Source: Candidatus Nomurabacteria bacterium (lineage in GTDB: Bacteria; Patescibacteriota; Saccharimonadia; JAGOAT01). Taken from it: DNA of 64,000 nt. The stretch covers positions 158,321 to 222,320 of the forward strand of contig JACKGM010000002.1 in the NCBI GenBank assembly GCA_020639315.1, given 5' to 3'. The position numbers were made by a program, and so were the translations under genes. The notes under the pieces are model-generated. The model was not told the DNA's origin. It was given only the letters and a program-made list of their open reading frames with translations, and did not search any database. Positions 1 through 64,000 of the stretch are shown here, one piece after another; positions within the stretch are counted from its first letter, which is position 1, and every line of letters starts with the position of its first letter.

Positions 1-353
1 TCGAAGGTCAAATTAAATTGGTCAGTGAGGGTTATCTCGGAGAAAACTTTGAATCACGCCCAAATCTAGAGCAAATCCTTACACAAAAATCAAAGCTGGA
101 ATCAATCTATTTGCAAGCTCTAGCTATTTGGACTAAGGACAGTAGAATCAGTCGAATAGTAATCTGTACTCCAAGCTGGCAACTTGAAGACCAAATGGTT
201 TCACTAAACCTTATTGACCAATCAAAAGATTTGGGATATAATTTACTAAAGTTTGGTCTAGGACAGCCAGATGATCGGTTGATTTATGGTCGTCCAGGTC
301 AATTTGTTAAGAGAGAGTTATTAGTATTGGAGAAGAGTAATGTCAAAAACTAA
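1..353 (+). CDS. hypothetical protein, 5' end outside window
   Basis: The reading frame stays open back to nt 3, so the TTG at 18 in the ORF track is probably internal. No motif recognised. The end overlaps the rpmA start by 14 nt. Confidence 0.3.
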   Translation, partial: EGQIKLVSEGYLGENFESRPNLEQILTQKSKLESIYLQALAIWTKDSRISRIVICTPSWQLEDQMVSLNLIDQSKDLGYNLLKFGLGQPDDRLIYGRPGQFVKRELLVLEKSNVKN

Positions 354-624
354 AGCCGGTGGTTCTACTAAAAACGGAAGAGATTCCAAAGGTCAGAGAC
401 TAGGTCTCAAGCTTTTTGGTGGTCAAGTAGTCAGGACTGGCCAGATTATCTTGAGACAACGCGGTACTAGGTACAAAGCTGGCAATAATACCTTCACCTC
501 CAAGGATCAAACTATTCACGCTAGTCAAGATGGACAAGTAGCTTTCAGACAACGCAAGGCTCGCAATTATGCAGGCAAACCAGTAGTCAGAACCTATGTC
601 GATGTAGTTGACGTAGTCTCCTAA
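340..624 (+). CDS. rpmA: 50S ribosomal protein L27
   Basis: AGGSTKNGRDSKGQRLGLK...GQIILRQRGTRYKAG matches the L27 signature; 94 aa. Confidence 0.95.
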   Translation: MSKTKAGGSTKNGRDSKGQRLGLKLFGGQVVRTGQIILRQRGTRYKAGNNTFTSKDQTIHASQDGQVAFRQRKARNYAGKPVVRTYVDVVDVVS

Positions 625-625
625 A

Positions 626-1573
626 TTGTCAGACACATCTAAAATATTTGCCCTAGCCCCAATGGAGGCAGTAACTGATAGGGTATTTCGGTATATGATC
701 GAAACCTATGCCCCTGCCGATCTATATTTTACGGAATTTTGTTGTGTAGATAGCTGGGACACACCTGGCTGGTCGGTAAGCTCCAAGCGTCTTGATCGCT
801 ACCCAAATGAAACCAAGTTGATTGCCCAAATCTGGGGATCAAATCCGGATAAATATTATCAAGTCTCCAGATACTTAGCTGCCAATAACTATCAAGGGGT
901 TGATATCAATATGGGTTGTCCAGACAAGGCTGTAATCAAGAAAGGCTGTTGTGCAGCCCTAGCAGACAACCAACCTCTAGCTCGAGAGATTATTCAAGCC
1001 GTCCAGGAAGGGGCAGGAAATCTACCAGTCAGTGTTAAGACTAGACTTGGTAACAAATCAGATCAGTCGGAAATCTGGGTAGAATTTTTAGCAAAACAGG
1101 GAATTGATATGTTAACAATGCATGGTCGAATAGCTAAAGATATGAGTAAATACCCAGCCGACTGGGAGAAGATTGGACGCTCCTCTGTGATAGCAAAATC
1201 AGTCAACCCAGACATCAAATTTCTTGGTAATGGCGATCTACTGGATCTAGATCAAGCCAAGCACTATATTGACCTGTATCAGCTAGATGGTGTAATGATT
1301 GCTCGTGGTATCTTCTCAAACTTTTTTGTATTTAGTGGCAAGAAGGGAACTAAATCAGAATTACTCAAAGTGGCAAAGAAGCATTTAGAGTTATTTATCG
1401 ACTCAAACCAAGAATACTGTTTAAGGCGTTACTCAAGCTTTAAGAAATTTTTCAAGATGTATATCAGGGAGTTTGAAGGGGCTGACCAGCTTCGCTCTAG
1501 ACTGATGACAACCACTACTCCAGAGCAAGCACTTGATTTGCTATCCGATCAAGAAACTTTGGCGTCACCTTAG
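626..1573 (+). CDS. dus: tRNA-dihydrouridine synthase family protein
   Basis: LAPMEAVTD..., GVDINMGCP, VSVKTRLG and a TIM-barrel flavoenzyme layout typical of Dus. TTG start 2 nt after the rpmA stop. Confidence 0.85.
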   Translation: MSDTSKIFALAPMEAVTDRVFRYMIETYAPADLYFTEFCCVDSWDTPGWSVSSKRLDRYPNETKLIAQIWGSNPDKYYQVSRYLAANNYQGVDINMGCPDKAVIKKGCCAALADNQPLAREIIQAVQEGAGNLPVSVKTRLGNKSDQSEIWVEFLAKQGIDMLTMHGRIAKDMSKYPADWEKIGRSSVIAKSVNPDIKFLGNGDLLDLDQAKHYIDLYQLDGVMIARGIFSNFFVFSGKKGTKSELLKVAKKHLELFIDSNQEYCLRRYSSFKKFFKMYIREFEGADQLRSRLMTTTTPEQALDLLSDQETLASP

Positions 1574-2048
1574 CTGTTGTGCCTGTTATTAGATAGAGTT
1601 TTTGTTTACCATTAGTATTTGCGGAGTTAATAAAATATGGGCCTATTTTACGGTTTCCTTTATGTCTTAACGTGTTGCTTGTGGTTGGGTTCAGATACAC
1701 TTCGTCATATTCTGTACCATTGGCCGTACAAGGAGCTCCATGCCTTTGATACACCAATACAGTAGGCAAAGTATAGACCCTACCATCATGCTTAATAAAC
1801 TGACCTGTAGACAAAAACCTTTCTGGAAGGTGACTTGTAAGTAGTAATTTTTTATTGGGTTCATTTGGGTCTAGAGTGTGCATAATAGTTATCAAGCCCT
1901 CAGCTTCTTGAATTTTTGCTAGGCTTAAGTCGCGACACTTTTCAGGTATCCATAGAGTCGGAGGATACCCATCATAATATTCTACTAAATTCCCTAATAG
2001 ACTATTACTCGATGGAGGATACTCACCCTCATTTCTGACTTCACCCAT
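1515..2048 (-). CDS. hypothetical protein
   Basis: 177-aa ORF convergent with dus, with a 59-nt 3' overlap. No recognisable motif. A MITE-A copy starts 2 nt upstream of its ATG. Confidence 0.35.
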   Translation of the reverse strand: MGEVRNEGEYPPSSNSLLGNLVEYYDGYPPTLWIPEKCRDLSLAKIQEAEGLITIMHTLDPNEPNKKLLLTSHLPERFLSTGQFIKHDGRVYTLPTVLVYQRHGAPCTANGTEYDEVYLNPTTSNTLRHKGNRKIGPYFINSANTNGKQKLYLITGTTAKVTPKFLDRIANQVLALE

Positions 2049-2050
2049 TA

Positions 2051-2213
2051 TATAGCAAGCTCAAAACTAAACCAGACTTTTGACCCAACTCTAGAGTCTA
2101 TCAAGCTAGTTTTCTTACTCACCATATCTATGGATATGGCTCTTAAGAAGAACTACCTTTATAGTTCTCTATAGTACAGCTCAAATTGTCTGGTTTGGTT
2201 TGAGTTTGCTATA
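2051..2213 (+). mobile_element. MITE-A copy (163 bp), terminal inverted repeats TATAGCAAGCTCAAAAC(A/T)AAACCAGAC
   Basis: About 27-bp TIRs. The internal sequence is near-identical to copies at 7693, 30524 and 52309. Internal palindrome CCATATCtatgGATATGG. Confidence 0.75.
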
Positions 2214-2245
2214 ACTCCTAAATTACAATGGTATAATACCATAAT

Positions 2246-3340
2246 ATGAGTCAAAAGTTTAGATCAATCATAAAAAATGTCAAATCAAGACTAACTTTTC
2301 GTAATATTATTTTTGCAATTGCAATAGTTGGCCTAATTAGCCTAGTATCATCTAGTATCCCCCAACTAAAAAACCTTACTCAAACGATCAAGGATATCAA
2401 CCTCTTAATCTTAGTCTTGGCAATCTTTCCCCGAGTCTTTAGTATTTTTTGTCAGGCAGGCTACTTCAAAAGTATTATTATCCATGACAAGAAGAAGCCC
2501 TGGCCTAGCCTCTCTCATATTGCACCCTTCTGGACAATGAATACGATCAATCTGCTTGTTCCAAGTGGGGGAATTGCTGGACTTAAGTACATGCAGACCA
2601 AGCTCTATCCGGAGACAAAATTTAGCGAAGTTAGCTCTGCCAATTTCTTATTTTATATATTCAATGGTCTGGCGATATTTAGCTGGCTGGTTGTTGCTTT
2701 CTTTAGCCTGATTTGGAGTGACAATATTGATCTAATCAGCTTCAAAATAGTATATATCATTCTTGGGCTCCTAATCGTCCTAATGCTTCTAATTATTCTT
2801 GTCACAATCGCAGTTGACTTTTTCAAAAACCTTACCAACCTTGCTTTAATCCCGGTAGAAAAATTAATCAAAAAATTTAAACCAAGTTTTGACAGAGAGC
2901 AAGCTGTAACCTTTATCAATGATCACCTTGATCAAATCCATCGACTGGTGGTAGAAGACAAAAACTTTCTCTGGCCACTTGGATTTGCGATCATGGGGGT
3001 ATTTGCTGATATCTTGACTATTGCCATTGTCTTTTGGTCGCTTGGTGATATCCTAAATATTGGGATTATAATAGTTGCTTATAGCTTCGCTTTGGGTAGT
3101 AGTGTTGGGTCAATTTTTGCTGGTGGAGTGGGGATATATGAGACAGTAATGACTACTACTTTTGTCACCTTAGGCGTACCCTTTAGCTTGGCTTTGCCTG
3201 GTACCTTGATCTATAGATTGGTCAGTGTCTGGATTCCGATTATCCCCGGGGCATACTATTATCAGCAGTATCAAAACAAACTAAATCAAGCAGCCAAAGT
3301 GACCAAACCCAAAGATGATTCAAGTATTCAATCAAGCTAA
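2246..3340 (+). CDS. multi-pass integral membrane protein (possibly UPF0104/flippase-like)
   Basis: 364 aa with about 8 hydrophobic segments. The family assignment is a by-eye impression only. Confidence 0.45.
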   Translation: MSQKFRSIIKNVKSRLTFRNIIFAIAIVGLISLVSSSIPQLKNLTQTIKDINLLILVLAIFPRVFSIFCQAGYFKSIIIHDKKKPWPSLSHIAPFWTMNTINLLVPSGGIAGLKYMQTKLYPETKFSEVSSANFLFYIFNGLAIFSWLVVAFFSLIWSDNIDLISFKIVYIILGLLIVLMLLIILVTIAVDFFKNLTNLALIPVEKLIKKFKPSFDREQAVTFINDHLDQIHRLVVEDKNFLWPLGFAIMGVFADILTIAIVFWSLGDILNIGIIIVAYSFALGSSVGSIFAGGVGIYETVMTTTFVTLGVPFSLALPGTLIYRLVSVWIPIIPGAYYYQQYQNKLNQAAKVTKPKDDSSIQSS

Positions 3341-4082
3341 ATTAGACTTTAGTCAGCTACTCAATCGTCCAACAAGAAAGCAAAACCGACAGAGTATAGC
3401 TTTGGTAGCAAGTGATCTGATAGCGATTAGCCAGGTAGAGCCTTTGTATAGAACAATTGCTGACAATTATCAGTTTTACCTCGAAAACAAGCCAGACCTG
3501 AGTCTCCCGATATCAGATCTTGAATATCTGAGTAGCCAACCTAGGGGCTTTAACCAAATAGTATATGGGCTTGGTTCTAGCTTCAGCGATAAGCTCAGAT
3601 CTAATATTGCTCCATCTATCGAGATAAATCCGACAGCTAGTCTTAGCTTGGTAAATCAAGCAAGTAAGTGGCTCAAACCAGACGATACCAATTTTGCTAA
3701 TCTAGATACAAGGCTAATTATTAACATCCATCATTTTTATAAACTTATCAGAAATTTTGGGATAGCCTTGCCAAAAGATAATAACAATCTAGTCCTTTTG
3801 GAAAGTAGCTTGATCGAGCTACAGAGTAAGCTCAGCCTATCTAGTATCAGTCTAATTCTTCGAGATAAGCTATGGATCTATTTTAGCCCAACTGACAATT
3901 TGATTATAAATTTTACAATCCCCAGTAGCCTTATGCTGGACTTAATCCAGGCTACCATCATCAGCTTTCAACAACCAGATGACCCTGCTTCGCTTGACTT
4001 GATTGGCAGTATTTTGACCCAAACCCAAAGTAGTCAGCTTGAGCTTAGTCTGGCAAAGCTAAAACGAATTTTATCCTCTTAA
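3315..4082 (+). CDS. hypothetical protein
   Basis: 255-aa ORF overlapping the upstream gene by 26 nt. No motif recognised. Confidence 0.4.
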   Translation: MIQVFNQAKLDFSQLLNRPTRKQNRQSIALVASDLIAISQVEPLYRTIADNYQFYLENKPDLSLPISDLEYLSSQPRGFNQIVYGLGSSFSDKLRSNIAPSIEINPTASLSLVNQASKWLKPDDTNFANLDTRLIINIHHFYKLIRNFGIALPKDNNNLVLLESSLIELQSKLSLSSISLILRDKLWIYFSPTDNLIINFTIPSSLMLDLIQATIISFQQPDDPASLDLIGSILTQTQSSQLELSLAKLKRILSS

Positions 4083-4108
4083 TAATCTCTAAAGTTTCAA
4101 GGCAATGC

Positions 4109-4587
4109 TGTCATCCTCCGAAACCCCGCCTCTCTCTTGTCATCCTCCGAAGTTCAGAGAACTTACGGGGGATCCAGTATTCGGCATTGTGCATTGTCAT
4201 CCTCCGAAACCCGTCCCTTGTCTTGTCATCCTCCGAAGTTCGGAGAACTTACGGGGGATCCAGTATTCTGGCATTGTGCATTGTCATCCTCCGAAACCCA
4301 GAGGGTTTACGGGGGATCCAGTGTTTAGTATTTCCTATGACCAACTCAAATACTGGATCTCCGGTATTTCCCCAAGGGGAAATCCGAAGATGACTGGAGG
4401 AAGAGGATTGTCATCCTCCGAAACTTTGTCCCTCTCCTGTCATCCTCCGAAGTTCGGAGAACTTACGGGGGATCCAGTATTCGGCATTGTGCATTGTCAT
4501 CCTCCGAAACCCAGAGGGTTTACGGGGGATCCAGTATCCCAGCATTTGCATCCGTCATACTCAGAGCTTGCTCTGGGTATCCAGAAA
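4109..4587. repeat. REP/BIME-like hairpin repeat cluster A (about 7 full units, 3 half units, 1 reverse unit)
   Basis: Repeated TGTCATCCTCCGAA-[stem-loop]-TTACGGGGGATCCAGTATT. Reverse unit at 4348-4394. Variant GTCATACTCAGAGCttgCTCTGGGTATCCAG at 4554. Lies between convergent genes. Confidence 0.9.
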
Positions 4588-4605
4588 TACCTAATAACGG
4601 AGCCC

Positions 4606-5346
4606 CTACTTTCTACCAAATGACTCAAATGCCCGAAGAATTTCGAGCGGTATTGCAAATACTACAGTATTAGACTGGTCACTACTCAGATCATTTAAAG
4701 TATTTAGTGTCCTGAGATGAAGAGCGCCTGTACTTTGGGCCAAAGTGTCAGCAGCCAGCTTCAGATTCTCTGCTGCTACCACCTCGCCCTTGGACTTGAT
4801 CACCACAGCCCGTTTCTCCCGTTCAGCCTCAGCTTGCTTGGCAATCACCCTCTGCATATCATCCGGCAAAATTATGTCCTTGAGCTCCACACTCTCGACA
4901 CTAATCCCCCAGGGGTCTGAAGTCGTATCAATAATATTGCGAATCTTTTCAGCAGCTGTTTCCCGATTGGCTAGTAACTGATCTAGATCCATCTCACCAC
5001 AAACATTACGCATCGTAGTTTGGGCGAGCTGACTAATCGCAAAGTAGTAATTTTCGACTGCCAAGACAGCCTTGGAAGCATCATTGACTTTGTAATAAAT
5101 CACTGCATTGATTCTGGCAGATACATTATCTTTGGTGATCGCCTCTTGGCTCGGGACATCTACTGTCTTGACTCTGATATCAACCTTGGTCATGCTCTGG
5201 ATTACAGGGAAGATTAGTCTCCAGCCAGGGCCAACAATCCCCTTGTATCGACCAAACTGAAATTTTACTCCTCTCTGATATTCATCTACTTGGCGAATAC
5301 TAACTAAAATAACCAATAATCCAAAAACCAATAATCCTACACCCAT
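4606..5346 (-). CDS. SPFH/band-7 (stomatin/prohibitin-like) membrane protein
   Basis: N-terminal TM segment, then VDEYQRGVKFQFGRY...DVPSQEAITKDNV...AEREKRA, typical of an SPFH domain. Start moved to the ATG at 5346, which is preceded by AGGAGG; the ORF-track start at 5403 has no RBS. Confidence 0.85.
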   Translation of the reverse strand: MGVGLLVFGLLVILVSIRQVDEYQRGVKFQFGRYKGIVGPGWRLIFPVIQSMTKVDIRVKTVDVPSQEAITKDNVSARINAVIYYKVNDASKAVLAVENYYFAISQLAQTTMRNVCGEMDLDQLLANRETAAEKIRNIIDTTSDPWGISVESVELKDIILPDDMQRVIAKQAEAEREKRAVVIKSKGEVVAAENLKLAADTLAQSTGALHLRTLNTLNDLSSDQSNTVVFAIPLEILRAFESFGRK

Positions 5347-5492
5347 TTTACCTCCTGGCATTAATACTACTTTAACCATATAGTAATTAGGAAGCAAAAT
5401 CAAATAACAATAGGTAGAACTTTCGCATTTCCTGATAGATTTTCAGCTTCTTAAAAAGGATTGATAGTAGAGAATTACGGGGGTGGTTGCAT

Positions 5493-5537
5493 TGTCATCC
5501 TCCGAAAATCCAAAGGATTTTACGGGGGATCCAGTAT
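5493..5537 (+). repeat. single REP-like hairpin unit (AATCC/GGATT stem)
   Basis: TGTCATCCTCCGAAAATCCaaaGGATTTTACGGGGGATCCAGTAT. A partial TTACGGGGG lies just upstream at 5475. Confidence 0.85.
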
Positions 5538-5604
5538 CTCGTATCTGTATTCCGTTATAAACTAGTAAATTTCTATTGACCAAGAATGATCATTAATGTT
5601 AACC

Positions 5605-5790
5605 TATACATCAGTCCTTGGTGGAATCTATGATCACAATAGAACGGGGAAGTAGGGTGAGATTCCCTCGCTGTGCCGCAACTGTAAGTCTGATAATCTA
5701 TCAGGCAAAGCCAGAATACCGTACCATCATCAGACGTATCCTTCGTAGCAAAGGAGCGTGCGGTATTAATCGATCTCACTACCCTTGCTA
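5605..5790 (+). promoter_or_regulatory. cobalamin (B12) riboswitch (boundaries approximate)
   Basis: GGTGG...AGAACGGGGAAGTAGGGTGAGATTCCCTCGCTGTGCCGCAACTGTAAG...GCAAAGCCAGAATACC matches the conserved core and B12 box of the cobalamin riboswitch. It lies directly 5' of the ORF at 5813. Confidence 0.8.
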
Positions 5791-5812
5791 AGTATTAGAT
5801 AACAGGGGAGTA

Positions 5813-6502
5813 ATGAAAAGATTAATAAGTAAGTCGAGTTTAGCTACTAGAAAAAAAGACTTAATCCTATTAGGCCTGACTCTATCTGTGGTCGTTCTAA
5901 CCTTTAGTTCGATCAAGGTACTGGCTAATCAACCAGCTTACTTGACACCAGAGCCGACCAATACAACTATTGATCAAGATAGCACAAAAATCACCGATCA
6001 GACTTTTGCCTCATCTCCTGACTCCAAGCCCGCAACTGACTTTTCAGATCCGATAGAGAATACTAATCCCCCTACCAATCAAAATCTATCGCCCCAAGTA
6101 ACCCGCTCAGATCAAGGCCCAACTACTCCCAATCCCCAGCCAACTTTAACCCCCGAGGTTACTTCTCTCAGCCAACCAACTCCTCAGCCTACTATTATTC
6201 CAACTACTTTAGCAGTCAAGCTTCAAATCAACCTAGACCCAGTCATCCAGCTGTCAGTAACCGATCAGATCAATCAATGCGACCTCTTGAACCAAGCCTT
6301 TACCCAGGGCAAGCTAACTGAGCTCAATATTCGCTATTTTTCGGAATACTCCAGTCTGGGGGTACTAAGTATCAATGGGATAGGCAACCCAAATCAAGTC
6401 TATTGGACATATAAAGTCAATGGCGTTAGTCCCCCTTTGGGTTGCTCTCAGGTTTTGGTCAAATCTGGAGACTTTGTGTTTTGGGAATATCAATCTAACT
6501 AA
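5813..6502 (+). CDS. secreted/membrane-anchored DUF4430 (transcobalamin beta-domain-like) protein
   Basis: N-terminal signal/anchor, a Pro/Thr/Gln-rich linker, and C-terminal ...SINGIGNPNQVYWTYKVNGVSPPLGCSQVLVKSGDFVFWEY, the DUF4430 pattern. Lies downstream of the B12 riboswitch. Confidence 0.75.
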   Translation: MKRLISKSSLATRKKDLILLGLTLSVVVLTFSSIKVLANQPAYLTPEPTNTTIDQDSTKITDQTFASSPDSKPATDFSDPIENTNPPTNQNLSPQVTRSDQGPTTPNPQPTLTPEVTSLSQPTPQPTIIPTTLAVKLQINLDPVIQLSVTDQINQCDLLNQAFTQGKLTELNIRYFSEYSSLGVLSINGIGNPNQVYWTYKVNGVSPPLGCSQVLVKSGDFVFWEYQSN

Positions 6503-6517
6503 TACATATAAGGAGAC

Positions 6518-7705
6518 GTGGTGAGAAAAAATATCAATCTAATACTATCAATTATTATCATCTTGACTGCAAATTTAATCTGGCAGACCCAATCCTTTGC
6601 AATCTCACCGATCAGCAATATTGATTGTCAATTGCTGGATGCAACAAATTATCTCAGCACTCAGCAGTCTACTGCTACCGGAGAAATCACTGGATTTGGG
6701 GGCAATTCGGACTGGGCAAGTATCGGTTTAGTAACCGCTGGACTTGACCCAGCAAGCTTTAGCTACCAATCTAGCCCGACCATCGTTCAATACCTAGCTA
6801 GCAACCCCTTAGATCCTGCTAGCTCAGCTACCACGATCGAAAAGAGGATTTTAGCAATTAATGCACTCAGACAAGACCCTCAAAATTTTTATGGAATAAA
6901 CTATCTAGATCAATTACTTGGTAGCTATCAAGCCAATCAACTGGGCGATCCAACCCTGCTCAATGATGATATCTTTGGCATCATGGCACTGCTTGGCAGT
7001 AATCAGACTACACAAATAGCCCTATTGGATAGCCTCAATTACTTAGTAGATAACCAAGAGCCCGATGGAGGATTTGGCTATAGCTTATCAAGTGGTTCTG
7101 ATACCAATGATACCGCTTCAGCCCTGGTAGCCTTGATCAGTAGCCAGCGGGCTGGGTTGACTCATCCCAATCTAGATCAGGTCATAGCAGGCGCGATTAA
7201 TTATCTAATACCCAGTCAAAATCTAGATGGTGGCTTCGGCTATTTGCCAGGTGATCCTTCCGATGGGTCTTCTACTGCTTGGGGACTAATTGCACTCAAT
7301 GCAATTGGTACCATTCAGGATGTTCAAGCCTATCAAGGGTTAGCTAGCCAATGGCTGATTGACAACCAGCTGAGCGATGGAGGATTTGGCTACTTGGCTG
7401 AATATGGTTCTGACACCTATACTACCAGCCACGCACTAATAGCCTTGACTGGCAATACTTGGCTCAATCCACAATCAGATCAGTTGAGCTGCAACGATCA
7501 AGCTACTGATCCAGTCCAGTCAAACAGCCAAGATACCCCAGCTGATTCTTCCAATCAAACCACCCAAGCCGAGACCGGTACTGTGCAAGGATACACCCAA
7601 GTCACTAGTCTACCAAATACTGGAAGCTCAAATCTGGTGTCTTTAGTGATCGTCCTCATGCCTTTGACTGCAATCTTAAGAAAGATTACTCGTATAGCAA
7701 GTTAA
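6518..7705 (+). CDS. LPXTG-anchored surface protein with prenyltransferase/terpene-cyclase-like alpha-alpha toroid repeats
   Basis: Signal peptide. Four (D/P)DGGFGY repeats. C-terminal LPNTG plus a hydrophobic stretch and a basic tail. GTG start. The last 3 codons and the stop lie inside the MITE-A TIR. Confidence 0.7.
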   Translation: MVRKNINLILSIIIILTANLIWQTQSFAISPISNIDCQLLDATNYLSTQQSTATGEITGFGGNSDWASIGLVTAGLDPASFSYQSSPTIVQYLASNPLDPASSATTIEKRILAINALRQDPQNFYGINYLDQLLGSYQANQLGDPTLLNDDIFGIMALLGSNQTTQIALLDSLNYLVDNQEPDGGFGYSLSSGSDTNDTASALVALISSQRAGLTHPNLDQVIAGAINYLIPSQNLDGGFGYLPGDPSDGSSTAWGLIALNAIGTIQDVQAYQGLASQWLIDNQLSDGGFGYLAEYGSDTYTTSHALIALTGNTWLNPQSDQLSCNDQATDPVQSNSQDTPADSSNQTTQAETGTVQGYTQVTSLPNTGSSNLVSLVIVLMPLTAILRKITRIAS

Positions 7706-8020
7706 AAACAAAACCAGACTTTTGACCCAACTCTAGAGTAACCCTGTTGCCATATAAACTTGCGAGGTCAAAGCTGATGATTTTTATTCCAGAATAGCAA
7801 AACACGACAAAGCATAACAAGAGTTACGCTGCGAAGTGTTTTGCTAGTCTGGGGCAAAAATGGCAGTTTTGAAGCCGTGAGGTTATATGGCAACAGGGTT
7901 AGTTTATAAAGCTAGTTTTCTTACTCACCATATCTATGGATATGGCTCTTAAGAAGAACTACCTTTCTAGTTCTCTATAGTACAGCTCAAATTGTCTGGT
8001 TTTGGTTTGGGCTTGCTATA
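7693..8020 (+). mobile_element. MITE-A copy interrupted by a nested MITE-B
   Basis: MITE-A left part 7693-7739 and right part 7901-8020 are colinear with the intact copies. The insertion at 7740-7900 is flanked by AGT/AGT. Confidence 0.8.
7740..7900 (+). mobile_element. MITE-B copy (161 bp), long imperfect hairpin, ends AACCCTGTTGCCATATAA...TTATATGGCAACAGGGTT
   Basis: Near-identical to the copy at 17679-17840. 3-bp direct repeat AGT on both flanks. Confidence 0.8.
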
Positions 8021-8047
8021 TCAAAACTATCTAGTGGTAGCAAGGCT

Positions 8048-8235
8048 TGTCATCCTCCGAAACCTGTCCCTTGCCCTGTCATCCTCCGAAACTGTCTCTG
8101 TATTGTCATCCTTCGAAGTTCCACCCCTCTTCTGTCATCCTCCGAAAATCCAAAGGATTTTACGGGGGATCCAGTATTTGACACTGAGTATTGTCATCCT
8201 CCGAAGTTCAGAGGACTTACGGGGGATCCAGTATT
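8048..8235 (+). repeat. REP-like cluster B (3 half units + 2 full units)
   Basis: Same invariant TGTCATCCTCCGAA and TTACGGGGGATCCAGTATT blocks. Confidence 0.9.
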
Positions 8236-8409
8236 GGCATTTCTAGAACCCACCCCAGTCTTGCATTCAATACATAAATATGATAACACTATAGTTAAAA
8301 TATAGTAATCTCAAAACAAAAACGAATCAACTCGAGACAACCAGTAAAAGAATAATAGAGTTAGTTTTTAGTTCTTTTTTTTAATAATAACTAAAGGAGA
8401 AACTCCGAA

Positions 8410-9843
8410 ATGAGCGAAACGACAACAGAAACTACCAAGGACATTGATAATCCTACCCGTCAACATCTACTTGAATTGGTTCAAAATTTACAAAAATCTA
8501 TTGCTATGACTGATCCTCCAGTACCCTTTAAGGAGCAAGGACTAGCGGATATCGCTTCAGAGAATGATAAATTAGAATATCAACTTGAGTACCTCGAGAA
8601 ACTTCGTCAATGTGTCCAAGCAGCCCTGTGGCTGGCACTGATTGGTAAGCTCAAGAGGCCAGAAGATATAGGAGATAAAAGTAATACAATACTATCATCT
8701 GTAGTATTATCTGCCCATCAACTTGCCCATTTTATTCAATTCAAACCTGATAGAGTGCAAAGATTTTCTATTGACCCTCAATCTTTCGCTGATCTCGAGA
8801 CACGCCAAAGGTTTACTGCATTGCAAGAAGCGGTACAAGCAGCAGTAGACAACTCCCCAGAGTCTCCCGAGACTGAGGTGATGAGATACCTACTAGAGTT
8901 AGACCCTCACAGTCCTGAATCATTAGATCCAACTCCCAAGTGGTTTGGTGAGTTCCTTAATCAACACCCAGAGCTAGCAAGCCTGGATCCCATATACTGC
9001 GCAGCCATATTAACCAATGCTGCAAAGTATCAAGAGGCAATTGATTCTATCAAGGGTAGCCAGAACCTTACCGTAGGTCAGAAGCGGAAAATCATAAATA
9101 AAATCTCGACAATTCAATTAACTAATCCTAGTATACCCCCAGAAGATGTATCTACTCAGATCCGTGAGCTTGTACACTTAAATTCTTCTGATCAGGATTT
9201 GCTAATAGCCAAGATCCTTGTCAACCGAGCCTCAAATGACCCCAGCATCTCCATAGAAAATGTATCTACTCAGATCCGTGGGCTTGTACACTTAAATTCT
9301 TTTGATCAGGATTTGCAAATAACCGAGATCCTTGTCAACCGAGCCTCAAATGACCCCAGCATCTCCATAGAAAATGTATCTACTCAGATCCGTGGGCTTA
9401 AAGAGTTAACTCCTGGGAAGCAGGATTTGCAAATAGCCAGGATCCTTATCAACCGAGCCTCAAATGACCTCAGCATCTCCATAGAAGATGTATCTACTCA
9501 GATCCGTGGGCTTAAAAAGTTAACTCCTGAGAGGCAGGATTTGCAAATAGCCAGGATCCTTATCAACCGAGCCTCAAATGACCTCAGCATCTCCATAGAA
9601 GATGTATCTGATCAGATCGATCAGCTTGAAGGCTTAGATGATCAATATAAAGATTGGCCAATAATCGAGATTAATGAAAATCGAGCCGCGAGGAATCTTA
9701 ATACAAAGATTACAGACATAGATCCCAATAATAGGTATTTCTTCTTAGATTATGTCCTTAGCAACCTTTATGATAATCCGCCTGCCTTACAACAATTATT
9801 GCTTGAGTATACCGGCATTAGTGAGGTATCTGTTTCCCAATAG
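8410..9843 (+). CDS. hypothetical protein with five 38-aa tandem repeats
   Basis: Good RBS (AAAGGAGA). Repeats (P/L)SISIE(N/D)VSTQIRGL...QDLQIA(R/E)IL(V/I)NRASND at roughly nt 9130-9640. No known domain recognised. Confidence 0.55.
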   Translation: MSETTTETTKDIDNPTRQHLLELVQNLQKSIAMTDPPVPFKEQGLADIASENDKLEYQLEYLEKLRQCVQAALWLALIGKLKRPEDIGDKSNTILSSVVLSAHQLAHFIQFKPDRVQRFSIDPQSFADLETRQRFTALQEAVQAAVDNSPESPETEVMRYLLELDPHSPESLDPTPKWFGEFLNQHPELASLDPIYCAAILTNAAKYQEAIDSIKGSQNLTVGQKRKIINKISTIQLTNPSIPPEDVSTQIRELVHLNSSDQDLLIAKILVNRASNDPSISIENVSTQIRGLVHLNSFDQDLQITEILVNRASNDPSISIENVSTQIRGLKELTPGKQDLQIARILINRASNDLSISIEDVSTQIRGLKKLTPERQDLQIARILINRASNDLSISIEDVSDQIDQLEGLDDQYKDWPIIEINENRAARNLNTKITDIDPNNRYFFLDYVLSNLYDNPPALQQLLLEYTGISEVSVSQ

Positions 9844-9875
9844 ACTCGTTCAATCAGTTTTCTGGCACAATAATT

Positions 9876-10031
9876 AACCCTATTGTCATATAGCAAGTTA
9901 AAAACTGATGATTTTTATTCTAGAGTATCAAAACATGACAAAGCATAACAGGAGTTACGCTGCGAAGTGTTTTGCTAGTCTGGGGCAAAAATGGCAGTTT
10001 TGAAGCCGTGAGGTTATATGGCAACAGGGTT
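9876..10031 (+). mobile_element. MITE-B copy (156 bp) with an altered 5' arm
   Basis: The 3' two-thirds are near-identical to other copies. Flanked by ATT/ATT. The 5' arm carries TATAGCAAGTTAAAAAC, which resembles a MITE-A terminus. Confidence 0.7.
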
Positions 10032-10086
10032 ATTATCTATTTTGAGTTGTTGGCAACCGAGTTATTTTCTGCTTTAATCTAATGGT

Positions 10087-10647
10087 ATGACAAGTCATCT
10101 CAAGCTCGGAGTAATCGGATTATTTAGTAGTGGTAAGGACTACTTTTCTGACTATCTTACTGCCCACTACCCAGCTGATCACATATCTACTAGCCAAGCA
10201 TTAAGAGATTATACCCAAAGTCACGGATTAGGCAATCTCGATCGAGACAACCTAGCTATTATTGCTAACCAAACCCGTAAGCAAGAAGGCAATGATTATT
10301 TTGCCCGAGTAGCTTACGGCCTACTTGACCCCAAAAAGGAGATTTGGCTAGTCAGCGGTATGCGTACAATTGAAGAAATTGATTATTTGAAAGCCCAGGG
10401 GTTCAAGATTGTCCTGATCAACGCCAAGCCAGAGGTTAGATACCAAAGAGCGCTTAGACGGGGCAAAGTAGGAGAAGATATTAGCTTCTCCTACTTTAAA
10501 GAACAAGAAGATACCGAGCTATACTCCAGGCTTAGCACCTTTAGTCTGGCTAGAGTCTTAGAATCTTACGATTATTGTATTGACAATAATGGTGAGCTTG
10601 AGCAGTTTGAAAAATCGATTGAGGCTTTGATCGGTCGTCTTGATTGA
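10087..10647 (+). CDS. P-loop nucleotide-kinase-like protein (UPF0200/dephospho-CoA-kinase-like)
   Basis: GLFSSGKDY is a degenerate P-loop. VSGMRTIEEIDYL...LINAKPEVRYQRALRRGK...EQEDTEL resembles small archaeal/CPR kinase-like proteins. By-eye assignment. Confidence 0.45.
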   Translation: MTSHLKLGVIGLFSSGKDYFSDYLTAHYPADHISTSQALRDYTQSHGLGNLDRDNLAIIANQTRKQEGNDYFARVAYGLLDPKKEIWLVSGMRTIEEIDYLKAQGFKIVLINAKPEVRYQRALRRGKVGEDISFSYFKEQEDTELYSRLSTFSLARVLESYDYCIDNNGELEQFEKSIEALIGRLD

Positions 10648-10677
10648 TCAACCCAGTTATGCTTAAATATATAGATA

Positions 10678-12234
10678 GTGCAAAAGCAAAAATACAATCC
10701 ACTAGTGCTAATATACTCTGGAGTAATCTTGGCATTATTGGGTGGTCTAAATTTTATCCTATTGCTCAATAGGGAAGGACCACTGAGTATTATCGGGATC
10801 CTACTTCTGAGCTGGATCATGCTTGGGACTATTTATTATTGGTTTGTCTACCCCCGTACGCCAAACTACTTTGAGCTTAGTGGCTTCACCTTTTTTTGGA
10901 TTGGCTGGGGCATATTGGTGACCGACCTTCAAATCATTGATTTGAGTGACAATCAATATCTTCAACTAATTGCCTTGGGACTAGGGATTGCCCTCTACAG
11001 CACAGCTGGAGTCTACCTTGCCTGGCAGCTCAAGAAAAGCAACTGGTACCTAATGGCACTACGAAATCGGATCAATAGTGATGCTGTTTCTCAGGGGCTG
11101 GTAGTCAATTCAATTGCTGACGCAATCATTAGTGTCGATAATCAGCTCAATATTACCCTGATGAATCCAGCTGCCCAAAAGTTGACCGGCTGGGATCTCA
11201 ACCAAGCTAGAGGACTAAATATTGCTCAGATTCTGGTACTCTATGACCAATCAGGCAATCAATTACAGGAAGCATCGCCCTTCTATCAAGTACTGACCAC
11301 CGCCAAAGTAGTTCGAAACTCTGACCTCTACCTTTTTGATAAAACTCAGCAAAGAATTGACCTATCGATCTCGGCTGCTCCAAGCTTTGATACCGACAAA
11401 AATATCAATGGGGTGATTGCTATTATCCGTGATATTAGTGAGCAAAAAGCTACCGAAAGGGAGAAAGATGAGTTTATCTCCACTGCCTCCCACGAGATGC
11501 GTACACCAGTGACTGCGATTGAGGGCAACCTTTCTCTAGCCCTCAACCCCAAGCTCGCAACGATTGATGATCGAGCTCGCAAGTTCCTCGACAAAGCTCA
11601 TCAATCAGTTCTCCATCTGGGTAGTCTATTTAAGGATCTGCTTAGTACTACTCAGATTGATGACAATGCTTCAGTCGGCGAGCTGGAGACAGTTGATCTC
11701 AATAAGATCGTTCAGAAGGTTTTTGAAGAAATGCAAACCATTGCCCAATCCAAAGCAGTCCAGCTTAATTTTGACTTTGGAGGCAATGGCAACGAAAATG
11801 CCGTAGCCCCAATCTCACCGATCAAGGCCAACCCAGATAAAATCAATGAGGTGATCTCGAATCTTGTCGATAATGCTATCAAATTTAGCAATCACGGCCA
11901 TGTAACTATTCGAAGCAAAGTCACCCCTGATTACTGCTTGGTGGAAGTCGAAGATGATGGGATTGGGATTAGCCCCGAAGATCAAAAACATCTTTTTCAA
12001 AAATTTTATCGGGTCAACAATAGTTTTACTCGCGAAATTGGCGGAACAGGCTTGGGGCTATATATTGCTAGAAACATTATCGAAAAGTTTGGTGGTAGGA
12101 TCTGGGTTAGCTCGGTGCAAGCTCCCGATAGACATGGGACAATCTTTTCATTTTCTTTACCACTTGCCAAAGATCTCAATCAGGCAAAAGTACCAGAATA
12201 TCTCCAAAATAACCCAGGTAATGTGATAGAATAG
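10678..12234 (+). CDS. PAS-domain sensor histidine kinase
   Basis: N-terminal TM segments, a PAS-like region, H-box FISTASHEMRTPVTAI, and HATPase motifs DDGIGI...GGTGLGLYIARNI. GTG start. Confidence 0.9.
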   Translation: MQKQKYNPLVLIYSGVILALLGGLNFILLLNREGPLSIIGILLLSWIMLGTIYYWFVYPRTPNYFELSGFTFFWIGWGILVTDLQIIDLSDNQYLQLIALGLGIALYSTAGVYLAWQLKKSNWYLMALRNRINSDAVSQGLVVNSIADAIISVDNQLNITLMNPAAQKLTGWDLNQARGLNIAQILVLYDQSGNQLQEASPFYQVLTTAKVVRNSDLYLFDKTQQRIDLSISAAPSFDTDKNINGVIAIIRDISEQKATEREKDEFISTASHEMRTPVTAIEGNLSLALNPKLATIDDRARKFLDKAHQSVLHLGSLFKDLLSTTQIDDNASVGELETVDLNKIVQKVFEEMQTIAQSKAVQLNFDFGGNGNENAVAPISPIKANPDKINEVISNLVDNAIKFSNHGHVTIRSKVTPDYCLVEVEDDGIGISPEDQKHLFQKFYRVNNSFTREIGGTGLGLYIARNIIEKFGGRIWVSSVQAPDRHGTIFSFSLPLAKDLNQAKVPEYLQNNPGNVIE

Positions 12235-12276
12235 ACTTAAGACACAGTGATAGCTTAACTATACAAGGAGTAGATT

Positions 12277-12684
12277 ATGACAAAGGTTTTATTAGTAGAA
12301 GATGATATCAACTTACGAGATCTTTATTCAGCTAGGCTAAGTGCAGAAGATATAGAGGTCTTTGTAGCTAGCGACGGAGAAGAGGGGCTGACCATGGCTA
12401 CTAGTATTAAGCCTGATCTAATCATCCTCGATGTAATGATGCCCAAGATCTCAGGCTTTGATGTGCTAGATATCCTCAGACAAACTCCGGGACTCGAACA
12501 AGTCAAGGTAATCATGATGACCGCTCTAAGCTCCGAACAAGACCGTCAGAGAGGAGATCGACTCGGAGTATCAGCCTATCTGGTCAAGTCTCAAGTAACC
12601 TTAGAGGATGTGGTAGAAACAGCGATGGGGGTACTCAATAACTCGATTAATGGCATCCAACCTTCGGCCTTCACTCAGGGTTAA
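12277..12684 (+). CDS. response regulator, receiver domain only (CheY-like)
   Basis: VLLVEDD...DLIILDVMMPKISGFDVL...MMTAL...KS; no output domain. Confidence 0.9.
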   Translation: MTKVLLVEDDINLRDLYSARLSAEDIEVFVASDGEEGLTMATSIKPDLIILDVMMPKISGFDVLDILRQTPGLEQVKVIMMTALSSEQDRQRGDRLGVSAYLVKSQVTLEDVVETAMGVLNNSINGIQPSAFTQG

Positions 12685-12685
12685 T

Positions 12686-12846
12686 GACCCTGATACTATA
12701 TAAACTTGTGAGGTCAAAATTGATGATTTTTATTCCAGGGTATCAGAACAGGACAAAGCATAATAGATATTATGTTGCGGAGTGTTTTGTTAGTCTGGGG
12801 CAAAAAAGGCAGTTTTGAAGCCGTGAGGTTATATAGCATCAGGGTC
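12686..12846 (+). mobile_element. MITE-B copy (161 bp), diverged
   Basis: Colinear with the other copies but with many substitutions. It fills the whole intergenic gap and contains both candidate start codons of the next gene. Confidence 0.7.
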
Positions 12847-13533
12847 AACAAAGCACTTGTCGAGCTGGGCTTTGCTAGCTCTCGGCGTAAGGCTGATCAG
12901 CTAATTTCTCTAGGTAAGATCAAGATCAATGGCAAACTAGCTCAGACTACTAGCCAAGTATCTGGTGGTGATACAATAGAAGCTCAAAATATGACAGTGA
13001 CCTACCAGCCAAGCTTACCTAGTAATCAGCTAATCTTACTAAATAAACCCAAGGGTTATCTTTCTAGTCATCTTAGCCAAGATGCTCCCACCATTTTTGA
13101 ATTATTACCAGACAAGTACCATAGCTACAAAATTGCTGGCAGGCTCGACAAGGACAGTAGGGGATTAATGCTTATCAGTAATAATGGTCAATTGATCCAG
13201 CAACTCAGCCACCCAAGTAGTCACAAATCAAAGTATTATCGAATCACGCTTGATCGTCAGATCAAAGATTTTGGCTTTGTCGCCAAGCAATTCAAGTCTG
13301 GCATGACCATTGATGGTCAGATCTATCGAGCTCAAGCGATCAAGCTGATCAGGCCAGATATAGTAGAAATAATCTTGATCTCCGGCAAGAATCGTCAAAT
13401 CCGTAAAATGTTTAAAGCAATGGGTTACCAAGTGATTGATCTAATCCGAACAAAGATTGGTGATTACCAGCTTGGTGACTTAGAGGAAGGTCAGTATCAA
13501 ATTGTCCAAATAGCCACGAAAGAGCCGCAATAG
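12772..13533 (+). CDS. RsuA/RluB-family rRNA pseudouridine synthase (S4 domain + catalytic domain)
   Basis: S4-like NKALVELGFASSRRKADQLI and the catalytic motif GRLDKDSRGLMLISN. Start uncertain (ATG 12772 or GTG 12823); both lie inside MITE-B. Confidence 0.85.
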   Translation: MLRSVLLVWGKKGSFEAVRLYSIRVNKALVELGFASSRRKADQLISLGKIKINGKLAQTTSQVSGGDTIEAQNMTVTYQPSLPSNQLILLNKPKGYLSSHLSQDAPTIFELLPDKYHSYKIAGRLDKDSRGLMLISNNGQLIQQLSHPSSHKSKYYRITLDRQIKDFGFVAKQFKSGMTIDGQIYRAQAIKLIRPDIVEIILISGKNRQIRKMFKAMGYQVIDLIRTKIGDYQLGDLEEGQYQIVQIATKEPQ

Positions 13534-14393
13534 TGATTGAGCTAATTTTTAATATCATATTTCTTGGATTTTCGTTGGTAAATCCGCATCTAGATTATGC
13601 CGTTGGTTTTAAATCTAGCAAGTTTGAGATCGATGCCTTGAGATCGGTCCAGCAAGATTTTAGCTTACCCGAGCTCAGTGCCAAACAGTTTGAACTCTAT
13701 CAACTCGATACTGATACAGTGATCTCTAATATCAATCAGCAATCAAAACTACCAATCGCTTCATTGACCAAGCTAATGACAGCACTAATCATTATCTCTG
13801 AAAACCAACCGACTGAGGAGATTACCACCCAAATCCTTGATTTACCCAATGGCTATCAGAGCAATTACTTATCAACTAGCTCAAAAATAGATGTCCAAAG
13901 CCTACTAGAACTTCTACTAATCAGTTCTGACAATCAAGCAGCTCTCAATCTAGCACTATTCAATGCCGGATCGATCAATGGCTTTGTCGATAAAATGAAT
14001 TGGTATGCTACAAACCTTGGGATGAACAATACTCAGTTTGCCAATCCTTATGGACAGGACGACCCCAATAATTATTCTACATCTGAGGATCTCATTATAC
14101 TGACCAAATTGGTTTTGGCCCAGCCAATTCTATCAGGCATTGTTGGAACTACCAATCAATCTATCAGCTATGGGGGGCAAGATTTTGAACTAATTAGTAC
14201 CAATAAGTTGCTTCCTAGGCCTGATGTTCATGGTGTCAAGACTGGCACTGAGACCTTGGCTGGGCAGTGTCTAATCGTGCTTTATCAAAACTCAGCTGGT
14301 AGTTTCCTAATCACCATCCTGGGCTCTGACGACCGGTACCAAGATGCAACCTCAGTAATCGAACAATTGCAAGTACTAAGCGCTAGTGACTAG
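13533..14393 (+). CDS. serine-type D-Ala-D-Ala carboxypeptidase (peptidase S11, PBP5-like)
   Basis: SxxK (ASLTK), SxN (SSDN) and KTG (VKTGTE) motifs in the correct order. Confidence 0.8.
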   Translation: MIELIFNIIFLGFSLVNPHLDYAVGFKSSKFEIDALRSVQQDFSLPELSAKQFELYQLDTDTVISNINQQSKLPIASLTKLMTALIIISENQPTEEITTQILDLPNGYQSNYLSTSSKIDVQSLLELLLISSDNQAALNLALFNAGSINGFVDKMNWYATNLGMNNTQFANPYGQDDPNNYSTSEDLIILTKLVLAQPILSGIVGTTNQSISYGGQDFELISTNKLLPRPDVHGVKTGTETLAGQCLIVLYQNSAGSFLITILGSDDRYQDATSVIEQLQVLSASD

Positions 14394-14407
14394 CACAGGG
14401 AGTATTG

Positions 14408-14506
14408 GTCATCCCCCGAAACCCGTCCCTCTCTTGTCATCCTCCGAAACCCACCCCTCTCCTGTCATCCTCCGAAGTTCGAAGAACTTACGGGGGATCC
14501 AGTGTT
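14408..14506 (+). repeat. REP-like cluster C (2 half units + 1 full unit)
   Basis: GTCATCCCCCGAAACCC..., TGTCATCCTCCGAAACCC..., TGTCATCCTCCGAAGTTCgaaGAACTTACGGGGGATCCAGTGTT. Confidence 0.9.
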
Positions 14507-14518
14507 TCACAAACAAGT

Positions 14519-15591
14519 CCCATAGTTCCAATATCAAATGCAACCGTTAGAATAATACATACAATTAAACGAAAGGATTGCATGAGTCACCTAACGGCTG
14601 CAGAACGGGGTAAGATAGAAGTCTTACTCCAAGACAATTATACAAATAATCAAATAGCAAAGCGAATTGGTAAAGATAAATCTACTATAGGTAGAGAGAT
14701 CAAAAGAGGGCTTGATGGTAAAGGTATCTATCATACCTGGATAGCTCAATCTAGCTATGAAGAGAACCGACAAGAATCTAGACAGATACCAATCTTAGAT
14801 AACCCAGTTAATCATCGTTTACGCAGTCGAGTAGTAGACTGCCTACAGAAGGGCTGGAATCCAGTAACTATCTCAGGTAGATTAAAGAAAGAAGGACACC
14901 CATCAGTCTCTGCTGAAACTATCTATAACTGGATATATACTAGCTCTTGGGCTAAAGAGGAAAAGCTCTATCAATATCTTAGACAAGGCAAGAAAAAGAG
15001 AACCAAGAATCAAGGTAGGTCATCTCATAGGTCTAAGATACCAAATCGAGTATCTATCCATAAAAGACCAGAAGTTGTAAATCAAAGAACCAGACTAGGA
15101 GATTGGGAGGGTGATAGTGTCTTATACCTACATAAACAAGCTATTAACACTGTAAACGAGAGAATTAGTAGTTTAGTAGTATTTACTAAACTAGACCGTA
15201 AGACAGCAGAGGAGACAGCCAATGCAGTAATAGACGGGCTTAGAGGTCTTGTTGCCCATACCATCACCTTTGATAATGGTACTGAATTCACTAAACACGA
15301 GAGAATCACAGAAGCTATTGGTATAGAGGTATACTTTGCTGATCCATATAGCTCTTGGCAGAGAGGAGCTAACGAGAATATCAACGGACAACTTAGGGCG
15401 TATCTCCCTAAGCGTAGTGATATTAGGGGACTAACCCAACAAGAGCTAGATGATATAGCCTGGGAGCTTAATAACAAGCCTAGAAAAAGACTAGGGTGGC
15501 ATACACCTCAAGAGGTTTACGATTGGCTTGCTTCTAACCCTAATAGTGAGTTAGACTTAGCTAAGGTTGCATTTGGAAATAGAATCTAGGG
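14519..15591 (+). mobile_element. IS30-family insertion sequence, copy 1 (1073 bp)
   Basis: Reads as the same sequence as 25417-26489 by eye, and the sense and antisense ORF translations are identical. Imperfect terminal IRs CCCATAGTTCCAATATCAAATGCAACCGTTAG / CTAAGGTTGCATTTGGAAATAGAATCTAGGG. Confidence 0.9.
14582..15589 (+). CDS. IS30-family DDE transposase
   Basis: 335 aa. HTH N-terminus, DWEGD, DNGTEF and SWQRGANENINGQLRAYLPK motifs. Start taken from the identical copy 2; the ORF-track start at 14405 runs through REP repeats. Confidence 0.9.
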   Translation: MSHLTAAERGKIEVLLQDNYTNNQIAKRIGKDKSTIGREIKRGLDGKGIYHTWIAQSSYEENRQESRQIPILDNPVNHRLRSRVVDCLQKGWNPVTISGRLKKEGHPSVSAETIYNWIYTSSWAKEEKLYQYLRQGKKKRTKNQGRSSHRSKIPNRVSIHKRPEVVNQRTRLGDWEGDSVLYLHKQAINTVNERISSLVVFTKLDRKTAEETANAVIDGLRGLVAHTITFDNGTEFTKHERITEAIGIEVYFADPYSSWQRGANENINGQLRAYLPKRSDIRGLTQQELDDIAWELNNKPRKRLGWHTPQEVYDWLASNPNSELDLAKVAFGNRI

Positions 15592-15631
15592 TCTAAGAGT
15601 TTTACGCCTTAGCATGCTATAATCCTAAGGT

Positions 15632-16939
15632 ATGCAACAAGCAACCTTTAGTATCTTTGGTCGAACCAATGTCGGCAAATCCACCCTATTCAACCACTTG
15701 ATTGGTCGACGCCTGGCAATCGAATCCGACTACCTCAATACCACCCGTGACCCGATTAGACAAACTGTCACATTCGATCAGCAAAATTGGCAAATCGTCG
15801 ATACGCCTGGCCTCGATAAGACTGATGATGCTCTTGCCAGACTAGCGATGGATCAAATCGACCACCTAATAGATGAAAGTGATGTATCAGCTCTAGTAGT
15901 TGATGGGACAGTAGAAGCTAGCGAGCTAGACATCAGCCTCGCTAGACGCCTTAGACGAAGTGGCAAACCTGTAATTTTACTAGTCAACAAGGCTGATATT
16001 ACGAGCAAGTTTCTTGGGCTAGCAAACTATCAAAAGCTTGGGATTAGAGAAATGATCCCAATTTCCTCGATCCACAATATTGGCATAGATCAGATTAGGT
16101 CAGCTCTCTCCCAATACTATTCTTCTAGTAATCAAGCTGACAACTTTGACCCAGAATTAAGCATTAGTCTAGTCGGCAAGCCAAATGTCGGCAAATCCTC
16201 ACTACTCAATGCCTTGTCCAGGCATCAGGTCAGTCTAGTATCTGAGATAGCAGGCACTACCAGAGATCAAGTCTCAGCCAACTGGCAAGTGGATGATCAG
16301 ACCATCAATCTGGTCGATACTGCCGGAATTAGAAAAAATGGCAAAGTTAGCAAACAGATTGAGAAACTATCTCTTCTAAGAACCAAGAAGGCGATCGAGC
16401 AGTCTGAAATCTGTCTACTTGTCCTCGATGCCGAATTGCCTGATGGGCATCTTGACCAGAAGATAGCCGGGATGATTGATCAAGCTGGCAAAGGGCTAAT
16501 CATCATTATCAATAAGTGGGACAAGATTGACGACACAGAACAAGAAGTATTCAAGCAAACAATTGCAAAATCTTTCCAATTCATCTGGTGGGCTCCGATT
16601 GTCTTTGTCTCTGCCAAGACTGGATCTGGCCTCAATCAACTAGCTGATTTAGTAAAAATTGTTGAAGCCAATATTCACCAGCCCAAGAGTATCAAACAAA
16701 TTGATAGGATCCTCAATCAAGCTTTTCAAAAACATCCAGCAAAAACGATCAAAGATCATAAGACTGTCAAATTTAGTAATGCCAAGGTTGTTGACAACCT
16801 GCCGCTGACAATTCAACTCTATGGTCGAGATATTAGTCAGCTACATTTTTCTTATCTAAGATATCTAGAAAATCAGCTTAGAGATCGACTAGAGATGACT
16901 GGTGTTCCGATCAAGATTATCAATCATCCAGCTCGATGA
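15632..16939 (+). CDS. der: ribosome-associated GTPase Der/EngA
   Basis: Two G domains (GRTNVGKST, DTPG, NKAD; GKPNVGKSS, DTAG, NKWD) and a KH-like C-terminus. Confidence 0.95.
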   Translation: MQQATFSIFGRTNVGKSTLFNHLIGRRLAIESDYLNTTRDPIRQTVTFDQQNWQIVDTPGLDKTDDALARLAMDQIDHLIDESDVSALVVDGTVEASELDISLARRLRRSGKPVILLVNKADITSKFLGLANYQKLGIREMIPISSIHNIGIDQIRSALSQYYSSSNQADNFDPELSISLVGKPNVGKSSLLNALSRHQVSLVSEIAGTTRDQVSANWQVDDQTINLVDTAGIRKNGKVSKQIEKLSLLRTKKAIEQSEICLLVLDAELPDGHLDQKIAGMIDQAGKGLIIIINKWDKIDDTEQEVFKQTIAKSFQFIWWAPIVFVSAKTGSGLNQLADLVKIVEANIHQPKSIKQIDRILNQAFQKHPAKTIKDHKTVKFSNAKVVDNLPLTIQLYGRDISQLHFSYLRYLENQLRDRLEMTGVPIKIINHPAR

Positions 16940-17481
16940 CCAGACTAATCGTTGGGCTAGGCAATCCTGGTAAACAATATCAATTTAGCCGTCACAATCT
17001 GGGCTGGATGGTGCTTGATCAGCTTGCGACAGACCTAAACCTCCAATGGTCCACTCATAAATACAGCTTGACTAGCAAAAGCCCTGATCTTATTCTGGCC
17101 AAGCCCACTACTTATATGAACCTTAGTGGTCAGGCAGTCCAAAAACTTAAAGCCTTTTACAAGCTTGACAATCAGGCGATCACCATTGTCTATGATGACT
17201 ATGCTATAGACTTTGGTGATCTTAGGATCCGTCACTCCGGAAGTGATGCCGGACATAATGGCCTAAAATCCGTGATTCAAGCAATCGGAGAAGACTTTTG
17301 GCGCTACCGGATAGGGATTGGTCCCAAGCCTGAATATCAGCCGACTAGAGATTTTGTCCTGGCTAACTTTTCAGACAATGAAGTTTCCAGCTTGGGTTCA
17401 ATTATTCCAGCTACAGCGAAATACTTACTTGACACGGCTCAACCAGCCGATACTACCCTTCGAATACTGGATTTACCATAA
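16936..17481 (+). CDS. pth: peptidyl-tRNA hydrolase
   Basis: LIVGLGNPGKQYQFSRHNLGW...GHNGLKS. ATGA overlap with der. The last 6 codons and the stop lie in a REP-like unit. Confidence 0.95.
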   Translation: MTRLIVGLGNPGKQYQFSRHNLGWMVLDQLATDLNLQWSTHKYSLTSKSPDLILAKPTTYMNLSGQAVQKLKAFYKLDNQAITIVYDDYAIDFGDLRIRHSGSDAGHNGLKSVIQAIGEDFWRYRIGIGPKPEYQPTRDFVLANFSDNEVSSLGSIIPATAKYLLDTAQPADTTLRILDLP

Positions 17482-17678
17482 TTTCCTAGAGGAAATTTGG
17501 GAGATGACACGGAGAGGGAAGCGGAATTTTGGAAGATGACAGGAGGGCATTGTCATCCTCCGAAACCCGTCCCTTGTCTTGTCATCCTCCGAAACCCGTC
17601 CCTTGTCTTGTCATCCTCCGAAACCCGTCCCTTGTCTTGTCATCCTCCGAAACCCGAAGGGTTTACGGGGGATCCAGT
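17463..17678. repeat. REP-like cluster D (reverse full + reverse half, three perfect 29-bp half units, one full unit cut by MITE-B)
   Basis: AATACTGGATTTACC...GAGATGAC; ...GGAAGATGAC; 3x TGTCATCCTCCGAAACCCGTCCCTTGTCT (starts 17551, 17580, 17609); full unit from 17638. Confidence 0.9.
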
Positions 17679-17840
17679 AACCCTATTGCCATATAAACTT
17701 GCGAGGTCAAAGCTGATGATTTTTATTCCAGAATAGCAAAACACGACAAAGCATAACAGGAGTTACGCTGCGAAGTGTTTTGCTAGTCTGGGGCAAAAAA
17801 TGGCAGTTTTGAAGCCGTGAGGTTATATGGCAACAGGGTT
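17679..17840 (+). mobile_element. MITE-B copy (162 bp) inserted into the 3' end of a REP-like unit
   Basis: Flanks ...GGATCCAGT | element | AGTATTTATGG. Removing the element and one AGT restores the canonical GGATCCAGTATTT. Confidence 0.85.
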
Positions 17841-17898
17841 AGTATTTATGGGGCCCAGTTATTAGACAGCTGAGCTCAATCAATGCTAAAATACCACT

Positions 17899-18969
17899 AT
17901 GAAATACGTAATCACAGCCGGCGGACAAGGTACAAAACTTTGGCCTCTATCTAGAGAAGCCAAACCAAAACAATTTCAAAACATCATCGGAGACCAAACT
18001 CTCTTCAAAATCAATCTAGATACTTTACTAACCGAGATTGACCCCGAAGATATTATTATTCAGACCAAAGAGCGCTACCTAGATCTGGTCAGGACTGACA
18101 ATCAGGCAGTTCCTGAAAAGAACATTATTTTGGAGCCTGACTTCAAAAAAAATCGAGGCCCAGCCGATGGGCTAACAATGGTTTGGCTTGACCATCACTA
18201 CCCTGGTGAGCCCTTCATCTTAATCCAAAGTGATTGCTTGAGATTACCAAATGATCGCTACCTTTCTACCCTTAAGTCAATTGAAGAATTACTGATTAAA
18301 GATCAGGTCTTTATTACGGCTGGACTTAAGGCTACCCGACCTGACCTAGGTGTAGATTATTTTTCCCTAGGAGAGAAGCTAAGTGAAGTTAATAATATTA
18401 GTATTTACAAGATTGACAAGTTTATTCCGAGAAGCTCAGACTATGCCGAAACCAAAAAGCTAATTCAAGACTATCATGTATCTACCCACGCCAATCACAA
18501 TGCCTACTATCCTAAGAAAATGCTTGAAGCCTATAAGAAATATCGTCCTGACTGGTACCAAGCTCTAGAGAAAATATCTAAAGTCCTAGATCAACCTGAT
18601 CAAGTGGCAGCAATTTACCAGACCATGGAATCTGGAGCTACAGAAGATGTCACTCAGCATTTATTTGATTCTGGAGCCCTAGTTCTTCTACCCTTTGAAT
18701 GGATTGATGTCGGTACCTGGGATAGTATTTACCAGACTTTGCGTCATGAGCAAGAGGAGATTTATAAGGATGGTCAAGTGATCGATATCGATAGTCAAAG
18801 AAGTTTAGTCAAGGCTAACCCTAATAAGCTGGTAGCCTTGCTCGGAGTAGAGGATCTTGTAGTAGTAGATAGCGATGATGTTTTACTGGTAGCAGATCGA
18901 CATCGGAGTGGAGACATTAGTAAAGTGCTTAAAGGGCTTGAAGACCAAAGTCTAGATAAGTATCTATAG
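17899..18969 (+). CDS. mannose-1-phosphate guanylyltransferase-like sugar nucleotidyltransferase
   Basis: N-terminal AGGQGTKLWPLSREAKPKQF signature of ManC/CpsB-type NTP transferases. Confidence 0.75.
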   Translation: MKYVITAGGQGTKLWPLSREAKPKQFQNIIGDQTLFKINLDTLLTEIDPEDIIIQTKERYLDLVRTDNQAVPEKNIILEPDFKKNRGPADGLTMVWLDHHYPGEPFILIQSDCLRLPNDRYLSTLKSIEELLIKDQVFITAGLKATRPDLGVDYFSLGEKLSEVNNISIYKIDKFIPRSSDYAETKKLIQDYHVSTHANHNAYYPKKMLEAYKKYRPDWYQALEKISKVLDQPDQVAAIYQTMESGATEDVTQHLFDSGALVLLPFEWIDVGTWDSIYQTLRHEQEEIYKDGQVIDIDSQRSLVKANPNKLVALLGVEDLVVVDSDDVLLVADRHRSGDISKVLKGLEDQSLDKYL

Positions 18970-19057
18970 CCATTGCCAATACTTAGCGAATCCTGTAAAA
19001 TTATTCAGTAACTTAAAGTATTTCTAAAAGCTCCTTAAAAACTAGATAGATATATTT

Positions 19058-19122
19058 ACTCGACTTACGCAAAACCTCGGATACTCTAGACTTGCCTTCC
19101 AGAGATTTTGCGTAAGTCGAGT
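19058..19122. repeat. perfect 17-bp inverted repeat with a 31-nt loop, abutting tRNA-Cys
   Basis: ACTCGACTTACGCAAAA ... TTTTGCGTAAGTCGAGT. It ends 4 nt before the tRNA 5' end. Confidence 0.8.
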
Positions 19123-19126
19123 CTAG

Positions 19127-19200
19127 GGCCTGTTGGCCGAGTGGTTAGGCAAAGGTCTGCAAAACCTTGTACAGCGGTTCGATCCCGCTACAGGTCTCCA
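19127..19200 (+). tRNA. tRNA-Cys (GCA)
   Basis: Cloverleaf folded by hand: acceptor GGCCTGT/ACAGGTC, anticodon arm AAGGT-CTGCAAA-ACCTT, T arm AGCGG-TTCGATC-CCGCT, encoded CCA. Confidence 0.85.
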
Positions 19201-19208
19201 TAGCAAAA

Positions 19209-19300
19209 GGGCGAGTGGTGGAATTGGTATACACGACGGACTTAAAATCCGTTGCCTTATTTTTTATGGCTTGAGGGTTCGAGTCCCTCCTCGCCCACCA
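19209..19300 (+). tRNA. tRNA-Leu (TAA), type II long variable arm
   Basis: Acceptor GGGCGAG/CTCGCCC, anticodon arm ACGGA-CTTAAAA-TCCGT, T arm GAGGG-TTCGAGT-CCCTC, encoded CCA. Confidence 0.85.
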
Positions 19301-19322
19301 TCCAACCAATTTCACAACCACA

Positions 19323-19461
19323 CATAGCAAGCTCAAAACAAAATCCAATTCCCTGACTAGGATAATAGGGAAACAGTAGTTGAGTTCTTCTACTGGACTC
19401 TAGTACCAGGTCAGGAATTGTGATCGATAGAAATGTCTGATTTTGTTTTTAACTTGCGATA
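19323..19461 (+). mobile_element. MITE-A-related element (shared termini, different core) inside the tRNA cluster
   Basis: Ends ATAGCAAGCTCAAAACAAAATC ... GATTTTGTTTTTAACTTGCGATA. Inner inverted repeat CAATTCCCTGACTAGG/CCAGGTCAGGAATTG. Confidence 0.6.
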
Positions 19462-19476
19462 ACTAAGAATGACTAT

Positions 19477-19553
19477 GGGTGATTAGCTCAGTTGGCTAGA
19501 GCATCTCGTTTACACCGAGGAGGTCAGAGGTTCGAGTCCTCTATCACCCACCA
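19477..19553 (+). tRNA. tRNA-Val (TAC)
   Basis: GGGTGAT...ATCACCC acceptor, anticodon loop TTTACAC, T loop TTCGAGT, encoded CCA. Confidence 0.9.
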
Positions 19554-19576
19554 TTAATTTCTCACTATCCCTATTT

Positions 19577-19653
19577 GGGGCATTAGCTCAGCTGGTTAGA
19601 GCACCTGCTTTGCAAGCAGGGGGTCATCGGTTCGAATCCGATATGCTCCACCA
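19577..19653 (+). tRNA. tRNA-Ala (TGC)
   Basis: GGGGCAT/ATGCTCC acceptor with the G3:U70 identity pair, anticodon loop TTTGCAA, encoded CCA. Confidence 0.9.
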
Positions 19654-19654
19654 T

Positions 19655-19730
19655 GGCGACTTAGCTCAGTTGGTAGAGCAGAGGCCTGAAGAGCCTTGTG
19701 TCGTAGGTTCGATTCCTACAGTCGCCACCA
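19655..19730 (+). tRNA. tRNA-Phe (GAA)
   Basis: GGCGACT/AGTCGCC acceptor, anticodon loop CTGAAGA, T loop TTCGATT, encoded CCA. Starts 1 nt after tRNA-Ala. Confidence 0.9.
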
Positions 19731-19773
19731 TTTTATAAGCATTGTAACTTCTTATCCTTAGTTCCCAAATTCA

Positions 19774-20201
19774 GATACTGGATCTCCCATAATTTCCTAA
19801 AGGAAATTTGGAAGATGACACGAAGAGGCCTTGTCATCCTCCGAAACCCGCCCCTTGCCCTGTCATCCTCCGAATCCTCGTAAGAGGATTACGGGGGATC
19901 CAGTATTAGTATTGTGTATTGCATTGCCATCCTCCGAAGTCCAAAGAACTTACGGGGGATCCAGTATCCCGTATTTGCATCCGTCATACTCAGAGCTTGC
20001 TCTGGGTATCCAGAAAACTAATAATAAACATAAAAACTAACTGTACTACCTAATCCATTATCTAGAGTTCTGGATCCCCAACTTTTCCTTCAAATGAAGG
20101 GCGGAAAAGTTGAGGATGACTCAATTCCTGTCATCCTCCGAAACCTGTCGCTTGTCCTGTCATCCTCCGAAACCCGGAGGGTTTACGGGGGATCCAGTAT
20201 T
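19774..20201. repeat. REP-like cluster E (two reverse+forward composites plus extra units)
   Basis: Reverse units 19774-19819 and 20067-20120. Forward half units at 19832 and 20129. Full units at 19861, 19924 and 20158. Variant unit at 19983. Confidence 0.9.
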
Positions 20202-20210
20202 CTACATTTA

Positions 20211-20372
20211 TAGACCCAACACCCTGACTTACCACTAAATTCCTGACCTCTCCTAGTACTAGCCATCTTTACTCCTTCTTCATATCAAAGGATATGACTC
20301 AGTCTTAAAGCAGACTATTACTTAGTCTAGGGTCTAGGAATTTATTGTGGCAAGACAAAGTGTTGGGTCATA
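20211..20372. mobile_element. MITE-C: 162-bp element with about 40-bp imperfect terminal inverted repeats
   Basis: TAGACCCAACACCCTGACTTACCACTAAATTCCTGACC ... GGTCTAGGAATTTATTGTGGCAAGACAAAGTGTTGGGTCATA. Single copy in the window. Confidence 0.55.
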
Positions 20373-20440
20373 ATTAATTGACGAACCTCAAGTATCAGAA
20401 TAGACTGTAAGTAAATATTAATTATCCTATGGAGTGAAAT

Positions 20441-21796
20441 ATGAATCCTAGCGACAATAGTTCAAAATCTAAATCAAAAAGAGGTATTTATCTAGTCCTT
20501 TTTATTATAATCTTTGGCTTGGCGGCTGCAGGGCTAATCTTGATGATCAAAGATGACAATCAGGATGCCAAAGTTGACTCTGAGCAAGTAGACGTCTCCC
20601 CAGATATAGCCAAGCTTGATACTCTCTGTCAGACCACACTCCCAAGACTTATTCAATGCCAAAATCTTCAAGCTGACCAGTTGACTACCTATCGACTTCC
20701 TGAAGATCTAGGTAATCCTTCGTATATTGCCCCCAGCCCTGATCAATCTAAGTTTATTGTGGAGCTCAAAGATAGCTCTGTCCTCGTCGATCAAGATTTC
20801 AATAAGATTGCAGATTTACCCCATCAGGAATCGAGCCAAACCTGGTGGACTGATTTAATATGGCTGGATTCAGATACGATTGTCTATAGTGCTTCAGCCC
20901 AAGATTCTACTGATACTGATTTTAATTCTCAGATATTCAATTATGACATTGCTAACGATCGAACAACTCAGATGACTTCTTACCAGGAAAGTTTGACCTA
21001 TGCCTACCCGAGTCAAGATGGTACTATGCTTTTTTCTAGAATCCAGAGACCAGAGCAAGCCGAGACGATTGCTGTAGTCAGCACTGACGGGACTGTCAAA
21101 GAGATTGGATCAATTTTGAGTACCGACAAAACCGAACTCTCAGGCACTGTCAATTATGATCGTAATTCTGATTTATTTTACCTAACACAAGCAGAATCCC
21201 AATCATCAATCCCACTCAAGCTCAAAAAGGATCTAGAGGGCAATTATCAACTCGAACAAACCAATGATCCAACCCTAGAGCAAATCTATCAAGGACCAAG
21301 TACTGAGCAAGGAATAGTAGTCCTAGCAAACGACTCAGATCAAAATAGTTCTGCGCAGTACCAAATAGTAGACGATCAGGGATCTATCAGGGATCTGCAA
21401 TTGGCGCAGGCAAGTAGCCAAGGCTACACCTATGGTCTACCTTTTGCAGTTAGCCAAAGTCTCAATCTTGAAACTATTGACGATAATGCGATCGATGCCA
21501 GTGACTACCTCTACTCCTATGTAGACTTACCAAATAATCTTAGTACTTACTTACTCGACCTGGTCAAACAAAACTGTTCTGAAGGAAGCTACAATAAAGT
21601 AGTTGTCAATAACCAACTAAATGACAATCAAGCTGTGGTAGAGTTTCAGGGTTGTAATGGTCAGGCTTACATTGGGTATTACAAGCTGGATGGTTCAGAT
21701 TTCAAGGCAGTGATCCAGACCCAGAACAATGTCAGCTGTGCCTCACTGGAAGAAAATGGTCTAAATCCTGAGCTGGTCGATAGCTGCACAGAGTAA
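20441..21796 (+). CDS. hypothetical membrane-anchored/secreted protein
   Basis: 451 aa with an N-terminal TM segment after a basic stretch. Ser/Asp/Gln-rich. No motif recognised. Confidence 0.5.
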   Translation: MNPSDNSSKSKSKRGIYLVLFIIIFGLAAAGLILMIKDDNQDAKVDSEQVDVSPDIAKLDTLCQTTLPRLIQCQNLQADQLTTYRLPEDLGNPSYIAPSPDQSKFIVELKDSSVLVDQDFNKIADLPHQESSQTWWTDLIWLDSDTIVYSASAQDSTDTDFNSQIFNYDIANDRTTQMTSYQESLTYAYPSQDGTMLFSRIQRPEQAETIAVVSTDGTVKEIGSILSTDKTELSGTVNYDRNSDLFYLTQAESQSSIPLKLKKDLEGNYQLEQTNDPTLEQIYQGPSTEQGIVVLANDSDQNSSAQYQIVDDQGSIRDLQLAQASSQGYTYGLPFAVSQSLNLETIDDNAIDASDYLYSYVDLPNNLSTYLLDLVKQNCSEGSYNKVVVNNQLNDNQAVVEFQGCNGQAYIGYYKLDGSDFKAVIQTQNNVSCASLEENGLNPELVDSCTE

Positions 21797-21827
21797 ATCC
21801 CTAGACTTCTACCAAAAACTTATCAAA

Positions 21828-22304
21828 ATGCACGCCAGAACCCGAATCGGACAGCACAAGCTTAATCTGTCCATCAGCTTTTTGCAGTTAGTCACCGTTT
21901 TGTCTGGAATAGTCATGGTAATATTTCTGATTTGGGAGCCTCAGACAGAAGGAGTCAATCGGTCTGCCACAAACTTTGAGATTTACCTTCAAGATCCCTT
22001 TTTGATTCTGGCATACCTAGGATCTATCCCATTTTTCATTAGTCTCTATCAGGTTTATCAGCTACTGGGTTATACTAGACAGAAGAGAGTAGTATCAACC
22101 CAATCACTTAAGGCGCTCCGGATCATTAGACATTGCCACCTGATCACAATCGGCGCAGTAATTATACTCGAGATAATTATCTTACTCGGCCCAAGTGACG
22201 ACCATACTGGCGGGTTGGCGATTGGCTTGATGATTAGTTTGGTTTCGCTAGTAGTGATCAGTCTTACTACTATCTTATCTTCTGTGATCAATGAGCCCCT
22301 GTGA
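21828..22304 (+). CDS. hypothetical 4-TM membrane protein
   Basis: 158 aa with four hydrophobic segments. No motif recognised. Confidence 0.45.
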   Translation: MHARTRIGQHKLNLSISFLQLVTVLSGIVMVIFLIWEPQTEGVNRSATNFEIYLQDPFLILAYLGSIPFFISLYQVYQLLGYTRQKRVVSTQSLKALRIIRHCHLITIGAVIILEIIILLGPSDDHTGGLAIGLMISLVSLVVISLTTILSSVINEPL

Positions 22305-22407
22305 TCACTGATCACAGCTACAACTTTAAGAGTAAAGACCTTACAGTGGGCAGCCCCAAAAAGATATCTCTAGTCATTGTCGGTATGAGTTGATACAATA
22401 ATACCTT

Positions 22408-24174
22408 ATGGACAAAGAGAAGATTACAGTCAGTCTACCTGAAGCAGGGCTATACTACATCAAGGGCTACCTTCAAACTTCACAGTGGGCTTGGATAACC
22501 TTTGTCCTTTGGGGAGTAGGTCGGTTATTATCCTCTGCCTCACTATTACCAGCTTTGATAATATCTAGAGTGATCAATAATCTTAGCACTGGATCTTTTG
22601 ATACTAATACTTTATACATGCTTGTTGCTTTAGCAATAACTTCAATTATCCTAGGAGAAACCTTTATCAGGCTTTGGGGGCATTTTGTAGCCCACTTTCA
22701 GATAGCGCAGGCTGATACGATCCTTAAGGATTCCTATAAAAACTTGATTGATAAATCACTAAACTTTCATGCCAATAACTTTGCCGGTAGCTTGACCACC
22801 AAGATTAATCGCCTAGCGAGAAGTTCGATTGACTTCAATGATACCCTACATGAGAAAATCATCGATACGCTAGTGGCCTTAGTATTTATGATTATTACGG
22901 TAGGGGTTAACTACCCTGCTAGTAGCCTATTTGGGCTAGCTGGGATCGTAGTCTATACACTGATAGTCTCTCCACTGATTAGAAAACGGATGAAAATAGT
23001 TGCCAAAAGATCTATCTTGGAGAGCAAAAGGACTGGCTACTTCGTCGATGGGATTACCAATGCCGTAGCAATCAAAGCCTATGCAAAAGAAGACTATGAG
23101 CTTGATCGCTTTGCCCAAGAAGTAGGACGAGCCGGGAAAGTAACTCTAAAGTCTTGGCTCTACTCCAATTGGCGAATCGATCCGATTACCTCACTGACCT
23201 ATATCATTATTCTATTTACACCATTAATAGTGATTATAAATCAAGCTAAATCTGGGGCCGAGATTGGTGATATGTTTTTTGCTTATTCAATTTTTGGATT
23301 TTTATCTTCAAGAGTTTGGGATATAGCTAACACTTGGCGTAATATTGAAAATCAACTGACGGCAGGGGCTGAAGGTCTCAGTATCCTTAATCAGCCTGCT
23401 ACAATCGTAGATAGCAAAGACGCCAAAGCACTAGATGTCACTAATGGTCAAATCAAATTCTCAAAGGTTGACTTCAACTATGAAGGCTCTCAAGTATTTC
23501 GGGATTTCAATTTGACCATCCAGCCCTCTCAGTCAGTTGGCTTAGTCGGTCCGAGTGGGGGAGGGAAGTCAACCTTTGTCAAGCTAATCTTGAGATTCAT
23601 GGATACTGATGGGGGTAAGATTGAAATCGACCAACAAGATATCATGCGTGTCACTCAAAATTCACTTAGAAATCAGATCGGCTATATACCCCAGGAACCA
23701 GCCCTGTTTCATCGTTCTATTTTTGAGAATATCGCTTATGGAGGTGACTCTCCGACTAGAAGTGAAGTGATTGAAGCGGCCAAGCAAGCCTATGCTCACG
23801 AATTCATACAGACCCTACCAAAGGGTTATGATACCCTGGTCGGAGAGAGAGGCATCAAGCTTAGTGGTGGTCAACGACAAAGAGTAGCGATTGCTAGAGC
23901 CTTTCTTAAGCGCTCACCTATCCTAATACTGGATGAAGCTACCTCAGCTCTAGATAGTGAATCCGAACAGTATATTCAGAAGGCACTATTTGAACTAATG
24001 CAAAATCGTACTACAGTCGTGATTGCCCACCGGCTTTCAACAATCAAGCACCTAGATAGAATTATCGTCATAGACGATGGCAAAATTGTCCAAGACGGAC
24101 CCCACTCTAGTCTTTCCAGGCAGGAAGGTCTTTATCAAAACCTTTGGTCCCATCAGAGCGATGGGTTTATATAA
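22408..24174 (+). CDS. ABC exporter, fused permease/ATPase (MsbA/type I exporter-like)
   Basis: Six-TM N-terminal half. Walker A GPSGGGKST, signature LSGGQRQRVAIARA, Walker B ILILDEATSALD. Confidence 0.9.
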   Translation: MDKEKITVSLPEAGLYYIKGYLQTSQWAWITFVLWGVGRLLSSASLLPALIISRVINNLSTGSFDTNTLYMLVALAITSIILGETFIRLWGHFVAHFQIAQADTILKDSYKNLIDKSLNFHANNFAGSLTTKINRLARSSIDFNDTLHEKIIDTLVALVFMIITVGVNYPASSLFGLAGIVVYTLIVSPLIRKRMKIVAKRSILESKRTGYFVDGITNAVAIKAYAKEDYELDRFAQEVGRAGKVTLKSWLYSNWRIDPITSLTYIIILFTPLIVIINQAKSGAEIGDMFFAYSIFGFLSSRVWDIANTWRNIENQLTAGAEGLSILNQPATIVDSKDAKALDVTNGQIKFSKVDFNYEGSQVFRDFNLTIQPSQSVGLVGPSGGGKSTFVKLILRFMDTDGGKIEIDQQDIMRVTQNSLRNQIGYIPQEPALFHRSIFENIAYGGDSPTRSEVIEAAKQAYAHEFIQTLPKGYDTLVGERGIKLSGGQRQRVAIARAFLKRSPILILDEATSALDSESEQYIQKALFELMQNRTTVVIAHRLSTIKHLDRIIVIDDGKIVQDGPHSSLSRQEGLYQNLWSHQSDGFI

Positions 24175-24629
24175 GACCTAATAACTGCCTAGCTCGATCA
24201 GTCTTACTATTATCACTCCTCCCTGCAAGCGGTACGCAGTCTTCCCCTGAGTTTCTCAACATCTCCACATTTTGGACATCCCAACAGGTTAAGGTAACTG
24301 TTTTTCATAGCACTATCCCATATACTAGTAGTATTGGATTTATTCGTAAGGTTAAAACAAAGAGTGGTGCTATAGCTGTTCAGGTAGTCATGATTCAATA
24401 TTGTATTAACCCTTGTCATTAATCTTTAGGGGAGTTATTGAGACTAGTTGTGTATTTGGGGTTTAAATCTAGAAAGCATATCTCAGACAGATGTAAATAA
24501 TATATTCGGATCAAAATCAGTAGATGGTGAAAGTACTCTAGGATTCTCACTATATTGATTGATCATACAGCACACCCAAACCAAGACCGGACACTATGAG
24601 ACTTCTAATAAACAGCTAGAAAAACCAGA

Positions 24630-24683
24630 TTGATAGACTCTAGAGTTGAGTCAAAAGTCTGGTTTTGTTTTGAGCTTTCTATA
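24630..24683 (-). mobile_element. truncated MITE-A (left end only, reverse orientation)
   Basis: ...TTGATAGACTCTAGAGTTGAGTCAAAAGTCTGGTTTTGTTTTGAGCTTTCTATA. Confidence 0.65.
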
Positions 24684-24765
24684 CAAGAGCTTAGAAAGTG
24701 AAATCAAGTCTATCGACTACCAATACTCCCGGATAATCTTTAGCTCCAAGCTTAATCTTGTCACC

Positions 24766-25341
24766 CTACCTATCAACCAATATTGACTTTGCACCCAGGT
24801 TGATAGCAAACTCTATATCCACGATCTGGTCACCTATTACTAAAATATTATCTGACATCATATCATTAGTCAGATTACCCAATACCCTTATATCTGGCTT
24901 ACGATACTCTGTCTGATCTCCAGGGATAATCTGATCAATATACTGATCTATCCCCAACTTTTTTGCTATCACAATTGGGCTAGCAGAACCTCGACCCAAA
25001 TGACCCCTATTGGTGACGATTGTTTGTCTTATACCTAGTCTACTAGCCTCCATCATCAGCCTCAGAGTATCATCGAATAAATAGCCCTTTAGGTCTTGGC
25101 TATATAGCTTATCTTGGATATCGAGAAATACTGACATGACTGAGTCAAGCTCCTGATCATCCAAGCTGAGAACATTTATCAATGTATTAGATAGTGACCC
25201 ATGAAAATGATTCTCAAGATCAGCTGATAGTTTTCTGCCTGTCTGATCAGCTACCTCCTCGATAACCCGGCTGAGTAGCCCAAAACTATCGATGATCGTC
25301 CCATCAAGATCCCAAATCACTAGCTTGATATTATCTAACAT
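24766..25341 (-). CDS. HAD-superfamily hydrolase (phosphatase-like)
   Basis: Motif I VIWDLDGTIIDS, motif II TN, and a C-terminal GD..(V)D pattern. Confidence 0.8.
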   Translation of the reverse strand: MLDNIKLVIWDLDGTIIDSFGLLSRVIEEVADQTGRKLSADLENHFHGSLSNTLINVLSLDDQELDSVMSVFLDIQDKLYSQDLKGYLFDDTLRLMMEASRLGIRQTIVTNRGHLGRGSASPIVIAKKLGIDQYIDQIIPGDQTEYRKPDIRVLGNLTNDMMSDNILVIGDQIVDIEFAINLGAKSILVDR

Positions 25342-25416
25342 CTTATCTCTCTATTACCTTGTTATTTAGACTCCAGACAAATCTATTATACCAAAAAACA
25401 TCGATCAAAAACCTGA

Positions 25417-26489
25417 CCCATAGTTCCAATATCAAATGCAACCGTTAGAATAATACATACAATTAAACGAAAGGATTGCATGAGTCACCTAACGGCTGCA
25501 GAACGGGGTAAGATAGAAGTCTTACTCCAAGACAATTATACAAATAATCAAATAGCAAAGCGAATTGGTAAAGATAAATCTACTATAGGTAGAGAGATCA
25601 AAAGAGGGCTTGATGGTAAAGGTATCTATCATACCTGGATAGCTCAATCTAGCTATGAAGAGAACCGACAAGAATCTAGACAGATACCAATCTTAGATAA
25701 CCCAGTTAATCATCGTTTACGCAGTCGAGTAGTAGACTGCCTACAGAAGGGCTGGAATCCAGTAACTATCTCAGGTAGATTAAAGAAAGAAGGACACCCA
25801 TCAGTCTCTGCTGAAACTATCTATAACTGGATATATACTAGCTCTTGGGCTAAAGAGGAAAAGCTCTATCAATATCTTAGACAAGGCAAGAAAAAGAGAA
25901 CCAAGAATCAAGGTAGGTCATCTCATAGGTCTAAGATACCAAATCGAGTATCTATCCATAAAAGACCAGAAGTTGTAAATCAAAGAACCAGACTAGGAGA
26001 TTGGGAGGGTGATAGTGTCTTATACCTACATAAACAAGCTATTAACACTGTAAACGAGAGAATTAGTAGTTTAGTAGTATTTACTAAACTAGACCGTAAG
26101 ACAGCAGAGGAGACAGCCAATGCAGTAATAGACGGGCTTAGAGGTCTTGTTGCCCATACCATCACCTTTGATAATGGTACTGAATTCACTAAACACGAGA
26201 GAATCACAGAAGCTATTGGTATAGAGGTATACTTTGCTGATCCATATAGCTCTTGGCAGAGAGGAGCTAACGAGAATATCAACGGACAACTTAGGGCGTA
26301 TCTCCCTAAGCGTAGTGATATTAGGGGACTAACCCAACAAGAGCTAGATGATATAGCCTGGGAGCTTAATAACAAGCCTAGAAAAAGACTAGGGTGGCAT
26401 ACACCTCAAGAGGTTTACGATTGGCTTGCTTCTAACCCTAATAGTGAGTTAGACTTAGCTAAGGTTGCATTTGGAAATAGAATCTAGGG
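25417..26489 (+). mobile_element. IS30-family insertion sequence, copy 2 (1073 bp)
   Basis: Same sequence as copy 1 as far as read by eye, in the same orientation. Confidence 0.9.
25480..26487 (+). CDS. IS30-family DDE transposase
   Basis: The 335-aa translation is identical to copy 1. Confidence 0.9.
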   Translation: MSHLTAAERGKIEVLLQDNYTNNQIAKRIGKDKSTIGREIKRGLDGKGIYHTWIAQSSYEENRQESRQIPILDNPVNHRLRSRVVDCLQKGWNPVTISGRLKKEGHPSVSAETIYNWIYTSSWAKEEKLYQYLRQGKKKRTKNQGRSSHRSKIPNRVSIHKRPEVVNQRTRLGDWEGDSVLYLHKQAINTVNERISSLVVFTKLDRKTAEETANAVIDGLRGLVAHTITFDNGTEFTKHERITEAIGIEVYFADPYSSWQRGANENINGQLRAYLPKRSDIRGLTQQELDDIAWELNNKPRKRLGWHTPQEVYDWLASNPNSELDLAKVAFGNRI

Positions 26490-26509
26490 ACTTCCTGACC
26501 CAAACTCAA

Positions 26510-26776
26510 TCATTCTGATATCTTCATAAACCTGGGGGTCACTTGACTATCTATCACGACCTCCTCTAGCCAATCATCCAAATCTCTAGCAAACTTTAAT
26601 CTTCGTCCGTACTCTGCTTGATAAACTACCAATAATGTCTGGCTGGATTCAGATATTACAATATCTAGGACTCTATAAATATTACCCTTGTAATGCAAAT
26701 ATCTCCCTCCGATTTCTACCTTACCAGCAGCCTCGGCTATCATATTATCCAATCTACCTTGTTCTAGTTTCTTCAT
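26510..26776 (-). CDS. DUF1653-like small protein
   Basis: GRYLHYKGNIYRVLDIV...LVVYQAEYG resembles the DUF1653 pattern. Confidence 0.6.
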   Translation of the reverse strand: MKKLEQGRLDNMIAEAAGKVEIGGRYLHYKGNIYRVLDIVISESSQTLLVVYQAEYGRRLKFARDLDDWLEEVVIDSQVTPRFMKISE

Positions 26777-26781
26777 ACTGC

Positions 26782-27834
26782 TTAGCTAAACACTATGTCG
26801 GCTACTGCCCGTCTAAGCTCATTCACGGAGCCTCGATCTGGATGACGCTTGGGATATTGAGCATTGGTCAGCAATACCATAGCGGTTTGCCTGGCTCTGT
26901 CAATCATAACTACACACCCCGTAAAGCCAGTTTTACCAAACATTGCAGGATTAGCGTTTTTGCCCATAAAATTAGGTTGATTAAGTTCCCATCCCAGCGA
27001 GGCACTCTCGTTGATTGAGGCAATGTAGTTTGTTTCAAAAGATTTAAGTGTCTTGCTTGTAAAGATTTGCTTTCCATCCATAGTCTTACCGTCATTAAGG
27101 AGCATAGAGCAGTAGTTGAGTAAGTCGCCAGCAGTTGTAAATAAGCCCGCATTTCCTGAGACTATGTTTTGCTCCCTTAGTGCTCGTGCTGTTTCGTCAT
27201 GGACTATCTTATGAACATCTCCATTTTCGCTGATTTCGGTAGGTGTAACTGTTTCATCAGCGTATGGAGTGGCATCAAAGGTTGTATACTTCATCGACAA
27301 CGGTGTAAATAGCTTTTCTTGAGCGACAATGTCTAGTGGTTTGTTATAAATATTCTCAATCATCATGCTTAATACAACAGCAGGCGTATTGGTGTAGTAA
27401 TACTTTTTGCCGGGCTTAGCTACAAGAGAAAGCTCAGTGACTGCCTGCTGGACTGCCTTGGCTCCTTGTGCGGCGTAAGCTGAAAGTCCATTGGGAATAT
27501 CCCAAATCGCTGTATAAGTGAGTAGGTGATTAATGGCTATAAGTTGGTGATATTTTCCTTTTAATTCAGGCACTAATTCCTGGGCTTTGGTATCAAGCTG
27601 GAGCCTACCTTCTTGTATCGCAATATGAACAAGGCTCGATAAAGGAATAGACTTTGTAATAGATGCAACGTCGTACAACGTATCTTGTCCTACGCGAGGG
27701 GAGTTGACAGCATATGTAAGATTGCCAGAAGCTACTATATTTCTCACACCGTCCTTTGTGTAGCCAACAACTGCACCTGGTGTCGTACGTAGGTCGTGAG
27801 CTTTTTGTAGGGTTTCAGAGATTTGTTCGTTCAT
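26782..27834 (-). CDS. serine hydrolase, beta-lactamase/class C-like family
   Basis: SxxK (ASITK), YxN (YTN) and KTG (GKTGFTG) motifs. Confidence 0.8.
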   Translation of the reverse strand: MNEQISETLQKAHDLRTTPGAVVGYTKDGVRNIVASGNLTYAVNSPRVGQDTLYDVASITKSIPLSSLVHIAIQEGRLQLDTKAQELVPELKGKYHQLIAINHLLTYTAIWDIPNGLSAYAAQGAKAVQQAVTELSLVAKPGKKYYYTNTPAVVLSMMIENIYNKPLDIVAQEKLFTPLSMKYTTFDATPYADETVTPTEISENGDVHKIVHDETARALREQNIVSGNAGLFTTAGDLLNYCSMLLNDGKTMDGKQIFTSKTLKSFETNYIASINESASLGWELNQPNFMGKNANPAMFGKTGFTGCVVMIDRARQTAMVLLTNAQYPKRHPDRGSVNELRRAVADIVFS

Positions 27835-27927
27835 AAAATGATTATAACAAAAAACTACAGTCTCTGGGAATTTTCCGAAACCAGCTCAAATGAGTAGAGC
27901 AGGAGAGCATAATACAAACCCATATCA

Positions 27928-27949
27928 TATAGCAAGCTTAAAACAAAAC
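27928..27949 (+). mobile_element. solo MITE-A terminus
   Basis: TATAGCAAGCTTAAAACAAAAC with no matching partner nearby. Confidence 0.5.
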
Positions 27950-27996
27950 GCACACTACCGACTTTGGACGGAGACTCAAGAATAACCTGCTTAAGC

Positions 27997-28551
27997 TCAG
28001 GCATCCAATAGATCTCTTATTTTTGAAAACTCTCTATAAGGCTGATTGTAGGTAGTAGAACCCATATGACCTTGCCCTTCTGCAAATACAAACTTGGCGC
28101 CCAATTTTTCTACAGCTAGTCGAGCTTGCCTGTCGTCACAGCCCCAAGGATCATTATCTGAGTTGATAATGATTATTTCATCAGCATTATTCTTAATAGC
28201 CTCCCAGTCAAAAATTTCAGGCAACATATTACTCGATTCATCTGATATTGTTTGATAATAACCAGACACAAGAATAACTTGCTTAACTTTTACTTTGAAG
28301 CTCTCCAACATATGCAAAATAAGTGGGCAGGCTGATGAATGACCGACGATAATAGTGTTCTCGTCAATCATCGGCATATTGTCCTCAATGAAGTCTCTTG
28401 TTTCATCAAGGTTTGGTTTATCGGTGTTTGGAAGCAACGGCCACCACACTTCATAACCTTTAGACTCTAAGTATTTCTTACTATCTCCAAACCAAAAATA
28501 ATCCTTGTCACTCCCACCAGTTCCGTGTAGTAACCAAGCTGTTTTTGCCAT
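27997..28551 (-). CDS. alpha/beta serine hydrolase (YdeN/RBBP9-like)
   Basis: LHGTGGS..., nucleophile elbow VGHSSA, C-terminal DNDP...GHMG. Confidence 0.6.
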   Translation of the reverse strand: MAKTAWLLHGTGGSDKDYFWFGDSKKYLESKGYEVWWPLLPNTDKPNLDETRDFIEDNMPMIDENTIIVGHSSACPLILHMLESFKVKVKQVILVSGYYQTISDESSNMLPEIFDWEAIKNNADEIIIINSDNDPWGCDDRQARLAVEKLGAKFVFAEGQGHMGSTTYNQPYREFSKIRDLLDA

Positions 28552-28578
28552 TAGTTATATTTTCTCCAATCACCTTCG

Positions 28579-28746
28579 CTAATATCCCCAGTCTTCGCCC
28601 TTGTCATTTTTATTGACAGGTATCTTTGCCACTATTTCTTCTGGCGTTAGATTTTTTCCGAAAAACGATAAGAGTATCGCCATCGCTGATTGGCTACAAG
28701 AATGGTTTGTCGGTTGATAGTAGTGACTAATCTCGTGCTTTATCAT
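28579..28746 (-). pseudogene. 55-codon ORF resembling the N-terminus of a C39-like papain-fold peptidase (probable fragment)
   Basis: MIKHEISHYYQPTNHSCSQSAMAILLSFFG... carries the Q..N.C..A....L...G catalytic-Cys context and then stops. The ATG overlaps the HD-gene stop (ATGA). Not in the ORF track because it is under 60 aa. Confidence 0.3.
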
Positions 28747-29345
28747 CTTGAAAATAACTCCTTAATCATGTTGTAGTCGGGCATTACTTCTTCACGGACA
28801 TCCTCGAATAAGATTTTATTATTCAGATCACGGTCAATCTTCTTGAGCACCCAATCTTTAGTCTCTTCAAGTGTTCTGTCATAACCAAAAGCCCAAGTAG
28901 CATAAATATAAAAATCAGTTTTAAGATGTGCAAGCGAATCAGCAGTAGCTAAAATTTTGCCCTCAGTTGAAGCAGGTCGTTCGTCGCCGTGACAGCTATG
29001 GTAACGGATGGCATCGTCAACTACGAGCTTTACATCATCTTCGCTATACCCAGCCTCCTGCATAAGTTCACGAGCCATACGCAGACTTTCTTCTTCGTGA
29101 GTTGGGTTGTCACGCTTCATCTTAACATCGGCAATATCGTGAAGTAGAGCAGCCACACGTGCTAATTCTTCGTTAGCCCCATATTTTTTCGCTAGTTCAG
29201 TAGCATAATCAGCCACAACAAATACGTGGTTATCAGCCAGCCAACTCGCCCATTCTTCACGATTAGGATTGCCTTCTTGATAAAGCTCTTTTACTAGTTT
29301 TTCAAGATTCTCTAACTTTTCCATTGTTTTTTCTAATAACCCCAT
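28743..29345 (-). CDS. HD-domain phosphohydrolase
   Basis: ...H..(x)n..ALLHDIADV... HD motif; 200 aa. Confidence 0.7.
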   Translation of the reverse strand: MGLLEKTMEKLENLEKLVKELYQEGNPNREEWASWLADNHVFVVADYATELAKKYGANEELARVAALLHDIADVKMKRDNPTHEEESLRMARELMQEAGYSEDDVKLVVDDAIRYHSCHGDERPASTEGKILATADSLAHLKTDFYIYATWAFGYDRTLEETKDWVLKKIDRDLNNKILFEDVREEVMPDYNMIKELFSR

Positions 29346-29424
29346 TACGTATTGACGGCGATATCAACTATCACATCATACCACATACGAACTATGCTTG
29401 ATGGCAATTCAACAAATTCTATGA

Positions 29425-29501
29425 TGGTGCGGGTACCGGGACTCTAACCCGGGGCCTCATCCTTGGCAAGGATGCGCTCTAAACAACTGAGCTACACCCG
29501 C
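29425..29501 (-). tRNA. tRNA-Gly (GCC) with an atypical D-loop/T-loop
   Basis: The reverse complement folds as GCGGGTG TA GCTC AGTTGTTTA GAGC G CATCC TTGCCAA GGATG AGGCC CCGGG TTAGAGT CCCGG TACCCGC A CCA. Confidence 0.85.
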
Positions 29502-29574
29502 ATAGACCTCATTATACCAAAATTCCCAAAAAGCACCACACTCACCACTATCCCCCCAAAAACCCTCTCCCCAA

Positions 29575-29641
29575 TTTCAAGGGGTGCCCTTGAAATCACC
29601 CATTCCAACAGATCAAAATTAGCAAGGGGTGCCCTTGAAAA
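29575..29641 (+). repeat. palindromic doublet (REP type 2) upstream of the RAYT gene
   Basis: TTTCAAGGGgtgCCCTTGAAA - 26 nt - GCAAGGGgtgCCCTTGAAAA. Confidence 0.85.
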
Positions 29642-29746
29642 GGACAAAAAACAAACTGGTTCTGCTTGTCAAAATGTACTTAATTAAGCTACAATACTAC
29701 CAACAGATATTTTTAACTATCCTTAATTAACTACTACTATAAAATT

Positions 29747-30400
29747 ATGCCGAGCCCCAATACGGTTAGAATCTTTTGCTCAGACTCCAGTTTTCATATA
29801 TATTGCCGAGGGAATAGAAAACTACCTATATTTTTCAGCGCACAAGAATATGAAAAATTTATGTCTATTTTACTTTTTCTATTAACCCCAAAAGCAAAAG
29901 TAGCAGATAATCTTAAGATATTTTCCAAACCTAGACTAGCTAGTCAAGATTTTAGCCAAGCTATCCATTTAGTTGCATTTACCTTAATGCCTAATCATTA
30001 CCATCTCGTTATTCATGCTAAAGAATCTTCTTTGGTACCAGGGTTTATGCAAAGACTAAATCAAAAATTTACACATTTAATCAATACCAATCATAACTTT
30101 GTAGGACATCTATTCCAAAGTCAGTACAAATCAAGATTGATAAACTCCGAGCTAGATTTGGTCAATACAACTGCCTATGTCCATCTCAACTCAAATGAAC
30201 TAATGCGAACCAACACTGAATATTATAAAGAATACCCCTATAACAGTTTAGCAACTACTCACCCAGTGTCAGCCGTGGTTGACCAGAGTTTGCTTTTCAC
30301 TAAATCTGGCTTTAGTAGGGAAGACTATAATAAATATTTAGATATAAAATCAAAGAATTTTCTAGAGATGCAATTTATGAAAAAATTAATGTCTAGTTGA
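29747..30400 (+). CDS. IS200-like Y1 (HUH) transposase, REP-associated tyrosine transposase (RAYT)-like
   Basis: HUH motif MPNHYHLVI, GHLFQSQYKSRLI and TTAYVHLN are typical of the Y1_Tnp/RAYT family. Flanked by matching palindromic doublets. Confidence 0.8.
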   Translation: MPSPNTVRIFCSDSSFHIYCRGNRKLPIFFSAQEYEKFMSILLFLLTPKAKVADNLKIFSKPRLASQDFSQAIHLVAFTLMPNHYHLVIHAKESSLVPGFMQRLNQKFTHLINTNHNFVGHLFQSQYKSRLINSELDLVNTTAYVHLNSNELMRTNTEYYKEYPYNSLATTHPVSAVVDQSLLFTKSGFSREDYNKYLDIKSKNFLEMQFMKKLMSS

Positions 30401-30430
30401 CACTCAAGAGGTCTTTTGTGTTTCATCCTT

Positions 30431-30496
30431 TTTCAAGGGGTGCCCTTGAAATTACTCATCCCAACAGATCAAAATTAGCAAGGGGTGCCCTTGAAA
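30431..30496 (+). repeat. palindromic doublet (REP type 2) downstream of the RAYT gene
   Basis: Same architecture and orientation as 29575-29641. Confidence 0.85.
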
Positions 30497-30523
30497 TCAT
30501 CAATCTTACTGTTGGACTGAAGT

Positions 30524-30687
30524 TATAGCAAGTTAAAAACAAAACCAGACTTTTGACCCAACTCTAGAGTCTATCAAGCTAGTTTTCTTACTCACCATAT
30601 CTATGGATATGGCTCTTAAGAAGAACTACCTTTATAGTTCTCTATAATACAGCTCAAATTGTCTGGTTTTGTTTTGAGCTTGCTATA
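30524..30687 (+). mobile_element. MITE-A copy (164 bp)
   Basis: Full-length copy with both TIRs. Confidence 0.8.
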
Positions 30688-30706
30688 AGTGTGTTAAATT
30701 ACTAAT

Positions 30707-31039
30707 ATGGAAAATCCATTATCGATAATCAATTTTGCGGAGCCGTGGCAGAAAGAACTAGCTAAGCAAGTAGTAGAGCTGTCAATTCGGATTATCCCGG
30801 AAGGGAAGTGGGAAAAGAAATGGGGCATGCCATATCTAGTAGTTAATGGTAAAAATCTCCTGGGAATCTGGTCAGCTCGCAACTGGACTACAGTATTTAT
30901 CATGGGTGGAGCCAGCTTCGAGTCAAAGATCTTTGAGCCAGGAGATAGGAAGAAAGATGCTACGATCCATCTCAAAGAGGGTTTTCAGGACTGGGACGAG
31001 CTAAAACGCGTTATCAAGCTGACTTTGTCAAATGACTAA
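30707..31039 (+). CDS. DUF1801 (YdhG-like) family protein
   Basis: ...KKWGMPYLVVNGKNLLGIW...TTVFIMGG... fits the DUF1801 pattern. The antisense ORF 30694-30975 was discarded. Confidence 0.45.
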   Translation: MENPLSIINFAEPWQKELAKQVVELSIRIIPEGKWEKKWGMPYLVVNGKNLLGIWSARNWTTVFIMGGASFESKIFEPGDRKKDATIHLKEGFQDWDELKRVIKLTLSND

Positions 31040-31419
31040 TAATAAAAACTTTGAGCCAGACACTGTACTTCCGGTCAATCAAGAAAGTTTAATCCCCGAA
31101 GTAGCTTCACTAGGTAATATTGAATATTGCAAACGAAATATTACAGCCAATACTCCTATATCATATACTTCAAACAACCGTAGCCAACCCAGAATACCAA
31201 GAATTTATCAATAATCAAATCTTACCCCTGGGATGGAGAATCATTTTGGCAAACAAATTTTACCCCTGAACTAGATGACCTACTTAACCAAAAGCCAGAC
31301 AAAGACAGATCAGAGCTAGTAGCTTATTTGGTGGTAAACACAATAATGACGCATCAATATCCCAGGTTTTCCTACCTTTGCTGGGAAGAGCCATTTAACT
31401 AATTACCCCATTTAACCCT

Positions 31420-32637
31420 CTACTCAATTCCCTCTGGCAAAAACCCATCTGGGTGTTTGAAATCTGCCTCCCACTGATAGCCTTTGCCATAATCCAAGTC
31501 TTTCATTAGGCTAGTTACTGGATTACGCAAGTGCTTGGGCACGTTTGCGTTGGGATATTTACTGACCAAAGCTTTGGCTTCTACCATTTGCTCCGCTACC
31601 AGCCTAGATTTTTTCGCTTGACACATTGCAATCGTTGCCTGAGACAAAGCATACTCTGCCTCGGGTAAACCTACCCGCTCTACAGCCTGGAAAGTTGAAG
31701 TAGCCAAGGTAAGTGCATGAGGGCTAGCCATACCAATATCTTCACTAGCGAAGATGATAATTCTTCTGGCGACAAACTTTGGATCCTCACCAGCATTAAG
31801 CATCCGATAAAGGTAGTACATAGCAGCCCGGCTATCACTACCACGCATTGACTTGATGTAAGCTGAAATCAAATCATAGTGCTGATCACCATTTTTATCG
31901 TATTTAGCTACTACCTGTTGCATTGCTTGCTCTATCTGTTTTTTGCCTATAACCCTGGTAGACAATGAAGCCGCTATCTCTAGCCCTCCGAGTAGAACCC
32001 TAGCATCTCCAAGCGACATTTTGACTAGCAAAGAAGCAGCTTGAGGCGTAATCGTCTTAGGCCTTACGAAGATCTTTGCTCGGTTGATGATGCCGAGTAA
32101 ATCGACTTCCGTAAGCGCCTCAAACACCAGCACACGACTCCTGCTGAGCAGAGGTGCAATCACTTCAAATGAGGGATTCTCAGTAGTTGCCCCTATCAAG
32201 TGAACAGTCCCATTTTCGACATAAGGAAGAAACATATCCTGCTGAGCTTTATTGAAACGGTGAATCTCGTCTACAAAAAGGATGGTTTGCCTGCCTAGGT
32301 TTTTTGATTGCAAAGCCTGATCAATCGCCTGCCGAACTTCAGCCTTGCCCATACTGACAGCCGAAACTTCGATAAATTCAGCCCGGTAAGTATCTGCAAT
32401 CACTCTAGCCAAGGTTGTCTTACCTGAGCCAGGGGGACCCCAAAAAATCATCGAAGTCAGCTTGTCAGCCCTGATTAGCCCACGAATCAGACCTTGCTCT
32501 CCGACCAAGTGACCTTGTCCGACAATCTCATCTATACTCTTAGGTCTCAGCTTTTCAGCTAAAGGAATTGCTTGATTGTTCTCAAACAGACTTTTTACTT
32601 CTACCGACTTCACTCTTACTTGATACCTATCAACCAT
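31420..32637 (-). CDS. rarA: replication-associated recombination protein A (AAA+ ATPase)
   Basis: Walker A GPPGSGKTT, Walker B LFVDEIHRFNK, and a C-terminal MgsA domain (YDLISAYIKSMRGSD). Confidence 0.9.
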   Translation of the reverse strand: MVDRYQVRVKSVEVKSLFENNQAIPLAEKLRPKSIDEIVGQGHLVGEQGLIRGLIRADKLTSMIFWGPPGSGKTTLARVIADTYRAEFIEVSAVSMGKAEVRQAIDQALQSKNLGRQTILFVDEIHRFNKAQQDMFLPYVENGTVHLIGATTENPSFEVIAPLLSRSRVLVFEALTEVDLLGIINRAKIFVRPKTITPQAASLLVKMSLGDARVLLGGLEIAASLSTRVIGKKQIEQAMQQVVAKYDKNGDQHYDLISAYIKSMRGSDSRAAMYYLYRMLNAGEDPKFVARRIIIFASEDIGMASPHALTLATSTFQAVERVGLPEAEYALSQATIAMCQAKKSRLVAEQMVEAKALVSKYPNANVPKHLRNPVTSLMKDLDYGKGYQWEADFKHPDGFLPEGIE

Positions 32638-33529
32638 TCAAGATTGTGTACAATAAAGCTTGACGAACATAGAGTCCATTACGGACCTGCTCAAAGTAGT
32701 AAGCCGCAGGATGCTTGTCTACTGCCAAGTCAATTTCATCAACCCGAGGCAATGGATGAAGTACTCTAAATGTTTCCTTGGTGTCCACTAGATCTTCCAG
32801 ACTCAACTTCAATCTACCAGCCACTTCAAAGTATTTAGCTGGATCATCAAATCTCTCCTTTTGTACCCTAGTCATATATAAGATATCTTGCTTATCCAGC
32901 TGGCCAATACTTGATCTAAATTGAACCTGACAACCTGAATCCTGAGCCAATTTAACTAAATCTTGGGGTAGCTGCAAATAATCATCAGCTATCAATGTAA
33001 AATTGATCCGATATCGAGTCAAGGCCTTTACTAGAGAGTGAACTGTCCTACCATACTTAAGATCGCCAGCCAAAGCAATATTTAACCCCTCCAGACCACC
33101 TTGTGTAGACTGAATAGAGTAAAGGTCTAGCAGGGTCTGAGTAGGATGCTCATTGCTACCGTCTCCGGCATTGACTATTGGCACACCACTGACAGCTTGA
33201 GCCCGGCTAGCAGAGCCAGCTTCACCATGTCGGATCACTATCGCATCAGCATATTGGCTAATAGCCCTAATTGTATCTTCGAGGCTTTCCCCTTTACTCT
33301 GACTACTTGTATCGGCGCTTGCAAAGCCAATCACCGAGCCACCTAGATAGCTAATCGCACTCTCAAAACTCAGCCTAGTTCTAGTACTAGGTTCAAAGAA
33401 AAGGCTAGCCACAACTTTACCCTTTAATTGATCACTGTGATGATTGAGCTCAAACTGCTGAGCTTTTTTAAGCAATTGATTGATTTGCGCTTCTGATAAA
33501 TCATCAATTGATATTAGACTTTTTAGCAT
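32630..33529 (-). CDS. pyrB: aspartate carbamoyltransferase catalytic subunit
   Basis: FFEPSTRTRLSFE, HPTQ and HPLPR motifs. Its 3' end overlaps the rarA start by 8 nt. Confidence 0.93.
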   Translation of the reverse strand: MLKSLISIDDLSEAQINQLLKKAQQFELNHHSDQLKGKVVASLFFEPSTRTRLSFESAISYLGGSVIGFASADTSSQSKGESLEDTIRAISQYADAIVIRHGEAGSASRAQAVSGVPIVNAGDGSNEHPTQTLLDLYSIQSTQGGLEGLNIALAGDLKYGRTVHSLVKALTRYRINFTLIADDYLQLPQDLVKLAQDSGCQVQFRSSIGQLDKQDILYMTRVQKERFDDPAKYFEVAGRLKLSLEDLVDTKETFRVLHPLPRVDEIDLAVDKHPAAYYFEQVRNGLYVRQALLYTILNG

Positions 33530-33583
33530 TATCTATAATCCTATAGTTAATCTCTGATTTTTGCAATCCAAACCGCCACTTGA

Positions 33584-33650
33584 TTTCAAGGGGTGCCCTT
33601 GAAATCACCTACCCCAACAGATCAAAACTAGCAAGGGGTGCCCTTGAAAA
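33584..33650 (+). repeat. palindromic doublet (REP type 2), third copy
   Basis: TTTCAAGGGgtgCCCTTGAAA ... GCAAGGGgtgCCCTTGAAAA, in the divergent pyrB/receiver intergenic region. Confidence 0.85.
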
Positions 33651-33722
33651 TGCTTTTTTTTGATTCGGGGTTAGAATAATGCAGCTTGACAGGTTGGCCT
33701 TATCAAGCTTACACTTAGATTA

Positions 33723-34100
33723 ATGACTAAAGTCAAAACAATCCTGCTTGCTGAAGATAACGAATTTATCCGTAAGATGTATGAGCTCAAGTTTGGCAAG
33801 GCCAAGCTCGATGTGATCTCAGTGACCAATGGGGCAGAAGCGATTGAGCAATTTGACAAGCATGACTTTGGACTAATCTTATTAGATCTAATGATGCCAG
33901 AGATCAACGGTGAAGAAGCCCTAGAATATTTACGGACTAAAGCTAAGAAAAACCGCAAAGTACCAGTCCTAATTTTGACCAATGTCAATGATCCCACTAC
34001 GATTGAAAAGATTCGAACCCTCGGTATCGACGATTATATCATCAAGTCAGAGCTAACTCCTTCTCAAGTCCTTAATAAAGTCAACCAATACATTACCTAA
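33723..34100 (+). CDS. response regulator, receiver domain only
   Basis: ILLAEDN...LILLDLMMPEINGEE...LTN...IKS. Confidence 0.85.
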   Translation: MTKVKTILLAEDNEFIRKMYELKFGKAKLDVISVTNGAEAIEQFDKHDFGLILLDLMMPEINGEEALEYLRTKAKKNRKVPVLILTNVNDPTTIEKIRTLGIDDYIIKSELTPSQVLNKVNQYIT

Positions 34101-34141
34101 ATTGAAAGCTTCTGAAAAATTTCTTTTATTTAGGCTTGTTA

Positions 34142-34170
34142 TTGACAAAAGCATTTAGTTAGCTTAAAAT
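34142..34170 (+). promoter_or_regulatory. sigma70-like promoter candidate for rpsA
   Basis: TTGACA - 17 nt - TAAAAT, about 165 nt upstream of the rpsA ATG. Confidence 0.4.
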
Positions 34171-34334
34171 TAGTATTAATTGGTTAGGTCAAAAGGGTAG
34201 ATATTAACCTGTAGTAGGTGTTTTGTACTAATGGTTGATCTGCAACTTGGCGGATATATCTTGTGCTGCCTTGACCTCAACTGATAACAATATCATTAAT
34301 ATAATCTGCAAGATAAAGAAAGAGAAGGGATCAG

Positions 34335-35429
34335 ATGACTACAGAAACTAAGTCTAAGACTGAAACAACTACTAATACAAAAGCTACCAGTATGGATGAT
34401 TTGCTAAGTGCAACTCCTCTAACTATTCTTCAAGAAGGAGATTTGATTCAAGGCGAAGTAATAAAATCATTGAAACATCAGATCTGGCTTGACTTAGGTG
34501 TCCACGGCACTGGTGTCATTACTAGTAATGAACTCGAGTATACTACGGTACGTCCAGAAATTGGTGAAGTAATTTCTGCTTCAGTAATCGAGCCAGAAAC
34601 CAAATACGGCTATGCTGTTCTTAGTCTGAAAAAAGTAGCTAAGGAGAAAGGCTGGGACAGACTAACTGAGAAGTTTGAAAACAAAGAAGTATTTGGGGTT
34701 ACCCCAATCGATGCCAACAAGGGTGGACTAATTGTCGAGATGGAGGGGGTCAAAGGATTTCTTCCTGTTTCTCAATTGTCAGCAGAAAATTACCCTCGAG
34801 TCAGTGGAGCAGACAAAGACGAAATCTTATCAAGGCTCAACAAGCTAATTGGCAGGGTCTTAATGGTTAGAATCATTGACCTAGACAGAAAAAATAACAA
34901 GCTAATTATTTCCGAAAAAGAAGCTCAGAAGGAGCTGACTCAATCCAAGCTTTCCAAGCTAAAAGTCGGAGAAGTGATTCGGGGAATAGTGACCGGGATT
35001 GTTGACTTCGGGATTTTTGTTAATGTTGATGGAATAGAAGGCTTGGTACACATATCTGAAATCTCCTGGAAGCGAATCGATAGCCCAAATGAGCATGTCA
35101 GAATCGGTGAAGAAGTAGATGTCAAAATTATCTCAATTGATCAAGATAAGCTGTCCTTGTCGATCAAACAACTGACTCCAGACCCTTGGGTAGAAGAGGC
35201 ATCCAAGCTCAAAGTCGGAGAAAAGGTAGATGGCAAGATTGTACGGATTACTCCTTTTGGGGCTTTTGTCCAAATCAGTGAGATTATTGAAGCCCTAGTC
35301 CATGTATCCGAGCTTTCTGAAGAACCAATCAAAGACCCCCGTAAGATTCTTAAGCTCAATGAAATCAAGCAGTTCAAAATCCTATCGATTGACCCCGAGC
35401 AACACAAACTTTCCCTTAGTCTAAAATAG
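34335..35429 (+). CDS. rpsA: 30S ribosomal protein S1 (four S1 domains)
   Basis: Repeated S1/OB modules (G.V..v...G..V.l..g..G.l..se). Confidence 0.85.
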   Translation: MTTETKSKTETTTNTKATSMDDLLSATPLTILQEGDLIQGEVIKSLKHQIWLDLGVHGTGVITSNELEYTTVRPEIGEVISASVIEPETKYGYAVLSLKKVAKEKGWDRLTEKFENKEVFGVTPIDANKGGLIVEMEGVKGFLPVSQLSAENYPRVSGADKDEILSRLNKLIGRVLMVRIIDLDRKNNKLIISEKEAQKELTQSKLSKLKVGEVIRGIVTGIVDFGIFVNVDGIEGLVHISEISWKRIDSPNEHVRIGEEVDVKIISIDQDKLSLSIKQLTPDPWVEEASKLKVGEKVDGKIVRITPFGAFVQISEIIEALVHVSELSEEPIKDPRKILKLNEIKQFKILSIDPEQHKLSLSLK

Positions 35430-35483
35430 ATATCTATTCTAGGACTATCGTCATCAGGGCTTTATTGTGCTACAATTAGTCAG

Positions 35484-37208
35484 ATGGCAGACAAGCGAAT
35501 TATCAGTATCAGTCAAACAATCAAGCTACGAGAACTAGCTAGGATTATCAACCTTCAGTCAATTGAGCTTATCAATTTTCTTGTTGCCAATGGAATCAAT
35601 GCGACCCCAAATGATCTAATCGACTTTGAGACTGCTAGCTTAGTAGCTGAGGAGTACAATCTTGAGCTAAGGCTGATAGAGCAACTAGATCAAGACCGTC
35701 CTTCCAAACAAACCAATACCATCCCCCAGACTCTTGAGTCTCGTCCCCCGATCGTAGTGATTATGGGACATGTTGATCATGGCAAGACTACACTGCTAGA
35801 CTATATTCGTTCAGCAAGAGTTGCAGCTTCAGAATCTGGTGGTATTACTCAGCATATTTCTTCCTATCAGATAGGTGAGGCTGACAATAAAATCACCTTT
35901 ATCGATACCCCAGGACATGAGGCCTTCGGTGCTTTAAGGGCTCATGGCGCCAGACTGACCGATATTGTCATCCTAGTAGTGGCCGCTGATGACGGAGTCA
36001 AACCGCAAACCAAGGAGGTGATTGAGTTAGTCAAATCAAATAAGTTACCCCTGATTGTCGCTATCAACAAAATCGACAAGCCTTCAGTAGATTCTAGTAA
36101 GGTCAAGCAGGAATTATCCGAGCAGGGAATAATTGCTGAAGATTGGGGTGGAGACACACCTATGTTGGACATTTCTGCAAAGACTGGTCAAGGTATTGAT
36201 CAGTTGCTTGAACTAATCCATTTGGTCAATCAGCTCAACCCAGCTCAGGCAGATTATAAGATTCATGGTGAGGGTATAGTATTAGAATCAGAATTAGCGA
36301 CTGGTCAAGGGCCCCTTGCCACTATCTTAGTAAGGCATGGCAACTTTAAAATCGGAGACTACATAGTCAGTGGTAAATCCTGGGGTAAAATCCGTTCTAT
36401 TACTGGCACCGACGGCCAAAGCCTCAAGCAAGCTCTGCCTTCAATGCCGGTTATCTTATCGGGTCTTAAGGATATTCCAGAGTTCGCCAAATGGATTGAG
36501 GTAGTGCCCAATCAAAAAGCTGCAAAATCTTGGCTCGAGCAGACTAGTAAGGATTTTGATATTACCAAGCTGGCTACTACTGAAGTAGTAGATTTTAAAA
36601 AAGCTCTTCAAAAACAAAACCGACCCGAGCTAAGACTGCTAATCAAAGCAGATAGCCAAGGTTCACTGATCGCAATCGAAGACAGTATACTTAGACTAGC
36701 TAGCCCTGACGTGGATATTGTAATAGTTGATCAAGGAATTGGACCAATTAATGAAACTGACATTCGTAAATCGAGCTCTTCTGAGGCTCTTCTAATCGGA
36801 TTCCATAGCAAATTCTCTAGTCCAATGATCAAGCTAGCCAAACAGCTTGATATAGAATACAAGACCTATACAATCATCTATGAGCTAATTGAGGACATAG
36901 AGCAGCTAGTCAAAGAACTTTCTCCAGATAGAGAAAAGCAAGAGGTAGCCAAGCTACAAGTCAAGGGGGTATTTTATACCAAATCTGGACGAGTTGTCAC
37001 CGGTGGGGAAGTAGTCGAAGGCACGATTACCCCAAATCTCGAGCTTCGGATTTACCGTGATGACCAAATGGTTGGGGAGGGTAAACTTCTTAGTATCCAA
37101 GTCGGACCAGATCCTGTCGAAAAAGCTGAAGCCGGACAGGAATGTGGATTGGCAATCCAATCTGAAACCAAAACTGAGATTGGTGATCAAATCATCTTTC
37201 TTAAATAA
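35484..37208 (+). CDS. infB: translation initiation factor IF-2
   Basis: G domain VVIMGHVDHGKTTLLD, DTPGH, NKID, and C-terminal IF2 domains. Confidence 0.95.
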   Translation: MADKRIISISQTIKLRELARIINLQSIELINFLVANGINATPNDLIDFETASLVAEEYNLELRLIEQLDQDRPSKQTNTIPQTLESRPPIVVIMGHVDHGKTTLLDYIRSARVAASESGGITQHISSYQIGEADNKITFIDTPGHEAFGALRAHGARLTDIVILVVAADDGVKPQTKEVIELVKSNKLPLIVAINKIDKPSVDSSKVKQELSEQGIIAEDWGGDTPMLDISAKTGQGIDQLLELIHLVNQLNPAQADYKIHGEGIVLESELATGQGPLATILVRHGNFKIGDYIVSGKSWGKIRSITGTDGQSLKQALPSMPVILSGLKDIPEFAKWIEVVPNQKAAKSWLEQTSKDFDITKLATTEVVDFKKALQKQNRPELRLLIKADSQGSLIAIEDSILRLASPDVDIVIVDQGIGPINETDIRKSSSSEALLIGFHSKFSSPMIKLAKQLDIEYKTYTIIYELIEDIEQLVKELSPDREKQEVAKLQVKGVFYTKSGRVVTGGEVVEGTITPNLELRIYRDDQMVGEGKLLSIQVGPDPVEKAEAGQECGLAIQSETKTEIGDQIIFLK

Positions 37209-37213
37209 GTAAA

Positions 37214-37546
37214 ATGAGCTATCGAATCGAGCAAATTAACAATACCATTCTAGAGCTACTTGGTAACAAGCTTAAACTACTGACCAGTAAATCTCAAGTT
37301 TTAATCACGATCCAAGAAGTCAGTGTTTCTCCAGATCTTTCCAATTGCAGGGTCTATCTGGCTTTTTTTCCAGAACCCAGTCAGAAGCAAGTTAACCAAT
37401 TTATCAATTCGACTAGAGTTGAACTCCAAAAAACTTTGGCCAAAGGTTTAAGTCTGCGTAAAACACCAAGACTACAACTAATCTACGACAGTAGGCCAGA
37501 TCAAGTATCAAGAATCGAAAAAATTCTCAATGATTACAAGTCTTAG
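37214..37546 (+). CDS. rbfA: ribosome-binding factor A
   Basis: Size, position after infB, and ...ITIQEVSVSPDLSNCRVYL... RbfA pattern. Confidence 0.8.
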   Translation: MSYRIEQINNTILELLGNKLKLLTSKSQVLITIQEVSVSPDLSNCRVYLAFFPEPSQKQVNQFINSTRVELQKTLAKGLSLRKTPRLQLIYDSRPDQVSRIEKILNDYKS

Positions 37547-39577
<2,031 letters not shown>

Positions 39578-39601
39578 CTTAGATTCGGTAAACTATAGCT
39601 T

Positions 39602-39910
39602 ATGCCTTTAGAGAATACTCCTAACCTTAGTGTTGATGATGTGATCAGGATCGCCCACCTTGCTCACTTGTCCCTAGATCAAGAATCGCAAGAACTCTAT
39701 ACTACTCAAATCAATGCAATCCTCAGCTTTGTCAGTCAGCTCAATTCACTTGATTTGAGTGACCAGCCAGCCCTTGTCCAAGTCAGCAACCTTGAAAACA
39801 TTGTGAGATCCGATCAAGTCATTGACTGCCCGATTGACAAATCTGAACTATTTAGTAACGCCACAAACTTCGATGGTAACTACTTAAGAGTCAAGAGGAT
39901 TATCAGATGA
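39602..39910 (+). CDS. gatC: Asp/Glu-tRNA amidotransferase subunit C
   Basis: VIRIAHLAHLSLDQES...; size and position before gatA. Confidence 0.85.
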   Translation: MPLENTPNLSVDDVIRIAHLAHLSLDQESQELYTTQINAILSFVSQLNSLDLSDQPALVQVSNLENIVRSDQVIDCPIDKSELFSNATNFDGNYLRVKRIIR

Positions 39911-41310
39911 ACCACTTTACTAGACTAACTATCGACCAAGCCCATCACCTGATAAACTCTAATCAAATAACTGTTCTAGAGCTAGTTGAGTATTACTTTG
40001 ATCAAATCGAATCTAGCAATAACCAGCTCCACATTATGCTTGCCGAGAATAAAGATCAAGCAATCAATCACGCCAAAAGCTGGGACCAAAAAATCAGTAA
40101 TGGCCACAAGCTAACTGGCCTTGAGGCTATCCCCTATCTCGCAAAAGACATGTTTATGACCAAAGGGATTGCTACGACTGCTGCCTCTCGTAGTCTTGCA
40201 GACTTCATCCCACCCTATAGTAGCACTGCAATCTCAAAACTAACTAAAGCCGGAGCAATTCTACTAGGCAAAGTCAACCAAGATGAATTTGCCCATGGTG
40301 GTAGTGGAAAATATAGTTTTTTTGGTAGCGCCCTTAATCCAAATGACCCGACACGAGTAGCTGGGGGTTCATCTAGTGGATCAGCTGCTAGTGTGGCGGC
40401 TGACTACTGCATTTTTAGTCTTGGGACTGACACTGGAGGTTCGATTCGTAATCCAGCCAGCTACACCGGCACCTATGGCCTCAAGCCTAGCTATGGTCGA
40501 ATTAGTCGCTATGGAGTAATCGCAATGGCCTCTAGTTTTGACTGTGTCGGTATCATTGCCAGATCAAATCAGGATATCAAAATCGTGCTTGGATTTATTT
40601 CCGGTCATGATCAGCTAGATTCTACTAGCCTACCGTCCAAGCTCAACCTTAATAAGTCTGCCAGTATTAAGCGTATTGCCTTAGTCAAACAATACCAAGA
40701 ACGATTAAAACCAGATCAAACTAAGGCTTTTTCGGAAATCACTGATCAGCTTGAGGCCAGAGGGGTCAAGGTCGAAACAATTGACCTGCCAAGTCTCGAG
40801 CAGGCTTTAGCCTGTTATTATATCCTAGTACCAGCCGAAATTAGCTCCAATCTTGCTCGGTATGATGGCTTGCGCTATGGTTATAATAGTGATCAGGAAG
40901 ACTTGATTGAAGTTTACAAGAATAGTCGCAAGCAGGGATTTGGCGTAGAAGTCCAAAGGAGAATTATGATTGGTACCTATCTTTTGAGTCATGGCTATTA
41001 TGATGCATTTTACCTCAAAGCCAACAAGCTCCGTCAACAAATTCAGACTGAGATAAAAACTGTATTTAAGCAATTCGACTTAATCTTGTCCCCAACTACT
41101 CCAGATATAGCTCCTCTGACTAACACTACTTCGATCGATCCCACCGAAGAATATTTGGCTGACATCATGACCGTAGTAGCTAATCTAGCAGGGATACCTG
41201 CAATAAGCCTGCCAAAAATGGAGATTTCAGGGTTACCTTATGGCTTGCAAGCAATGGCTGACCAAGAAGCAGAACATCAGCTGCTAGAGCTCGAGGACTT
41301 ACTATGTTGA
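39907..41310 (+). CDS. gatA: Asp/Glu-tRNA amidotransferase subunit A (amidase)
   Basis: Amidase signature GGSSSGSAASVAA...GTDTGGSIR. Confidence 0.95.
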   Translation: MNHFTRLTIDQAHHLINSNQITVLELVEYYFDQIESSNNQLHIMLAENKDQAINHAKSWDQKISNGHKLTGLEAIPYLAKDMFMTKGIATTAASRSLADFIPPYSSTAISKLTKAGAILLGKVNQDEFAHGGSGKYSFFGSALNPNDPTRVAGGSSSGSAASVAADYCIFSLGTDTGGSIRNPASYTGTYGLKPSYGRISRYGVIAMASSFDCVGIIARSNQDIKIVLGFISGHDQLDSTSLPSKLNLNKSASIKRIALVKQYQERLKPDQTKAFSEITDQLEARGVKVETIDLPSLEQALACYYILVPAEISSNLARYDGLRYGYNSDQEDLIEVYKNSRKQGFGVEVQRRIMIGTYLLSHGYYDAFYLKANKLRQQIQTEIKTVFKQFDLILSPTTPDIAPLTNTTSIDPTEEYLADIMTVVANLAGIPAISLPKMEISGLPYGLQAMADQEAEHQLLELEDLLC

Positions 41311-41714
41311 ATTTTATTCTTCTGGCAATCGCGATTACCGGAATAATTGCTTTACTACTAGTAGGCTACATAAGCAATCTAAAATTTCGACAAAAACTAG
41401 CAAGAGTCGATCAAAAAAAGGTTGATCAAAACCTAATCCAAATCAAAGACCTAGAGGTCAGCAACCCAGTTTTGGCTGTGATTGAAGCAGACAAATTACT
41501 TGACTATGTCTTGAAAGGAGCATCAAGTAAGGGTGGCTTTACCGATCGTCTTAAGAGTCAAGAATACAGACTAACAAATGTCCAAGCAACCTGGGACTCC
41601 CACAAGCTTAGAAATCGTCTAGTTCACGACTTGGATAGTGAAGATCAGTACTCAAATCAACAACTAACCCATGCTAGTAAAAACCTGAGAAAAGCAATAG
41701 GAGAATTAAGATGA
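41304..41714 (+). CDS. TM-anchored small protein with an RNxxxH (HEPN-like) motif, inserted between gatA and gatB
   Basis: N-terminal TM helix. ...WDSHKLRNRLVHD... Both ends overlap the neighbouring genes (7 nt and 4 nt). Confidence 0.5.
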   Translation: MLNFILLAIAITGIIALLLVGYISNLKFRQKLARVDQKKVDQNLIQIKDLEVSNPVLAVIEADKLLDYVLKGASSKGGFTDRLKSQEYRLTNVQATWDSHKLRNRLVHDLDSEDQYSNQQLTHASKNLRKAIGELR

Positions 41715-43138
41715 AACTAATACCAACAATTGGCATAGAGGTTCATGTCCAGCTAAACACTATGTCCAAGATGTTTTGCAGCTGCCGACTATCTGGCCAA
41801 GATGACTCTAAACCAAACCAATATATCTGTCCGATTTGCATCGGTCTGCCTGGCACCCTGCCAACTCTCAACCAAAAAGCTGTAGAATTAGCACTTCAGA
41901 TTGGTCATTTTCTTGATGCAGAGATTCAAGAACAATCCAGTTTTGATCGCAAAAACTATTTCTACCCAGACTTACCAAAAGGTTATCAGATTACTCAATT
42001 TTACCAACCAATCATCCGCAACGGTCGGCTCACAATCTGGCTTGATGATGATAACTCCAGCTCAATTAAAATCACCGAGGCCCACCTAGAAGAAGACGCC
42101 GCCAAAGCAATCCACCCAGAAGGTCAACCCTACTCTCAGATTGATTTCAATCGAGCTGGAGCACCTTTACTGGAGATTGTCAGCGCTCCAGACATGGCTA
42201 CTCCCGAAGAAGCCAAACGATACCTGACCGAACTTTACTTACTAGTCACCAGTATCGGTGCCTGTCAAGGTGATATGCAAAAAGGTCACTTCAAGTTTGA
42301 TCTCAATATTTCAGTAGCAGAAGAGGGAAGCACTACCTTGGGGACCCGAACTGAATTAAAAAACCTCAATTCCTTCAGATTTGCCAAAAAAGCCCTAGAA
42401 TATGAGATTGATCGTCAAATTTACTTACTATCCTCAGGCAAGATAGTCATCCAAGAAACTCGAGGTTACAATGAAGCAGAGGGTAAGACTTTTAGCCAAC
42501 GAAACAAAGAAGACTCCGATGGCTATCGTTATTTCCCAGAGCCAGATATCCCCCCTCTAGACCTTAAGACAAGCCTGATTGATGCAACTCGCCCAGACAC
42601 TACTTCCTCAATCCAGCTTAGAGGCTTACTCCAGTCAGCAGGTCTTAGCCTAAGAGTCCAAGACACAATCCTATTAGACCCAAAAAGTCGGCTACTATTC
42701 ATGCAGACTCTTGCGATTTTTGATAACGATCCAGCCAAGATCAAACCGATTAGCAACTGGCTGATTGGTGAATATCAGACGATTGAATCACCTAATCTAT
42801 CAGCTAGCCACCTAAGACAACTAATTGAGCTAATTGAAGCTTCTGTGATCTCAAATAACCTCGCAAAGGAGATTTTTCCTGATATTTGTCAAGGTAGGTC
42901 TCCTCAAGACATTATTAAAGAGCGTGGACTAACCCAGATCAATGATCAATCAATCATCGACTCTATACTCAGACAGGTTATTGGAAACAACCCTGAGGCA
43001 GTAACTCAGTACCAGTCCGGAGAGCAAAAAATCCTAGGATTTCTAATCGGCCAAGCGATGAAAGAGACCAAAGGCCAAGCTAACCCTCAGCTTATTCGCA
43101 AGACCCTAGTAGATTTACTAGATAATATGTTACAATAA
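41711..43138 (+). CDS. gatB: Asp/Glu-tRNA amidotransferase subunit B
   Basis: IGIEVHVQL...CPICIGLPGTLP...NRAG.PLLEIV... GatB signature. Confidence 0.95.
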   Translation: MKLIPTIGIEVHVQLNTMSKMFCSCRLSGQDDSKPNQYICPICIGLPGTLPTLNQKAVELALQIGHFLDAEIQEQSSFDRKNYFYPDLPKGYQITQFYQPIIRNGRLTIWLDDDNSSSIKITEAHLEEDAAKAIHPEGQPYSQIDFNRAGAPLLEIVSAPDMATPEEAKRYLTELYLLVTSIGACQGDMQKGHFKFDLNISVAEEGSTTLGTRTELKNLNSFRFAKKALEYEIDRQIYLLSSGKIVIQETRGYNEAEGKTFSQRNKEDSDGYRYFPEPDIPPLDLKTSLIDATRPDTTSSIQLRGLLQSAGLSLRVQDTILLDPKSRLLFMQTLAIFDNDPAKIKPISNWLIGEYQTIESPNLSASHLRQLIELIEASVISNNLAKEIFPDICQGRSPQDIIKERGLTQINDQSIIDSILRQVIGNNPEAVTQYQSGEQKILGFLIGQAMKETKGQANPQLIRKTLVDLLDNMLQ

Positions 43139-43142
43139 AGCT

Positions 43143-43409
43143 ATGGAAACAGCAGTATACATATTAACTATTCTAAACGCCCTTGGTCTCTTACTCCTCG
43201 TAACAATCATCATCATCCTATTACTTGGTGTCGTAAAACTGCTACACATCATTACTACGGTCGCTGAAATTGCCGAAGATAGCAGTAAAAATATTCTAGA
43301 AACGATTGAAGAAGTCAGATCAAAAGTAGTCAGTCCGACTGCTTTTGCAGCAATCATCTCAGCTTTCATCAAGCGTAAAACCCCTAGTCGTAAATCCTCC
43401 AAGAAATGA
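43143..43409 (+). CDS. small single-TM protein
   Basis: 88 aa: N-terminal TM segment, helical region, basic tail. The antisense ORF was discarded. Confidence 0.4.
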   Translation: METAVYILTILNALGLLLLVTIIIILLLGVVKLLHIITTVAEIAEDSSKNILETIEEVRSKVVSPTAFAAIISAFIKRKTPSRKSSKK

Positions 43410-43780
43410 TTCTTAAAAGAATTCTGTTTTCTACTCTAATTAATTTCCTCGGACTAACTGTAGCTGCAAACCTAATAGATGGAATCAATTATCAAGACAA
43501 CTATCGAGTACTTATCATAGCTTCTCTTGTCTTCGGCTTTGTCAATGCCTTGATTCGACCGGTGATTATTATCTTGTCATTGCCTGCAATCCTTGCAACT
43601 TTTGGTCTATTTACCTTTGTAGTCAACGGCCTGATGCTCTATCTGACCAGTATTTTTTATGGATCATTTGAGATAGCCAATTTCCGATCTGCTATCTTGG
43701 CAGGATTTTTAATCTGGGTGATCAATTATCTAATGACTGACCTAGTCAAGACTAATATGGAAAAGGGAGCACGAGGGTAA
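43406..43780 (+). CDS. 4-TM membrane protein, PF04020 (phage holin 4_2/DUF360)-like
   Basis: ...LIIASLVFGFVNALIRPVIIILSLPAILATFGLFTFVVNGLML... matches the family pattern. Confidence 0.6.
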   Translation: MILKRILFSTLINFLGLTVAANLIDGINYQDNYRVLIIASLVFGFVNALIRPVIIILSLPAILATFGLFTFVVNGLMLYLTSIFYGSFEIANFRSAILAGFLIWVINYLMTDLVKTNMEKGARG

Positions 43781-43781
43781 A

Positions 43782-44003
43782 ATGGAAAAAACAATTCTAA
43801 ACTATTTGATTTTTATAGATTCAATCCTAGTAGTAGTGCTAATCTTGTTACAAAATCGAGGAACCGGACTAGGAATGGCTTTTGGCGGAAGTAGTGAAGG
43901 TTACCGTACCAGAAGAGGAGCCGAACGCTTTATTTTTATTGCGACTATTGTAGCAATCATTGTCTTGGTTCTTGCTACCGTTGCCCGTGCAATTATTGTC
44001 TAA
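43782..44003 (+). CDS. secG: preprotein translocase subunit SecG
   Basis: LILLQNRGTGLGMAFGGSS...; two TM segments; 73 aa. Confidence 0.75.
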   Translation: MEKTILNYLIFIDSILVVVLILLQNRGTGLGMAFGGSSEGYRTRRGAERFIFIATIVAIIVLVLATVARAIIV

Positions 44004-44011
44004 CTCTTACT

Positions 44012-45718
44012 ATGCTCAAATCCAGAGCCAAACAACCTCCCAATCACCATATCAAGGTCAGAACCAAAAAAAAGATTACTCCAGCTAGTCAGACCCACCG
44101 CACCCTTTCTGGACAATTTTACTTAGGTTGGTTAGAAATAAAGACAAACCCAATCATAACCCTAGCCAGCCTAGGTCTTGGCTTACTGATCCTGATATCT
44201 ACATTGATTAGATTGCCAGCTATCTATCAAGCTTACAGCTCAGATATCTTTGAAGCTGGAGGCATTTATAGGGAAGGGGTGGTCGGGGAGGTCCAGGTCA
44301 TCAACCCAATTTTGGCAAAGACTAGCACCGACCGGGACTTAACCCATCTAATCTTTAGTGGTCTGACCAAATTTGGCCAGACTGGCAAACTTGAGCCTGA
44401 CCTAGCAAAGAGCTGGGAAATAGATCCAACCGGTCTGATCTACACTTTTCACTTGCGTGATGATGTCAAGTGGCATGATGGTCACGCATTTAGCGCAAGA
44501 GATGTTGACTTTACCCTGACTGCAATTCAAAACCCCGATACCCGTTCTGGCCTCCAAGCAGACTGGCAAAATGTCAACCATAAAGTTATTGATGATAATA
44601 CACTTGAGCTTACCCTGCCAACCCGAGTCAACAACTTTATTAATCAAACAACCATAGGGATTATTCCGAGTCACCTTTTAGAATCCGTAGAACCCAATAA
44701 ATTGAGGTTTCATAGCTTCAATCTAGCCCCTGTCGGCACTGGGGCCTTTCGTTACCTTGATTATCAGGACAATAAACTAATAACCCTGGAAAAGAATCCA
44801 GATTTTTACCATGGTATACCTTATTTGGATCAAATCCAAATTCAAACTTTTGTCAGCAAGGGTGACTTACTTTTAGCCTATAGCCAGAATCAAATCGATA
44901 GCTTTAGTGGAATCAGTCTTGAGCTTGATCCAAACTATCTGTACAAACTGCGTCAGAATTCCTATATCGGACTTTTTCTCAATAACTCCAGTGAAAAATT
45001 AAATAGTCCTGAAAAAAGATTGAGCTTAGAGCAATTGATTGATAAGCCAGCCCTACTCGAGAGTATAGATCTTAGCAATCAAGCAGTCCCCATTAATTAT
45101 CCAGTATTCTCGGATCAAGAAGGCTATAACCAGTCTCTTGGTAAACACAATTACAACCCTGATCAAGCCCTGGCTAGACTTCGAGAATTTGGACTTGAAC
45201 CAAATCAAACCAATTACAAGCTAGTTACTACTAGCTCATTAAGTACGATTGCCGAAGCAGTATCTAATCAACTATTAGCCTTTGGGATCGAGCTTGATAT
45301 TAACATTATCTTAAGCCAACAACAACTCAACGATACAATTGCCAGTCGAGATTATGACATTTTATTATTTGGTCAGAATACTGGTAGCGACTCTGATGTC
45401 TACAGTTTCTGGCACTCGAGCCAAGCTGACTTTGCTGGTACCAACTTAGCAAATTATAAGAATACCGAGGCTGATCGACTGTTGGAAAGTGCTAGACTTG
45501 ATTCGGACGCCAAAAGCCGGGCAGAGAAGATATCTGACTTTCTTGAAATCTGGCAAGCAGACACTGCGTCTATCATCCTCTATCGCCCTTACTATCTAAT
45601 CTATAGCAGAATTGAGCTTGACTTGCCAGTATATAAAATTATTACTCCGAGCAATCGCTTTGACTTTGCTTATCTCTGGAAGATCAAAACTACTAGCCAG
45701 TCTCAGGTCAAACCATGA
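44012..45718 (+). CDS. ABC transporter substrate-binding protein, family 5 (peptide/nickel type)
   Basis: LAKSWEIDPTGLIYTFHLRDDVKWHDGHAFSARDVDFT, typical of SBP_bac_5. N-terminal anchor. Confidence 0.8.
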   Translation: MLKSRAKQPPNHHIKVRTKKKITPASQTHRTLSGQFYLGWLEIKTNPIITLASLGLGLLILISTLIRLPAIYQAYSSDIFEAGGIYREGVVGEVQVINPILAKTSTDRDLTHLIFSGLTKFGQTGKLEPDLAKSWEIDPTGLIYTFHLRDDVKWHDGHAFSARDVDFTLTAIQNPDTRSGLQADWQNVNHKVIDDNTLELTLPTRVNNFINQTTIGIIPSHLLESVEPNKLRFHSFNLAPVGTGAFRYLDYQDNKLITLEKNPDFYHGIPYLDQIQIQTFVSKGDLLLAYSQNQIDSFSGISLELDPNYLYKLRQNSYIGLFLNNSSEKLNSPEKRLSLEQLIDKPALLESIDLSNQAVPINYPVFSDQEGYNQSLGKHNYNPDQALARLREFGLEPNQTNYKLVTTSSLSTIAEAVSNQLLAFGIELDINIILSQQQLNDTIASRDYDILLFGQNTGSDSDVYSFWHSSQADFAGTNLANYKNTEADRLLESARLDSDAKSRAEKISDFLEIWQADTASIILYRPYYLIYSRIELDLPVYKIITPSNRFDFAYLWKIKTTSQSQVKP

Positions 45719-46977
45719 AGCCTAGGCAGATAGATAACCTATCTGGTACAAAAAAATTAAGCTCAAAATCAATCATGAGCTCCTATCGCAAACCAAAACC
45801 CAAACAACCTCAACCCAAAGTTAGCTCAAAAAAAGACCAAATAACCAAATCAACCCCCAGACTGTCTGAAGATACCGATAATACTCAAGAAAACTTAACT
45901 CCTAAAAACCTGACTAGTAAAAGTGCAACAAACACCAAGATTGCAAATCAGGCCCCAGTAGATTCTAATTTTTCACTTAGTCTACTCAAACATCAAATAA
46001 TCAACCTTGCCCCCAACCTAAGCTTAAAAAGCAAACCTACAAAGAATATTTTCAGTTTCAAGCTTGATCAGTCCTTCAAAACAGTAGTACTTCTAAACTG
46101 GCTCAAGACTTTGACTTGGCTCACTCCTTACCTAATCTGGATTATAATTAGTATCTTTAAGAACAACAATAAATCGATTTTTACCTCACTAGCTAGCACT
46201 GACTTGTCAGACTTTTACCTCACTATTACTAGTGCAATGATAGTGCTAATCTGGATAACTCACATCCTAGACAACCTAATAGCCCTCCACGAGACAAGAT
46301 TAGTGAGTCATTGGCAGAATAAGGACTCAGATATCAACCAAATTTTTATCAATTACCGTAGTAAGCTGGACTTGAGGCAAGTAGGTTTTTTAGTCTTACT
46401 GTTTGCCATTAGTATAAATGGACTATTTATTTTTAGACCTGTATCGGGGTCAAGCCAAGCACTGACTTCTATTATTTTTAGTCTGACTTTATTTATCACG
46501 CTTGGCTACCATATTCTAAGCATGATTTGGATAGATCAAAAAAGGTTTGGTTATCAACTTAATAAACAAGCAATACCTAGCAGGCTTAGTTATCAAGGAA
46601 GCATTGCCAAGAGTATATTGTATCTTGTCCAGATAGCAATGATTGGGCTTATGATACTTGGTCTTACTTACGCTTCAAGAATTCCCAATATCTTAATCTT
46701 GATAATAACCCTAATCACCAGCTTAATAATCAGCCTGACCGTCAAGGCAACTGACCAGTTAATCAACTTTACCTTACTAACAAGCTACCTATATAAGCCT
46801 ATCAAAAGTAATAATAACCCTAATTGGCATCAATACTTTAAGACCAAGCTGATATTTTGCATCTGTCTTAGTATTTCTTTAATCGGCTTAAGCTGGATAT
46901 TTGACAGTCCGGTAGTCTCGATCCTTTCAAGATTTCAAGAGATTTTAACCACTTTGCTTGACAGAGCCAGTCAATAA
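45715..46977 (+). CDS. hypothetical multi-pass membrane protein
   Basis: 420 aa with a basic/polar N-terminus and multiple TM segments. No motif recognised. Confidence 0.45.
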   Translation: MKPRQIDNLSGTKKLSSKSIMSSYRKPKPKQPQPKVSSKKDQITKSTPRLSEDTDNTQENLTPKNLTSKSATNTKIANQAPVDSNFSLSLLKHQIINLAPNLSLKSKPTKNIFSFKLDQSFKTVVLLNWLKTLTWLTPYLIWIIISIFKNNNKSIFTSLASTDLSDFYLTITSAMIVLIWITHILDNLIALHETRLVSHWQNKDSDINQIFINYRSKLDLRQVGFLVLLFAISINGLFIFRPVSGSSQALTSIIFSLTLFITLGYHILSMIWIDQKRFGYQLNKQAIPSRLSYQGSIAKSILYLVQIAMIGLMILGLTYASRIPNILILIITLITSLIISLTVKATDQLINFTLLTSYLYKPIKSNNNPNWHQYFKTKLIFCICLSISLIGLSWIFDSPVVSILSRFQEILTTLLDRASQ

Positions 46978-47007
46978 CCCTTCGCATTCTTGGCTATCCT
47001 TCGGGTC

Positions 47008-47391
47008 TGTCATCCTCCGAATCCCGCCCTCTCCTGTCATCCTCCGAATCCTGACCCTTGTCCTGTCATCCTCCGAAAATCCAAAGGATTTTACGGGGGA
47101 TCCAGTATTTCTGCATTTCTGGGATTCAATTCAAATACTGGATCTCCGGTATTCCCCTCCGGGTAATCCGAAGATGACAAGAGGGAGCATTGTCATCCTC
47201 CGAATCCTGACCCTTGTCCTGTCATCCTCCGAAAATCCAAAGGATTTTACGGGGGAACCAGTATTTCTGCATTTCTGGGATTCAATTCAAATACTGGATC
47301 TCCGGTATTCCCCTCCGGGTAATCCGAAGATGACAAGAAGGGCATTATCATCCTCCGAATCCTCGCATGAGGATTACGAGGTAATCAGTAT
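47008..47391. repeat. REP-like cluster F, including a 155-156 bp tandem duplication
   Basis: Half units at 47008, 47035 and 47191. Full units at 47064 and 47219. Reverse units around 47133 and 47289. Degenerate unit at 47345. Confidence 0.9.
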
Positions 47392-47510
47392 CCTGTCACA
47401 AAATCAGTAACCTAACGTAAAATAAGCAAAATAAGTCTACTTGAGAAAACCCCTAAGACTTGGTAAAATAACCAAGTCTTAGATATTGACACCAAATCTG
47501 ACGACATTTT

Positions 47511-47597
47511 GCAGGGTTACTCAAGTGGCCAACGAGGGCTGACTGTAAATCAGCTGGCTTAATGCCTACGTAGGTTCGAATCCTACACCCTGCACCA
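47511..47597 (+). tRNA. tRNA-Tyr (GTA), long variable arm
   Basis: GCAGGGT/ACCCTGC acceptor, anticodon loop CTGTAAA, T arm GTAGG-TTCGAAT-CCTAC, encoded CCA. Confidence 0.9.
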
Positions 47598-47609
47598 TAA
47601 TGAAATTGA

Positions 47610-48410
47610 ATGAATATGAAGGGATTAATTGCTGCCGGTGGTCAGGGTACCAGACTTGGCGAACTGACAAGGGTAACTAACAAACATATGCTACCTGTAG
47701 CTGACTTGCCAATGATTTACTACCCGTTGCAAACACTTAGCCTCGGCGGAATTAGCAAAATCATGATTGTTACAGGCAAGGATCACGCTGGAGACTTCGT
47801 CAACTTACTAGGAAGTGGTAAGATCGATAAGCGTTTTTACGAGACAGATCAAGACCGCAATTTGTTTGAGCTTGATCTAACCTACAAGGTACAAACTAAG
47901 CCACAAGGATTAGCTCAGGTAGTGGGAATGGCTCAAGATTTTGTATCTGATGGTGAAAAGTTTGCCTTTATCCTGGGAGACAACATTGTCGAAAATTCTC
48001 TTGACCAATATTTTAAAGAATTTGAAGCATTACCTATGGGTTCGGCTATGGTATTCTTTTCTGAAGTAACCGATCCAGAAAGATTTGGCGTACCTAGGTT
48101 TAACCAAAATGATGAAGTGGTAGAGATAATTGAAAAACCTGGCAAACTCAACCCCGGTCCACCTCCTAGTAATTATGCCCAAATCGGAGTTTACCTTTTT
48201 GACAGTACTGTCTTTGATCTGGTACAGCGTTCCAAGCCTAGCCAGAGGGGAGAGTATGAGATTACAGACCTGATAAACCCATATATTGCAAAAAAGTCGC
48301 TGCATCACCGCTTCATCAAAGGCTGGTGGCAAGATGTAGGGACAATCCAATCTTTATCTAATGTGGGCCAACTAATAGCAAAGACTGGCGCCAATAATCA
48401 ACCCAACTAA
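47610..48410 (+). CDS. glucose-1-phosphate thymidylyl/uridylyl-transferase-like sugar nucleotidyltransferase
   Basis: AAGGQGTRLGELTRVTNKHMLPV N-terminal signature. ...ILGDN... Confidence 0.8.
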   Translation: MNMKGLIAAGGQGTRLGELTRVTNKHMLPVADLPMIYYPLQTLSLGGISKIMIVTGKDHAGDFVNLLGSGKIDKRFYETDQDRNLFELDLTYKVQTKPQGLAQVVGMAQDFVSDGEKFAFILGDNIVENSLDQYFKEFEALPMGSAMVFFSEVTDPERFGVPRFNQNDEVVEIIEKPGKLNPGPPPSNYAQIGVYLFDSTVFDLVQRSKPSQRGEYEITDLINPYIAKKSLHHRFIKGWWQDVGTIQSLSNVGQLIAKTGANNQPN

Positions 48411-48411
48411 T

Positions 48412-49995
48412 ATGCTCTCCAGGCTTTTTGGCTCAAGACGAGTTACCCTCAACCCGGATGCAATGCCAACTGACTCAAATATCCTATTTATTTCCAAGCG
48501 CCAACGCTTGCTTGAGATTTTTATCGGTACCATTAGTATTCAGATACTATTAGTTTTTTTACTGATCGGGATCTTCAACCCTCTAGTCTATGCCTTCATA
48601 ATTATTGGTTATGATATTTACTGGCTACTGAAAAGCATTAATATCTCAATCATTACCATCAGGGGTTATAGAAATCTCAAAGCCTCTCACAAGACTGACT
48701 GGTCGGCTAAACTTGAAACACTAGACTCAATGACTGGGCCCAACTACCGTCAACTTTATCATCTAATCATAATACCCACCTACAATGAACCGATTGAGGT
48801 CTTAAGAGATTCGATGTTAGCAATTAGCAAAGTTGACTATGACCCAAAGAAACTAATCATAGTGATCGCAGCCGAACAAAGAGCAGGTCAGGAATTTATC
48901 GACAATGCCAAAATAATTCAGACAGAGTTTTCTGAATATTTTAATCGTCTACTATTGATTGAACATCAACAAGATTTGCCTGGAGAAATCCCTGGCAAAG
49001 GTGCCAATATTACCTACGCCGGTCAAAAGCTCAAGTCTATCTTGGTCGACCAGAAAGGTCTTGATCCCGCTAAGATTATTGTCACTACGCTGGATGCCGA
49101 TCATCAACCCGATCGACAATACTTCAGCGAATTGACCTACAAATACCTGACGACAGACAATAGAAGCCACTATAGCTTTCAACCAATCCCCTTATTTTTT
49201 AACAATATCTGGGAAGTACCAGCACCTATTCGCATTGTGGCCACCGGTAACTCCTTTTGGGTGCTGATTGAATCGATGAGACCCCACCGACTGAGAAACT
49301 TTGCTGCTCATTCTCAGAGCCTAGATGCCCTGATCAAGACTGACTTCTGGTGTAAAATAAGTCCAGTCGAAGATGGTCGACACTACTGGCGGTCACTTTT
49401 GGCCTTTGATGGAGACTATCATGTCAAGCCTATATATTCACCTATCTATCAAGATGCTGTTCAAGCCGAAACACTACCAAAGACAGTCAAGGCACAGATT
49501 GGCCAGCTTCGTCGCTGGGCCTGGGGCATAACCGATATGATTTATCTTGTCCAAGAATTTCCTAAAAATTCCAAGATTTCCAGACCAGCTAAGTTAGTGC
49601 ATTTGACGAGGTTAATAGATGGGCATATTAGTTGGGCTACTGCTTCAATCATTATTTTCTTCTCAGCCTGGATACCAATCTTTTTTAGTAGAAGCTTTAG
49701 TGATCTGGCTGTTATTTACAACCTTCCTGACATTGCCAGTAGTATCCTTTTACTAGCTAACCTAGCAATTTTCACAACTATTTGGATTAGCCTCCTGATC
49801 GTGCCTAGTCCAATTGGTAGATTAAAGCCTTGGCGCTATTTTGGCCTAATCATCCAATGGGCACTATTGCCGGTAGTTGCACTCTGTATTTTTTCATATG
49901 CAGCCCTCAGTGCTCAGTTGCAACTAGCAGCTGGCAAGTACCTCGGATTTAATGTGACCAAAAAACTCCCCAAGAAGTATTCCCGCACTGACTAA
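48412..49995 (+). CDS. membrane-embedded family-2 glycosyltransferase (processive synthase-like)
   Basis: IIPTYNEP, TLDADHQPD and Q(L)RRWAWG (QxxRW) motifs, flanked by TM segments. Confidence 0.7.
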   Translation: MLSRLFGSRRVTLNPDAMPTDSNILFISKRQRLLEIFIGTISIQILLVFLLIGIFNPLVYAFIIIGYDIYWLLKSINISIITIRGYRNLKASHKTDWSAKLETLDSMTGPNYRQLYHLIIIPTYNEPIEVLRDSMLAISKVDYDPKKLIIVIAAEQRAGQEFIDNAKIIQTEFSEYFNRLLLIEHQQDLPGEIPGKGANITYAGQKLKSILVDQKGLDPAKIIVTTLDADHQPDRQYFSELTYKYLTTDNRSHYSFQPIPLFFNNIWEVPAPIRIVATGNSFWVLIESMRPHRLRNFAAHSQSLDALIKTDFWCKISPVEDGRHYWRSLLAFDGDYHVKPIYSPIYQDAVQAETLPKTVKAQIGQLRRWAWGITDMIYLVQEFPKNSKISRPAKLVHLTRLIDGHISWATASIIIFFSAWIPIFFSRSFSDLAVIYNLPDIASSILLLANLAIFTTIWISLLIVPSPIGRLKPWRYFGLIIQWALLPVVALCIFSYAALSAQLQLAAGKYLGFNVTKKLPKKYSRTD

Positions 49996-50078
49996 TATTT
50001 ATTAGAAAACAACCCCATTTGACATTTTCTCAGGATATGGGACAATAAGCATAAGATTAATAAACCATTGGAGGGAAT

Positions 50079-50678
50079 ATGGTAAAGGATTATCAAAAGT
50101 ATTTAGCGGAGCTAATTGGTACATTTGGTTTAGCTGGAGCAGTCTTGGCTCTGGTCTCAAACCCTAGCCTGGGAGTAGCAGTCCCAATCGGAGTCGGAGC
50201 TACCTTAGGACTTTTTGTCCTACTGATTGGTAATGTATCTGGCTGCCACATCAACCCAGCAGTTAGTCTAGGTCAATTCGTATTCGGCAAGATTGATGCT
50301 AAGACCACAATTGGCTACTTAGTGAGCCAATTTCTTGGTGCTTTTTTGGCTCTTGTTTTATTCAATCAAGTAGTAGGATCGATGCCAGAATTGCCAATCG
50401 TCAATGACTGGCAGACCGCCCTATTTGAAACCTTAGGTACTGCCTTGTTCTGCTTTGGTATCGGCATGACTATTGGTAACAAGCTAGAGGGTCTAGCTGC
50501 TGCTAGCGCGATTGGTATGAGCCTAGGATTTGGGATTATCATTGCTGCCAATGTCAGTAATGCCTTTCTTAACCCTGCTGTAGCCTTAGCCTTCGACGCC
50601 TTGTCTCCTATCTATGTTTTGGCTCCAATCGTCGGATCTATCATAGGGTTTGGGGTTGCAAAACTGCTCAAGAACTAG
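50079..50678 (+). CDS. MIP-family channel (aquaporin/glycerol facilitator-like)
   Basis: Two NPA boxes (HINPAVSLG, LNPAVALA) and six TM segments. Confidence 0.9.
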   Translation: MVKDYQKYLAELIGTFGLAGAVLALVSNPSLGVAVPIGVGATLGLFVLLIGNVSGCHINPAVSLGQFVFGKIDAKTTIGYLVSQFLGAFLALVLFNQVVGSMPELPIVNDWQTALFETLGTALFCFGIGMTIGNKLEGLAAASAIGMSLGFGIIIAANVSNAFLNPAVALAFDALSPIYVLAPIVGSIIGFGVAKLLKN

Positions 50679-51656
50679 ATGAGCTTTAGAAACCGTTGGG
50701 TCAGATTACTAATAATATTTTTGCTCTTACTAGTATCCGGTAGTATTGCTCTCGATAGAGCCAACCCTGAGCTAGGATTTTGGAACAATTTCTACTATAG
50801 CCTGATTATTCTTCTGACCCATATCGACCATCATGACTACCATGGATTGAGTAGTCGGATCTATGTTATAATTATGATGCTGGCAAATCTGATATTTATC
50901 GCATATTTGCTCAAATATTTTGCCGAATATGTCATGCAACTAGATACTAAACTAAGGGATATTAAATTGAGAAAAAAACTTGACAAGATCAGTAACCACT
51001 ACATAGTCTGTGGTACCGGCAGAGTAGGTAGTAATGTCGCTAAAGAGCTTCGAAATGAGGAAGTGGCCTTTGTCACAATCGACAAACGCGAATCCTATCA
51101 AGACCAAGCCGACTCTGACCTTCATATCATAGGTGACGCTTCGCTCGAGCAGACCCTGATTGATGCTGGCCTAGCGAGAGCCAAGGGTATTATCGTTAGT
51201 CTTGGCCGAGATGCAGAGAATCTACTTGTGACAGTTACAGCCAGGCAACTCAATCCAGACATATTTATTGTCGCAAGAGCCCATACCGAAGCCCACGGGC
51301 AAAAGCTCTTGAGAGCTGGAGCCGATCGCATCACTATGCCCCATGCCATCGGTGGCTACCATATGGCGACCATGCTACTGAGACCTGATGTCGTTGACTT
51401 TCTAGATATTTTAGGGAGCAATAAGGATAACAAGCTTCAGATCGAAGAGATAATAATTGAAGATGATAGCAAAGTCCTCGGTAAAACAATCGCCCAAATT
51501 GAAAACTTGAGAATTGATATTCAAATCCTCGCTGTCATCGATAAAGAGGGAGAAATCAACATCAAACCAGCTCCAAACACCAAAATCCATAGTGGGCAGA
51601 AACTCATCCTGCTCGGCAAAAAGCTTCAACTCCGCAAAGCTAGTGAAATCCTCTGA
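50679..51656 (+). CDS. 2-TM pore + RCK (TrkA-N/TrkA-C) channel-like protein with a non-canonical filter
   Basis: Rossmann VCGTGRVGSNVAKEL and a TrkA-C-like tail. The pore helix FYYSLIILLTHIDHHDYHG aligns with FYWSLVTLTTVGYGD. Confidence 0.65.
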   Translation: MSFRNRWVRLLIIFLLLLVSGSIALDRANPELGFWNNFYYSLIILLTHIDHHDYHGLSSRIYVIIMMLANLIFIAYLLKYFAEYVMQLDTKLRDIKLRKKLDKISNHYIVCGTGRVGSNVAKELRNEEVAFVTIDKRESYQDQADSDLHIIGDASLEQTLIDAGLARAKGIIVSLGRDAENLLVTVTARQLNPDIFIVARAHTEAHGQKLLRAGADRITMPHAIGGYHMATMLLRPDVVDFLDILGSNKDNKLQIEEIIIEDDSKVLGKTIAQIENLRIDIQILAVIDKEGEINIKPAPNTKIHSGQKLILLGKKLQLRKASEIL

Positions 51657-51657
51657 T

Positions 51658-52293
51658 TTGCAGGCTAGAATTATTTTTGAATCGCCAGAATTTTATATTC
51701 TAGATAAGCCAGCTGGGATGATTGTTAATTCTGTTAAGGCAGAGCAGGGAATAGCTGAATTGCTTCAGCCAGACAAATCAGCCTTCAATTTTGGTATTGT
51801 CCACCGACTCGATCGTGATACATCAGGGCTTCTTATTATTGCCAAGACCAAGGAGACTCAAGTCAAACTCCAAGAGCTTTTTAAATCTCGCAAGGTATCA
51901 AAAAAATATCTTGCCCTAGTATCACCAAAGCCCAAACTCATGCAGGCAAGGCTAGAGCTTCCACTGACCAGAAACCCCAAAAATCGAGAGAAATGGCAGG
52001 TAGGGATTAATGGCAAGCTTGCAATTAGCCAATACAAAACACTTAAGCAATTATCCAGATACTCACTACTAGAAATCGAGATTCTGACCGGCAGAACTCA
52101 CCAGATCCGTGCCCATCTCGCCCATCTTCACTCACCAGTAGTGGGTGATACGCTCTATGGAGCAAAAACTAGACCCGATGGACTGACTAGACAATTCCTC
52201 CACGCATCGAAGCTTAGCTTCCAGCTCGATGAACAATCCTACAATTTCACTTCAGACCTCCCTCCCGACTTAGCTTCCTTTCTTAGACTCTAA
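51658..52293 (+). CDS. RluA-family pseudouridine synthase (no S4 domain)
   Basis: HRLDRDTSGLLIIAK and GRTHQIRAH motifs. Start set to the in-frame TTG at 51658, just after the upstream stop; the ORF-track start at 51514 would overlap the channel gene by 143 nt. Confidence 0.8.
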   Translation: MQARIIFESPEFYILDKPAGMIVNSVKAEQGIAELLQPDKSAFNFGIVHRLDRDTSGLLIIAKTKETQVKLQELFKSRKVSKKYLALVSPKPKLMQARLELPLTRNPKNREKWQVGINGKLAISQYKTLKQLSRYSLLEIEILTGRTHQIRAHLAHLHSPVVGDTLYGAKTRPDGLTRQFLHASKLSFQLDEQSYNFTSDLPPDLASFLRL

Positions 52294-52308
52294 AACCACA
52301 GCTTAGAT

Positions 52309-52472
52309 TATAGCAAGTTAAAAACAAAATCAGACTTTTGACCCAACTCTAGAGTCTATAAAGCTAGTTTTCTTACTCACCATATCTATGGATATGGCTC
52401 TTAAGAAGAACTACCTTTCTAGTTCTCTATAGTACAGCTCAAATTGTCCGGTTTTGTTTTGAGCTTGCTATA
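52309..52472 (+). mobile_element. MITE-A copy (164 bp)
   Basis: Full-length copy with both TIRs, between rluA-like and tRNA-Thr. Confidence 0.8.
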
Positions 52473-52555
52473 TTTAAAAATATCATAGTAATGCCATAAA
52501 GTTTTATGGTAAGATACTTAGCGTGATAGCCCAATATTTTGGTTCATCACAAATC

Positions 52556-52631
52556 GCCCAAATAGCTCAATTGGTAGAGCAGCTGTTTTGTAAACAGCCG
52601 GTTAGCGGTTCGAGTCCGCTTTTGGGCTCCA
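52556..52631 (+). tRNA. tRNA-Thr (TGT)
   Basis: GCCCAAA/TTTGGGC acceptor, anticodon loop TTTGTAA, T arm AGCGG-TTCGAGT-CCGCT, encoded CCA. Confidence 0.9.
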
Positions 52632-52651
52632 GTTTGAGCAAACCAAAGCTT

Positions 52652-53344
52652 ATGATTTCCCTTAACCCGGCCTCCCAATCACGCCTATCCCTTATCAGCA
52701 ACAATGCTATTAGTAGCTATATAATATCTGGTCTAGAGAATCAAGACTTGTCTGAAATCGCCCAGTATCTAGCTACTAAGTGGGGCATCAACCCATCAAG
52801 CATTAATACTATCAACCCCGATACTGATAAGCTCAAAATCAGTCTTAATCAAATCAAGCAATTCAAAGCTCATCGTCAGCATAGAGCGGTTAATACCGAG
52901 CTAACGATTGTCGAGCAGCCTGAAAAGCTTAGCCTAGAAGCCTCCAATGCCTTGCTCAAGGAGCTGGAAGAACCGGGTGCCAACAAATATATCCTCTTTT
53001 TATCCAAAAACCCCTATAGACTACTATCTACTATTAGATCTCGCTTACCCTTGGTGTCACTTGGTTATCAAACCTTAATCAACCCCAAGACTAGCTACTT
53101 AAGCACTTCGACCCTAGGACGACTCAAGCTAATAGAGCAATACAGTTCTAGACCCAAATTAGAAGCTCTACTAATATCACTCAGTAGTGAATTGTCCTTA
53201 TCGATCAATGATGAGCTGTTATCCTCTAGTCAGCAGCTAGATAACTGGTACCGAGTATTATTGTCTACGATCCAAGACATGACGATCAATCTCAATATAA
53301 AGCTCCTCCTAACCAAGCTTTCAATAATAAAAGAGCTACGATGA
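52652..53344 (+). CDS. holB: DNA polymerase III delta'-like clamp-loader subunit
   Basis: LLKELEEPGANKYILFLSKNPYRLLSTIRSR matches the delta'/gamma box. Start moved to the ATG at 52652 because the upstream part of the ORF overlaps tRNA-Thr. Confidence 0.65.
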   Translation: MISLNPASQSRLSLISNNAISSYIISGLENQDLSEIAQYLATKWGINPSSINTINPDTDKLKISLNQIKQFKAHRQHRAVNTELTIVEQPEKLSLEASNALLKELEEPGANKYILFLSKNPYRLLSTIRSRLPLVSLGYQTLINPKTSYLSTSTLGRLKLIEQYSSRPKLEALLISLSSELSLSINDELLSSSQQLDNWYRVLLSTIQDMTINLNIKLLLTKLSIIKELR

Positions 53345-53976
53345 ATCTTTCTATTATTCTAATCATTATCCTGTTTGTGACCTTGATTTATTACCTCAAA
53401 AGCCAGCTTTACGACTTCAATACTAGCAACTTTGTCAAATCAATGATCGACAAAGTTGAGACCAGAAACTCAGTGTTCAATAAGACCCTTCTCAGAGCAG
53501 ACCACTTGTTTGATGAAAAAGACTACCGCAAAGCCGAACAGTTTTATCTCAAAGCCCTCAGTCTCAATGACAAAAATGCCCATTGCTTTAACCGTCTTGG
53601 AGTAATCTACAATAGGCATGGCCACCACCAGGATGCCCTGATTAGCTTTGAGCACGCAGTCAAGCTTAACCCCATTGCCAACAACTATCACAACCTTGGT
53701 CTGACTCAGCTTACCCTTCACAGTTTTCACGATGCTATCTCTAGTCTCAGTTCTGCCCTCACAGAACAAAAAAAGCCCAGTATCTATCTAGCAATCGCCA
53801 AAGCCCATAGCTCGCTCGGAGACCTTGCAAGTCAAATCAGTGTCCTGGAGACTGCTATAACAGAGCTACCAGATAGCCTAAGTCTCCACAATGCCCTACT
53901 CGAAGCCTACCAAGCCCAATCTGATACCAGACAGGTTGCCGCTATCAAGGCTAAGATCAAAAAGCTCAAAGGCTAA
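53341..53976 (+). CDS. TM-anchored TPR-repeat protein
   Basis: N-terminal TM segment and several 34-aa TPR-like units (A..Y.kAL.l...na...N.lG..Y). Confidence 0.6.
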   Translation: MNLSIILIIILFVTLIYYLKSQLYDFNTSNFVKSMIDKVETRNSVFNKTLLRADHLFDEKDYRKAEQFYLKALSLNDKNAHCFNRLGVIYNRHGHHQDALISFEHAVKLNPIANNYHNLGLTQLTLHSFHDAISSLSSALTEQKKPSIYLAIAKAHSSLGDLASQISVLETAITELPDSLSLHNALLEAYQAQSDTRQVAAIKAKIKKLKG

Positions 53977-54016
53977 ACTCCAAGTCGTACTCGGATAGAC
54001 AAATCATATCCGTAGA

Positions 54017-54135
54017 TATAGCATACCCCAAACAAAACTGGACAATTTGGGACTACTAATAAAGAGTTGGAAAATACTAACTTTGTAGCCTTTAGTAGTG
54101 AGTCAAAAGGCTGGTTTTGTTTGGGGTATGCTATA
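54017..54135 (+). mobile_element. MITE-A-related element (119 bp) with covarying termini
   Basis: TATAGCATACCCCAAACAAAACTGGAC ... GGCTGGTTTTGTTTGGGGTATGCTATA. Confidence 0.6.
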
Positions 54136-54211
54136 GATGTGTTAAAATATAACTAGTTGCCAAAACCACACAATATTTATCTTTATTAATCTTTGGTAGC
54201 TGGAGGAAACT

Positions 54212-54775
54212 ATGCAAGTATTATTTGTCCTGATCGCTATCCTGGCCTTGATCGCTGGCTGGATTATCATCACCTACAATAGCCTAATCACTGCTCGCAA
54301 TCGAGTAGATGAAGCCTTGAGCGATATTACTGTTCAGCTCAAAAGACGCTTTGATTTGATCCCAAACTTAGTAGAAACTGTCAAAGGTTATGCCAAACAT
54401 GAGCAGGAAACACTTGAGAAAGTGATAGCTGCTCGCAATCAAGCCATGCAGACCGACCCCAGCGACATTCAAGCCAGTGCTCAGGCTGACAATACTTTGA
54501 GTGCCACCCTCAAGAGTATCTTCGCTTTGTCCGAAAGCTACCCCGATCTCAAAGCCAATCAAAACTTTCTTGATCTCCAAAATGAACTGACTGATGCCGA
54601 AAATAAGATTCAAGCTTCCAGACGCTTTTACAACAACAATGTTCGAGTCTACACTACCAAGACCCAGACATTTCCCACCAATATTATTGCGAACCAGCTT
54701 CACTTCAAAAGCTACAAATACTATGAGGTAGAGAATCAAGCCGAAGTAGAGAAGCCAGTCGAGGTCAAATTTTAG
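54212..54775 (+). CDS. lemA: LemA family protein
   Basis: N-terminal TM segment, then YNSLITARNRVDEALSDITVQLKRRFDLIPNLVETVKGYAKHE. Confidence 0.9.
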   Translation: MQVLFVLIAILALIAGWIIITYNSLITARNRVDEALSDITVQLKRRFDLIPNLVETVKGYAKHEQETLEKVIAARNQAMQTDPSDIQASAQADNTLSATLKSIFALSESYPDLKANQNFLDLQNELTDAENKIQASRRFYNNNVRVYTTKTQTFPTNIIANQLHFKSYKYYEVENQAEVEKPVEVKF

Positions 54776-54778
54776 CCA

Positions 54779-55660
54779 GTGCAAGCTCCGATCTATCAAC
54801 AAATTGCTAGCAATAAGCGTAAAACTTGGTTACTAATTATTAGTTTTATTGTTCTACTCAGTGTAATTAGCTATGGTCTTTACCTTTACTACGGTGACCC
54901 TTCGATCATCGTGACTGGGGTAGTATTTTCTCTAGTCTATAGCTATATCGGTTATTTAGGGTCTGCTAAGCTGGCCTTATCAGTCAATCATGCCAAACCG
55001 ATTGACAAATCAGACGCCCCGGAGGTCTATCGCATGGTCGAGAATCTAGCAATCACAGCCGGACTACCAATGCCAAAAGTCTATATCATTAGTGACCCAG
55101 CACTCAATGCCTTTGCTACTGGGCGAGATCCTGAACACGCCCATGTAGCCATGACTAGCGGTATCATTAATGCCCTTGATCAAACCGAACTCGAAGGGGT
55201 GATCGGGCATGAACTCTCTCATATCAAGAACTATGATATCCGAATCATGACCATCATCATTGCCCTAGTCGGGATCATCTCACTTTTGACCAATTGGGTG
55301 ATGCGGCTAAATCTTTTTGGTAGGGATGACGACAATCGCTCCAATAATCCAATCGGACTAATTATCATGATAGCAAGCTTAATCATCGCGCCAATAGTAG
55401 CCAATCTGATCAAGCTAGCTATCTCTCGCAAGCGGGAATATCTAGCTGACGCCTCCTCAGCGATGTTGACCCGTTATCCAGAAGGTCTTGCCGATGCCCT
55501 AGAGAAAATTTCCGGTCACTCTCAGCTGGTTCAAGCTAGCCCCAGCTCGGCCCATCTCTTTATCGCCAACCCTCTCAAGTCTGCTAGTTTGTCTCGACTT
55601 TTCTCGACTCACCCGCCAATTCAAGAGAGAATCAAAATACTCAGGTCAATGGATCAATGA
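54779..55660 (+). CDS. htpX: M48 zinc metalloprotease HtpX
   Basis: HELSHIKNYD (HExxH), four TM segments, C-terminal STHPP..ERI. Confidence 0.9.
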   Translation: MQAPIYQQIASNKRKTWLLIISFIVLLSVISYGLYLYYGDPSIIVTGVVFSLVYSYIGYLGSAKLALSVNHAKPIDKSDAPEVYRMVENLAITAGLPMPKVYIISDPALNAFATGRDPEHAHVAMTSGIINALDQTELEGVIGHELSHIKNYDIRIMTIIIALVGIISLLTNWVMRLNLFGRDDDNRSNNPIGLIIMIASLIIAPIVANLIKLAISRKREYLADASSAMLTRYPEGLADALEKISGHSQLVQASPSSAHLFIANPLKSASLSRLFSTHPPIQERIKILRSMDQ

Positions 55661-56322
55661 AATCAATCAAAGCTAGCTATGATCGGATGGTTAAGACTCT
55701 AAGATTTAGCTGGTTGCCAATTCTTGTCATTACTTTTATTAGCTACCTTGCCAATGGAGATACTAGTGTCGGAATTATCAATCTATATCTGGTATTTTCA
55801 GTTTCTTGGCTGACACTCAATATCGATTCAATCCAGTCTAGTGATAAATGGTCACAGGCAATGCGTCGAGCCAACACAACTTTACTTAGCTACATTGCAG
55901 CCATGATTATTAGTATAATCATTAGCCTGCCCTGGCTCTACCTAGTGATATTTAGCTCACTGATTGCCACCCAGGTCGGGAATAGTATTTTATTACTAAT
56001 ACTTGGGGTGGTGATTATCTTGATCGGCATCTATATCTTGATCCGATTTAGCCTAGCCTTTGTCTTAATTCTCAAGCTTGACTTACCTATATTTAAAGCC
56101 CTCAACCAAAGCTGGTCTTTACTTGCAGGCAAAAAGATTCTTAAAGCCATACCTTACTATCTAATAGTCAGCTTGATTGGCTTACTGATACTAGTACCCT
56201 TCTTGATCTTCCCAAGTTTGGGTCTATTTCTGACCACCCTTGCTACAGCTGTAATTGCCATACTGTTGACTGAGACTAGCTACCAAATCTATTGTAAAGT
56301 AAGCCCAAAAAAGTTAAAATGA
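55657..56322 (+). CDS. hypothetical multi-pass membrane protein
   Basis: 221 aa and hydrophobic. 4-nt overlaps with both neighbours. Confidence 0.45.
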   Translation: MKSIKASYDRMVKTLRFSWLPILVITFISYLANGDTSVGIINLYLVFSVSWLTLNIDSIQSSDKWSQAMRRANTTLLSYIAAMIISIIISLPWLYLVIFSSLIATQVGNSILLLILGVVIILIGIYILIRFSLAFVLILKLDLPIFKALNQSWSLLAGKKILKAIPYYLIVSLIGLLILVPFLIFPSLGLFLTTLATAVIAILLTETSYQIYCKVSPKKLK

Positions 56323-57419
56323 ATACTATGAAGCTCAGTAATCTAGCTCGCACAATCTTGATCTCAAGTCTAGCAATGGTATTTCTGCTTTCTCCTATCC
56401 AAATCTTTGCCGACCAACTGCAAGATCAAATTGACGCCCTAGATACTCAGATTACTCAAAGGCAAGAGACCCTCAACCAATTGCGAGCCAAGAGTGATAC
56501 CCTAGAGAATCGCCTTGGGGTATTGGCAGCTGAAATCGATTTTGCCAGAGTTAGTATCGAAGATACCAAAGCCAAGCTTACTCAGACTGAGAGTAAGATT
56601 GGTGAAATCAATCTAGAGCTCCAAGACCAAAAAGTCTTACTTGGTCAAAACTTTCGACTTTTGTATCAAGAAAATCAAGTCAAAACCTTAGAGCTTTTGG
56701 TCAGTAGCTCTAGCCTAAGTGACTTTGTCAACAAGCAAGAGTATATCTCGAAGATTGGTGAGAAAATCGATGCTAGTATCGCCGATATCAAAGTCTTAAA
56801 AGATCAGCTAGAGCAAGAATACAAGAGTCAGCAACAGCTTGCCGCCCAGCAACAAGCCCAAGCTGACAATTTAGCAGCTCAGATAGCAGAACAGCAACGA
56901 GTCCTCAATGTCACCAAGGGCGAAGAGTCCAAGTATCAAGAATTGATTGCCAGTGACCAAAGTAAACGGGCAGAGCTAGAAGCCCAGCAAGCAGCAGCCA
57001 TCGCAGCAGCAGCTCAGCAGATTACCTACACTGGTGGTGACGGTTCATACCCCTGGTCGGGAGTTAGTTTTCCTAGCTTTCAATCAGATCCTTGGGGATT
57101 TTATTTGCGCCAATGTACTAGCTATGCAGCCTGGAAAAGAGCAAGTATCGGCAAGGCAATCCCTGCCTGGGGTACTATGGGTCCTGCTGATGCCAAAATG
57201 TGGGTAGGTTGGGCAAATAGCTTTGGCTATAGTGTCGACCAAGACCCTCAGTATGGTGATGTAGCAGTCTATCAAGGTGGAGTCTACGGACATGTTGGGA
57301 TTGTCGAGGAAGTGCTTGATGGTGGCAACTCGGTCAGGATTAGTGAGTACAATGCTCAGTTTGATGGTCAATTCTCTTATAGCGTTTGGCCCACTAGTAG
57401 CTTAATGTTCATTCACTAG
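56319..57419 (+). CDS. secreted coiled-coil + CHAP-domain peptidoglycan hydrolase (PcsB-like layout)
   Basis: Signal peptide, long Gln/Ala/Glu-rich coiled coil, CHAP Cys context RQCTSYAAW and His GHVGIVEEV. Confidence 0.8.
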   Translation: MNTMKLSNLARTILISSLAMVFLLSPIQIFADQLQDQIDALDTQITQRQETLNQLRAKSDTLENRLGVLAAEIDFARVSIEDTKAKLTQTESKIGEINLELQDQKVLLGQNFRLLYQENQVKTLELLVSSSSLSDFVNKQEYISKIGEKIDASIADIKVLKDQLEQEYKSQQQLAAQQQAQADNLAAQIAEQQRVLNVTKGEESKYQELIASDQSKRAELEAQQAAAIAAAAQQITYTGGDGSYPWSGVSFPSFQSDPWGFYLRQCTSYAAWKRASIGKAIPAWGTMGPADAKMWVGWANSFGYSVDQDPQYGDVAVYQGGVYGHVGIVEEVLDGGNSVRISEYNAQFDGQFSYSVWPTSSLMFIH

Positions 57420-58547
57420 GTGTACAAATTGACCAAACCTTTGATTTTTATTGCTGGAGTTGTCCTAGGTATCAGTCTTGCCTACTTCAATCTACCTTTG
57501 ACCCACCAGTCTTCGGAAGTCAGCCCAGCGACCGAGCAAGAATTTCAACCGATTTTTGAGACTTTATCACTAATCCAGGACAAATATGCCAGAGATTATG
57601 ATATTAGTGAGCTAATTGACTCAGCCAACAAAGGCTTAGTAGCTGGTCTTGGAGATGACTTCAGCTACCAGCTCAATGCCGAAGAGTTTTCTCAGCTTGA
57701 GGCTAGCCTCAATAGTACTTTTAGTGGTGTGGGTATTCGCCTTGATCAAGTAGAGGGCAAAACTTTTGTCGTCACACCGATCAAAGACTCTCCAGCCCTA
57801 GCAGCTGGGATCAAGCCAGGTGATCAGATTGTCAAAGTCGATGACGAGGATATCACAGATCAACCATTAGACCTAATTATTAGCAAGATCACTGGACCTG
57901 TTGATAGCTATGTCACACTTAGTCTTATTAGAGGCGAGGAACCCTTGCAGTTTGAAATTCAACGCAAAGAAATCGTTGCACCCTCGACTAACCTCGAATA
58001 CAAAGATGGAGTAGCGGTCCTCGATATCGACCAATTTGCTCGCAATACCGCTAATGAAGTATCTAGCTATTTAGCTGAACCCGAGTTGCAATCCAGCAAG
58101 GAACTGATTATTGATCTCAGGGATAACCCTGGAGGCTACTTGGATAGCGTAGTTGAAATAGCTGATTACTTCCTAGACTCTGGTGTTATTTACTCCCAAA
58201 AAGGCAAACAATCCGAACACTCTGAATCAGCGGACAAAGAGACCATGGTGCCGACCGATCTTCAGATCGTAGTACTGATTGACGATCACAGTGCCTCAGC
58301 TGCCGAGATCCTGGCAGGAGCGCTCAAGGATAACCATCGTGCCACCCTGATTGGACAAAAGACATATGGGAAGGGAAGTGTCCAGGAGCTGATCGACGTC
58401 GACGATGACAACTACCTGAGGCTAACTACGGCTCTTTGGTATACTCCTGATGGCGTCAATATCGACCACGAAGGCATTAGCCCAGATACTACCCTGGAAT
58501 CAGATCAAGATAGCCTAGAATATGCCCTAAGTCATTTAGATGACTGA
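57420..58547 (+). CDS. S41 carboxyl-terminal processing protease with PDZ domain
   Basis: PDZ (GIKPGDQIVKVDD), DLRDNPGGYL, SASAAEILAGALKD. GTG start. Confidence 0.85.
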   Translation: MYKLTKPLIFIAGVVLGISLAYFNLPLTHQSSEVSPATEQEFQPIFETLSLIQDKYARDYDISELIDSANKGLVAGLGDDFSYQLNAEEFSQLEASLNSTFSGVGIRLDQVEGKTFVVTPIKDSPALAAGIKPGDQIVKVDDEDITDQPLDLIISKITGPVDSYVTLSLIRGEEPLQFEIQRKEIVAPSTNLEYKDGVAVLDIDQFARNTANEVSSYLAEPELQSSKELIIDLRDNPGGYLDSVVEIADYFLDSGVIYSQKGKQSEHSESADKETMVPTDLQIVVLIDDHSASAAEILAGALKDNHRATLIGQKTYGKGSVQELIDVDDDNYLRLTTALWYTPDGVNIDHEGISPDTTLESDQDSLEYALSHLDD

Positions 58548-61296
58548 ACAAATCTTAGATAGAGAATATCCTAGTCCCATTAGACCCAATGCCAGCTATT
58601 TGGGTATGTATAGTTTGGCTCCTAATAATCCGCCATTATCTAGCTCAGATGCTCTCGAGGAAGAATATCTATCAATAATCAGAAACCTATATACAAAGAT
58701 TGCTAAATACCTCCAAAAGTTACCTGGCACTCTTCTATCTATCCTCAATAACACCGAAGTGGATGAAAGACTGAAACTAAAAGCAATTGGACAGATAGGA
58801 GTCTTGCCAGAGCATGAGAGATTGGAGCTATTTGAGGCTATTAGTAATACTATTTTGTCTATCCTCAATAACCCCGAAGGGAATAAATGGCTGAAACTAG
58901 AAGCGATTGGACAGATAGGGGTCTTGCCAGAGCATGAGAGATTGGAAATTGTTGTGTCTATCCTCGATAACACCGAAGGGTATGAATGGCTGAAACTAAA
59001 AGCAATTGGACAGATAGGGGTCTTGCCAGAGCATGAGAGATTGGAGCTATTTGAGGCTATTAGTAATACTATTTTGTCTATCCTCAATAACCCCGAAGTG
59101 TATGAAAGGCTGAAACTAGAAGCGATTGGACAGATAGGGGTCTTGCCAGAGCATGAGAGATTGAAAATTGTTTTGTCTATCCTCAATAACCCCGAAGTGG
59201 ATGAAAGGCTGAAACTAGAAGCGATTGGACAGATAGGGGTCTTGCCAGAGCATGAGAGATTGAAAATTGTTTTGTCTATCCTCAATAACCCCGAAGTGGA
59301 TGAAAGGCTGAAGCTAGAAGCGATTGGACAGATAGGGGTCTTGCCAGAGCATGAGAGATTGAAAATTGTTTTGTCTATCCTCAATAACCCCGAAGGGAAT
59401 AAATGGCTGAAACTAAAAGCAATTGGACAGATAGGGGTCTTGCCAGAGCGTGAGAGATTGGAAATTGTTTTGTCTATCCTCAATAACACCGAAGGGTATG
59501 AAAGGCTGAAACTAAAAGCAATTGGACAGATAGGGGTCTTGCCAGAGCGTGAGAGATTGGAGCTATTTGAGGATATTAGTAATACTATTTTGTCTATCCT
59601 CAATAACCCCGAAGGGAATGAATGGCTAAAACTAGAAGCGATTGGACAGATAGGGGTCTTGCCAGAGCATGAGAGATTGAAAATTGTTTTGTCTATCCTC
59701 AATAACCCCGAAGTGGATGAAAGGCTGAAACTAAAAGCAATTGGACAGATAGGGGTCTTGTCAGGGCATGAGAGATTGGAGCTATTTGAGGCTATTAGTA
59801 ATACTATTTTGTCTATCCTCAATAACCCCGAAGGGAATGAATGGCTAAAACTAGAAGCGATTGGACAGATAGGGGTCTTGCCAGAGCATGAGAGATTGAA
59901 AATTGTTGTGTCTATCCTCAATAACCCCGAAGTGGATGAAAGGCTGAAACTAAAAGCAATTGGGCAGATAGGGGTCTTGCCAGAGCATGAGAGATTGGAG
60001 CTATTTGAGGCTATTAGTAATACTATTTTGTCTATCCTCAATAACCCCGAAGTGTATGAAAGGCTGAAACTAGAAGCGATTGGACAGATAGGGGTCTTGC
60101 CAGAGCGTGAGAGACTGGAGCTATTTGAGGATATTAGTAATACTATTTTGTCTATCCTCAATAACCCCGAAGTGGATGAAAGGCTGAAACTAGAAGCGAT
60201 TGGACAGATAGGGGTCTTGCCAGAGCATGAGAGATTGAAAATTGTTTTGTCTATCCTCGATAACCCCGAAGTGAATGAAAGGCTGAAACTAGAAGCGATT
60301 GGACAGATAGGGGTCTTGTCAGGGCATGAGAGATTGGAGCTATTTGAGGCTATTAGTAATACTATTTTGTCTATCCTCAATAACCCCGAAGTGGATGAAA
60401 GGCTGAAACTAGAAGCGATTGGACAGATAGGGGTCTTGCCAGAGCATGAGAGATTGAAAATTGTTTTGTCTATCCTTAATAACCCCGAAGTGGATGAATG
60501 GCTGAAACTAGAAGCGATTGGACAGATAGGGGTCTTGCCAGAGCATGAGAGATTGGAAATTGTTTTGTCTATCCTCAATAACCCCGAAGGGAATAAATGG
60601 CTGAAACTAGAAGCGATTGGACAGATAGGGGTCTTGCCAGAGCATGAGAGATTGGAAATTGTTTTGTCTATCCTTAATAACCCCGAAGTGGATGAAAGGC
60701 TGAAACTAGAAGCAATTGGACAGATAGGGGTCTTGCCAGAGCATGAGAGATTGGAGCTAACGCGTATAGCCACCCCATTATTGCTTTCGTCACCACTTCA
60801 TAAATCAACTCACCCCGAAAAATTTACTGAATTTAAAAAATCTGGATCTACTACCATGATCCATCCTGGTAGTTCTGAAGCTTCCACTAGGATAATCACA
60901 GTCTCATCTTTTCTAGAGTGGCTAGAAGCCTATACAATGGCATATCAATGGCAAGAAGCAGGTTTCGATTATGTGCCAGTCGAACCAATTGCTAATTTTT
61001 CTGAAAGCCCAGAAAACCCTCTAGAAGTCCAAGTAACTACCCACAACCTCAGAGGTCGCGCCTTGCCTGAAAGTGCACTAGTACTGTATTCTCAGCAAAT
61101 TAGAGATAAAGTTACCTCTGATGTAAAACTAATTATAGATATACTGATCCGGGCAGGGATTGATCACGGTCATCCGCATGAGAGAAACTTTGTCCTAGTA
61201 CCCATCCTAGATCAAGAAGGCAAAATTGACCTAAAAATACCTCCTAGGATATATATAATCGACTTCGATCAAGCTACCCCAATAGTTAAATCTTAG
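58540..61296 (+). CDS. 918-aa protein: 19 near-identical HEAT-like 33/41-aa repeats + degenerate kinase-like C-terminal domain
   Basis: Unit LSILNNPE-xxxx-LKL(E/K)AIGQIGVLPEHERL(KIV | ELFEAISNTI). C-terminus has IDHGHPHERNFVL and IYIIDFDQA. 8-nt overlap with the protease gene. Confidence 0.7.
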   Translation: MTEQILDREYPSPIRPNASYLGMYSLAPNNPPLSSSDALEEEYLSIIRNLYTKIAKYLQKLPGTLLSILNNTEVDERLKLKAIGQIGVLPEHERLELFEAISNTILSILNNPEGNKWLKLEAIGQIGVLPEHERLEIVVSILDNTEGYEWLKLKAIGQIGVLPEHERLELFEAISNTILSILNNPEVYERLKLEAIGQIGVLPEHERLKIVLSILNNPEVDERLKLEAIGQIGVLPEHERLKIVLSILNNPEVDERLKLEAIGQIGVLPEHERLKIVLSILNNPEGNKWLKLKAIGQIGVLPERERLEIVLSILNNTEGYERLKLKAIGQIGVLPERERLELFEDISNTILSILNNPEGNEWLKLEAIGQIGVLPEHERLKIVLSILNNPEVDERLKLKAIGQIGVLSGHERLELFEAISNTILSILNNPEGNEWLKLEAIGQIGVLPEHERLKIVVSILNNPEVDERLKLKAIGQIGVLPEHERLELFEAISNTILSILNNPEVYERLKLEAIGQIGVLPERERLELFEDISNTILSILNNPEVDERLKLEAIGQIGVLPEHERLKIVLSILDNPEVNERLKLEAIGQIGVLSGHERLELFEAISNTILSILNNPEVDERLKLEAIGQIGVLPEHERLKIVLSILNNPEVDEWLKLEAIGQIGVLPEHERLEIVLSILNNPEGNKWLKLEAIGQIGVLPEHERLEIVLSILNNPEVDERLKLEAIGQIGVLPEHERLELTRIATPLLLSSPLHKSTHPEKFTEFKKSGSTTMIHPGSSEASTRIITVSSFLEWLEAYTMAYQWQEAGFDYVPVEPIANFSESPENPLEVQVTTHNLRGRALPESALVLYSQQIRDKVTSDVKLIIDILIRAGIDHGHPHERNFVLVPILDQEGKIDLKIPPRIYIIDFDQATPIVKS

Positions 61297-61386
61297 CATT
61301 ATTAGTGTTGACATATAACCCGAGCACCTTTTCAAGGGATAACTGAAAAGAATCCTTGAGTATTTTGAATATAACAAAAATTCAAT

Positions 61387-61415
61387 TTGCATTGACGGGG
61401 AATATCTGCTATAAT
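61387..61415 (+). promoter_or_regulatory. sigma70-like promoter candidate for rplJL
   Basis: TTGCAT - 17 nt - TATAAT. Confidence 0.45.
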
Positions 61416-61419
61416 TCCC

Positions 61420-61513
61420 AGAGTAGACCGAAGACCGTAGTGGTGAAAGCTTAAAAATACTACGCAGGAATAGAACAAATTTTTATTCAGCTGTCGGTCT
61501 CGGCAGTTTTTTT
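61420..61513 (+). promoter_or_regulatory. ribosomal protein L10 leader-like attenuator
   Basis: Hairpin CGTAGT...ACTACG. Terminator-like CTGTCG-gtct-CGGCAG followed by T7 (61491-61513), 18 nt before the rplJ ATG. Upstream AGACCGA can pair with TCGGTCT of the terminator arm. Confidence 0.4.
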
Positions 61514-61530
61514 ATATTAGGAAGGAACCC

Positions 61531-62058
61531 ATGGCAAAGAACAAAGCTAAGAAGAGTCAAGCGTTAGAGCTAGTCGCTAAATTATTAAATGAAAGAAAAT
61601 ACCTATTTTCAATCGTCTACAAAGGTCTTGATGCTGAAGCGATCGAAGTAGTTCGTAAGGAACTGAGAAATCAAGACATTAGCCTGACTGTTAGCAAAAA
61701 CACCTTGACCCGCAAAGCTTTAGCTGATGCTAAGGTCTCGCCAGAAGTCATTGACCAACTTCTGGATGGTCAAATTGCCTTGGTTTTTGGCCAAGACGGG
61801 GTAGAAGTAGCCAAGTCGCTTAAGGAGCTACATAAGACTTACCCTCAGCTCGAAGTAGTGGCTGGACTCGAGGACTGTTCAACCCTCTTAACTCCAGAAC
61901 AAGTCTCTGTCTTAGCTGACCTACCTAGCAGGGAACAATTACTAGCCCAATTAGCTGCCACGATCGCTGCACCTCTGACTGGCACCGTCCGTACCCTAGC
62001 TGGCAACCTTTCTGGTCTAGTCAATGTTCTAAATAATCTAAGTCAAAAAACTAATTAA
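61531..62058 (+). CDS. rplJ: 50S ribosomal protein L10
   Basis: Size, position before rplL, and an L10-like sequence (...[15 protein letters not shown]...). Confidence 0.93.
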
Positions 62059-62072
62059 CAATAAGGAGAAAA

Positions 62073-62471
62073 ATGGCTGAAGAACAATCAACCAACCCAA
62101 AATTTGATACTATTATAGATCAAATTGCAAACCTAAGTGCTTTAGAGCTTTCCGAGCTAGTCAAGGCTTTGGAAGAAAAATTCGGAGTAAGTGCTCAAGC
62201 TCCAGTAATGGCAATGGGTGCTATGCCTGCTGCCGCTGGAGAAGCTGCCGGAGAAGAGAAGAGTGAATTTGAAGTAGTTTTGACTAGCGTTGGCGACAAA
62301 AAGATCAATGTAATTAAAGCCGTAAGAGAAATCACCGGTCTTGGTCTAGCTGAGAGTAAAGCTTTAGTAGAAGCTGCTCCCAAAACTGTTAAGGAAGGGG
62401 TCAAGAAAGATGAAGCCGAAGAGATCAAGGCAAAATTGACTGAAGCTGGTGCTGGAGTAGAGCTCAAGTAA
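62073..62471 (+). CDS. rplL: 50S ribosomal protein L7/L12
   Basis: Ala/Glu-rich hinge and C-terminal [24 protein letters not shown]...[14 protein letters not shown]. Confidence 0.95.
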
Positions 62472-62533
62472 GCATTGTGACTTGCCAAACATCCTGATTA
62501 GTGATACTATTGGGGTGTTATTAAAAATAATAA

Positions 62534-63055
62534 ATGATGACAAATAAGAAAAACTCAGACGAAATAAGCCAACTACTTGACCAGATTAAAGCTGCTCAAA
62601 ATATGATTACCAACGCCCAGGCTCAATTGTCTGATCTAGGTTATCAATCTGCTCGTCCTGCCACTTCGGATCAAGAATCGGCGGCTGGCAAGGTCATCCA
62701 TGGTGCATTTGATGGTCAGAATATGCTAGGTGACAATCAGAAGCTTTATCCTGTACCTGCCAACTACGCTTCCAAGTCAAAACTGGTCGAGGGTGATACC
62801 CTGAAACTAACGATTGAGACCAATGGTAACTTTATCTACAAGCAAATTGGTCCGATTGATCGAATCAAGGCTGTAGGTACTCTAGTTTTAGATGACAATC
62901 AGTATTATGTTGAGACTGAAGACGGTAGATATCGTGTCCTTTATGCCAGTGTATCTTATTTTAAGGCTGTGGCTGGTGATGAGCTAAGTATCATCTTACC
63001 CAAAGACAGTGCCGCCAAGCCTCGCTGGGCTGCTGTAGAAGCAGTGATTGCCTAG
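62534..63055 (+). CDS. hypothetical protein
   Basis: 173-aa ORF. No motif recognised. Confidence 0.45.
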   Translation: MMTNKKNSDEISQLLDQIKAAQNMITNAQAQLSDLGYQSARPATSDQESAAGKVIHGAFDGQNMLGDNQKLYPVPANYASKSKLVEGDTLKLTIETNGNFIYKQIGPIDRIKAVGTLVLDDNQYYVETEDGRYRVLYASVSYFKAVAGDELSIILPKDSAAKPRWAAVEAVIA

Positions 63056-63128
63056 TCTAAGTGCCAATTCAAGGCTAGTCATCTACATCTAAACTTCTTG
63101 GAGGGTTTTATGAAATCAAGGTGTGTGT

Positions 63129-64000
63129 ATGTCGGTTGACCCTACTTCTGACTTTCTAGTTCGGGTATTTGTCCAGGGATTACTGGCTTTTGCAATTGCG
63201 ATTTGCCTGACACCTGTCTATACCTATTTTGCTTACCGGTATAAACTATGGAAGAAGCCTCGACAGACCTCCTCTACCGGTGAGACAGCTTCACTATTTA
63301 TTAGCCTCCATGCTGAAAAACATAAGAGAAATATCCCGACTATGGCAGGGGTAATTATTATAATTTCTGTAGTGTTATCAACTGTTCTATCTGGTAACCT
63401 TTCAAGGTCCCAGACTTGGCTACCAATTTTTGGGTTAATTGCAGCCGGAGCAGTAGGTGCTACTGATGACTTGATTAATCTTAGCAAATTCAAGGCTGAA
63501 GGCCTCAAGATTACCGTCAAATTCCTAAGTGTTTTAGTGATCGCGATCCTAGCTGGACTGTATTTTTATCTAAAGCTTGATTATAGCTCAATTTCCGTTC
63601 CTCTAATAGGCTCTCACGACTTGGGTTGGATGATCGTGCCACTATTTGCTATAGTGGTTGTTTCTAGCGCCAATGCTGTCAATATTAGTGACGGGCTAGA
63701 CGGTCTATCTGGCGGCCTACTCTGTATGGCTTTTACGAGCTTTAGTATTATCGCCCTTCTTAGAGGCCAAATTGGTCTAGCTGTTTTTTGCGCAGCCCTG
63801 ACCGGGGCATCCCTAGCCTATACTTGGTTTAGTATCTATCCAGCAAGGTTCTTCATGGGAGATATTGGTTCGTTTAGCTTAGGAACCAGCCTGGGGATTA
63901 TTGCTATGCTGACTGATAGTCTCTTTTTATTACCAATTATTGGGTTTGTTTTTGTGGTTGAAACTTTTTCGAGTATCATTCAAATTGGCTCCAAGAGGCT
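63129..64000 (+). CDS. mraY: phospho-N-acetylmuramoyl-pentapeptide transferase, 3'-truncated by window edge
   Basis: Own translation: ...ATDDLINL..., SSANAVNISDGLDGLSGG, YPARFFMGDIGSFSLG, VVETFSSIIQIGSKR. Absent from the ORF track because no stop is reached. Start may be the GTG at 63123 instead. Confidence 0.9.
   Translation, partial: MSVDPTSDFLVRVFVQGLLAFAIAICLTPVYTYFAYRYKLWKKPRQTSSTGETASLFISLHAEKHKRNIPTMAGVIIIISVVLSTVLSGNLSRSQTWLPIFGLIAAGAVGATDDLINLSKFKAEGLKITVKFLSVLVIAILAGLYFYLKLDYSSISVPLIGSHDLGWMIVPLFAIVVVSSANAVNISDGLDGLSGGLLCMAFTSFSIIALLRGQIGLAVFCAALTGASLAYTWFSIYPARFFMGDIGSFSLGTSLGIIAMLTDSLFLLPIIGFVFVVETFSSIIQIGSKR

Follow-up and report, generated by a model that had tools for sequence, protein, structure and literature searches.

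A window of 64 kb (64,000 nt, the whole stretch of DNA analysed here) from an uncultured Candidatus Saccharibacteria bacterium carries seven intergenic clusters of a short hairpin repeat, which raises the question of what this repeat is and which protein recognizes it. A preliminary description had compared the repeats with REP/BIME elements and named a Y1/HUH transposase as the gene to seek. Our analysis points elsewhere. The units probably are a long-stem subclass of the "Ssn-related motifs" (SRM, of the NTS/dRS3 type), assembled into arrays that resemble mosaic elements, with a GIY-YIG nuclease, Ssn, encoded elsewhere.

In order to count the repeats, a covariance model (R1) was built from the window units only. 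A search of the window with filters off returned exactly 24 full units: 16 F units and 2 short-stem T units on the plus strand and 6 R units on the minus strand. Bit scores ranged from 35 to 73 on the sense strand, against at most 17 on the antisense strand. Together with 17 half units (16 on the plus strand and 1 on the minus strand, with a period of 27 to 29 nt), they occur far above chance. Six of the clusters lie within 4 to 20 kb and one at 47 kb, and there are none elsewhere in the window (Table 1). All seven clusters were recovered where the preliminary description had placed them, and its counts of roughly two dozen full units and approximately 17 half units were borne out.

The 5' block, TGTCATCCTCCGAA, was found 31 times at up to one mismatch, on the plus strand only, where shuffled sequences gave an expectation of 0.03; 28 of the 31 copies were exact. 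The 3' block, TTACGGGGGATCCAGTATT, was found 15 times at up to two mismatches, again on the plus strand only (expectation, 0), and was exact in 8. The two blocks had been called invariant; they do recur, but not with strict invariance. Both orientations are present, as had been reported, but the six reverse units have diverged into a subfamily of their own (GTCATCTTCGGA...CCGGAGATCCAG), to which the consensus blocks give no match. The GTCAT and ATCCAG columns are invariant or nearly so. The 5' flank, which confers orientation, never varies at C6, A7, and T8 and is conserved to at least 90% at G4 and T5 (28 units); the ATCCAG tail, which places a C directly 3' of the palindrome, shows no variation at C, A, and G and at least 90% conservation at its other positions. 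A single unit of the 24, R17467 (17461-17511), overlaps a gene, where it covers the last codons of pth (ORF 16936-17481) beyond the Pfam domain of that gene, which agrees with the overlap noted earlier.

Table 1. Full and half units of the repeat family in the 64-kb window (R1, covariance-model score; relaxed SRM, match to the loop-relaxed SRM pattern)
Feature	Position	Strand	Evidence
F unit, full long-stem hairpin	4136..4183	+	R1 70.9 bits; relaxed SRM
F unit	4222..4269	+	R1 70.4 bits; relaxed SRM
F unit, upper stem ACCC/GGGT	4280..4327	+	R1 65.7 bits; relaxed SRM
F unit	4436..4483	+	R1 70.4 bits; relaxed SRM
F unit	4493..4540	+	R1 68 bits; relaxed SRM
Solitary F unit, interval between Band_7 gene start and cobalamin riboswitch	5491..5540	+	R1 70.9 bits; relaxed SRM
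F unit, upper stem AATCC/GGATT	8131..8180	+	R1 72.2 bits; relaxed SRM
F unit	8190..8237	+	R1 66.2 bits; relaxed SRM
F unit; IS30-family element begins at 3' edge (14507)	14461..14508	+	R1 67.6 bits; IS boundary
F unit; MITE B inserted at CCAGTA tail	17636..17683	+	R1 67.4 bits; MITE boundary
F unit, upper stem TCCTC/GAGGA	19859..19909	+	R1 69.7 bits; relaxed SRM
F unit, TGCCAT variant	19923..19970	+	R1 61.3 bits
F unit	20156..20203	+	R1 69.9 bits; relaxed SRM
F unit	47062..47111	+	R1 72.8 bits; relaxed SRM
F unit	47218..47267	+	R1 69.6 bits; relaxed SRM
Decayed F unit	47344..47394	+	R1 47.9 bits
T unit, short-stem hairpin CGTCATACTCAGAGCTTGCTCTGGGTATCCAG, near N. wadsworthii NTSvar	4551..4590	+	R1 36.5 bits
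T unit	19980..20019	+	R1 35.4 bits
R unit, diverged subfamily, opposite orientation	4347..4397	-	R1 63.9 bits; relaxed SRM
R unit, overlaps pth end	17461..17511	-	R1 59.6 bits; pth ORF 16936-17481
R unit	19772..19822	-	R1 66.3 bits
R unit, long upper stem, without bulge	20064..20123	-	R1 41.1 bits; fold
R unit	47132..47181	-	R1 66.3 bits; relaxed SRM
R unit	47288..47337	-	R1 66.3 bits; relaxed SRM
5' half unit (5' arm and G-poor tract)	4109..4137	+	5' block count, cluster sequence
5' half unit	4195..4223	+	5' block count, cluster sequence
5' half unit	4409..4437	+	5' block count, cluster sequence
5' half units, three in tandem (29, 27, 29 nt)	8048..8132	+	Block count, tandem-repeat analysis
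5' half units, two in tandem	14407..14462	+	Cluster sequence, tandem-repeat analysis
5' half units, three identical 29-nt copies in tandem	17551..17637	+	TRF period 29, 3.7 copies, 100% matches
5' half unit, R subfamily	17509..17540	-	Read from sequence
5' half unit	19832..19860	+	5' block count, cluster sequence
5' half unit	20129..20157	+	5' block count, cluster sequence
5' half units, two in tandem	47008..47063	+	Block count, tandem-repeat analysis
5' half unit inside 156-nt composite block	47191..47219	+	Cluster sequence, tandem-repeat analysis

The units are 39 to 42 nt long and fold into stems of 14 to 15 bp that are built in tiers: a lower stem of 8 conserved base pairs (ATCCTCCG/CGGGGGAT), one of them a T·G wobble; a bulged A; and a variable upper stem of 6 to 7 bp, of which there are at least six types. 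Pairing was retained in 97.4% of cells, and compensatory changes were seen in 9 of the 15 pairs. Of 27 distinct sequences, 26 have the wobble. F and R units alike retain the bulged A, whatever their genomic orientation, and wobble and bulge lie on the sense strand of each unit. When folded as DNA, the units gave z-scores of -2.2 to -3.4, and the sense strand gave -9.4, -10.1, and -5.3 kcal/mol versus -7.8, -8.6, and -4.6 kcal/mol, respectively, for the complement. The pairing, the compensatory changes and the strand-kept bulge and wobble reveal that the hairpin is under selection.

Could this selection act on RNA? The units might be stem-loops of 3' UTRs, acting in transcription termination or shielding the 3' ends of mRNAs. 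Eighteen of the 24 share the orientation of the mostly plus-strand genes, most lie downstream of genes, and the RNA hairpins have stabilities of -17 to -24 kcal/mol with G·U wobbles that are compatible with RNA; the G·T wobble that we read at the DNA level would suit an RNA hairpin equally. However, the stem is followed by CCAGTATT and no U-run, and the units do not qualify as intrinsic terminators. The wobble and bulge of six R units are kept on the strand antisense to the genes around them, one unit sits in a divergent promoter region (5491-5540), and the conserved unpaired flanks match the site of a single-stranded DNA (ssDNA)-binding protein. A search of Rfam returned nothing at the gathering score, and at permissive settings only chance miRNA-like hairpins in the clusters (E ≥0.19). 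We therefore consider it very improbable that the family consists of RNA-level elements, although a secondary effect of the units on mRNA is possible.

The flanks led to a described family of DNA sites. SRM are motifs like the NTS/dRS3 repeats of Neisseria and are the ssDNA sites of small GIY-YIG nucleases (Chenal et al. 2025, PMC11893778). They are defined as hairpin-forming inverted repeats of 20 to 50 nt with a 5' flank of (H)GTCWY and a tail of RNCYNB (ATCYRG in NTS), and they seldom lie in genes and are clustered nonrandomly (PMC11893778). The window units have the same frame, (T/C)GTCAT–palindrome–ATCCAG, as the Neisseria NTS (CGTCATTCCCGCGMAVGCGGGAATCYRG; PMC11893778), dRS3 and SRM, and they share the hairpin-forming inverted repeat, the oriented 5' flank, the C and tail on the 3' side, and the extragenic clustering. 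The published pattern, HGTCWYN(0-2)YYVSBRHN(0-5)WNVSBRGN(0-2)RNCYNB (PMC11893778), had no match in the window, compared with 11 at the gonococcal ssnA locus, because of its loop gap, which was the sole obstacle. When a gap of N(0-25) was allowed in place of N(0-5), 17 of the 24 units fit every specified position and nothing else in the window matched; shuffled sequences gave a mean of 0.93 matches and a maximum of 4. In the published work, the identity of the loop was dispensable and complementary extensions at its position were tolerated (PMC11893778). Long-stem hairpins at real ssn genes likewise failed to match the strict pattern.

Closer comparison with Neisseria extends this likeness. NTS and the neisserial intergenic mosaic elements share with the window units the (C/T)GTCAT flank, the palindrome bounded by AT...AT, the following C(C/T)(A/G)G, and arms that are rich in C on the 5' side and in G on the 3' side; they also are extragenic and clustered, with two subtypes in opposite orientation and 5' half units that precede a G-poor tract. 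The T units (CGTCATACTCAGAGCTTGCTCTGGGTATCCAG) are closest to NTSvar of Neisseria wadsworthii, printed as CGTCATACTCGGGN5CCCGAGTATC (PMC11893778), with which they share the first 10 of 10 bases at the 5' end and 6 of 7 at the 3' end; the inner stem differs, and there are only two T units, each at the 3' end of a cluster. Unlike the perfect 9-bp stem of NTS, the stem of the window units is 14 to 15 bp long, two-tiered and interrupted by the bulge and wobble, and its 3' tail, CCAGTATT, is more conserved than that of NTS. Tandem half units are far more common in the window than in Neisseria. The hosts also differ, being a patescibacterial epibiont in one case and a proteobacterium in the other; Patescibacteria are not mentioned in the Ssn paper (PMC11893778).

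Several points of the preliminary description have to be revised in this light. It had held the sequence to be unrelated to known repeats and had named a match to a described family as grounds for abandoning its proposal; NTS/SRM is such a match. The CCTCC pentamer, read as anti-Shine-Dalgarno-like, corresponds to the C-rich 5' arm (YYVSBRH in SRM and TCCCGCG in NTS). The density thought unexpected for a reduced genome has precedent, as symbionts such as Rickettsia and Wolbachia are enriched among genomes with more than 300 SRM (PMC11893778).

We also searched with R1 outside the window. The model matched NTS copies on both sides of N. gonorrhoeae ssnA. In 45 unrelated ssn loci from contigs labelled viral (IMG/VR; high G+C, taxonomy unknown), it gave 33 matches, 30 of which lay within 200 nt of ssn, a zone that makes up 7.4% of the DNA in these loci (P of about 5e-31). 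Matches within this distance were present in 17 of the 45 loci and on both sides of the gene in 7. In two of these loci (L053 and L043), the hairpins adjoining ssn have in common with the window units TGTCATCCTCCG (12/12), the T·G wobble, the bulged A, and CGGGGGA(C/T)CCAGTA (13/14), and the same design is found beside ssn in three more (L023, L027, and L022). Like the window units, the hairpins at these five loci have two tiers and, on the 3' side, the bulged A, and they lie 13 to 98 nt from ssn, at some loci on both sides. Unlike the window units, they belong to high-G+C hosts of unknown taxonomy, have other upper stems, and occur in one to a few copies per locus as opposed to long arrays.

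These associations bear on the proposal that the units are classical REP/REPIN elements mobilized in trans by a Y1/HUH transposase (RAYT). Like REP, BIME and REPIN elements, which are recognized as single-stranded hairpins, the units are imperfect palindromes outside genes that have a short conserved flank on the 5' side and a strand-specific wobble and bulge and whose subtypes alternate within arrays; R-F inverted pairs resemble REPINs, and the genome encodes a RAYT-like protein (29747-30400; E of 7.5e-11 against NF047646, below the model cut-off). The partner gene of such elements typically is flanked by its own repeats. The sole RAYT in the window indeed is flanked by 66-nt doublets, but of an unrelated hairpin, CAAGGGGTGCCCTTG, of which a third copy is present, corroborating the earlier observation of a different palindrome at this gene; it therefore coexists with the units together with its own REP doublets. 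Among its homologues we found none that was linked to the units or flanked by them; the 100% match, in MAG GCA_020428505.1, is this same gene. Moreover, the 5' flank of the units is GTCAT and not GTAG or GTGG, and their motif class stands beside ssn, a gene of another enzyme superfamily, in 17 of 45 independent loci. The parallel with REP/BIME elements holds for clustered, extragenic imperfect palindromes as a functional analogue, whereas mobilization by a RAYT is quite improbable.

From the motif match to NTS/SRM and the R1 matches beside ssn genes, we infer that the partner of the units likely is an Ssn ssDNA nuclease of about 90 to 100 amino acids with a GIY-YIG domain (cd10448), and not an HUH/RAYT transposase. 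For N. meningitidis SsnA, cleavage is reported to depend most on the three bases that precede the palindrome and binding on the C just 3' of it, and Ssn binds and cuts its site only as ssDNA and only on the sense strand, a few nucleotides upstream (PMC11893778). Such an action would accord with the strand asymmetry of wobble and bulge. On the basis of this published biochemistry, the sense strand would fold when single-stranded, be it in transforming DNA, in the lagging-strand template or as the strand displaced during transcription, to give the conserved lower stem, the bulged A, and an upper stem that is free to vary. A single-domain nuclease of the Ssn family, supplied from elsewhere in the genome by a gene that is probably flanked by units, then would bind the hairpin strand specifically through the lower stem and the C directly 3' of it. 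By analogy with Neisseria, the arrays may mark cutting sites for incoming ssDNA and thereby modulate recombination after natural transformation, for which competence has been reported in Saccharibacteria (PMC10187176). A dprA gene lies on contig L009, approximately 8 kb past the right end of the window.

In Neisseria, ssnA lies amid the repeats; in the window no ssn is in view, as the preliminary description had stated for any cognate gene. No GIY-YIG/Ssn ORF was found in the 64-kb window, by tblastn with a bait, a motif regular expression and an HMM of 120 Ssn proteins that detected its four positive controls at E ≤2e-24, or in the 8.8 kb past the right end of the window (approximately 73 kb in all); nor was any found in contigs L001 to L009. 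The 8.8 kb past the right end carried no units. When an Ssn consensus was compared as bait with a protein database, 8,000 GIY-YIG proteins were returned. None of the 120 matches listed, about a quarter of which carried a source name, was named for Saccharibacteria, and the organism's own ssn thus was not found by that search.

It could be argued that the units are members of the NTS/SRM class whose nuclease was lost or never present, surviving as relics or used by another host factor. The roughly 73 kb devoid of ssn would fit this, as would the finding that, among genomes whose SRM number exceeds 200, 19% have no detectable ssn homologue (PMC11893778). Against it, 64 kb is a small fraction of the genome, and the very high conservation of the 5' blocks, the maintenance of wobble and bulge through compensatory changes, the complete identity of the 29-nt array copies and the near-identical units in three other metagenomes argue for ongoing selection or recent activity. 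We regard a family that has no Ssn as unlikely. It also is a possibility that Patescibacteria employ a partner protein other than canonical cd10448 Ssn.

The same architecture was found in three independent metagenome assemblies (L003, L004, and L007), which indicates that the units are not an artefact of one assembly, the alternative raised in the preliminary description; this applies to the architecture and not to exact array lengths. An exact-pattern scan gave no matches in 185,579 species genomes or in viral contigs and matched only two short contigs in metagenomes. A translated cluster ORF had one match in a protein database, to L007, and cluster 1, compared by blastn with plasmids and phages, had no match.

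The arrays visibly have grown by tandem duplication of blocks of 29, 86, and 156 nt, and the 156-nt composite block is duplicated 2.1 times (47035-47363). Modules of the form R-(half)n-F, 130 to 220 bp in length and with inverted ends, might suggest a MITE derived from a DDE-type IS, with AATACTGGATC/GATCCAGTATT as terminal inverted repeats, in a window where true MITEs abound and an IS30-family element is present. Inspection of the sequence revealed no target-site duplications at the module ends, however; most F units stand alone or in direct tandem, the ends of the IS30 element and of MITE A and B are unrelated to the units, and the inverted ends amount to two units in opposite orientation. 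A MITE origin is hardly credible on this evidence. An origin from the IS30 element or from MITE A or B, a CRISPR-like array and an anti-Shine-Dalgarno function also were considered and dropped, as was a protein-coding repeat, because a period of 29 nt is not divisible by 3.

Each half unit had been described as ending in a C/T-rich tail, which is better read as a G-poor tract upstream of the next unit. The surroundings of gonococcal ssnA and the loci L023 and L027 likewise contain 5' half units that run into such a tract and subtypes paired in opposite orientation. It is conceivable, though rather doubtful, that the 5' half units in tandem are something other than debris. They may be footprints left where Ssn cuts just upstream of a unit and slipped repair follows, which would provide the first visible mechanism for the growth of SRM arrays. 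Alternatively, they may be working parts, every extra 5' arm pairing with the single 3' arm of its array; this would be a natural counterpart of the split-hairpin cleavage seen in vitro and would multiply and stagger the cut sites. If half units function in a competent epibiont, arrays would turn the chromosome into cassettes with differing odds of replacement by incoming DNA.

Our reading of the units as long-stem SRM would extend the SRM/Ssn system to the candidate phyla radiation and, since the epibiont lineage is naturally competent, makes a role in the control of recombination testable in culturable Saccharibacteria. The published pattern misses a long-stem subclass (two-tiered, with bulged A and T·G wobble) that flanks ssn genes, and the association between SRM and ssn therefore probably is underestimated. 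A new Ssn specificity, TGTCATCCTCCG...CGGGGGATCCAG, is predicted, which might provide a site-specific ssDNA nuclease tool. In practice, such arrays break short-read assemblies of these genomes, and the short-read contig of a second strain breaks at the repeats. The arrays also create false ORFs: repeat artefacts run through the clusters at 4105-4623, 7992-8246, and 46958-47410 and form the 5' extension of the ORF at 14405-15589.

The full units recognised in a unit-by-unit layout of the seven clusters fall into three kinds, F, T and R, and are accompanied by half units (see the table). The 5' block TGTCATCCTCCGAA was found 31 times with at most 1 mismatch (0.03 expected in the window) and the 3' block TTACGGGGGATCCAGTATT 15 times with at most 2 mismatches (0 expected), always on the + strand, which bears out the abundance noted in the preliminary description. 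A covariance model of the units, run with filters off over the 64-kb window recovered exactly the 24 full units and nothing else, with sense scores of 35 to 73 bits and antisense scores of no more than 17 bits. As had been observed by eye, the units are extragenic except at the end of pth, whose last codons are covered by R17467 (17461-17511). ORFs spanning the clusters were dismissed as artefacts. Every R unit is followed by at least one half unit and then an F unit, and composite blocks of three lengths are duplicated in tandem.

The 15-pair hairpin was tested on 28 units aligned with MAFFT (24 window units plus 4 taken from metagenome contigs). Paired cells made up 97.4%, compared with 82% after shuffling and at most 59% when partners were slid, and two-sided changes were present in 9 of the 15 pairs. 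The 8-bp lower stem (ATCCTCCG/CGGGGGAT) is conserved, a T·G wobble occurs in 26 of 27 distinct unit sequences, and the lower 3' arm is preceded by an unpaired A. The upper stem of 6-7 bp is free to vary in sequence while complementarity is kept (GTTC/GAAC, ACCC/GGGT, AATCC/GGATT, TCCTC/GAGGA, TTTCC/GGAAA and others). R units retain wobble and bulge on their own sense strand via compensatory changes, indicating that the structure is strand-specific and independent of genomic orientation. When folded as DNA, each of the three unit types formed a better structure on the sense strand than on the complementary one. That the units work as RNA elements is highly improbable, as they have no U-run and no Rfam match and R units run antisense to the genes around them. 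An origin as DDE-type MITEs is extremely improbable; there are no target duplications and no IS with matching ends.

A degenerate Ssn-related motif (SRM) has been defined for hairpins of the Neisseria dRS3/NTS type, which are reported to flank genes encoding small GIY-YIG proteins of a single domain (cd10448, Ssn; Chenal et al. 2025, PMC11893778). The same study describes dRS3 as part of NTS, a 28-nt oriented element (CGTCATTCCCGCGMAVGCGGGAATCYRG), and a variant, NTSvar (CGTCATACTCGGGN5CCCGAGTATC). Ssn proteins are reported to recognise the hairpin exclusively in single-stranded DNA, with binding confined to the sense strand and none to RNA, and to cut a few nucleotides upstream. Cutting depends critically on the three bases that precede the palindrome and binding on the C that directly follows it; no particular loop sequence is required, and complementary extensions can be accommodated there. 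In N. meningitidis, the system reduces integration of transforming DNA carrying NTS (PMC11893778).

Conservation among the window units falls exactly on the GTCAT and ATCCAG columns, and the T units agree with NTSvar at all 10 bases compared at the 5' end and at 6 of the 7 compared at the 3' end. The strict SRM pattern gave no match in the window, against 11 in the gonococcal ssnA locus; with the loop gap alone widened, it gave 17, all of them units (0.93 expected). A model derived solely from window units matched NTS copies that flank N. gonorrhoeae ssnA on either side. When 45 further ssn loci were scanned with it, 30 of the 33 matches lay no more than 200 nt from ssn, a zone comprising 7.4% of the DNA (binomial P ~5e-31); 17 loci had a nearby match, 7 of them on both sides.

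The IMG/VR contigs L022, L023, L027, L043 and L053 have ssn-flanking hairpins with a two-tier stem and a bulged A. Several ssn-adjacent hairpins are long-stem units of the window design. The L053 hairpin (TGTCATCCTCCGGCGAGCCGAAGGTGAGACCGGGGGACCCAGTACT) has the 5' block, wobble and bulged A of the window units, the L043 hairpin is similar to it, L023 and L027 carry long-stem units on both sides of ssn, and L022 has two upstream. Around gonococcal ssnA, and in L023 and L027, there are likewise 5' half units with a G-poor tract after them, as well as pairs of oppositely oriented subtypes. The long-stem units escape the published SRM pattern solely on account of its short loop gap, and the published association between SRM and ssn is therefore probably understated. 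Taken with the window results, this indicates that the family is probably a long-stem member, in a Patescibacteria genome, of the Ssn/SRM class described in 2025, with conspicuous half-unit arrays and a predicted new Ssn specificity. The earlier likening to REP/BIME elements stands as an analogy. It errs on relatedness, given the Ssn/SRM match, and on the expected enzyme: a Y1/HUH transposase was to be sought, whereas the likely partner is a GIY-YIG Ssn.

REP/RAYT elements proper are a very unlikely identity for the units, since the 5' flank does not fit and the window's RAYT has repeats of its own. Its gene, correctly reported to be flanked by another palindrome, lies between direct-orientation 66-nt doublets of a hairpin (TTTCAAGGGGTGCCCTTGAAA) unrelated to the main family; a third doublet is solitary. 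Gene and doublets look like a separate REP/RAYT system, genuine and small, in a Saccharibacteria genome. The RAYT-like protein is 100% identical to one of Candidatus Saccharibacteria bacterium MAG GCA_020428505.1. Other window proteins were confined to Logan assemblies from two runs, and for the ManC-like protein the nearest species-representative genome found was a Saccharibacteria MAG (28% identity).

No GIY-YIG ORF was found in the window or contigs L001-L009 by tblastn bait, motif regex or an HMM of 120 Ssn proteins, which recovered 4 of 4 positive controls (E <= 2e-24); the cognate gene is thus absent from view, as first described, and the remaining window proteins are housekeeping types. 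The units could accordingly be orphan SRMs in a genome without the nuclease. We consider this unlikely: the 64 kb of the window are a small part of the genome, and the reading fits poorly with unit conservation.

The exact unit pattern had no match among 185,579 species genomes. The family also occurs at contig ends in three other metagenome assemblies (L003, L004, L007); an assembly artefact was rejected on its presence in four independent assemblies. The covariance model also matched two hairpins in a contig of Candidatus Moraniibacteriota, another candidate-phyla-radiation lineage; these NTS-type hairpins (L006, MAG contig PDPP01000016.1, 6926-6961 and 20637-20672) are near-canonical, one being TGTCATTCCCGCGTAGGCGGGAATCCAGTAT, and we take them to be close to the Neisseria dRS3 repeat. 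There was no ssn within the 21 kb read of this contig.

Under the Ssn/SRM reading, the units would fold wherever single strands become exposed. The lower stem and 3' C would be bound by an Ssn-type nuclease, its gene lying elsewhere in the genome, and the cut would fall within the G-poor tract that precedes GTCAT. By analogy, modulated recombination of incoming DNA would be the most economical role, because Saccharibacteria are naturally competent (PMC10187176) and dprA is present on L009, the contig running on past the window, about 8 kb beyond its right end. The + strand carries most genes and 18 of the 24 units, and, provided that genes are oriented along replication, F hairpins would be on the template of the lagging strand; GC skew was uninformative. 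Across most of the window (1-56000), C exceeds G on the gene-rich + strand; this negative GC skew is contrary to the bias usually seen on leading strands.

Repeat units and other features of the window
Feature	Position	Sequence or structure	Strand	Copies or details
F unit		TGTCATCCTCCGAA - variable stem-loop - TTACGGGGGATCCAGTATT	+	16
T unit, short stem		CGTCATACTCAGAGCTTGCTCTGGGTATCCAG	+	2
R unit, diverged subfamily		GTCATCTTCGGA...CCGGAGATCCAGTATT	opposite orientation	6
Half unit		5' arm + 13-16 nt G-poor tract		17; period 27-29 nt
Tandem block		29 nt		3.7 copies, 100% identical
Tandem block		86 nt		2.2 copies
Tandem block		156 nt		2.1 copies
RAYT-like Y1 transposase gene	29747-30400			annotated as 179 aa by NCBI
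RAYT region with doublets	29575-30496	TTTCAAGGGGTGCCCTTGAAA
Third doublet	33584-33649	TTTCAAGGGGTGCCCTTGAAA
IS30-family element	14507-15591, 25405-26489	1085 bp		99.6% identical
MITE-like family, ~165 bp	7737-7903, 9875-10040, 12687-12845, 17678-17849	terminal inverted repeats TAACCCTGTTGCCATATAA		also L004, L007
MITE-like family, ~165 bp	2050-2221, 30521-30688, 52303-52473, partial 7901-8035	inverted ends TATAGCAAG…CTTGCTATA
918-aa ORF	58540-61296
Long antisense ORF	58596-60773
Unannotated gene	8410-9843
Tandem repeat	9141-9618	114 nt		4.2 copies, 90% identity
Cobalamin riboswitch	5606-5742

The first IS30-family copy begins exactly at the 3' edge of F14464 (…CCAGTGTT|TCACAAAC), so the hairpin units may be insertion hot spots for other elements. 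One copy of the TAACCCTGTTGCCATATAA family, which has TA-flanked ends, is inserted in the CCAGTA tail of F17639, and copies come after units in two metagenome contigs too; one copy of the other MITE-like family lies just downstream of the RAYT element. The 918-aa ORF, opposed by the antisense ORF, consists almost wholly of tandem repeats (self-matches of up to 94% identity, with offsets that alternate between ~99 and ~120 nt); it had only spurious Pfam matches and may encode a repetitive surface protein. The 114-nt repeat lies within the unannotated gene, between two hairpin clusters. The riboswitch precedes genes for a DUF4430 protein and a prenyltransferase-like protein, and a solitary F unit is located ~65 nt upstream of it, in a divergent promoter region.

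Follow-up and report, generated by a model that had tools for sequence, protein, structure and literature searches.

Clustered two-tier hairpins between the genes of a Saccharibacteria chromosome as probable members of the Ssn-related motif class

The 64-kb stretch of DNA analysed here (in the following "the window") is an ordinary piece of chromosome from a member of the Saccharibacteria, bacteria with tiny genomes that rely on DNA uptake. It carries the genes for Der, Pth, IF-2, LigA, GatABC, ribosomal proteins and eight tRNAs, nearly all of them on the + strand. A dprA gene is located 9 kb past the window, and a key ssDNA-processing component of natural transformation is therefore encoded nearby. 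Several of the intergenic regions are occupied by short hairpin-forming repeats. From GC content and repeat richness these were first guessed to be the small dispersed repeats of cyanobacteria, for which Elhai in 2008 reportedly described SDR consensus sequences of 21-27 nt; this candidate was rejected, the host being one of the Saccharibacteria. The product of the ORF at 20441-21796 is identical to a hypothetical protein from Candidatus Saccharibacteria.

Positions 19774-20201 are made up of eight elements that belong to one repeat family:

19775..19819, - strand: full unit with basal stem ATCTTCCA/TGGGAGAT and apical stem AAATTTCC/GGAAATT, a T:G at pair 5 and a bulged A
19833..19861, + strand: hemi-unit, the 5' arm GTCATCCTCCGAAACCC and a pyrimidine-rich spacer with no 3' arm, directly 5' of a full unit
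19862..19906, + strand: full unit with basal stem ATCCTCCG/CGGGGGAT, apical stem AATCCTC/GAGGATT, a GTAA loop and a bulged A
19926..19967, + strand: full unit with a GCC variant of the tag and apical stem GTCC/GAAC, in which one pair is a C:A mismatch
19983..20016, + strand: short one-tier unit, CGTC-ATACTCAGAG-CTTG-CTCTGGGTAT-CCAG, with a T:G at pair 5 and no bulge
20067..20120, - strand: long unit with basal stem ATCCTCAAC/GTTGGGGAT, apical stem TTTTCC/GGAAAA and a 14-nt loop, again with a T:G at pair 5
20130..20158, + strand: hemi-unit, 5' arm only, directly 5' of a full unit
20159..20200, + strand: full unit with basal stem ATCCTCCG/CGGGGGAT, apical stem AAACCC/GGGTTT and a bulged A

The anatomy can be read directly from these and the other copies. 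A full unit follows the order (T/C)GTC tag, 8-bp basal stem, variable apical stem, loop, bulged A, basal 3' arm and CCAG(TAT). Its commonest basal stem is ATCCTCCG with CGGGGGAT, and its apical part consists of 6-8 bp and a 3-4-nt loop, which brings the two-tier stem to a total of 14-15 bp (the unit at 19862..19906, for example, folds as DNA with -13.1 kcal/mol, z -5.4). Two one-tier units of the ATACTCAGAG type possess 10 bp and a CTTG loop. The start (T/C)GTC-AT is common to the 24 full units, if one GCC and one ATC variant are included, and nearly all units end in ATCCAG, the C, A and G of the tail being invariant in the unit alignment.

In total, the window harbours 24 full units (18 on the + and six on the - strand) and 17 hemi-units, which consist of the 5' arm and a pyrimidine-rich spacer and do not have a 3' arm. 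All of them are contained in seven intergenic clusters that account for ~1.8 kb, or 2.9% of the window. Clusters A to E and G are composed as follows:

Cluster A, 4110..4587, both strands, between convergent genes: hemi-units at 4110, 4196 and 4410; full units at 4139, 4225, 4283, 4439 and 4496 (+) and at 4350-4394 (-); an ATAC-type unit at 4554-4587
Cluster B, 5494..5537, + strand, upstream of a cobalamin riboswitch: one full unit with apical stem AAAATCC/GGATTTT
Cluster C, 8049..8234, + strand: hemi-units at 8049, 8078 and 8105, then full units at 8134-8177 and 8193-8234
Cluster D, 14408..14505, + strand, directly following the peptidase S11 stop codon, with an IS30-like element 13 nt further on: hemi-units at 14408 and 14436, then a full unit at 14464-14505
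Cluster E, 17464..17680, both strands: a degenerate (-) unit at 17464-17508 that overlaps the 3' end of pth and a (-) hemi-unit near 17516-17540; on the + strand three identical 29-nt hemi-units at 17552, 17581 and 17610, then a full unit at 17639-17680
Cluster G, 47009..47391, both strands, upstream of tRNA-Tyr: hemi-units at 47009, 47036 and 47192; full units at 47065 and 47221 (+) and at 47135-47178 and 47291-47334 (-); a degenerate unit at 47347-47391

This abundance is far above chance, since GTCATCCTCCGAA with up to two mismatches has 34 matches in the window versus 1.25 expected, and GGGGATCCAGTAT has 20 versus 1.37, values that no shuffle reached. Within the clusters, head-to-head (-)/(+) pairs occur at 4350/4439, 19775/19862 and 47135/47221. 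The clusters themselves are copies of a composite module of ~250 nt, comprising, in this order, a (-) unit, a hemi-unit, two (+) units and an ATAC-type unit.

The original prediction for this DNA held that the central stems differ between units by paired substitutions, and all the stems that it listed were found, at most 1-2 nt from where it had placed them. In an alignment of 21 units (17 distinct rows), 96.7% of the cells fall into standard pairs, versus 84.2% in shuffles, and both-sided (compensatory) changes are observed at eight of the 15 pairs. The covariation score of 0.386, versus 0.141 in shuffles, was reached by none of 500 shuffles, and controls with a slid register are at most 60% paired. 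Because the clusters are copies of the ~250-nt module, the number of independent events behind these figures is smaller than the number of units. Recent duplicates could, as the prediction itself had cautioned, imitate covariation. The copying of modules is real, but matching slots in different copies carry different and still pairing apical stems, and the covarying hairpins are confirmed as a real and statistically robust observation.

The outer stem was likewise said to differ between subfamilies, and the window does contain five types of basal stem (ATCCTCCG, ATCTTCGG, ATCTTCCA, ATACTCAG and ATCCTCAA), to which a related metagenome contig, L075, adds a sixth (ATATTCCA/TGGGATAT) with both the T:G and the bulged A present. 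Positions 3, 4, 7 and 8 are where the types diverge, by double changes that compensate each other. The lineage-specific form was met in the metagenome scan on two short contigs only, too few for a genome-wide covariation test. Selection on shape and not on sequence, which had been proposed for the hairpin as a whole, holds for the apical stem alone, whereas tags and the greater part of the basal stem are identical across phyla; in the published biochemistry of the Ssn nucleases, too, sequence matters besides structure (PMC11893778).

This identity across phyla emerged from an exact-pattern scan with one genome per species, for which the two halves of 11 and 12 nt, GTCATCCTCCG…CGGGGGATCCAG, were used. 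The basal stem with its T:G occurs exactly in at least 70 loci outside the window. Among the matches listed, the hosts include Brevundimonas and other Caulobacterales, Bradyrhizobium, Hyphomicrobium and Undibacterium, Nitrospirota (with Thermodesulfovibrio), Elusimicrobia, Omnitrophota and Desulfobacteraceae, as well as a Patescibacteria MAG with many copies of the unit; viral contigs yielded no match to the T:G-type unit. Hosts that share the basal stem have entirely unlike apical parts. The flanks of the listed loci also hold other basal stems in the same GTC-AT…AT-CCA frame, one of which, ATTCCCGCG…CGCGGGAAT, is the stem of the Neisseria dRS3/NTS elements.

The T:G at basal pair 5 deserves a closer look. 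In the unit alignment, pair 5 is a U:G in 16 of the 17 distinct rows, the exception being the degenerate unit of cluster E that overlaps pth, and a scan of the window that left position 5 free returned T:G in all 14 unique units (29 of 29 matches). A T opposite a G in every subfamily, as originally claimed, is thus found in all five basal-stem types of the window and in that of L075. Outside the lineage it is not invariant, since among 36 unique units of other phyla that were unforced by the search pattern, position 5 is a Watson-Crick pair in 25, T:G in ten and T:T in one, and across the superfamily T:G alternates with C:G and T:A. G:T pairs outnumber A:C pairs by 81 to 1 in 104 unique units and by 13 to 1 in the units unforced by the pattern, where ten of the 13 G:T pairs stand at position 5. 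Position 5 is consequently a recurrent, strand-specific hot spot of T:G without being invariant superfamily-wide.

This tally bears out the claim that the pair is T:G only in the unit's own direction and becomes A:C on the complement. Folded as DNA, the tagged strand alone forms an uninterrupted stem, while the complement, broken by the A·C mismatch and with a bulged T, folds less well by ~1 kcal/mol. The unpaired A, said to be kept by most units, is invariant in the 21 two-tier units and missing in the two ATACTCAGAG units and in the long unit at 20067-20120. It recurs in other phyla, although the bulge was left out of the search pattern: with DNA parameters, 24 of 48 unique ATCCTCCG-type units fold as a basal stem of 9-10 bp, a single 3' bulged A and an apical stem.

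A conserved mismatch and bulge had been taken to suggest, among other things, a single-stranded DNA hairpin recognised by a structure-specific enzyme. At the level of the element family this suggestion stands, as the frame of the units is that of the published NTS, or Ssn-related motifs (SRM), which occur with SsnA GIY-YIG ssDNA nucleases (Chenal et al. 2025, Nat Commun 16:2388; PMC11893778); the type of enzyme does not, the candidate being a GIY-YIG nuclease of cd10448 and not an HUH protein. SsnA is a single-domain GIY-YIG nuclease of 94 aa (cd10448), and Ssn binds its motif solely as ssDNA of the tagged strand, leaving dsDNA, RNA and the reverse strand unbound, with a cut site a few nucleotides upstream of the motif (PMC11893778). 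Mutagenesis has revealed that cleavage depends most on the three nucleotides that precede the palindrome and binding most on the C that follows it; the loop, by contrast, can be dispensed with, and its position accepts extensions in vitro, whether paired or unpaired (PMC11893778). The unpaired positions that are conserved in our units are the ones that had an effect in this mutagenesis, and the free apical stems of the window fit the enzyme's indifference to loop identity and its tolerance of extensions.

The frame (T/C)GTC-AT…AT-CCAG of the window units agrees with both ends of the published SRM consensus, HGTCWY…RNCYNB (PMC11893778). The complete published search pattern, HGTCWYN(0-2)YYVSBRHN(0-5)WNVSBRGN(0-2)RNCYNB (PMC11893778), nevertheless has no match in the window (shuffle mean 0.27), because the interior of the units measures 20-40 nt and the pattern allows 23 at most. 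Checked by hand, the pattern does accommodate the short ATCCTCCG-type units found in other phyla. In our reading, moreover, a T or C opposite G would already be implicit in the consensus, whose Y Y in the 5' arm faces R G in the 3' arm.

The same stem type is also observed beside Ssn-like genes elsewhere, as would be typical of a motif that flanks ssn genes (PMC11893778). An Ssn-like GIY-YIG gene of 100-113 aa is present in six of the 70 loci listed; the residues Y7, Y18 and E65, invariant among these genes, are spaced like the catalytic residues in the literature, Y6, Y17 and E64. At four of the 70 (L015, L018, L019 and L035) the distance between T:G-type units and the gene is no more than ~310 nt, and at one of these, from Undibacterium (L019), units stand on both sides of it. 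The nearest unit is ~730 nt away in L070 and ~1.5 kb away in L048, where the gene is frameshifted. A de novo search of the 70 listed loci for recurrent neighbour proteins returned this Ssn-like cluster and an unrelated SDR dehydrogenase cluster only.

According to six-frame HMM searches at maximum sensitivity, neither the 64-kb window nor the ~9 kb past its right end holds a GIY-YIG ORF, whether Ssn-type or CPR-type, and these 9 kb contain neither ssn nor units. The single GIY-YIG gene seen in L054, the related Patescibacteria MAG, is of another subfamily, whose genes follow tRNA or tmRNA genes and are accompanied by different hairpins. A CPR-type GIY-YIG protein of 85 aa was considered as a partner and rejected: in the neighbourhoods of four homologues (nine loci) it adjoins the 3' ends of tRNA and tmRNA genes, with hairpins of its own and no flanking GTCAT units. 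Matches in the PDB consist of distant UPF0213 GIY-YIG structures only.

Taken with a probability of roughly 70%, the reading that we prefer is that the units are SRM/NTS-like elements of the CGTC/TGTC-tagged REP superfamily with the mechanism of an Ssn-type GIY-YIG ssDNA nuclease, a mechanism drawn by homology to the characterised systems of Neisseria and Wolbachia. The tagged strand would fold into its hairpin whenever the DNA becomes single-stranded, for instance in replication or repair or on entry as transforming DNA. An Ssn-family nuclease (cd10448), small and of a single domain, would then dock on the foot of the hairpin, which is made up of the unpaired GTC tag, the first pairs A-T/T-A, the basal stem and, from the CCAG tail, the C, and would nick upstream. 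Apical stem and loop would go unread by the enzyme and could drift as long as the hairpin folds, from which the apical covariation would result. The T·G at pair 5 and the 3' bulged A would be strand-specific marks of a cross-phylum ATCCTCCG/CGGGGGAT subfamily of SRMs, in which the T·G keeps the tagged strand paired and puts an A·C mismatch on the complement; we infer that both serve as determinants of recognition rather than as features that are tolerated. The host genome presumably encodes the cognate Ssn, and cleavage presumably takes place. In Neisseria the Ssn system modulates natural transformation (PMC11893778), and the biological role of the units is probably the control of ssDNA recombination or transformation.

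Among the other explanations, the one that survives best, unlikely as we consider it, accepts the descent from Ssn/SRM elements and regards the units as orphans or relics whose nuclease was lost or never present, i.e. as palindromes, selfish or neutral, that gene conversion and template switching would keep uniform. The lack of ssn in 73 kb would agree with it, as would the copying of the clusters from one composite module and the fact that ~19% of the SRM-rich genomes are without ssn (PMC11893778). The search for ssn, however, covered ~7% of a genome of ~1 Mb, and the T:G and the bulge have survived at least six basal-stem types, whereas correction by template switching would be expected to erase both. 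Conservation between relatives likewise argues against this explanation. In a relative with 69% protein identity the contig begins inside a unit, and the retained part of this unit, ~125 nt upstream of the orthologous gene, is identical to the unit at 17639-17680. In the Patescibacteria MAG, the orthologue of a Band_7 gene (62% identity) is flanked by units of another basal-stem family.

As a side observation, the contigs L001-L004 and L077 all end near the unit cluster at 19775-20200 or the counterpart of this cluster, with the start of L077 falling within a unit. Unit clusters thus break short-read assemblies of the lineage.

Less probable still is a role at the RNA level, in which the units would stabilise transcript 3' ends, serve for processing or terminate transcription, and the G·U wobble would be functional. 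Most units do lie 3' of co-oriented genes in sense orientation, G·U is a standard pair in RNA, some of the loops are CUUG or GNRA-like, and Di Nocera et al. (PMC3733652) favoured transcription of REPs. On the other hand, six of the 24 full units are antisense to the neighbouring + strand genes and would carry an A·C in such an RNA, a U-tract is absent, and the conserved unpaired tags GTC and CCAG are determinants of Ssn, of which SsnA leaves RNA unbound (PMC11893778). A known structured RNA family was rejected as well, as Rfam contains nothing relevant: in Rfam 15, both at the gathering threshold and at E <= 10, no family matches the units, the only passes in the window are the tRNAs and the cobalamin riboswitch, and the best scores within 19730-20260 reach at most 17 bits, versus cut-offs of 48-90.

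Mobilisation by the window's Y1 HUH transposase, in the manner of REP-RAYT or IS200/IS605 systems, is very improbable, since the Y1_Tnp/RAYT-like gene at 29747-30400, which scores below the NCBIfam cut-off, has hairpins of its own on both sides (an unrelated double hairpin TTTCAAGGG-GTG-CCCTTGAAA and no GTCAT units) and was rejected as a partner for this reason, and since, even if HUH substrates are typically imperfect, bulged hairpins (PMC6006769), the units have GTC as their tag and no GTAG/GTGG guide, no Y1 homologue occurs among the 70 unit-bearing loci listed, and Di Nocera et al. (PMC3733652) report no Y1 gene flanked by CGTC repeats.

Under the preferred Ssn-type reading, the hemi-units call for comment of their own. 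The 16 of the 17 that lie on the + strand form ten arrays with a period of 27-29 nt, each of them closed by one complete hairpin, and this arrangement of hemi-units and full unit is also seen in the Patescibacteria MAG and in Undibacterium and Marinimicrobium. Tandem arrays, bulges and wobble pairs all go unmentioned in the main text on Ssn (PMC11893778). A hairpin divided over two oligonucleotides is still cut by SsnA, and artificial split-NTS and RCA-concatemer substrates are cleaved in vitro (PMC11893778); because these experiments worked, the arrays of hemi-units could be cleavable. As a speculation to which we give little credence, hemi-units may be more than debris, namely natural split substrates or footprints of the mechanism by which SRMs are copied, in a system that could gate the recombination of incoming ssDNA. 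Read as split substrates, alternative 5' arms that compete for one 3' arm may set several registers of Ssn cleavage. If this were true, the choice of which incoming ssDNA recombines would be gated in a competent, host-dependent Saccharibacteria genome with ~3% of its sequence in such units.

Compared with known systems, the units resemble REP/REPIN-RAYT and IS200/IS605 elements in being ssDNA hairpins whose irregularities are conserved and which adjoin an unpaired tetranucleotide, in a small nuclease that would read one strand only, and in their mosaic (BIME-like) clusters. They differ from them in the tag, which is GTC and not GTAG, and in the predicted fold of the enzyme, which is GIY-YIG and not HUH.

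A closer likeness exists to the CGTC-tagged REPs of Di Nocera et al. (2013, BMC Genomics 14:522; PMC3733652), which include dRS3 of Neisseria and RPE-4/RPE-6 of Rickettsia and for which no dedicated transposase was found. Common to both are the CGTC/TGTC tag, the first pairs A-T and then T-A, the CCA tail, head-to-head dimers, a position between unidirectional or convergent genes and the absence of an adjacent transposase. The published stems, however, measure 8-9 bp with loops of 4-5 nt, while the units of the window mostly combine an 8-bp basal and a 6-8-bp apical stem with a bulge, and only the two ATACTCAGAG units approach the published dimensions. Furthermore, the published elements come from five phyla, none of them CPR, and clusters, rare there, are the rule here.

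The SRM/NTS elements, finally, differ from the units of the window in that the latter have a two-tier stem of 14-15 bp, a 3' bulged A, a fixed T·G and arrays of hemi-units, in the host, since Saccharibacteria (CPR) are absent from the main text of PMC11893778, and in that no ssn gene was found in the window and the 9 kb beyond. The two agree in being oriented hairpins with an unpaired HGTC tag at the 5' side, an A-T/T-A opening and an ATCCAG tail, in forming intergenic clusters, in their strand-specific features and in the freedom of the loop or apical part, and the basal stem of the window stands beside Ssn-like genes in other genomes. The units belong to this published class; what is new is the host phylum and an elongated two-tier form that the published pattern misses. 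The class of Ssn recognition sites, characterised in 2025, is thereby extended to the candidate phyla radiation, and surveys with the published pattern probably undercount SRMs, because elongated two-tier forms escape it. With the T·G at basal pair 5 and the single 3' bulged A, the comparison also provides candidate features of specificity that are shared across phyla.

Short-read contigs from the same organism and a relative (L001-L004, L077 and L078) end near the 19775-20200 cluster of GTCAT units or its counterpart, and two of them, L077 and L078, begin within a unit. Such contig ends are consistent with assembly breakage at a high-copy repeat. Two further families of repetitive elements in the window have a copy beside a unit:

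14519-15591, IS30-like element, copy 1 (~1.07 kb)
25417-26489, IS30-like element, other copy (~1.07 kb)
7741-7899, 9872-10030, 12687-12845 and 17680-17838, palindromic MITE-like element (~160 nt, four copies)

The two IS30-like copies are almost identical and carry an ORF with an HTH_38 domain; only 13 nt separate the unit at 14464-14506 from the start of copy 1. The MITE-like element has the ends TAACCCTGTTGCCATATAAAC…; its copy at 17680 directly adjoins a unit's tail, with a TA at the junction, and the element was likewise found close to a unit in a metagenome contig (L076).

Repetition in the window extends to a dispersed sequence and to part of an ORF:

2050-2214, 7693-8020, 19431-19464 (minus strand), 24620-24683, 30523-30687, 52308-52472 and 54072-54135, dispersed repeat (60-165 nt)
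58540-61296, ORF of 918 aa

The dispersed repeat contains …TTGTCTGGTTTTGTTTTGAGCTTGCTATA… and in most cases is located immediately upstream of a gene or tRNA. One possibility is a promoter module, including an extended -10 box, that its copies have in common. Within the 918-aa ORF, 58729-60738 is a tandem array of ~20 coding repeats, each 99 or 120 nt long.

On the contig that continues past the right end of the window (L088), the gene for DNA processing protein A (dprA) is located ~9 kb beyond that end, at 11135-11989, where it adjoins topA. The surroundings of the window therefore encode a key component of natural transformation, one that acts in ssDNA processing. A GIY-YIG gene of 85-88 aa is frequent in Patescibacteria (L054, a MAG, region 2046-2535, and the nine loci L079-L087). 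Wherever a tRNA or tmRNA was recognised at these loci, the gene lies directly downstream of its 3' end; the tRNA of L082 is seen only as a 3'-end remnant. Ahead of the gene lie conserved hairpin motifs of its own (CCACGTAAAA-stem-TTTTACGTG, CCCCGTG…TTTACGGGG and CACGTGGC). This gene, together with its hairpins, looks like a separate element that targets tRNA 3' ends.

The window also encodes a putative HUH-type transposase, with associated hairpins:

29747-30400, Y1_Tnp/RAYT-like ORF (HUH motif HYH, Y motif AYVHLNSNE)
33583-33650, third copy of the 68-nt double-hairpin repeat

The ORF is bracketed on both sides by this 68-nt repeat (region 29574-30497), which includes two hairpins of the TTTCAAGGG-GTG-CCCTTGAAA type and recurs once more at the end of contig L088. 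The Y1/RAYT-like ORF and its flanking repeats form a REPtron-like arrangement, distinct from the GTCAT units.

Follow-up and report, generated by a model that had tools for sequence, protein, structure and literature searches.

The locus lies in a small Saccharibacteria genome and was analysed within a window of 64,000 nucleotides (64 kb), the whole stretch of DNA considered here. It is a known kind of locus with an unusual layout: an intact gene is placed between two same-strand 66-base double-hairpin sites. The gene, ORF 29747-30400 on the plus strand, codes for a HUH/Y1 protein of 217 aa (RAYT-1), in which H84 and H86 constitute the HUH motif and Y144, within the Y motif YVHLNS, is the putative catalytic tyrosine. 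The hallmarks by which an earlier reading of this DNA (the original prediction) had recognized it, namely NHYHLVI (aa 83-89), GHLFQSQYKSRLI (aa 120-132), and AYVHLN (aa 143-148), belong to an intact reading frame, and the HMM search proposed with that reading gave a match to Pfam Y1_Tnp (PF01797) of 33.1 bits (cutoff 23; E 6.7e-8). Module 1 (29575-29640) ends 106 nt ahead of the ATG and module 2 (30431-30496) begins 30 nt past the stop codon; a gene-less module 3 (33584-33649) is found about 3 kb away, in the intergenic region between pyrB (32630-33529, minus strand) and a divergently oriented response-regulator ORF (33723-34100, plus strand). All three modules are on the plus strand, so that the predicted bracketing of the gene in one orientation, with a third copy nearby, was borne out. 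The same applies to the neighbours of the locus, which are tRNA-Gly(GCC) (29425-29501, minus strand) and a MITE-like copy (30523-30688; repeat families D5 and I1). Between module 1 and the ATG, a promoter-like site TTGTCA-18-TACAAT (29666-29695, plus strand) matches the consensus in 10 of 12 positions; it is a consensus match only, which is kept in a related species as TTGCCA...TACAAT. A 9-mer repeat, CCAACAGAT, in the 5' leader (29702-29715) is not conserved in this relative and was dropped.

For classification, the protein was compared with HMMs, known folds and the published motif table (Table 1 of PMC6006769). The sole NCBIfam match of RAYT-1 is the equivalog model NF047646 (REP_Tyr_transpos) with 42.1 bits, which is under the cutoff of 80; its relatives score 38.8-40.1 bits. 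The model transpos_IS200 gave no match to RAYT-1 at E<=1 and reached 12.9 bits at most among RAYT-1 and its relatives; this value belongs to the orthologue of a related species, which scores 39.6 bits with REP_Tyr_transpos. A PDB search with the profile of the RAYT-1 family found 4ER8 (TnpA_REP) as the best match (3.5e-4), followed by ISDra2 TnpA (2.4e-3), whereas the matches of the single sequence were too weak for classification. The AF2 model of RAYT-1 (pLDDT 93.9) matches the Y1 folds 4ER8, 2XM3 and 2A6M, and 4ER8 is again the best PDB match determined by Foldseek (E 1.4e-5, TM 0.66). In an alignment with 61 relatives, H84 never varies, and H86 and Y144 rarely do. The ORF thus encodes an intact HUH/Y1 protein, which is nearer to RAYT/TnpA_REP than to IS200 TnpA.

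The motif set reported for subclass 2.1 consists of NH[YF]H, FQ, Y[IV]HLNP, and SS in the tail, at a median length of about 238 aa (PMC6006769). RAYT-1 has NHYH, GHLFQ, and YVHLNS, a tail with YPYNSL (family consensus YxYSS), and 217 aa. Judged by these motifs, it is a member of Quentin subclass 2.1, known also as Bertels Group 1 and as the TIRYT type; the original prediction had read the locus as a REP/RAYT system, which agrees neither with this placement nor with a score of 42 bits against the RAYT cutoff of 80. Class 2 proteins have the Y motif Y---NP (Quentin 2018), whereas that of RAYT-1 ends in NS: asparagine is kept and proline is replaced by serine, also in the orthologue (YVQLNS), and the paralogues P0017 and P0287 have YIHLNP. 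None of these motifs is of the type Y---Q. PADLOC defence-system models gave no match. For the annotation of the window this means that the gene comprises 217 aa rather than 179, and codes for a RAYT-like protein, not for an IS200 'transposase'.

The modules have a common layout of hairpin, spacer of 27-28 nt, and hairpin. The window contains exactly six copies of the string CAAGGGGTGCCCTTGAA, always on the plus strand and in three pairs spaced by 45 nt (29578/29623, 30434/30479, 33587/33632); 100 shuffles of the window contained no match. Mutual identity of the three modules is 92-95% (95% for modules 1 and 2), and similarity ends abruptly at TTTC... and ...GAAA. In module 1, h1 (29575-29595) is followed by the spacer (29596-29622), h2 (29623-29637), and AAA; as single-stranded DNA, it folds with -13.5 kcal/mol (z -2.3). 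The two hairpins had been described as identical, with stems of 8 bp and GTG loops. The loops are as stated; the stems differ, since the first hairpin of each module, TTTCAAGGG-GTG-CCCTTGAAA, has 9 bp, and the second, TAGCAAGGG-GTG-CCCTTGAAA, has a perfect stem of 6 bp only. A conserved spacer core, AACAGATCAAAAT, is located 5' of h2 (29607-29619, 30463-30475, and 33616-33628, plus strand; the last one ends in C). Direct repetition extends over the entire modules, loops and non-palindromic spacer included; since the palindromes are almost perfect, a doublet can alternatively fold into a single long hairpin. At the foot of the hairpins, one strand has (A/T)(A/T)TTTCAAGG and the opposite strand TTTCAAGGGCAC; GT[AG]G is found on neither. 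No Rfam family matches the modules. A further palindrome, CAAGGGCCCCTTG at 36306, is a chance match within the IF-2 gene. GC skew, considered as a marker of the active strand, is mostly negative on the plus strand and was uninformative; it cannot reveal this strand because hairpins form on both.

A different contig of this genome carries a fourth module of the type described (type 1), also gene-less; about 75 kb thus contain four modules, of which three are within 4 kb of the gene. In about 57 kb located over 5 kb away from any Y1 gene, one gene-less module was seen, which corresponds to roughly 20 per Mb (Poisson 95% about 0.4-100), and the copy number of the palindromes looks low. Scanning a collection of genome contigs that excluded the source genome with CAAGGGGTGCCCTTGAAA gave 9 scattered matches, about as many as expected by chance, none of them from Saccharibacteria and none with a Y1 gene within 8 kb; two scans of viral contigs for modules found nothing. 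In a six-frame HMM scan, the window contained a single Y1 match. The assumption of a single-copy gene holds for the window and with respect to near-identical copies; for the genome it does not, as a second Y1 gene, P0017 (RAYT-2), which is 53% identical to RAYT-1, is located elsewhere on the same contig. The original prediction of two REP-like systems with one enzyme was likewise incomplete: P0017 adds a second enzyme and a third palindrome type, while the GTCATCC family is indeed without an enzyme in the data seen.

P0017 has the same arrangement of direct doublets and the same period of 45 nt, combined with a different hairpin. Its spacer core is AACAGATATAAAT, and AACAGAT is common to the cores of type-1 and type-2 modules. 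A third lineage (L116) shows this layout again, with the spacer core CAACAGATCAAAATT; here h1 and h2 pair perfectly with each other, and the local stems contain an A.C mismatch and a G.T pair. Between module types, three stem pairs are altered on both sides; the resulting covariation value of 0.285, compared to 0.14 in shuffles, was reached by none of 500. A link between gene and palindromes is thereby shown: every paralogue is paired with a hairpin of its own, and within a genome the hairpins change together.

One could argue that terminators or chance palindromes, unrelated to the gene, flank it by coincidence. The second hairpin, together with the following CTAATTTTGA on the minus strand, in fact fits a loose terminator pattern, but the window holds 2 such terminators compared to 1.0 +/- 1.1 in shuffles, which is no excess, and none of the repeats is expected by chance. 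Moreover, three independent lineages share the layout and differ in their hairpins, and 47 of 75 metagenomic relatives have flanking palindromes of their own. We give this reading almost no credence, as it is already effectively refuted.

The paralogue also provides natural variants. The RAYT-2 unit recurs with 100% identity over 892 nt beside a different gene, one site adjoining AspRS (the L114 context) and the other TrpRS; identity starts 15 nt 5' of h2, in the middle of the spacer and, in the comparison of L114 with L112, exactly at the conserved spacer-core motif. This unit has been moved or transferred recently; evidence for the mid-spacer boundary comes from this one comparison and concerns the paralogue. 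In addition, direct doublets either enclose a relB/yafQ cassette together with one doublet or lack it. This difference is explained equally well by ordinary homologous recombination, with the 69-nt direct repeats as partners.

In a related species, with which synonymous sites are saturated, the RAYT-1 gene and all three modules occupy the same positions. The values of pN (0.124) and pS (0.714) for RAYT-1 and its orthologue signal that the gene is under purifying selection. Within one genome, the flanking modules are 95-97% identical, whereas positional orthologues share just 79-80%; moreover, a derived GGAGTCCCC is common to 5 of the 6 hairpins of the related species. Hence, evolution of the two flanking modules is concerted. 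The orthologue of module 3 is found at the same site and bears the spacer signatures specific for module 3. Conservation of the modules alone is no strong evidence of selection, because neighbouring promoter-bearing intergenic DNA is conserved to about the same extent. Taken together, the arrangement is shown to be ancient, to be inherited vertically, and to be under purifying selection. RAYT-1 and its modules form a sedentary unit in this genome, and this copy may no longer move, because the gene and the three modules have stayed in place since the species split. Neither cleavage nor an excision circle nor an empty site was seen for the RAYT-1 locus; more distant RarA homologues (66-69% identity; L108-L111), inspected in search of an empty site, were uninformative, as they show neither synteny nor a Y1 gene.

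These findings bear on the proposal that the locus is an ordinary autonomous IS200/IS605-type insertion sequence, in which modules 1 and 2 would simply mark the left and the right end, and module 3 would be a decayed or miniature derivative. End hairpins on the same strand, as in LE and RE of IS608, the 100% identity of the paralogous unit in a second genomic context, and short-read contigs of other samples, which break inside modules, would fit this proposal. The protein does not: it is of class 2, has Y---N instead of Y---Q, comprises 217 aa with a C-terminal tail, and fits the RAYT model better than the IS200 model. A single copy in 64 kb, one contig per assembly in two assemblies that both read through the unit, and a position kept across saturated synonymous divergence at low pN/pS also argue against it. 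Furthermore, the conserved sequence of the modules is located between their two hairpins, not outside as in a mini-element of the type LE...RE. The original prediction had opposed to its own reading an IS200 protein of multi-copy type with hairpins confined to its ends; what we find is a RAYT-like protein and modules 3 and 4, which are gene-less and located elsewhere. We consider an IS200/IS605-type element highly improbable.

A metagenome scan for relatives of RAYT-1 yielded no close ones but sequences with only 26-36% identity, which served as a family-wide test set; cluster representatives matching the protein at E<1e-3 number 9721. Among 75 distant relatives, 47 have a palindrome common to the upstream and downstream flanks, above shuffled controls, in about 22 cases in direct and in about 18 in inverted orientation. 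Hairpin-flanked Y1 genes are thus common in CPR and groundwater metagenomes. The upstream hairpin usually coincides with the -35 position of a box resembling TATAAT, shortly before the ATG; an obvious shared motif 5' of this hairpin was not detected in these relatives. Some relatives carry hairpins within the ORF.

The position of the upstream hairpin in distant relatives is one of the arguments for a domesticated DNA-binding system without transposition, in which the palindromes would be operator- or insulator-like sites in double-stranded DNA, bound by the helical C-terminal tail of the Y1 protein or by another factor, and would control the Y1 gene itself as well as nearby genes, for instance that of the response regulator. 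Modules 1 and 3 are in divergent promoter regions, module positions are fixed across species, TTCAAGG-N5-CCTTGAA resembles a dimer site, and the tails of subclass 2.1 resemble HTH domains (PMC6006769). In RAYT-1, however, a Pfam search detected no HTH domain, and a promoter-like match inside the module (TTGAAA-18-CAAAAT) is not kept in the relative. HUH histidines and tyrosine are kept in all four lineages and in the 61 aligned relatives, and the RAYT-2 unit in its new context, with a mid-spacer boundary, would be left unexplained. For these reasons, pure domestication appears distinctly unlikely to us.

The interpretation we prefer is that of a RAYT-like gene with cognate flanking sites, which is very probably correct. 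The complete explanation, in which an intact class-2 HUH/Y1 ssDNA nuclease-ligase of the RAYT-like subclass 2.1 has the 66-nt modules as its cognate DNA sites, is probable. In analogy to IS608 and E. coli TnpA_REP, the palindromes of single-stranded DNA would be extruded into hairpins, to which the enzyme would bind; H84 and H86 would hold the metal, and Y144 would cut and rejoin DNA in the spacer beside the AACAGAT core. A doublet would then have the anatomy of an abutted RE-LE junction, in which about 28 nt of spacer separate an RE-like hairpin from the LE-like hairpin that follows. In IS608, CL is located 19 nt 5' of IPL and CR 10 nt 3' of IPR (PMC3201880); with this geometry, about 29 nt are expected between the hairpins of an RE-LE junction, and the modules have 27-28 nt. 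Exchange between two same-strand doublets could excise or insert the intervening DNA and leave a solo doublet behind. The boundary of the paralogous unit and the geometry of IS608 suggest a unit of 856 nt (29607-30462, plus strand), which would extend from mid-spacer of module 1 to mid-spacer of module 2 and contain an LE-like half (spacer core and h2), the promoter, the gene, and an RE-like half (h1 and the 5' half of the spacer). We regard this junction-like cut-and-rejoin model, which is based on analogy, as possible, with somewhat more doubt than trust.

A more far-reaching idea, which we propose as speculation and deem rather doubtful, is that Y1 enzymes of subclass 2.1 use the direct doublet as an attachment-like site of recombination. 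Spacer cuts in two doublets followed by a strand swap would excise the segment between them, be it the enzyme gene or a passenger like the relB/yafQ cassette, as a circle with one doublet, which could be re-inserted at a solo doublet. If true, this would provide a defined substrate for the largest, so far function-less RAYT-like subclass and would indicate cassette shuffling driven by HUH enzymes in genome-reduced CPR bacteria. For subclass 2.1 / Group 1, the cognate site is unusually readable here, with two paralogous systems in one small genome sharing layout and spacer motif and differing in their hairpins. Concerted hairpin change in the orthologous pair and natural variants hinting at the start of the unit offer concrete oligonucleotides and mutants for biochemistry.

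Among the known systems, the REPtron of E. coli (yafM/rayT, PDB 4ER8; PMC2817692, PMC6006769) has in common with this locus a low-copy class-2 HUH/Y1 gene between short palindromes of its own, gene-less palindrome copies elsewhere, an own palindrome family per paralogue, vertical inheritance under purifying selection, and, with 4ER8, the best structural match. RAYTs are single- or low-copy, vertically inherited, and without near-identical duplicates (PMC5581495). Canonical REPs, in contrast, carry the tetranucleotide GT[AG]G 5' at the foot of the hairpin (PMC6006769), which is lacking here; flanking units are direct instead of inverted (REPINs), a handful of copies was seen compared to more than 100 for classical REPs (PMC2817692), and RAYT-1 belongs to subclass 2.1, not 2.2, 2.4 or 2.5, and scores below the NCBIfam cutoff for RAYT. 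Thus, of the REP/RAYT reading in the original prediction, the RAYT-like protein, its own palindromes and the gene-less copies stand, whereas the missing foot, the direct orientation and only four modules in about 75 kb do not conform to it.

IS200/IS605 elements (IS608, ISDra2), which move by peel-and-paste, may resemble the locus in their way of working, which does not imply membership: they share the HUH/Y1 fold, subterminal hairpins on the same strand at both ends, and a conserved sequence 5' of the LE-like hairpin. With respect to IS608, the left boundary of the paralogous unit is 15 nt 5' of the hairpin compared to 19 nt, and the hairpin spacing in the doublet is 27-28 nt compared to 10 + 19 nt in the RE-LE junction. 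Differences are Y---N in place of Y---Q, 217 aa compared to a core-only protein of about 150 aa, a single-copy gene syntenic across species without tnpB as opposed to multi-copy, near-identical elements, and a complete doublet instead of one hairpin at each end. With REPINs (PMC3116915), the modules share a doublet of palindromes with a spacer, able to fold as one long hairpin; here the palindromes, as judged by loops and spacer, are direct and not inverted, and abundance is far lower.

In a survey of subclass 2.1, no REP-like structures and no association with REPs were reported (PMC6006769), whereas this gene and those of 47 among the 75 metagenomic relatives lie between clear hairpins. TIRtrons, whose genes are flanked by terminal inverted repeats, many with GGGGWSAS (PMC3733652), encode the TIRYT proteins of this subclass (Group 1, PMC5581495). 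In these, NH[YF]H, FQ, Y[IV]HLN and a serine tail, a length of about 220-240 aa, and low copy number correspond to RAYT-1, and their small families of non-GTAG repeats, sometimes self-complementary or doubled, correspond to the modules; the 66-nt modules, however, are repeated directly and not as terminal inverted repeats. Agreement with GGGGWSAS extends to 7 of 8 positions in the type-1 hairpin, GGGGTGCC, whereas the hairpin of P0017, which reads GGGGTCAG on the complementary strand, fits completely. The locus is REPtron/TIRtron-like, yet not a classical REP system, because copy number looks low, the GT[AG]G foot is missing, and the doublets are direct.

The region 29300-30800 of the window reads as described in the original prediction, and the claimed HUH open reading frame is real: it extends from 29747 to 30400 on the forward strand and encodes 217 amino acids, including NHYHLVI, GHLFQSQYKSRLI, and AYVHLN. 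A six-frame HMM scan found only this one Y1 gene in the window. The 17-mer CAAGGGGTGCCCTTGAA occurs six times in the window, always on the forward strand and as three pairs at a distance of 45 nt; it was absent from all of 100 shuffles, which excludes a chance origin of the palindromes. There are three forward-strand modules of 66 nt each, located upstream of the gene (module 1, 29575-29640), downstream of it (module 2, 30431-30496), and near pyrB (module 3, 33584-33649). Their mutual identity is 92-95% and similarity is lost sharply at both edges; Rfam contains no family matching them. Each module had been described as two hairpins with equal 8-bp stems. These stem lengths need correcting: the stem comprises 9 bp in the first hairpin (TTTCAAGGG/CCCTTGAAA, loop GTG) and just six perfect pairs in the second one, TAGCAAGGG...CCCTTGAAA. 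Both expected neighbours are present, namely tRNA-Gly(GCC) (29425-29501, reverse strand) and a 166-nt MITE-like copy with 28-nt inverted ends (30523-30688). The window contains this element four times, at 2050, 7856, 30523, and 52308; the orthologous site of a related species (locus L106) lacks it and is a natural empty site for the copy at 30523-30688.

Pfam Y1_Tnp matched the protein with 33.1 bits (gathering score 23), as anticipated. The sole NCBIfam match was the RAYT model REP_Tyr_transpos, with 42 bits under a cutoff of 80, and the IS200 model gave nothing at E ≤ 1; for the orthologue and two paralogues the RAYT model scored about 40 bits and the IS200 model at most 12.9 bits. PADLOC gave no match. 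For a profile of 61 relatives, the top match was E. coli TnpA_REP (4ER8; 3.5e-4) with ISDra2 TnpA close behind (2.4e-3). The confident AlphaFold model (pLDDT 93.9), compared with the PDB by means of Foldseek, retrieved 4ER8 first (E 1.4e-5, TM 0.66 on target), then ISDra2 and IS608 TnpA. According to the motif table of Quentin et al. 2018 (PMC6006769), subclass 2.1 is defined by NH[YF]H, FQ, and Y[IV]HLNP plus a serine-bearing tail; this subclass is Bertels Group 1, corresponds to the TIRYTs of Di Nocera 2013, and is described as being without REP-like structures (PMC6006769). Because its motifs NHYH, GHLFQ, and YVHLNS fit this set, the window protein is predicted to be RAYT-like (class 2) and not IS200 (class 1, Y---Q). 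An exhaustive search with the window protein gave 9721 cluster representatives at E<1e-3. As most of these comprise about 200-235 residues, with alignments that begin at residue 1 of the 217-aa ORF, the latter is the true gene; the 179-aa NCBI model P0001 (likewise P0002) begins at Met39 and omits the conserved N-terminal strand MPSPNT...FHIYCRGN (window 29747-29861). Two distant homologues from different organisms (P0004 and P0009) both adjoin, divergently, an mreB-mreC-(mreD)-PBP2 cluster (L011, L016-L023), which suggests that these Y1 genes are stably resident in the chromosome.

The nearest other relative is P0017 (RAYT-2), which is 53% identical and belongs to the same genome; it is likewise present in the alternative assembly that carries the window protein. 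On either side of its gene lies a 62-nt module (type 2), the two copies being identical and direct and consisting of TCGGGGTCTGACCCCGA, a 28-nt spacer, and TCGGGGTCTGACCCCGA. They have in common with the window modules (type 1) the 45-nt period and the spacer core AACAGAT. The 11.6-kb contig with this gene carries a third type-2 module and, at 10015-10073 on the reverse strand and about 7 kb from the P0017 gene, a fourth type-1 module; solo modules exist. A third lineage (P0287, locus L116) is 51-60% identical to the others, and its hairpins, with spacer CAACAGATCAAAATTGA, are intermediate in sequence. Across the three module types, which represent few independent lineages, three stem pairs are altered on both sides, and the stem covariation score was 0.285 versus 0.14 in shuffles, a value reached by 0 of 500, with slid controls being lower. 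The abundant GTCATCCTCCGAA...TTACGGGGGATCCAGTAT hairpin family (window 4088-20232 and 47007-47391; 32 matches to the 13-mer with at most one mismatch) is unrelated in sequence to either Y1-associated type, and the DNA seen shows no Y1 gene associated with it. On the Gottesmanbacteria contig MFJR01000014.1, a long hairpin AAGGGCACTCCTTGC-N6-8-GCAAGGGGTGCCCTTGAAA occurs in two copies (L006:130-182, L010:7580-7636), with no Y1 gene within 8 kb. Its 3' arm equals the second hairpin of the window module over 19 nt; this may be coincidence, or the hairpin may be a related site in a different CPR phylum.

The window belongs to a Candidatus Saccharibacteria MAG. A RarA-anchored look-up gave the orthologous region of the related species (L106, GCA_017983775.1; RarA 91% identical, DNA about 75%). 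Common to both is the order tRNA-Gly, module, Y1 gene, module, ..., RarA, pyrB, module, response regulator. Identity between the Y1 orthologues is 76%, and their pN and pS (0.124 and 0.714) compare with 0.050 and 0.621 for RarA and with 0.073 and 0.580 for PyrB. Judged by synteny and these rates, purifying selection has preserved the RAYT-1 gene whole at this position from a time before synonymous-site saturation. Modules 1 and 2 are 95% identical within the window (w1-w2) and 97% within the related species (r1-r2); the positional orthologues w1-r1 and w2-r2 are only 79-80% identical. The spacer signature of module 3 is retained in both species (w3-r3 89%). Five of the six L106 hairpins read GGAGTCCCC in place of the window's GGGGTGCCC, and the window form is found there in the second hairpin of module 3 only. 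This concerted pattern rules out independent drift of three old sites: the hairpins undergo homogenisation, or selection to match one recogniser. The promoter-bearing intergenic DNA beside the modules is about as well conserved as the modules; therefore, the argument is the concerted pattern and not conservation alone. Gene and modules are a co-evolving pair, and the unit is old and selected.

A metagenome scan yielded 80 loci with relatives of 26-36% identity, which carry NH[FY]H / LFQ / YIHxNP motifs; in 75 of the loci the flanks could be used. The 300 nt preceding the start were compared with the 300 nt following the stop, and shared sequence had to be more than 2 longer than in any of 20 shuffles. 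In 47 of the 75 loci shared sequence passed; in almost every case it was a palindrome whose stem had 8-12 bp. In most loci the upstream copy is found 1-60 nt ahead of the start and the downstream copy 1-40 nt past the stop; about 22 loci have the latter in direct and about 18 in inverted orientation. Thus, hairpin-flanked genes are common in subclass 2.1, at least in the sampled environments, which extends the published statement that this subclass is without such structures. About 17 of 44 metagenomic relatives possess a third cognate hairpin in frame inside the Y1 gene (nt ~150-190 of the ORF; examples are L029, L049, L051, L059, L060, L063, L074, L091, L095, L100, and L104). It is always found at one place, the loop before the HUH motif (aa ~55-70), varies together with the flanking hairpins, and is in many cases inverted; neither the window gene nor P0017 has one. 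In-gene REPs have reportedly been published for subclass 2.4, located between HUH and Y.

In relatives such as L029, L034, L049, L060, and L104, the upstream hairpin mostly stops 10-20 nt short of a TATAAT-like box, which sits just before the ATG (upstream 40 nt of the Y1 start). The hairpin therefore overlaps the -35 position, an arrangement that would be compatible with autoregulation. Given this overlap and the location of modules 1 and 3 in divergent promoter regions, the palindromes may be purely regulatory; such a role has against it the conservation of the catalytic residues throughout, and it leaves unexplained the new genomic context of the RAYT-2 unit. This unit is 100% identical over 892 nt in the P0017 locus L112 (2023-2944) and in L114 from another sample (1082-2003), and its neighbour is TrpRS in L112 and an AspRS-like gene in L114. 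The identical stretch starts mid-spacer with AACAGATATAAATCG, and this point lies 15 nt 5' of the second hairpin; in the 12 nt ahead of this boundary 8 positions differ, and the flank is unrelated. Another strain, L113, is without the relB/yafQ toxin-antitoxin cassette and one doublet found in L112 (L112:1305-2084 versus L113:1222-1283), where a direct doublet lies on either side of the cassette. This difference could be due either to insertion or excision of the cassette at doublets or to deletion via recombination between repeats; homologous recombination between the 69-nt repeats accounts for it equally. For RAYT-1 itself, nothing indicated that it had moved recently.

IS608 is cleaved at two sites, one 19 nt 5' of the left hairpin and the other 10 nt 3' of the right hairpin, and the excised circle contains an abutted RE-LE junction (PMC3201880). 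In the doublets studied here, 27-28 nt separate the two same-strand hairpins, and conserved sequence is present between the hairpins but not beyond them; this anatomy is that of an IS608-type RE-LE junction, not of an LE...RE mini-element. A plain IS200-type insertion sequence is unlikely, as the position of the conserved sequence argues against it, as do the protein class, the single copy, and the synteny. By analogy, the enzyme would bind the hairpins on single-stranded DNA and would cut and rejoin within the spacer; exchange between two doublets would excise or insert the intervening segment, with a solo doublet left behind. The unit predicted in this way for the window is 29607-30462. We put this model forward tentatively, as a possible rather than a probable one.

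Of the proposed REP/RAYT system, a RAYT-like gene with its own palindromes is retained, and we consider such a gene with cognate sites very probable; classical membership is not retained. The hairpins lack the GT[AG]G foot of classical REPs, and the flanking modules are direct, whereas classical units are inverted. With four type-1 modules in about 75 kb of the genome, copy number may also be lower than in classical REP families. The locus is outside the classical REP/RAYT set and is probably best classed, by its motifs, as a subclass-2.1 (Group 1, TIRYT-type) Y1 gene, for which large, uncharacterised subclass it offers a testable substrate. In the way it works it resembles a REPtron or TIRtron, and perhaps IS608 as well; what is new is the layout of direct hairpin doublets with a conserved spacer.
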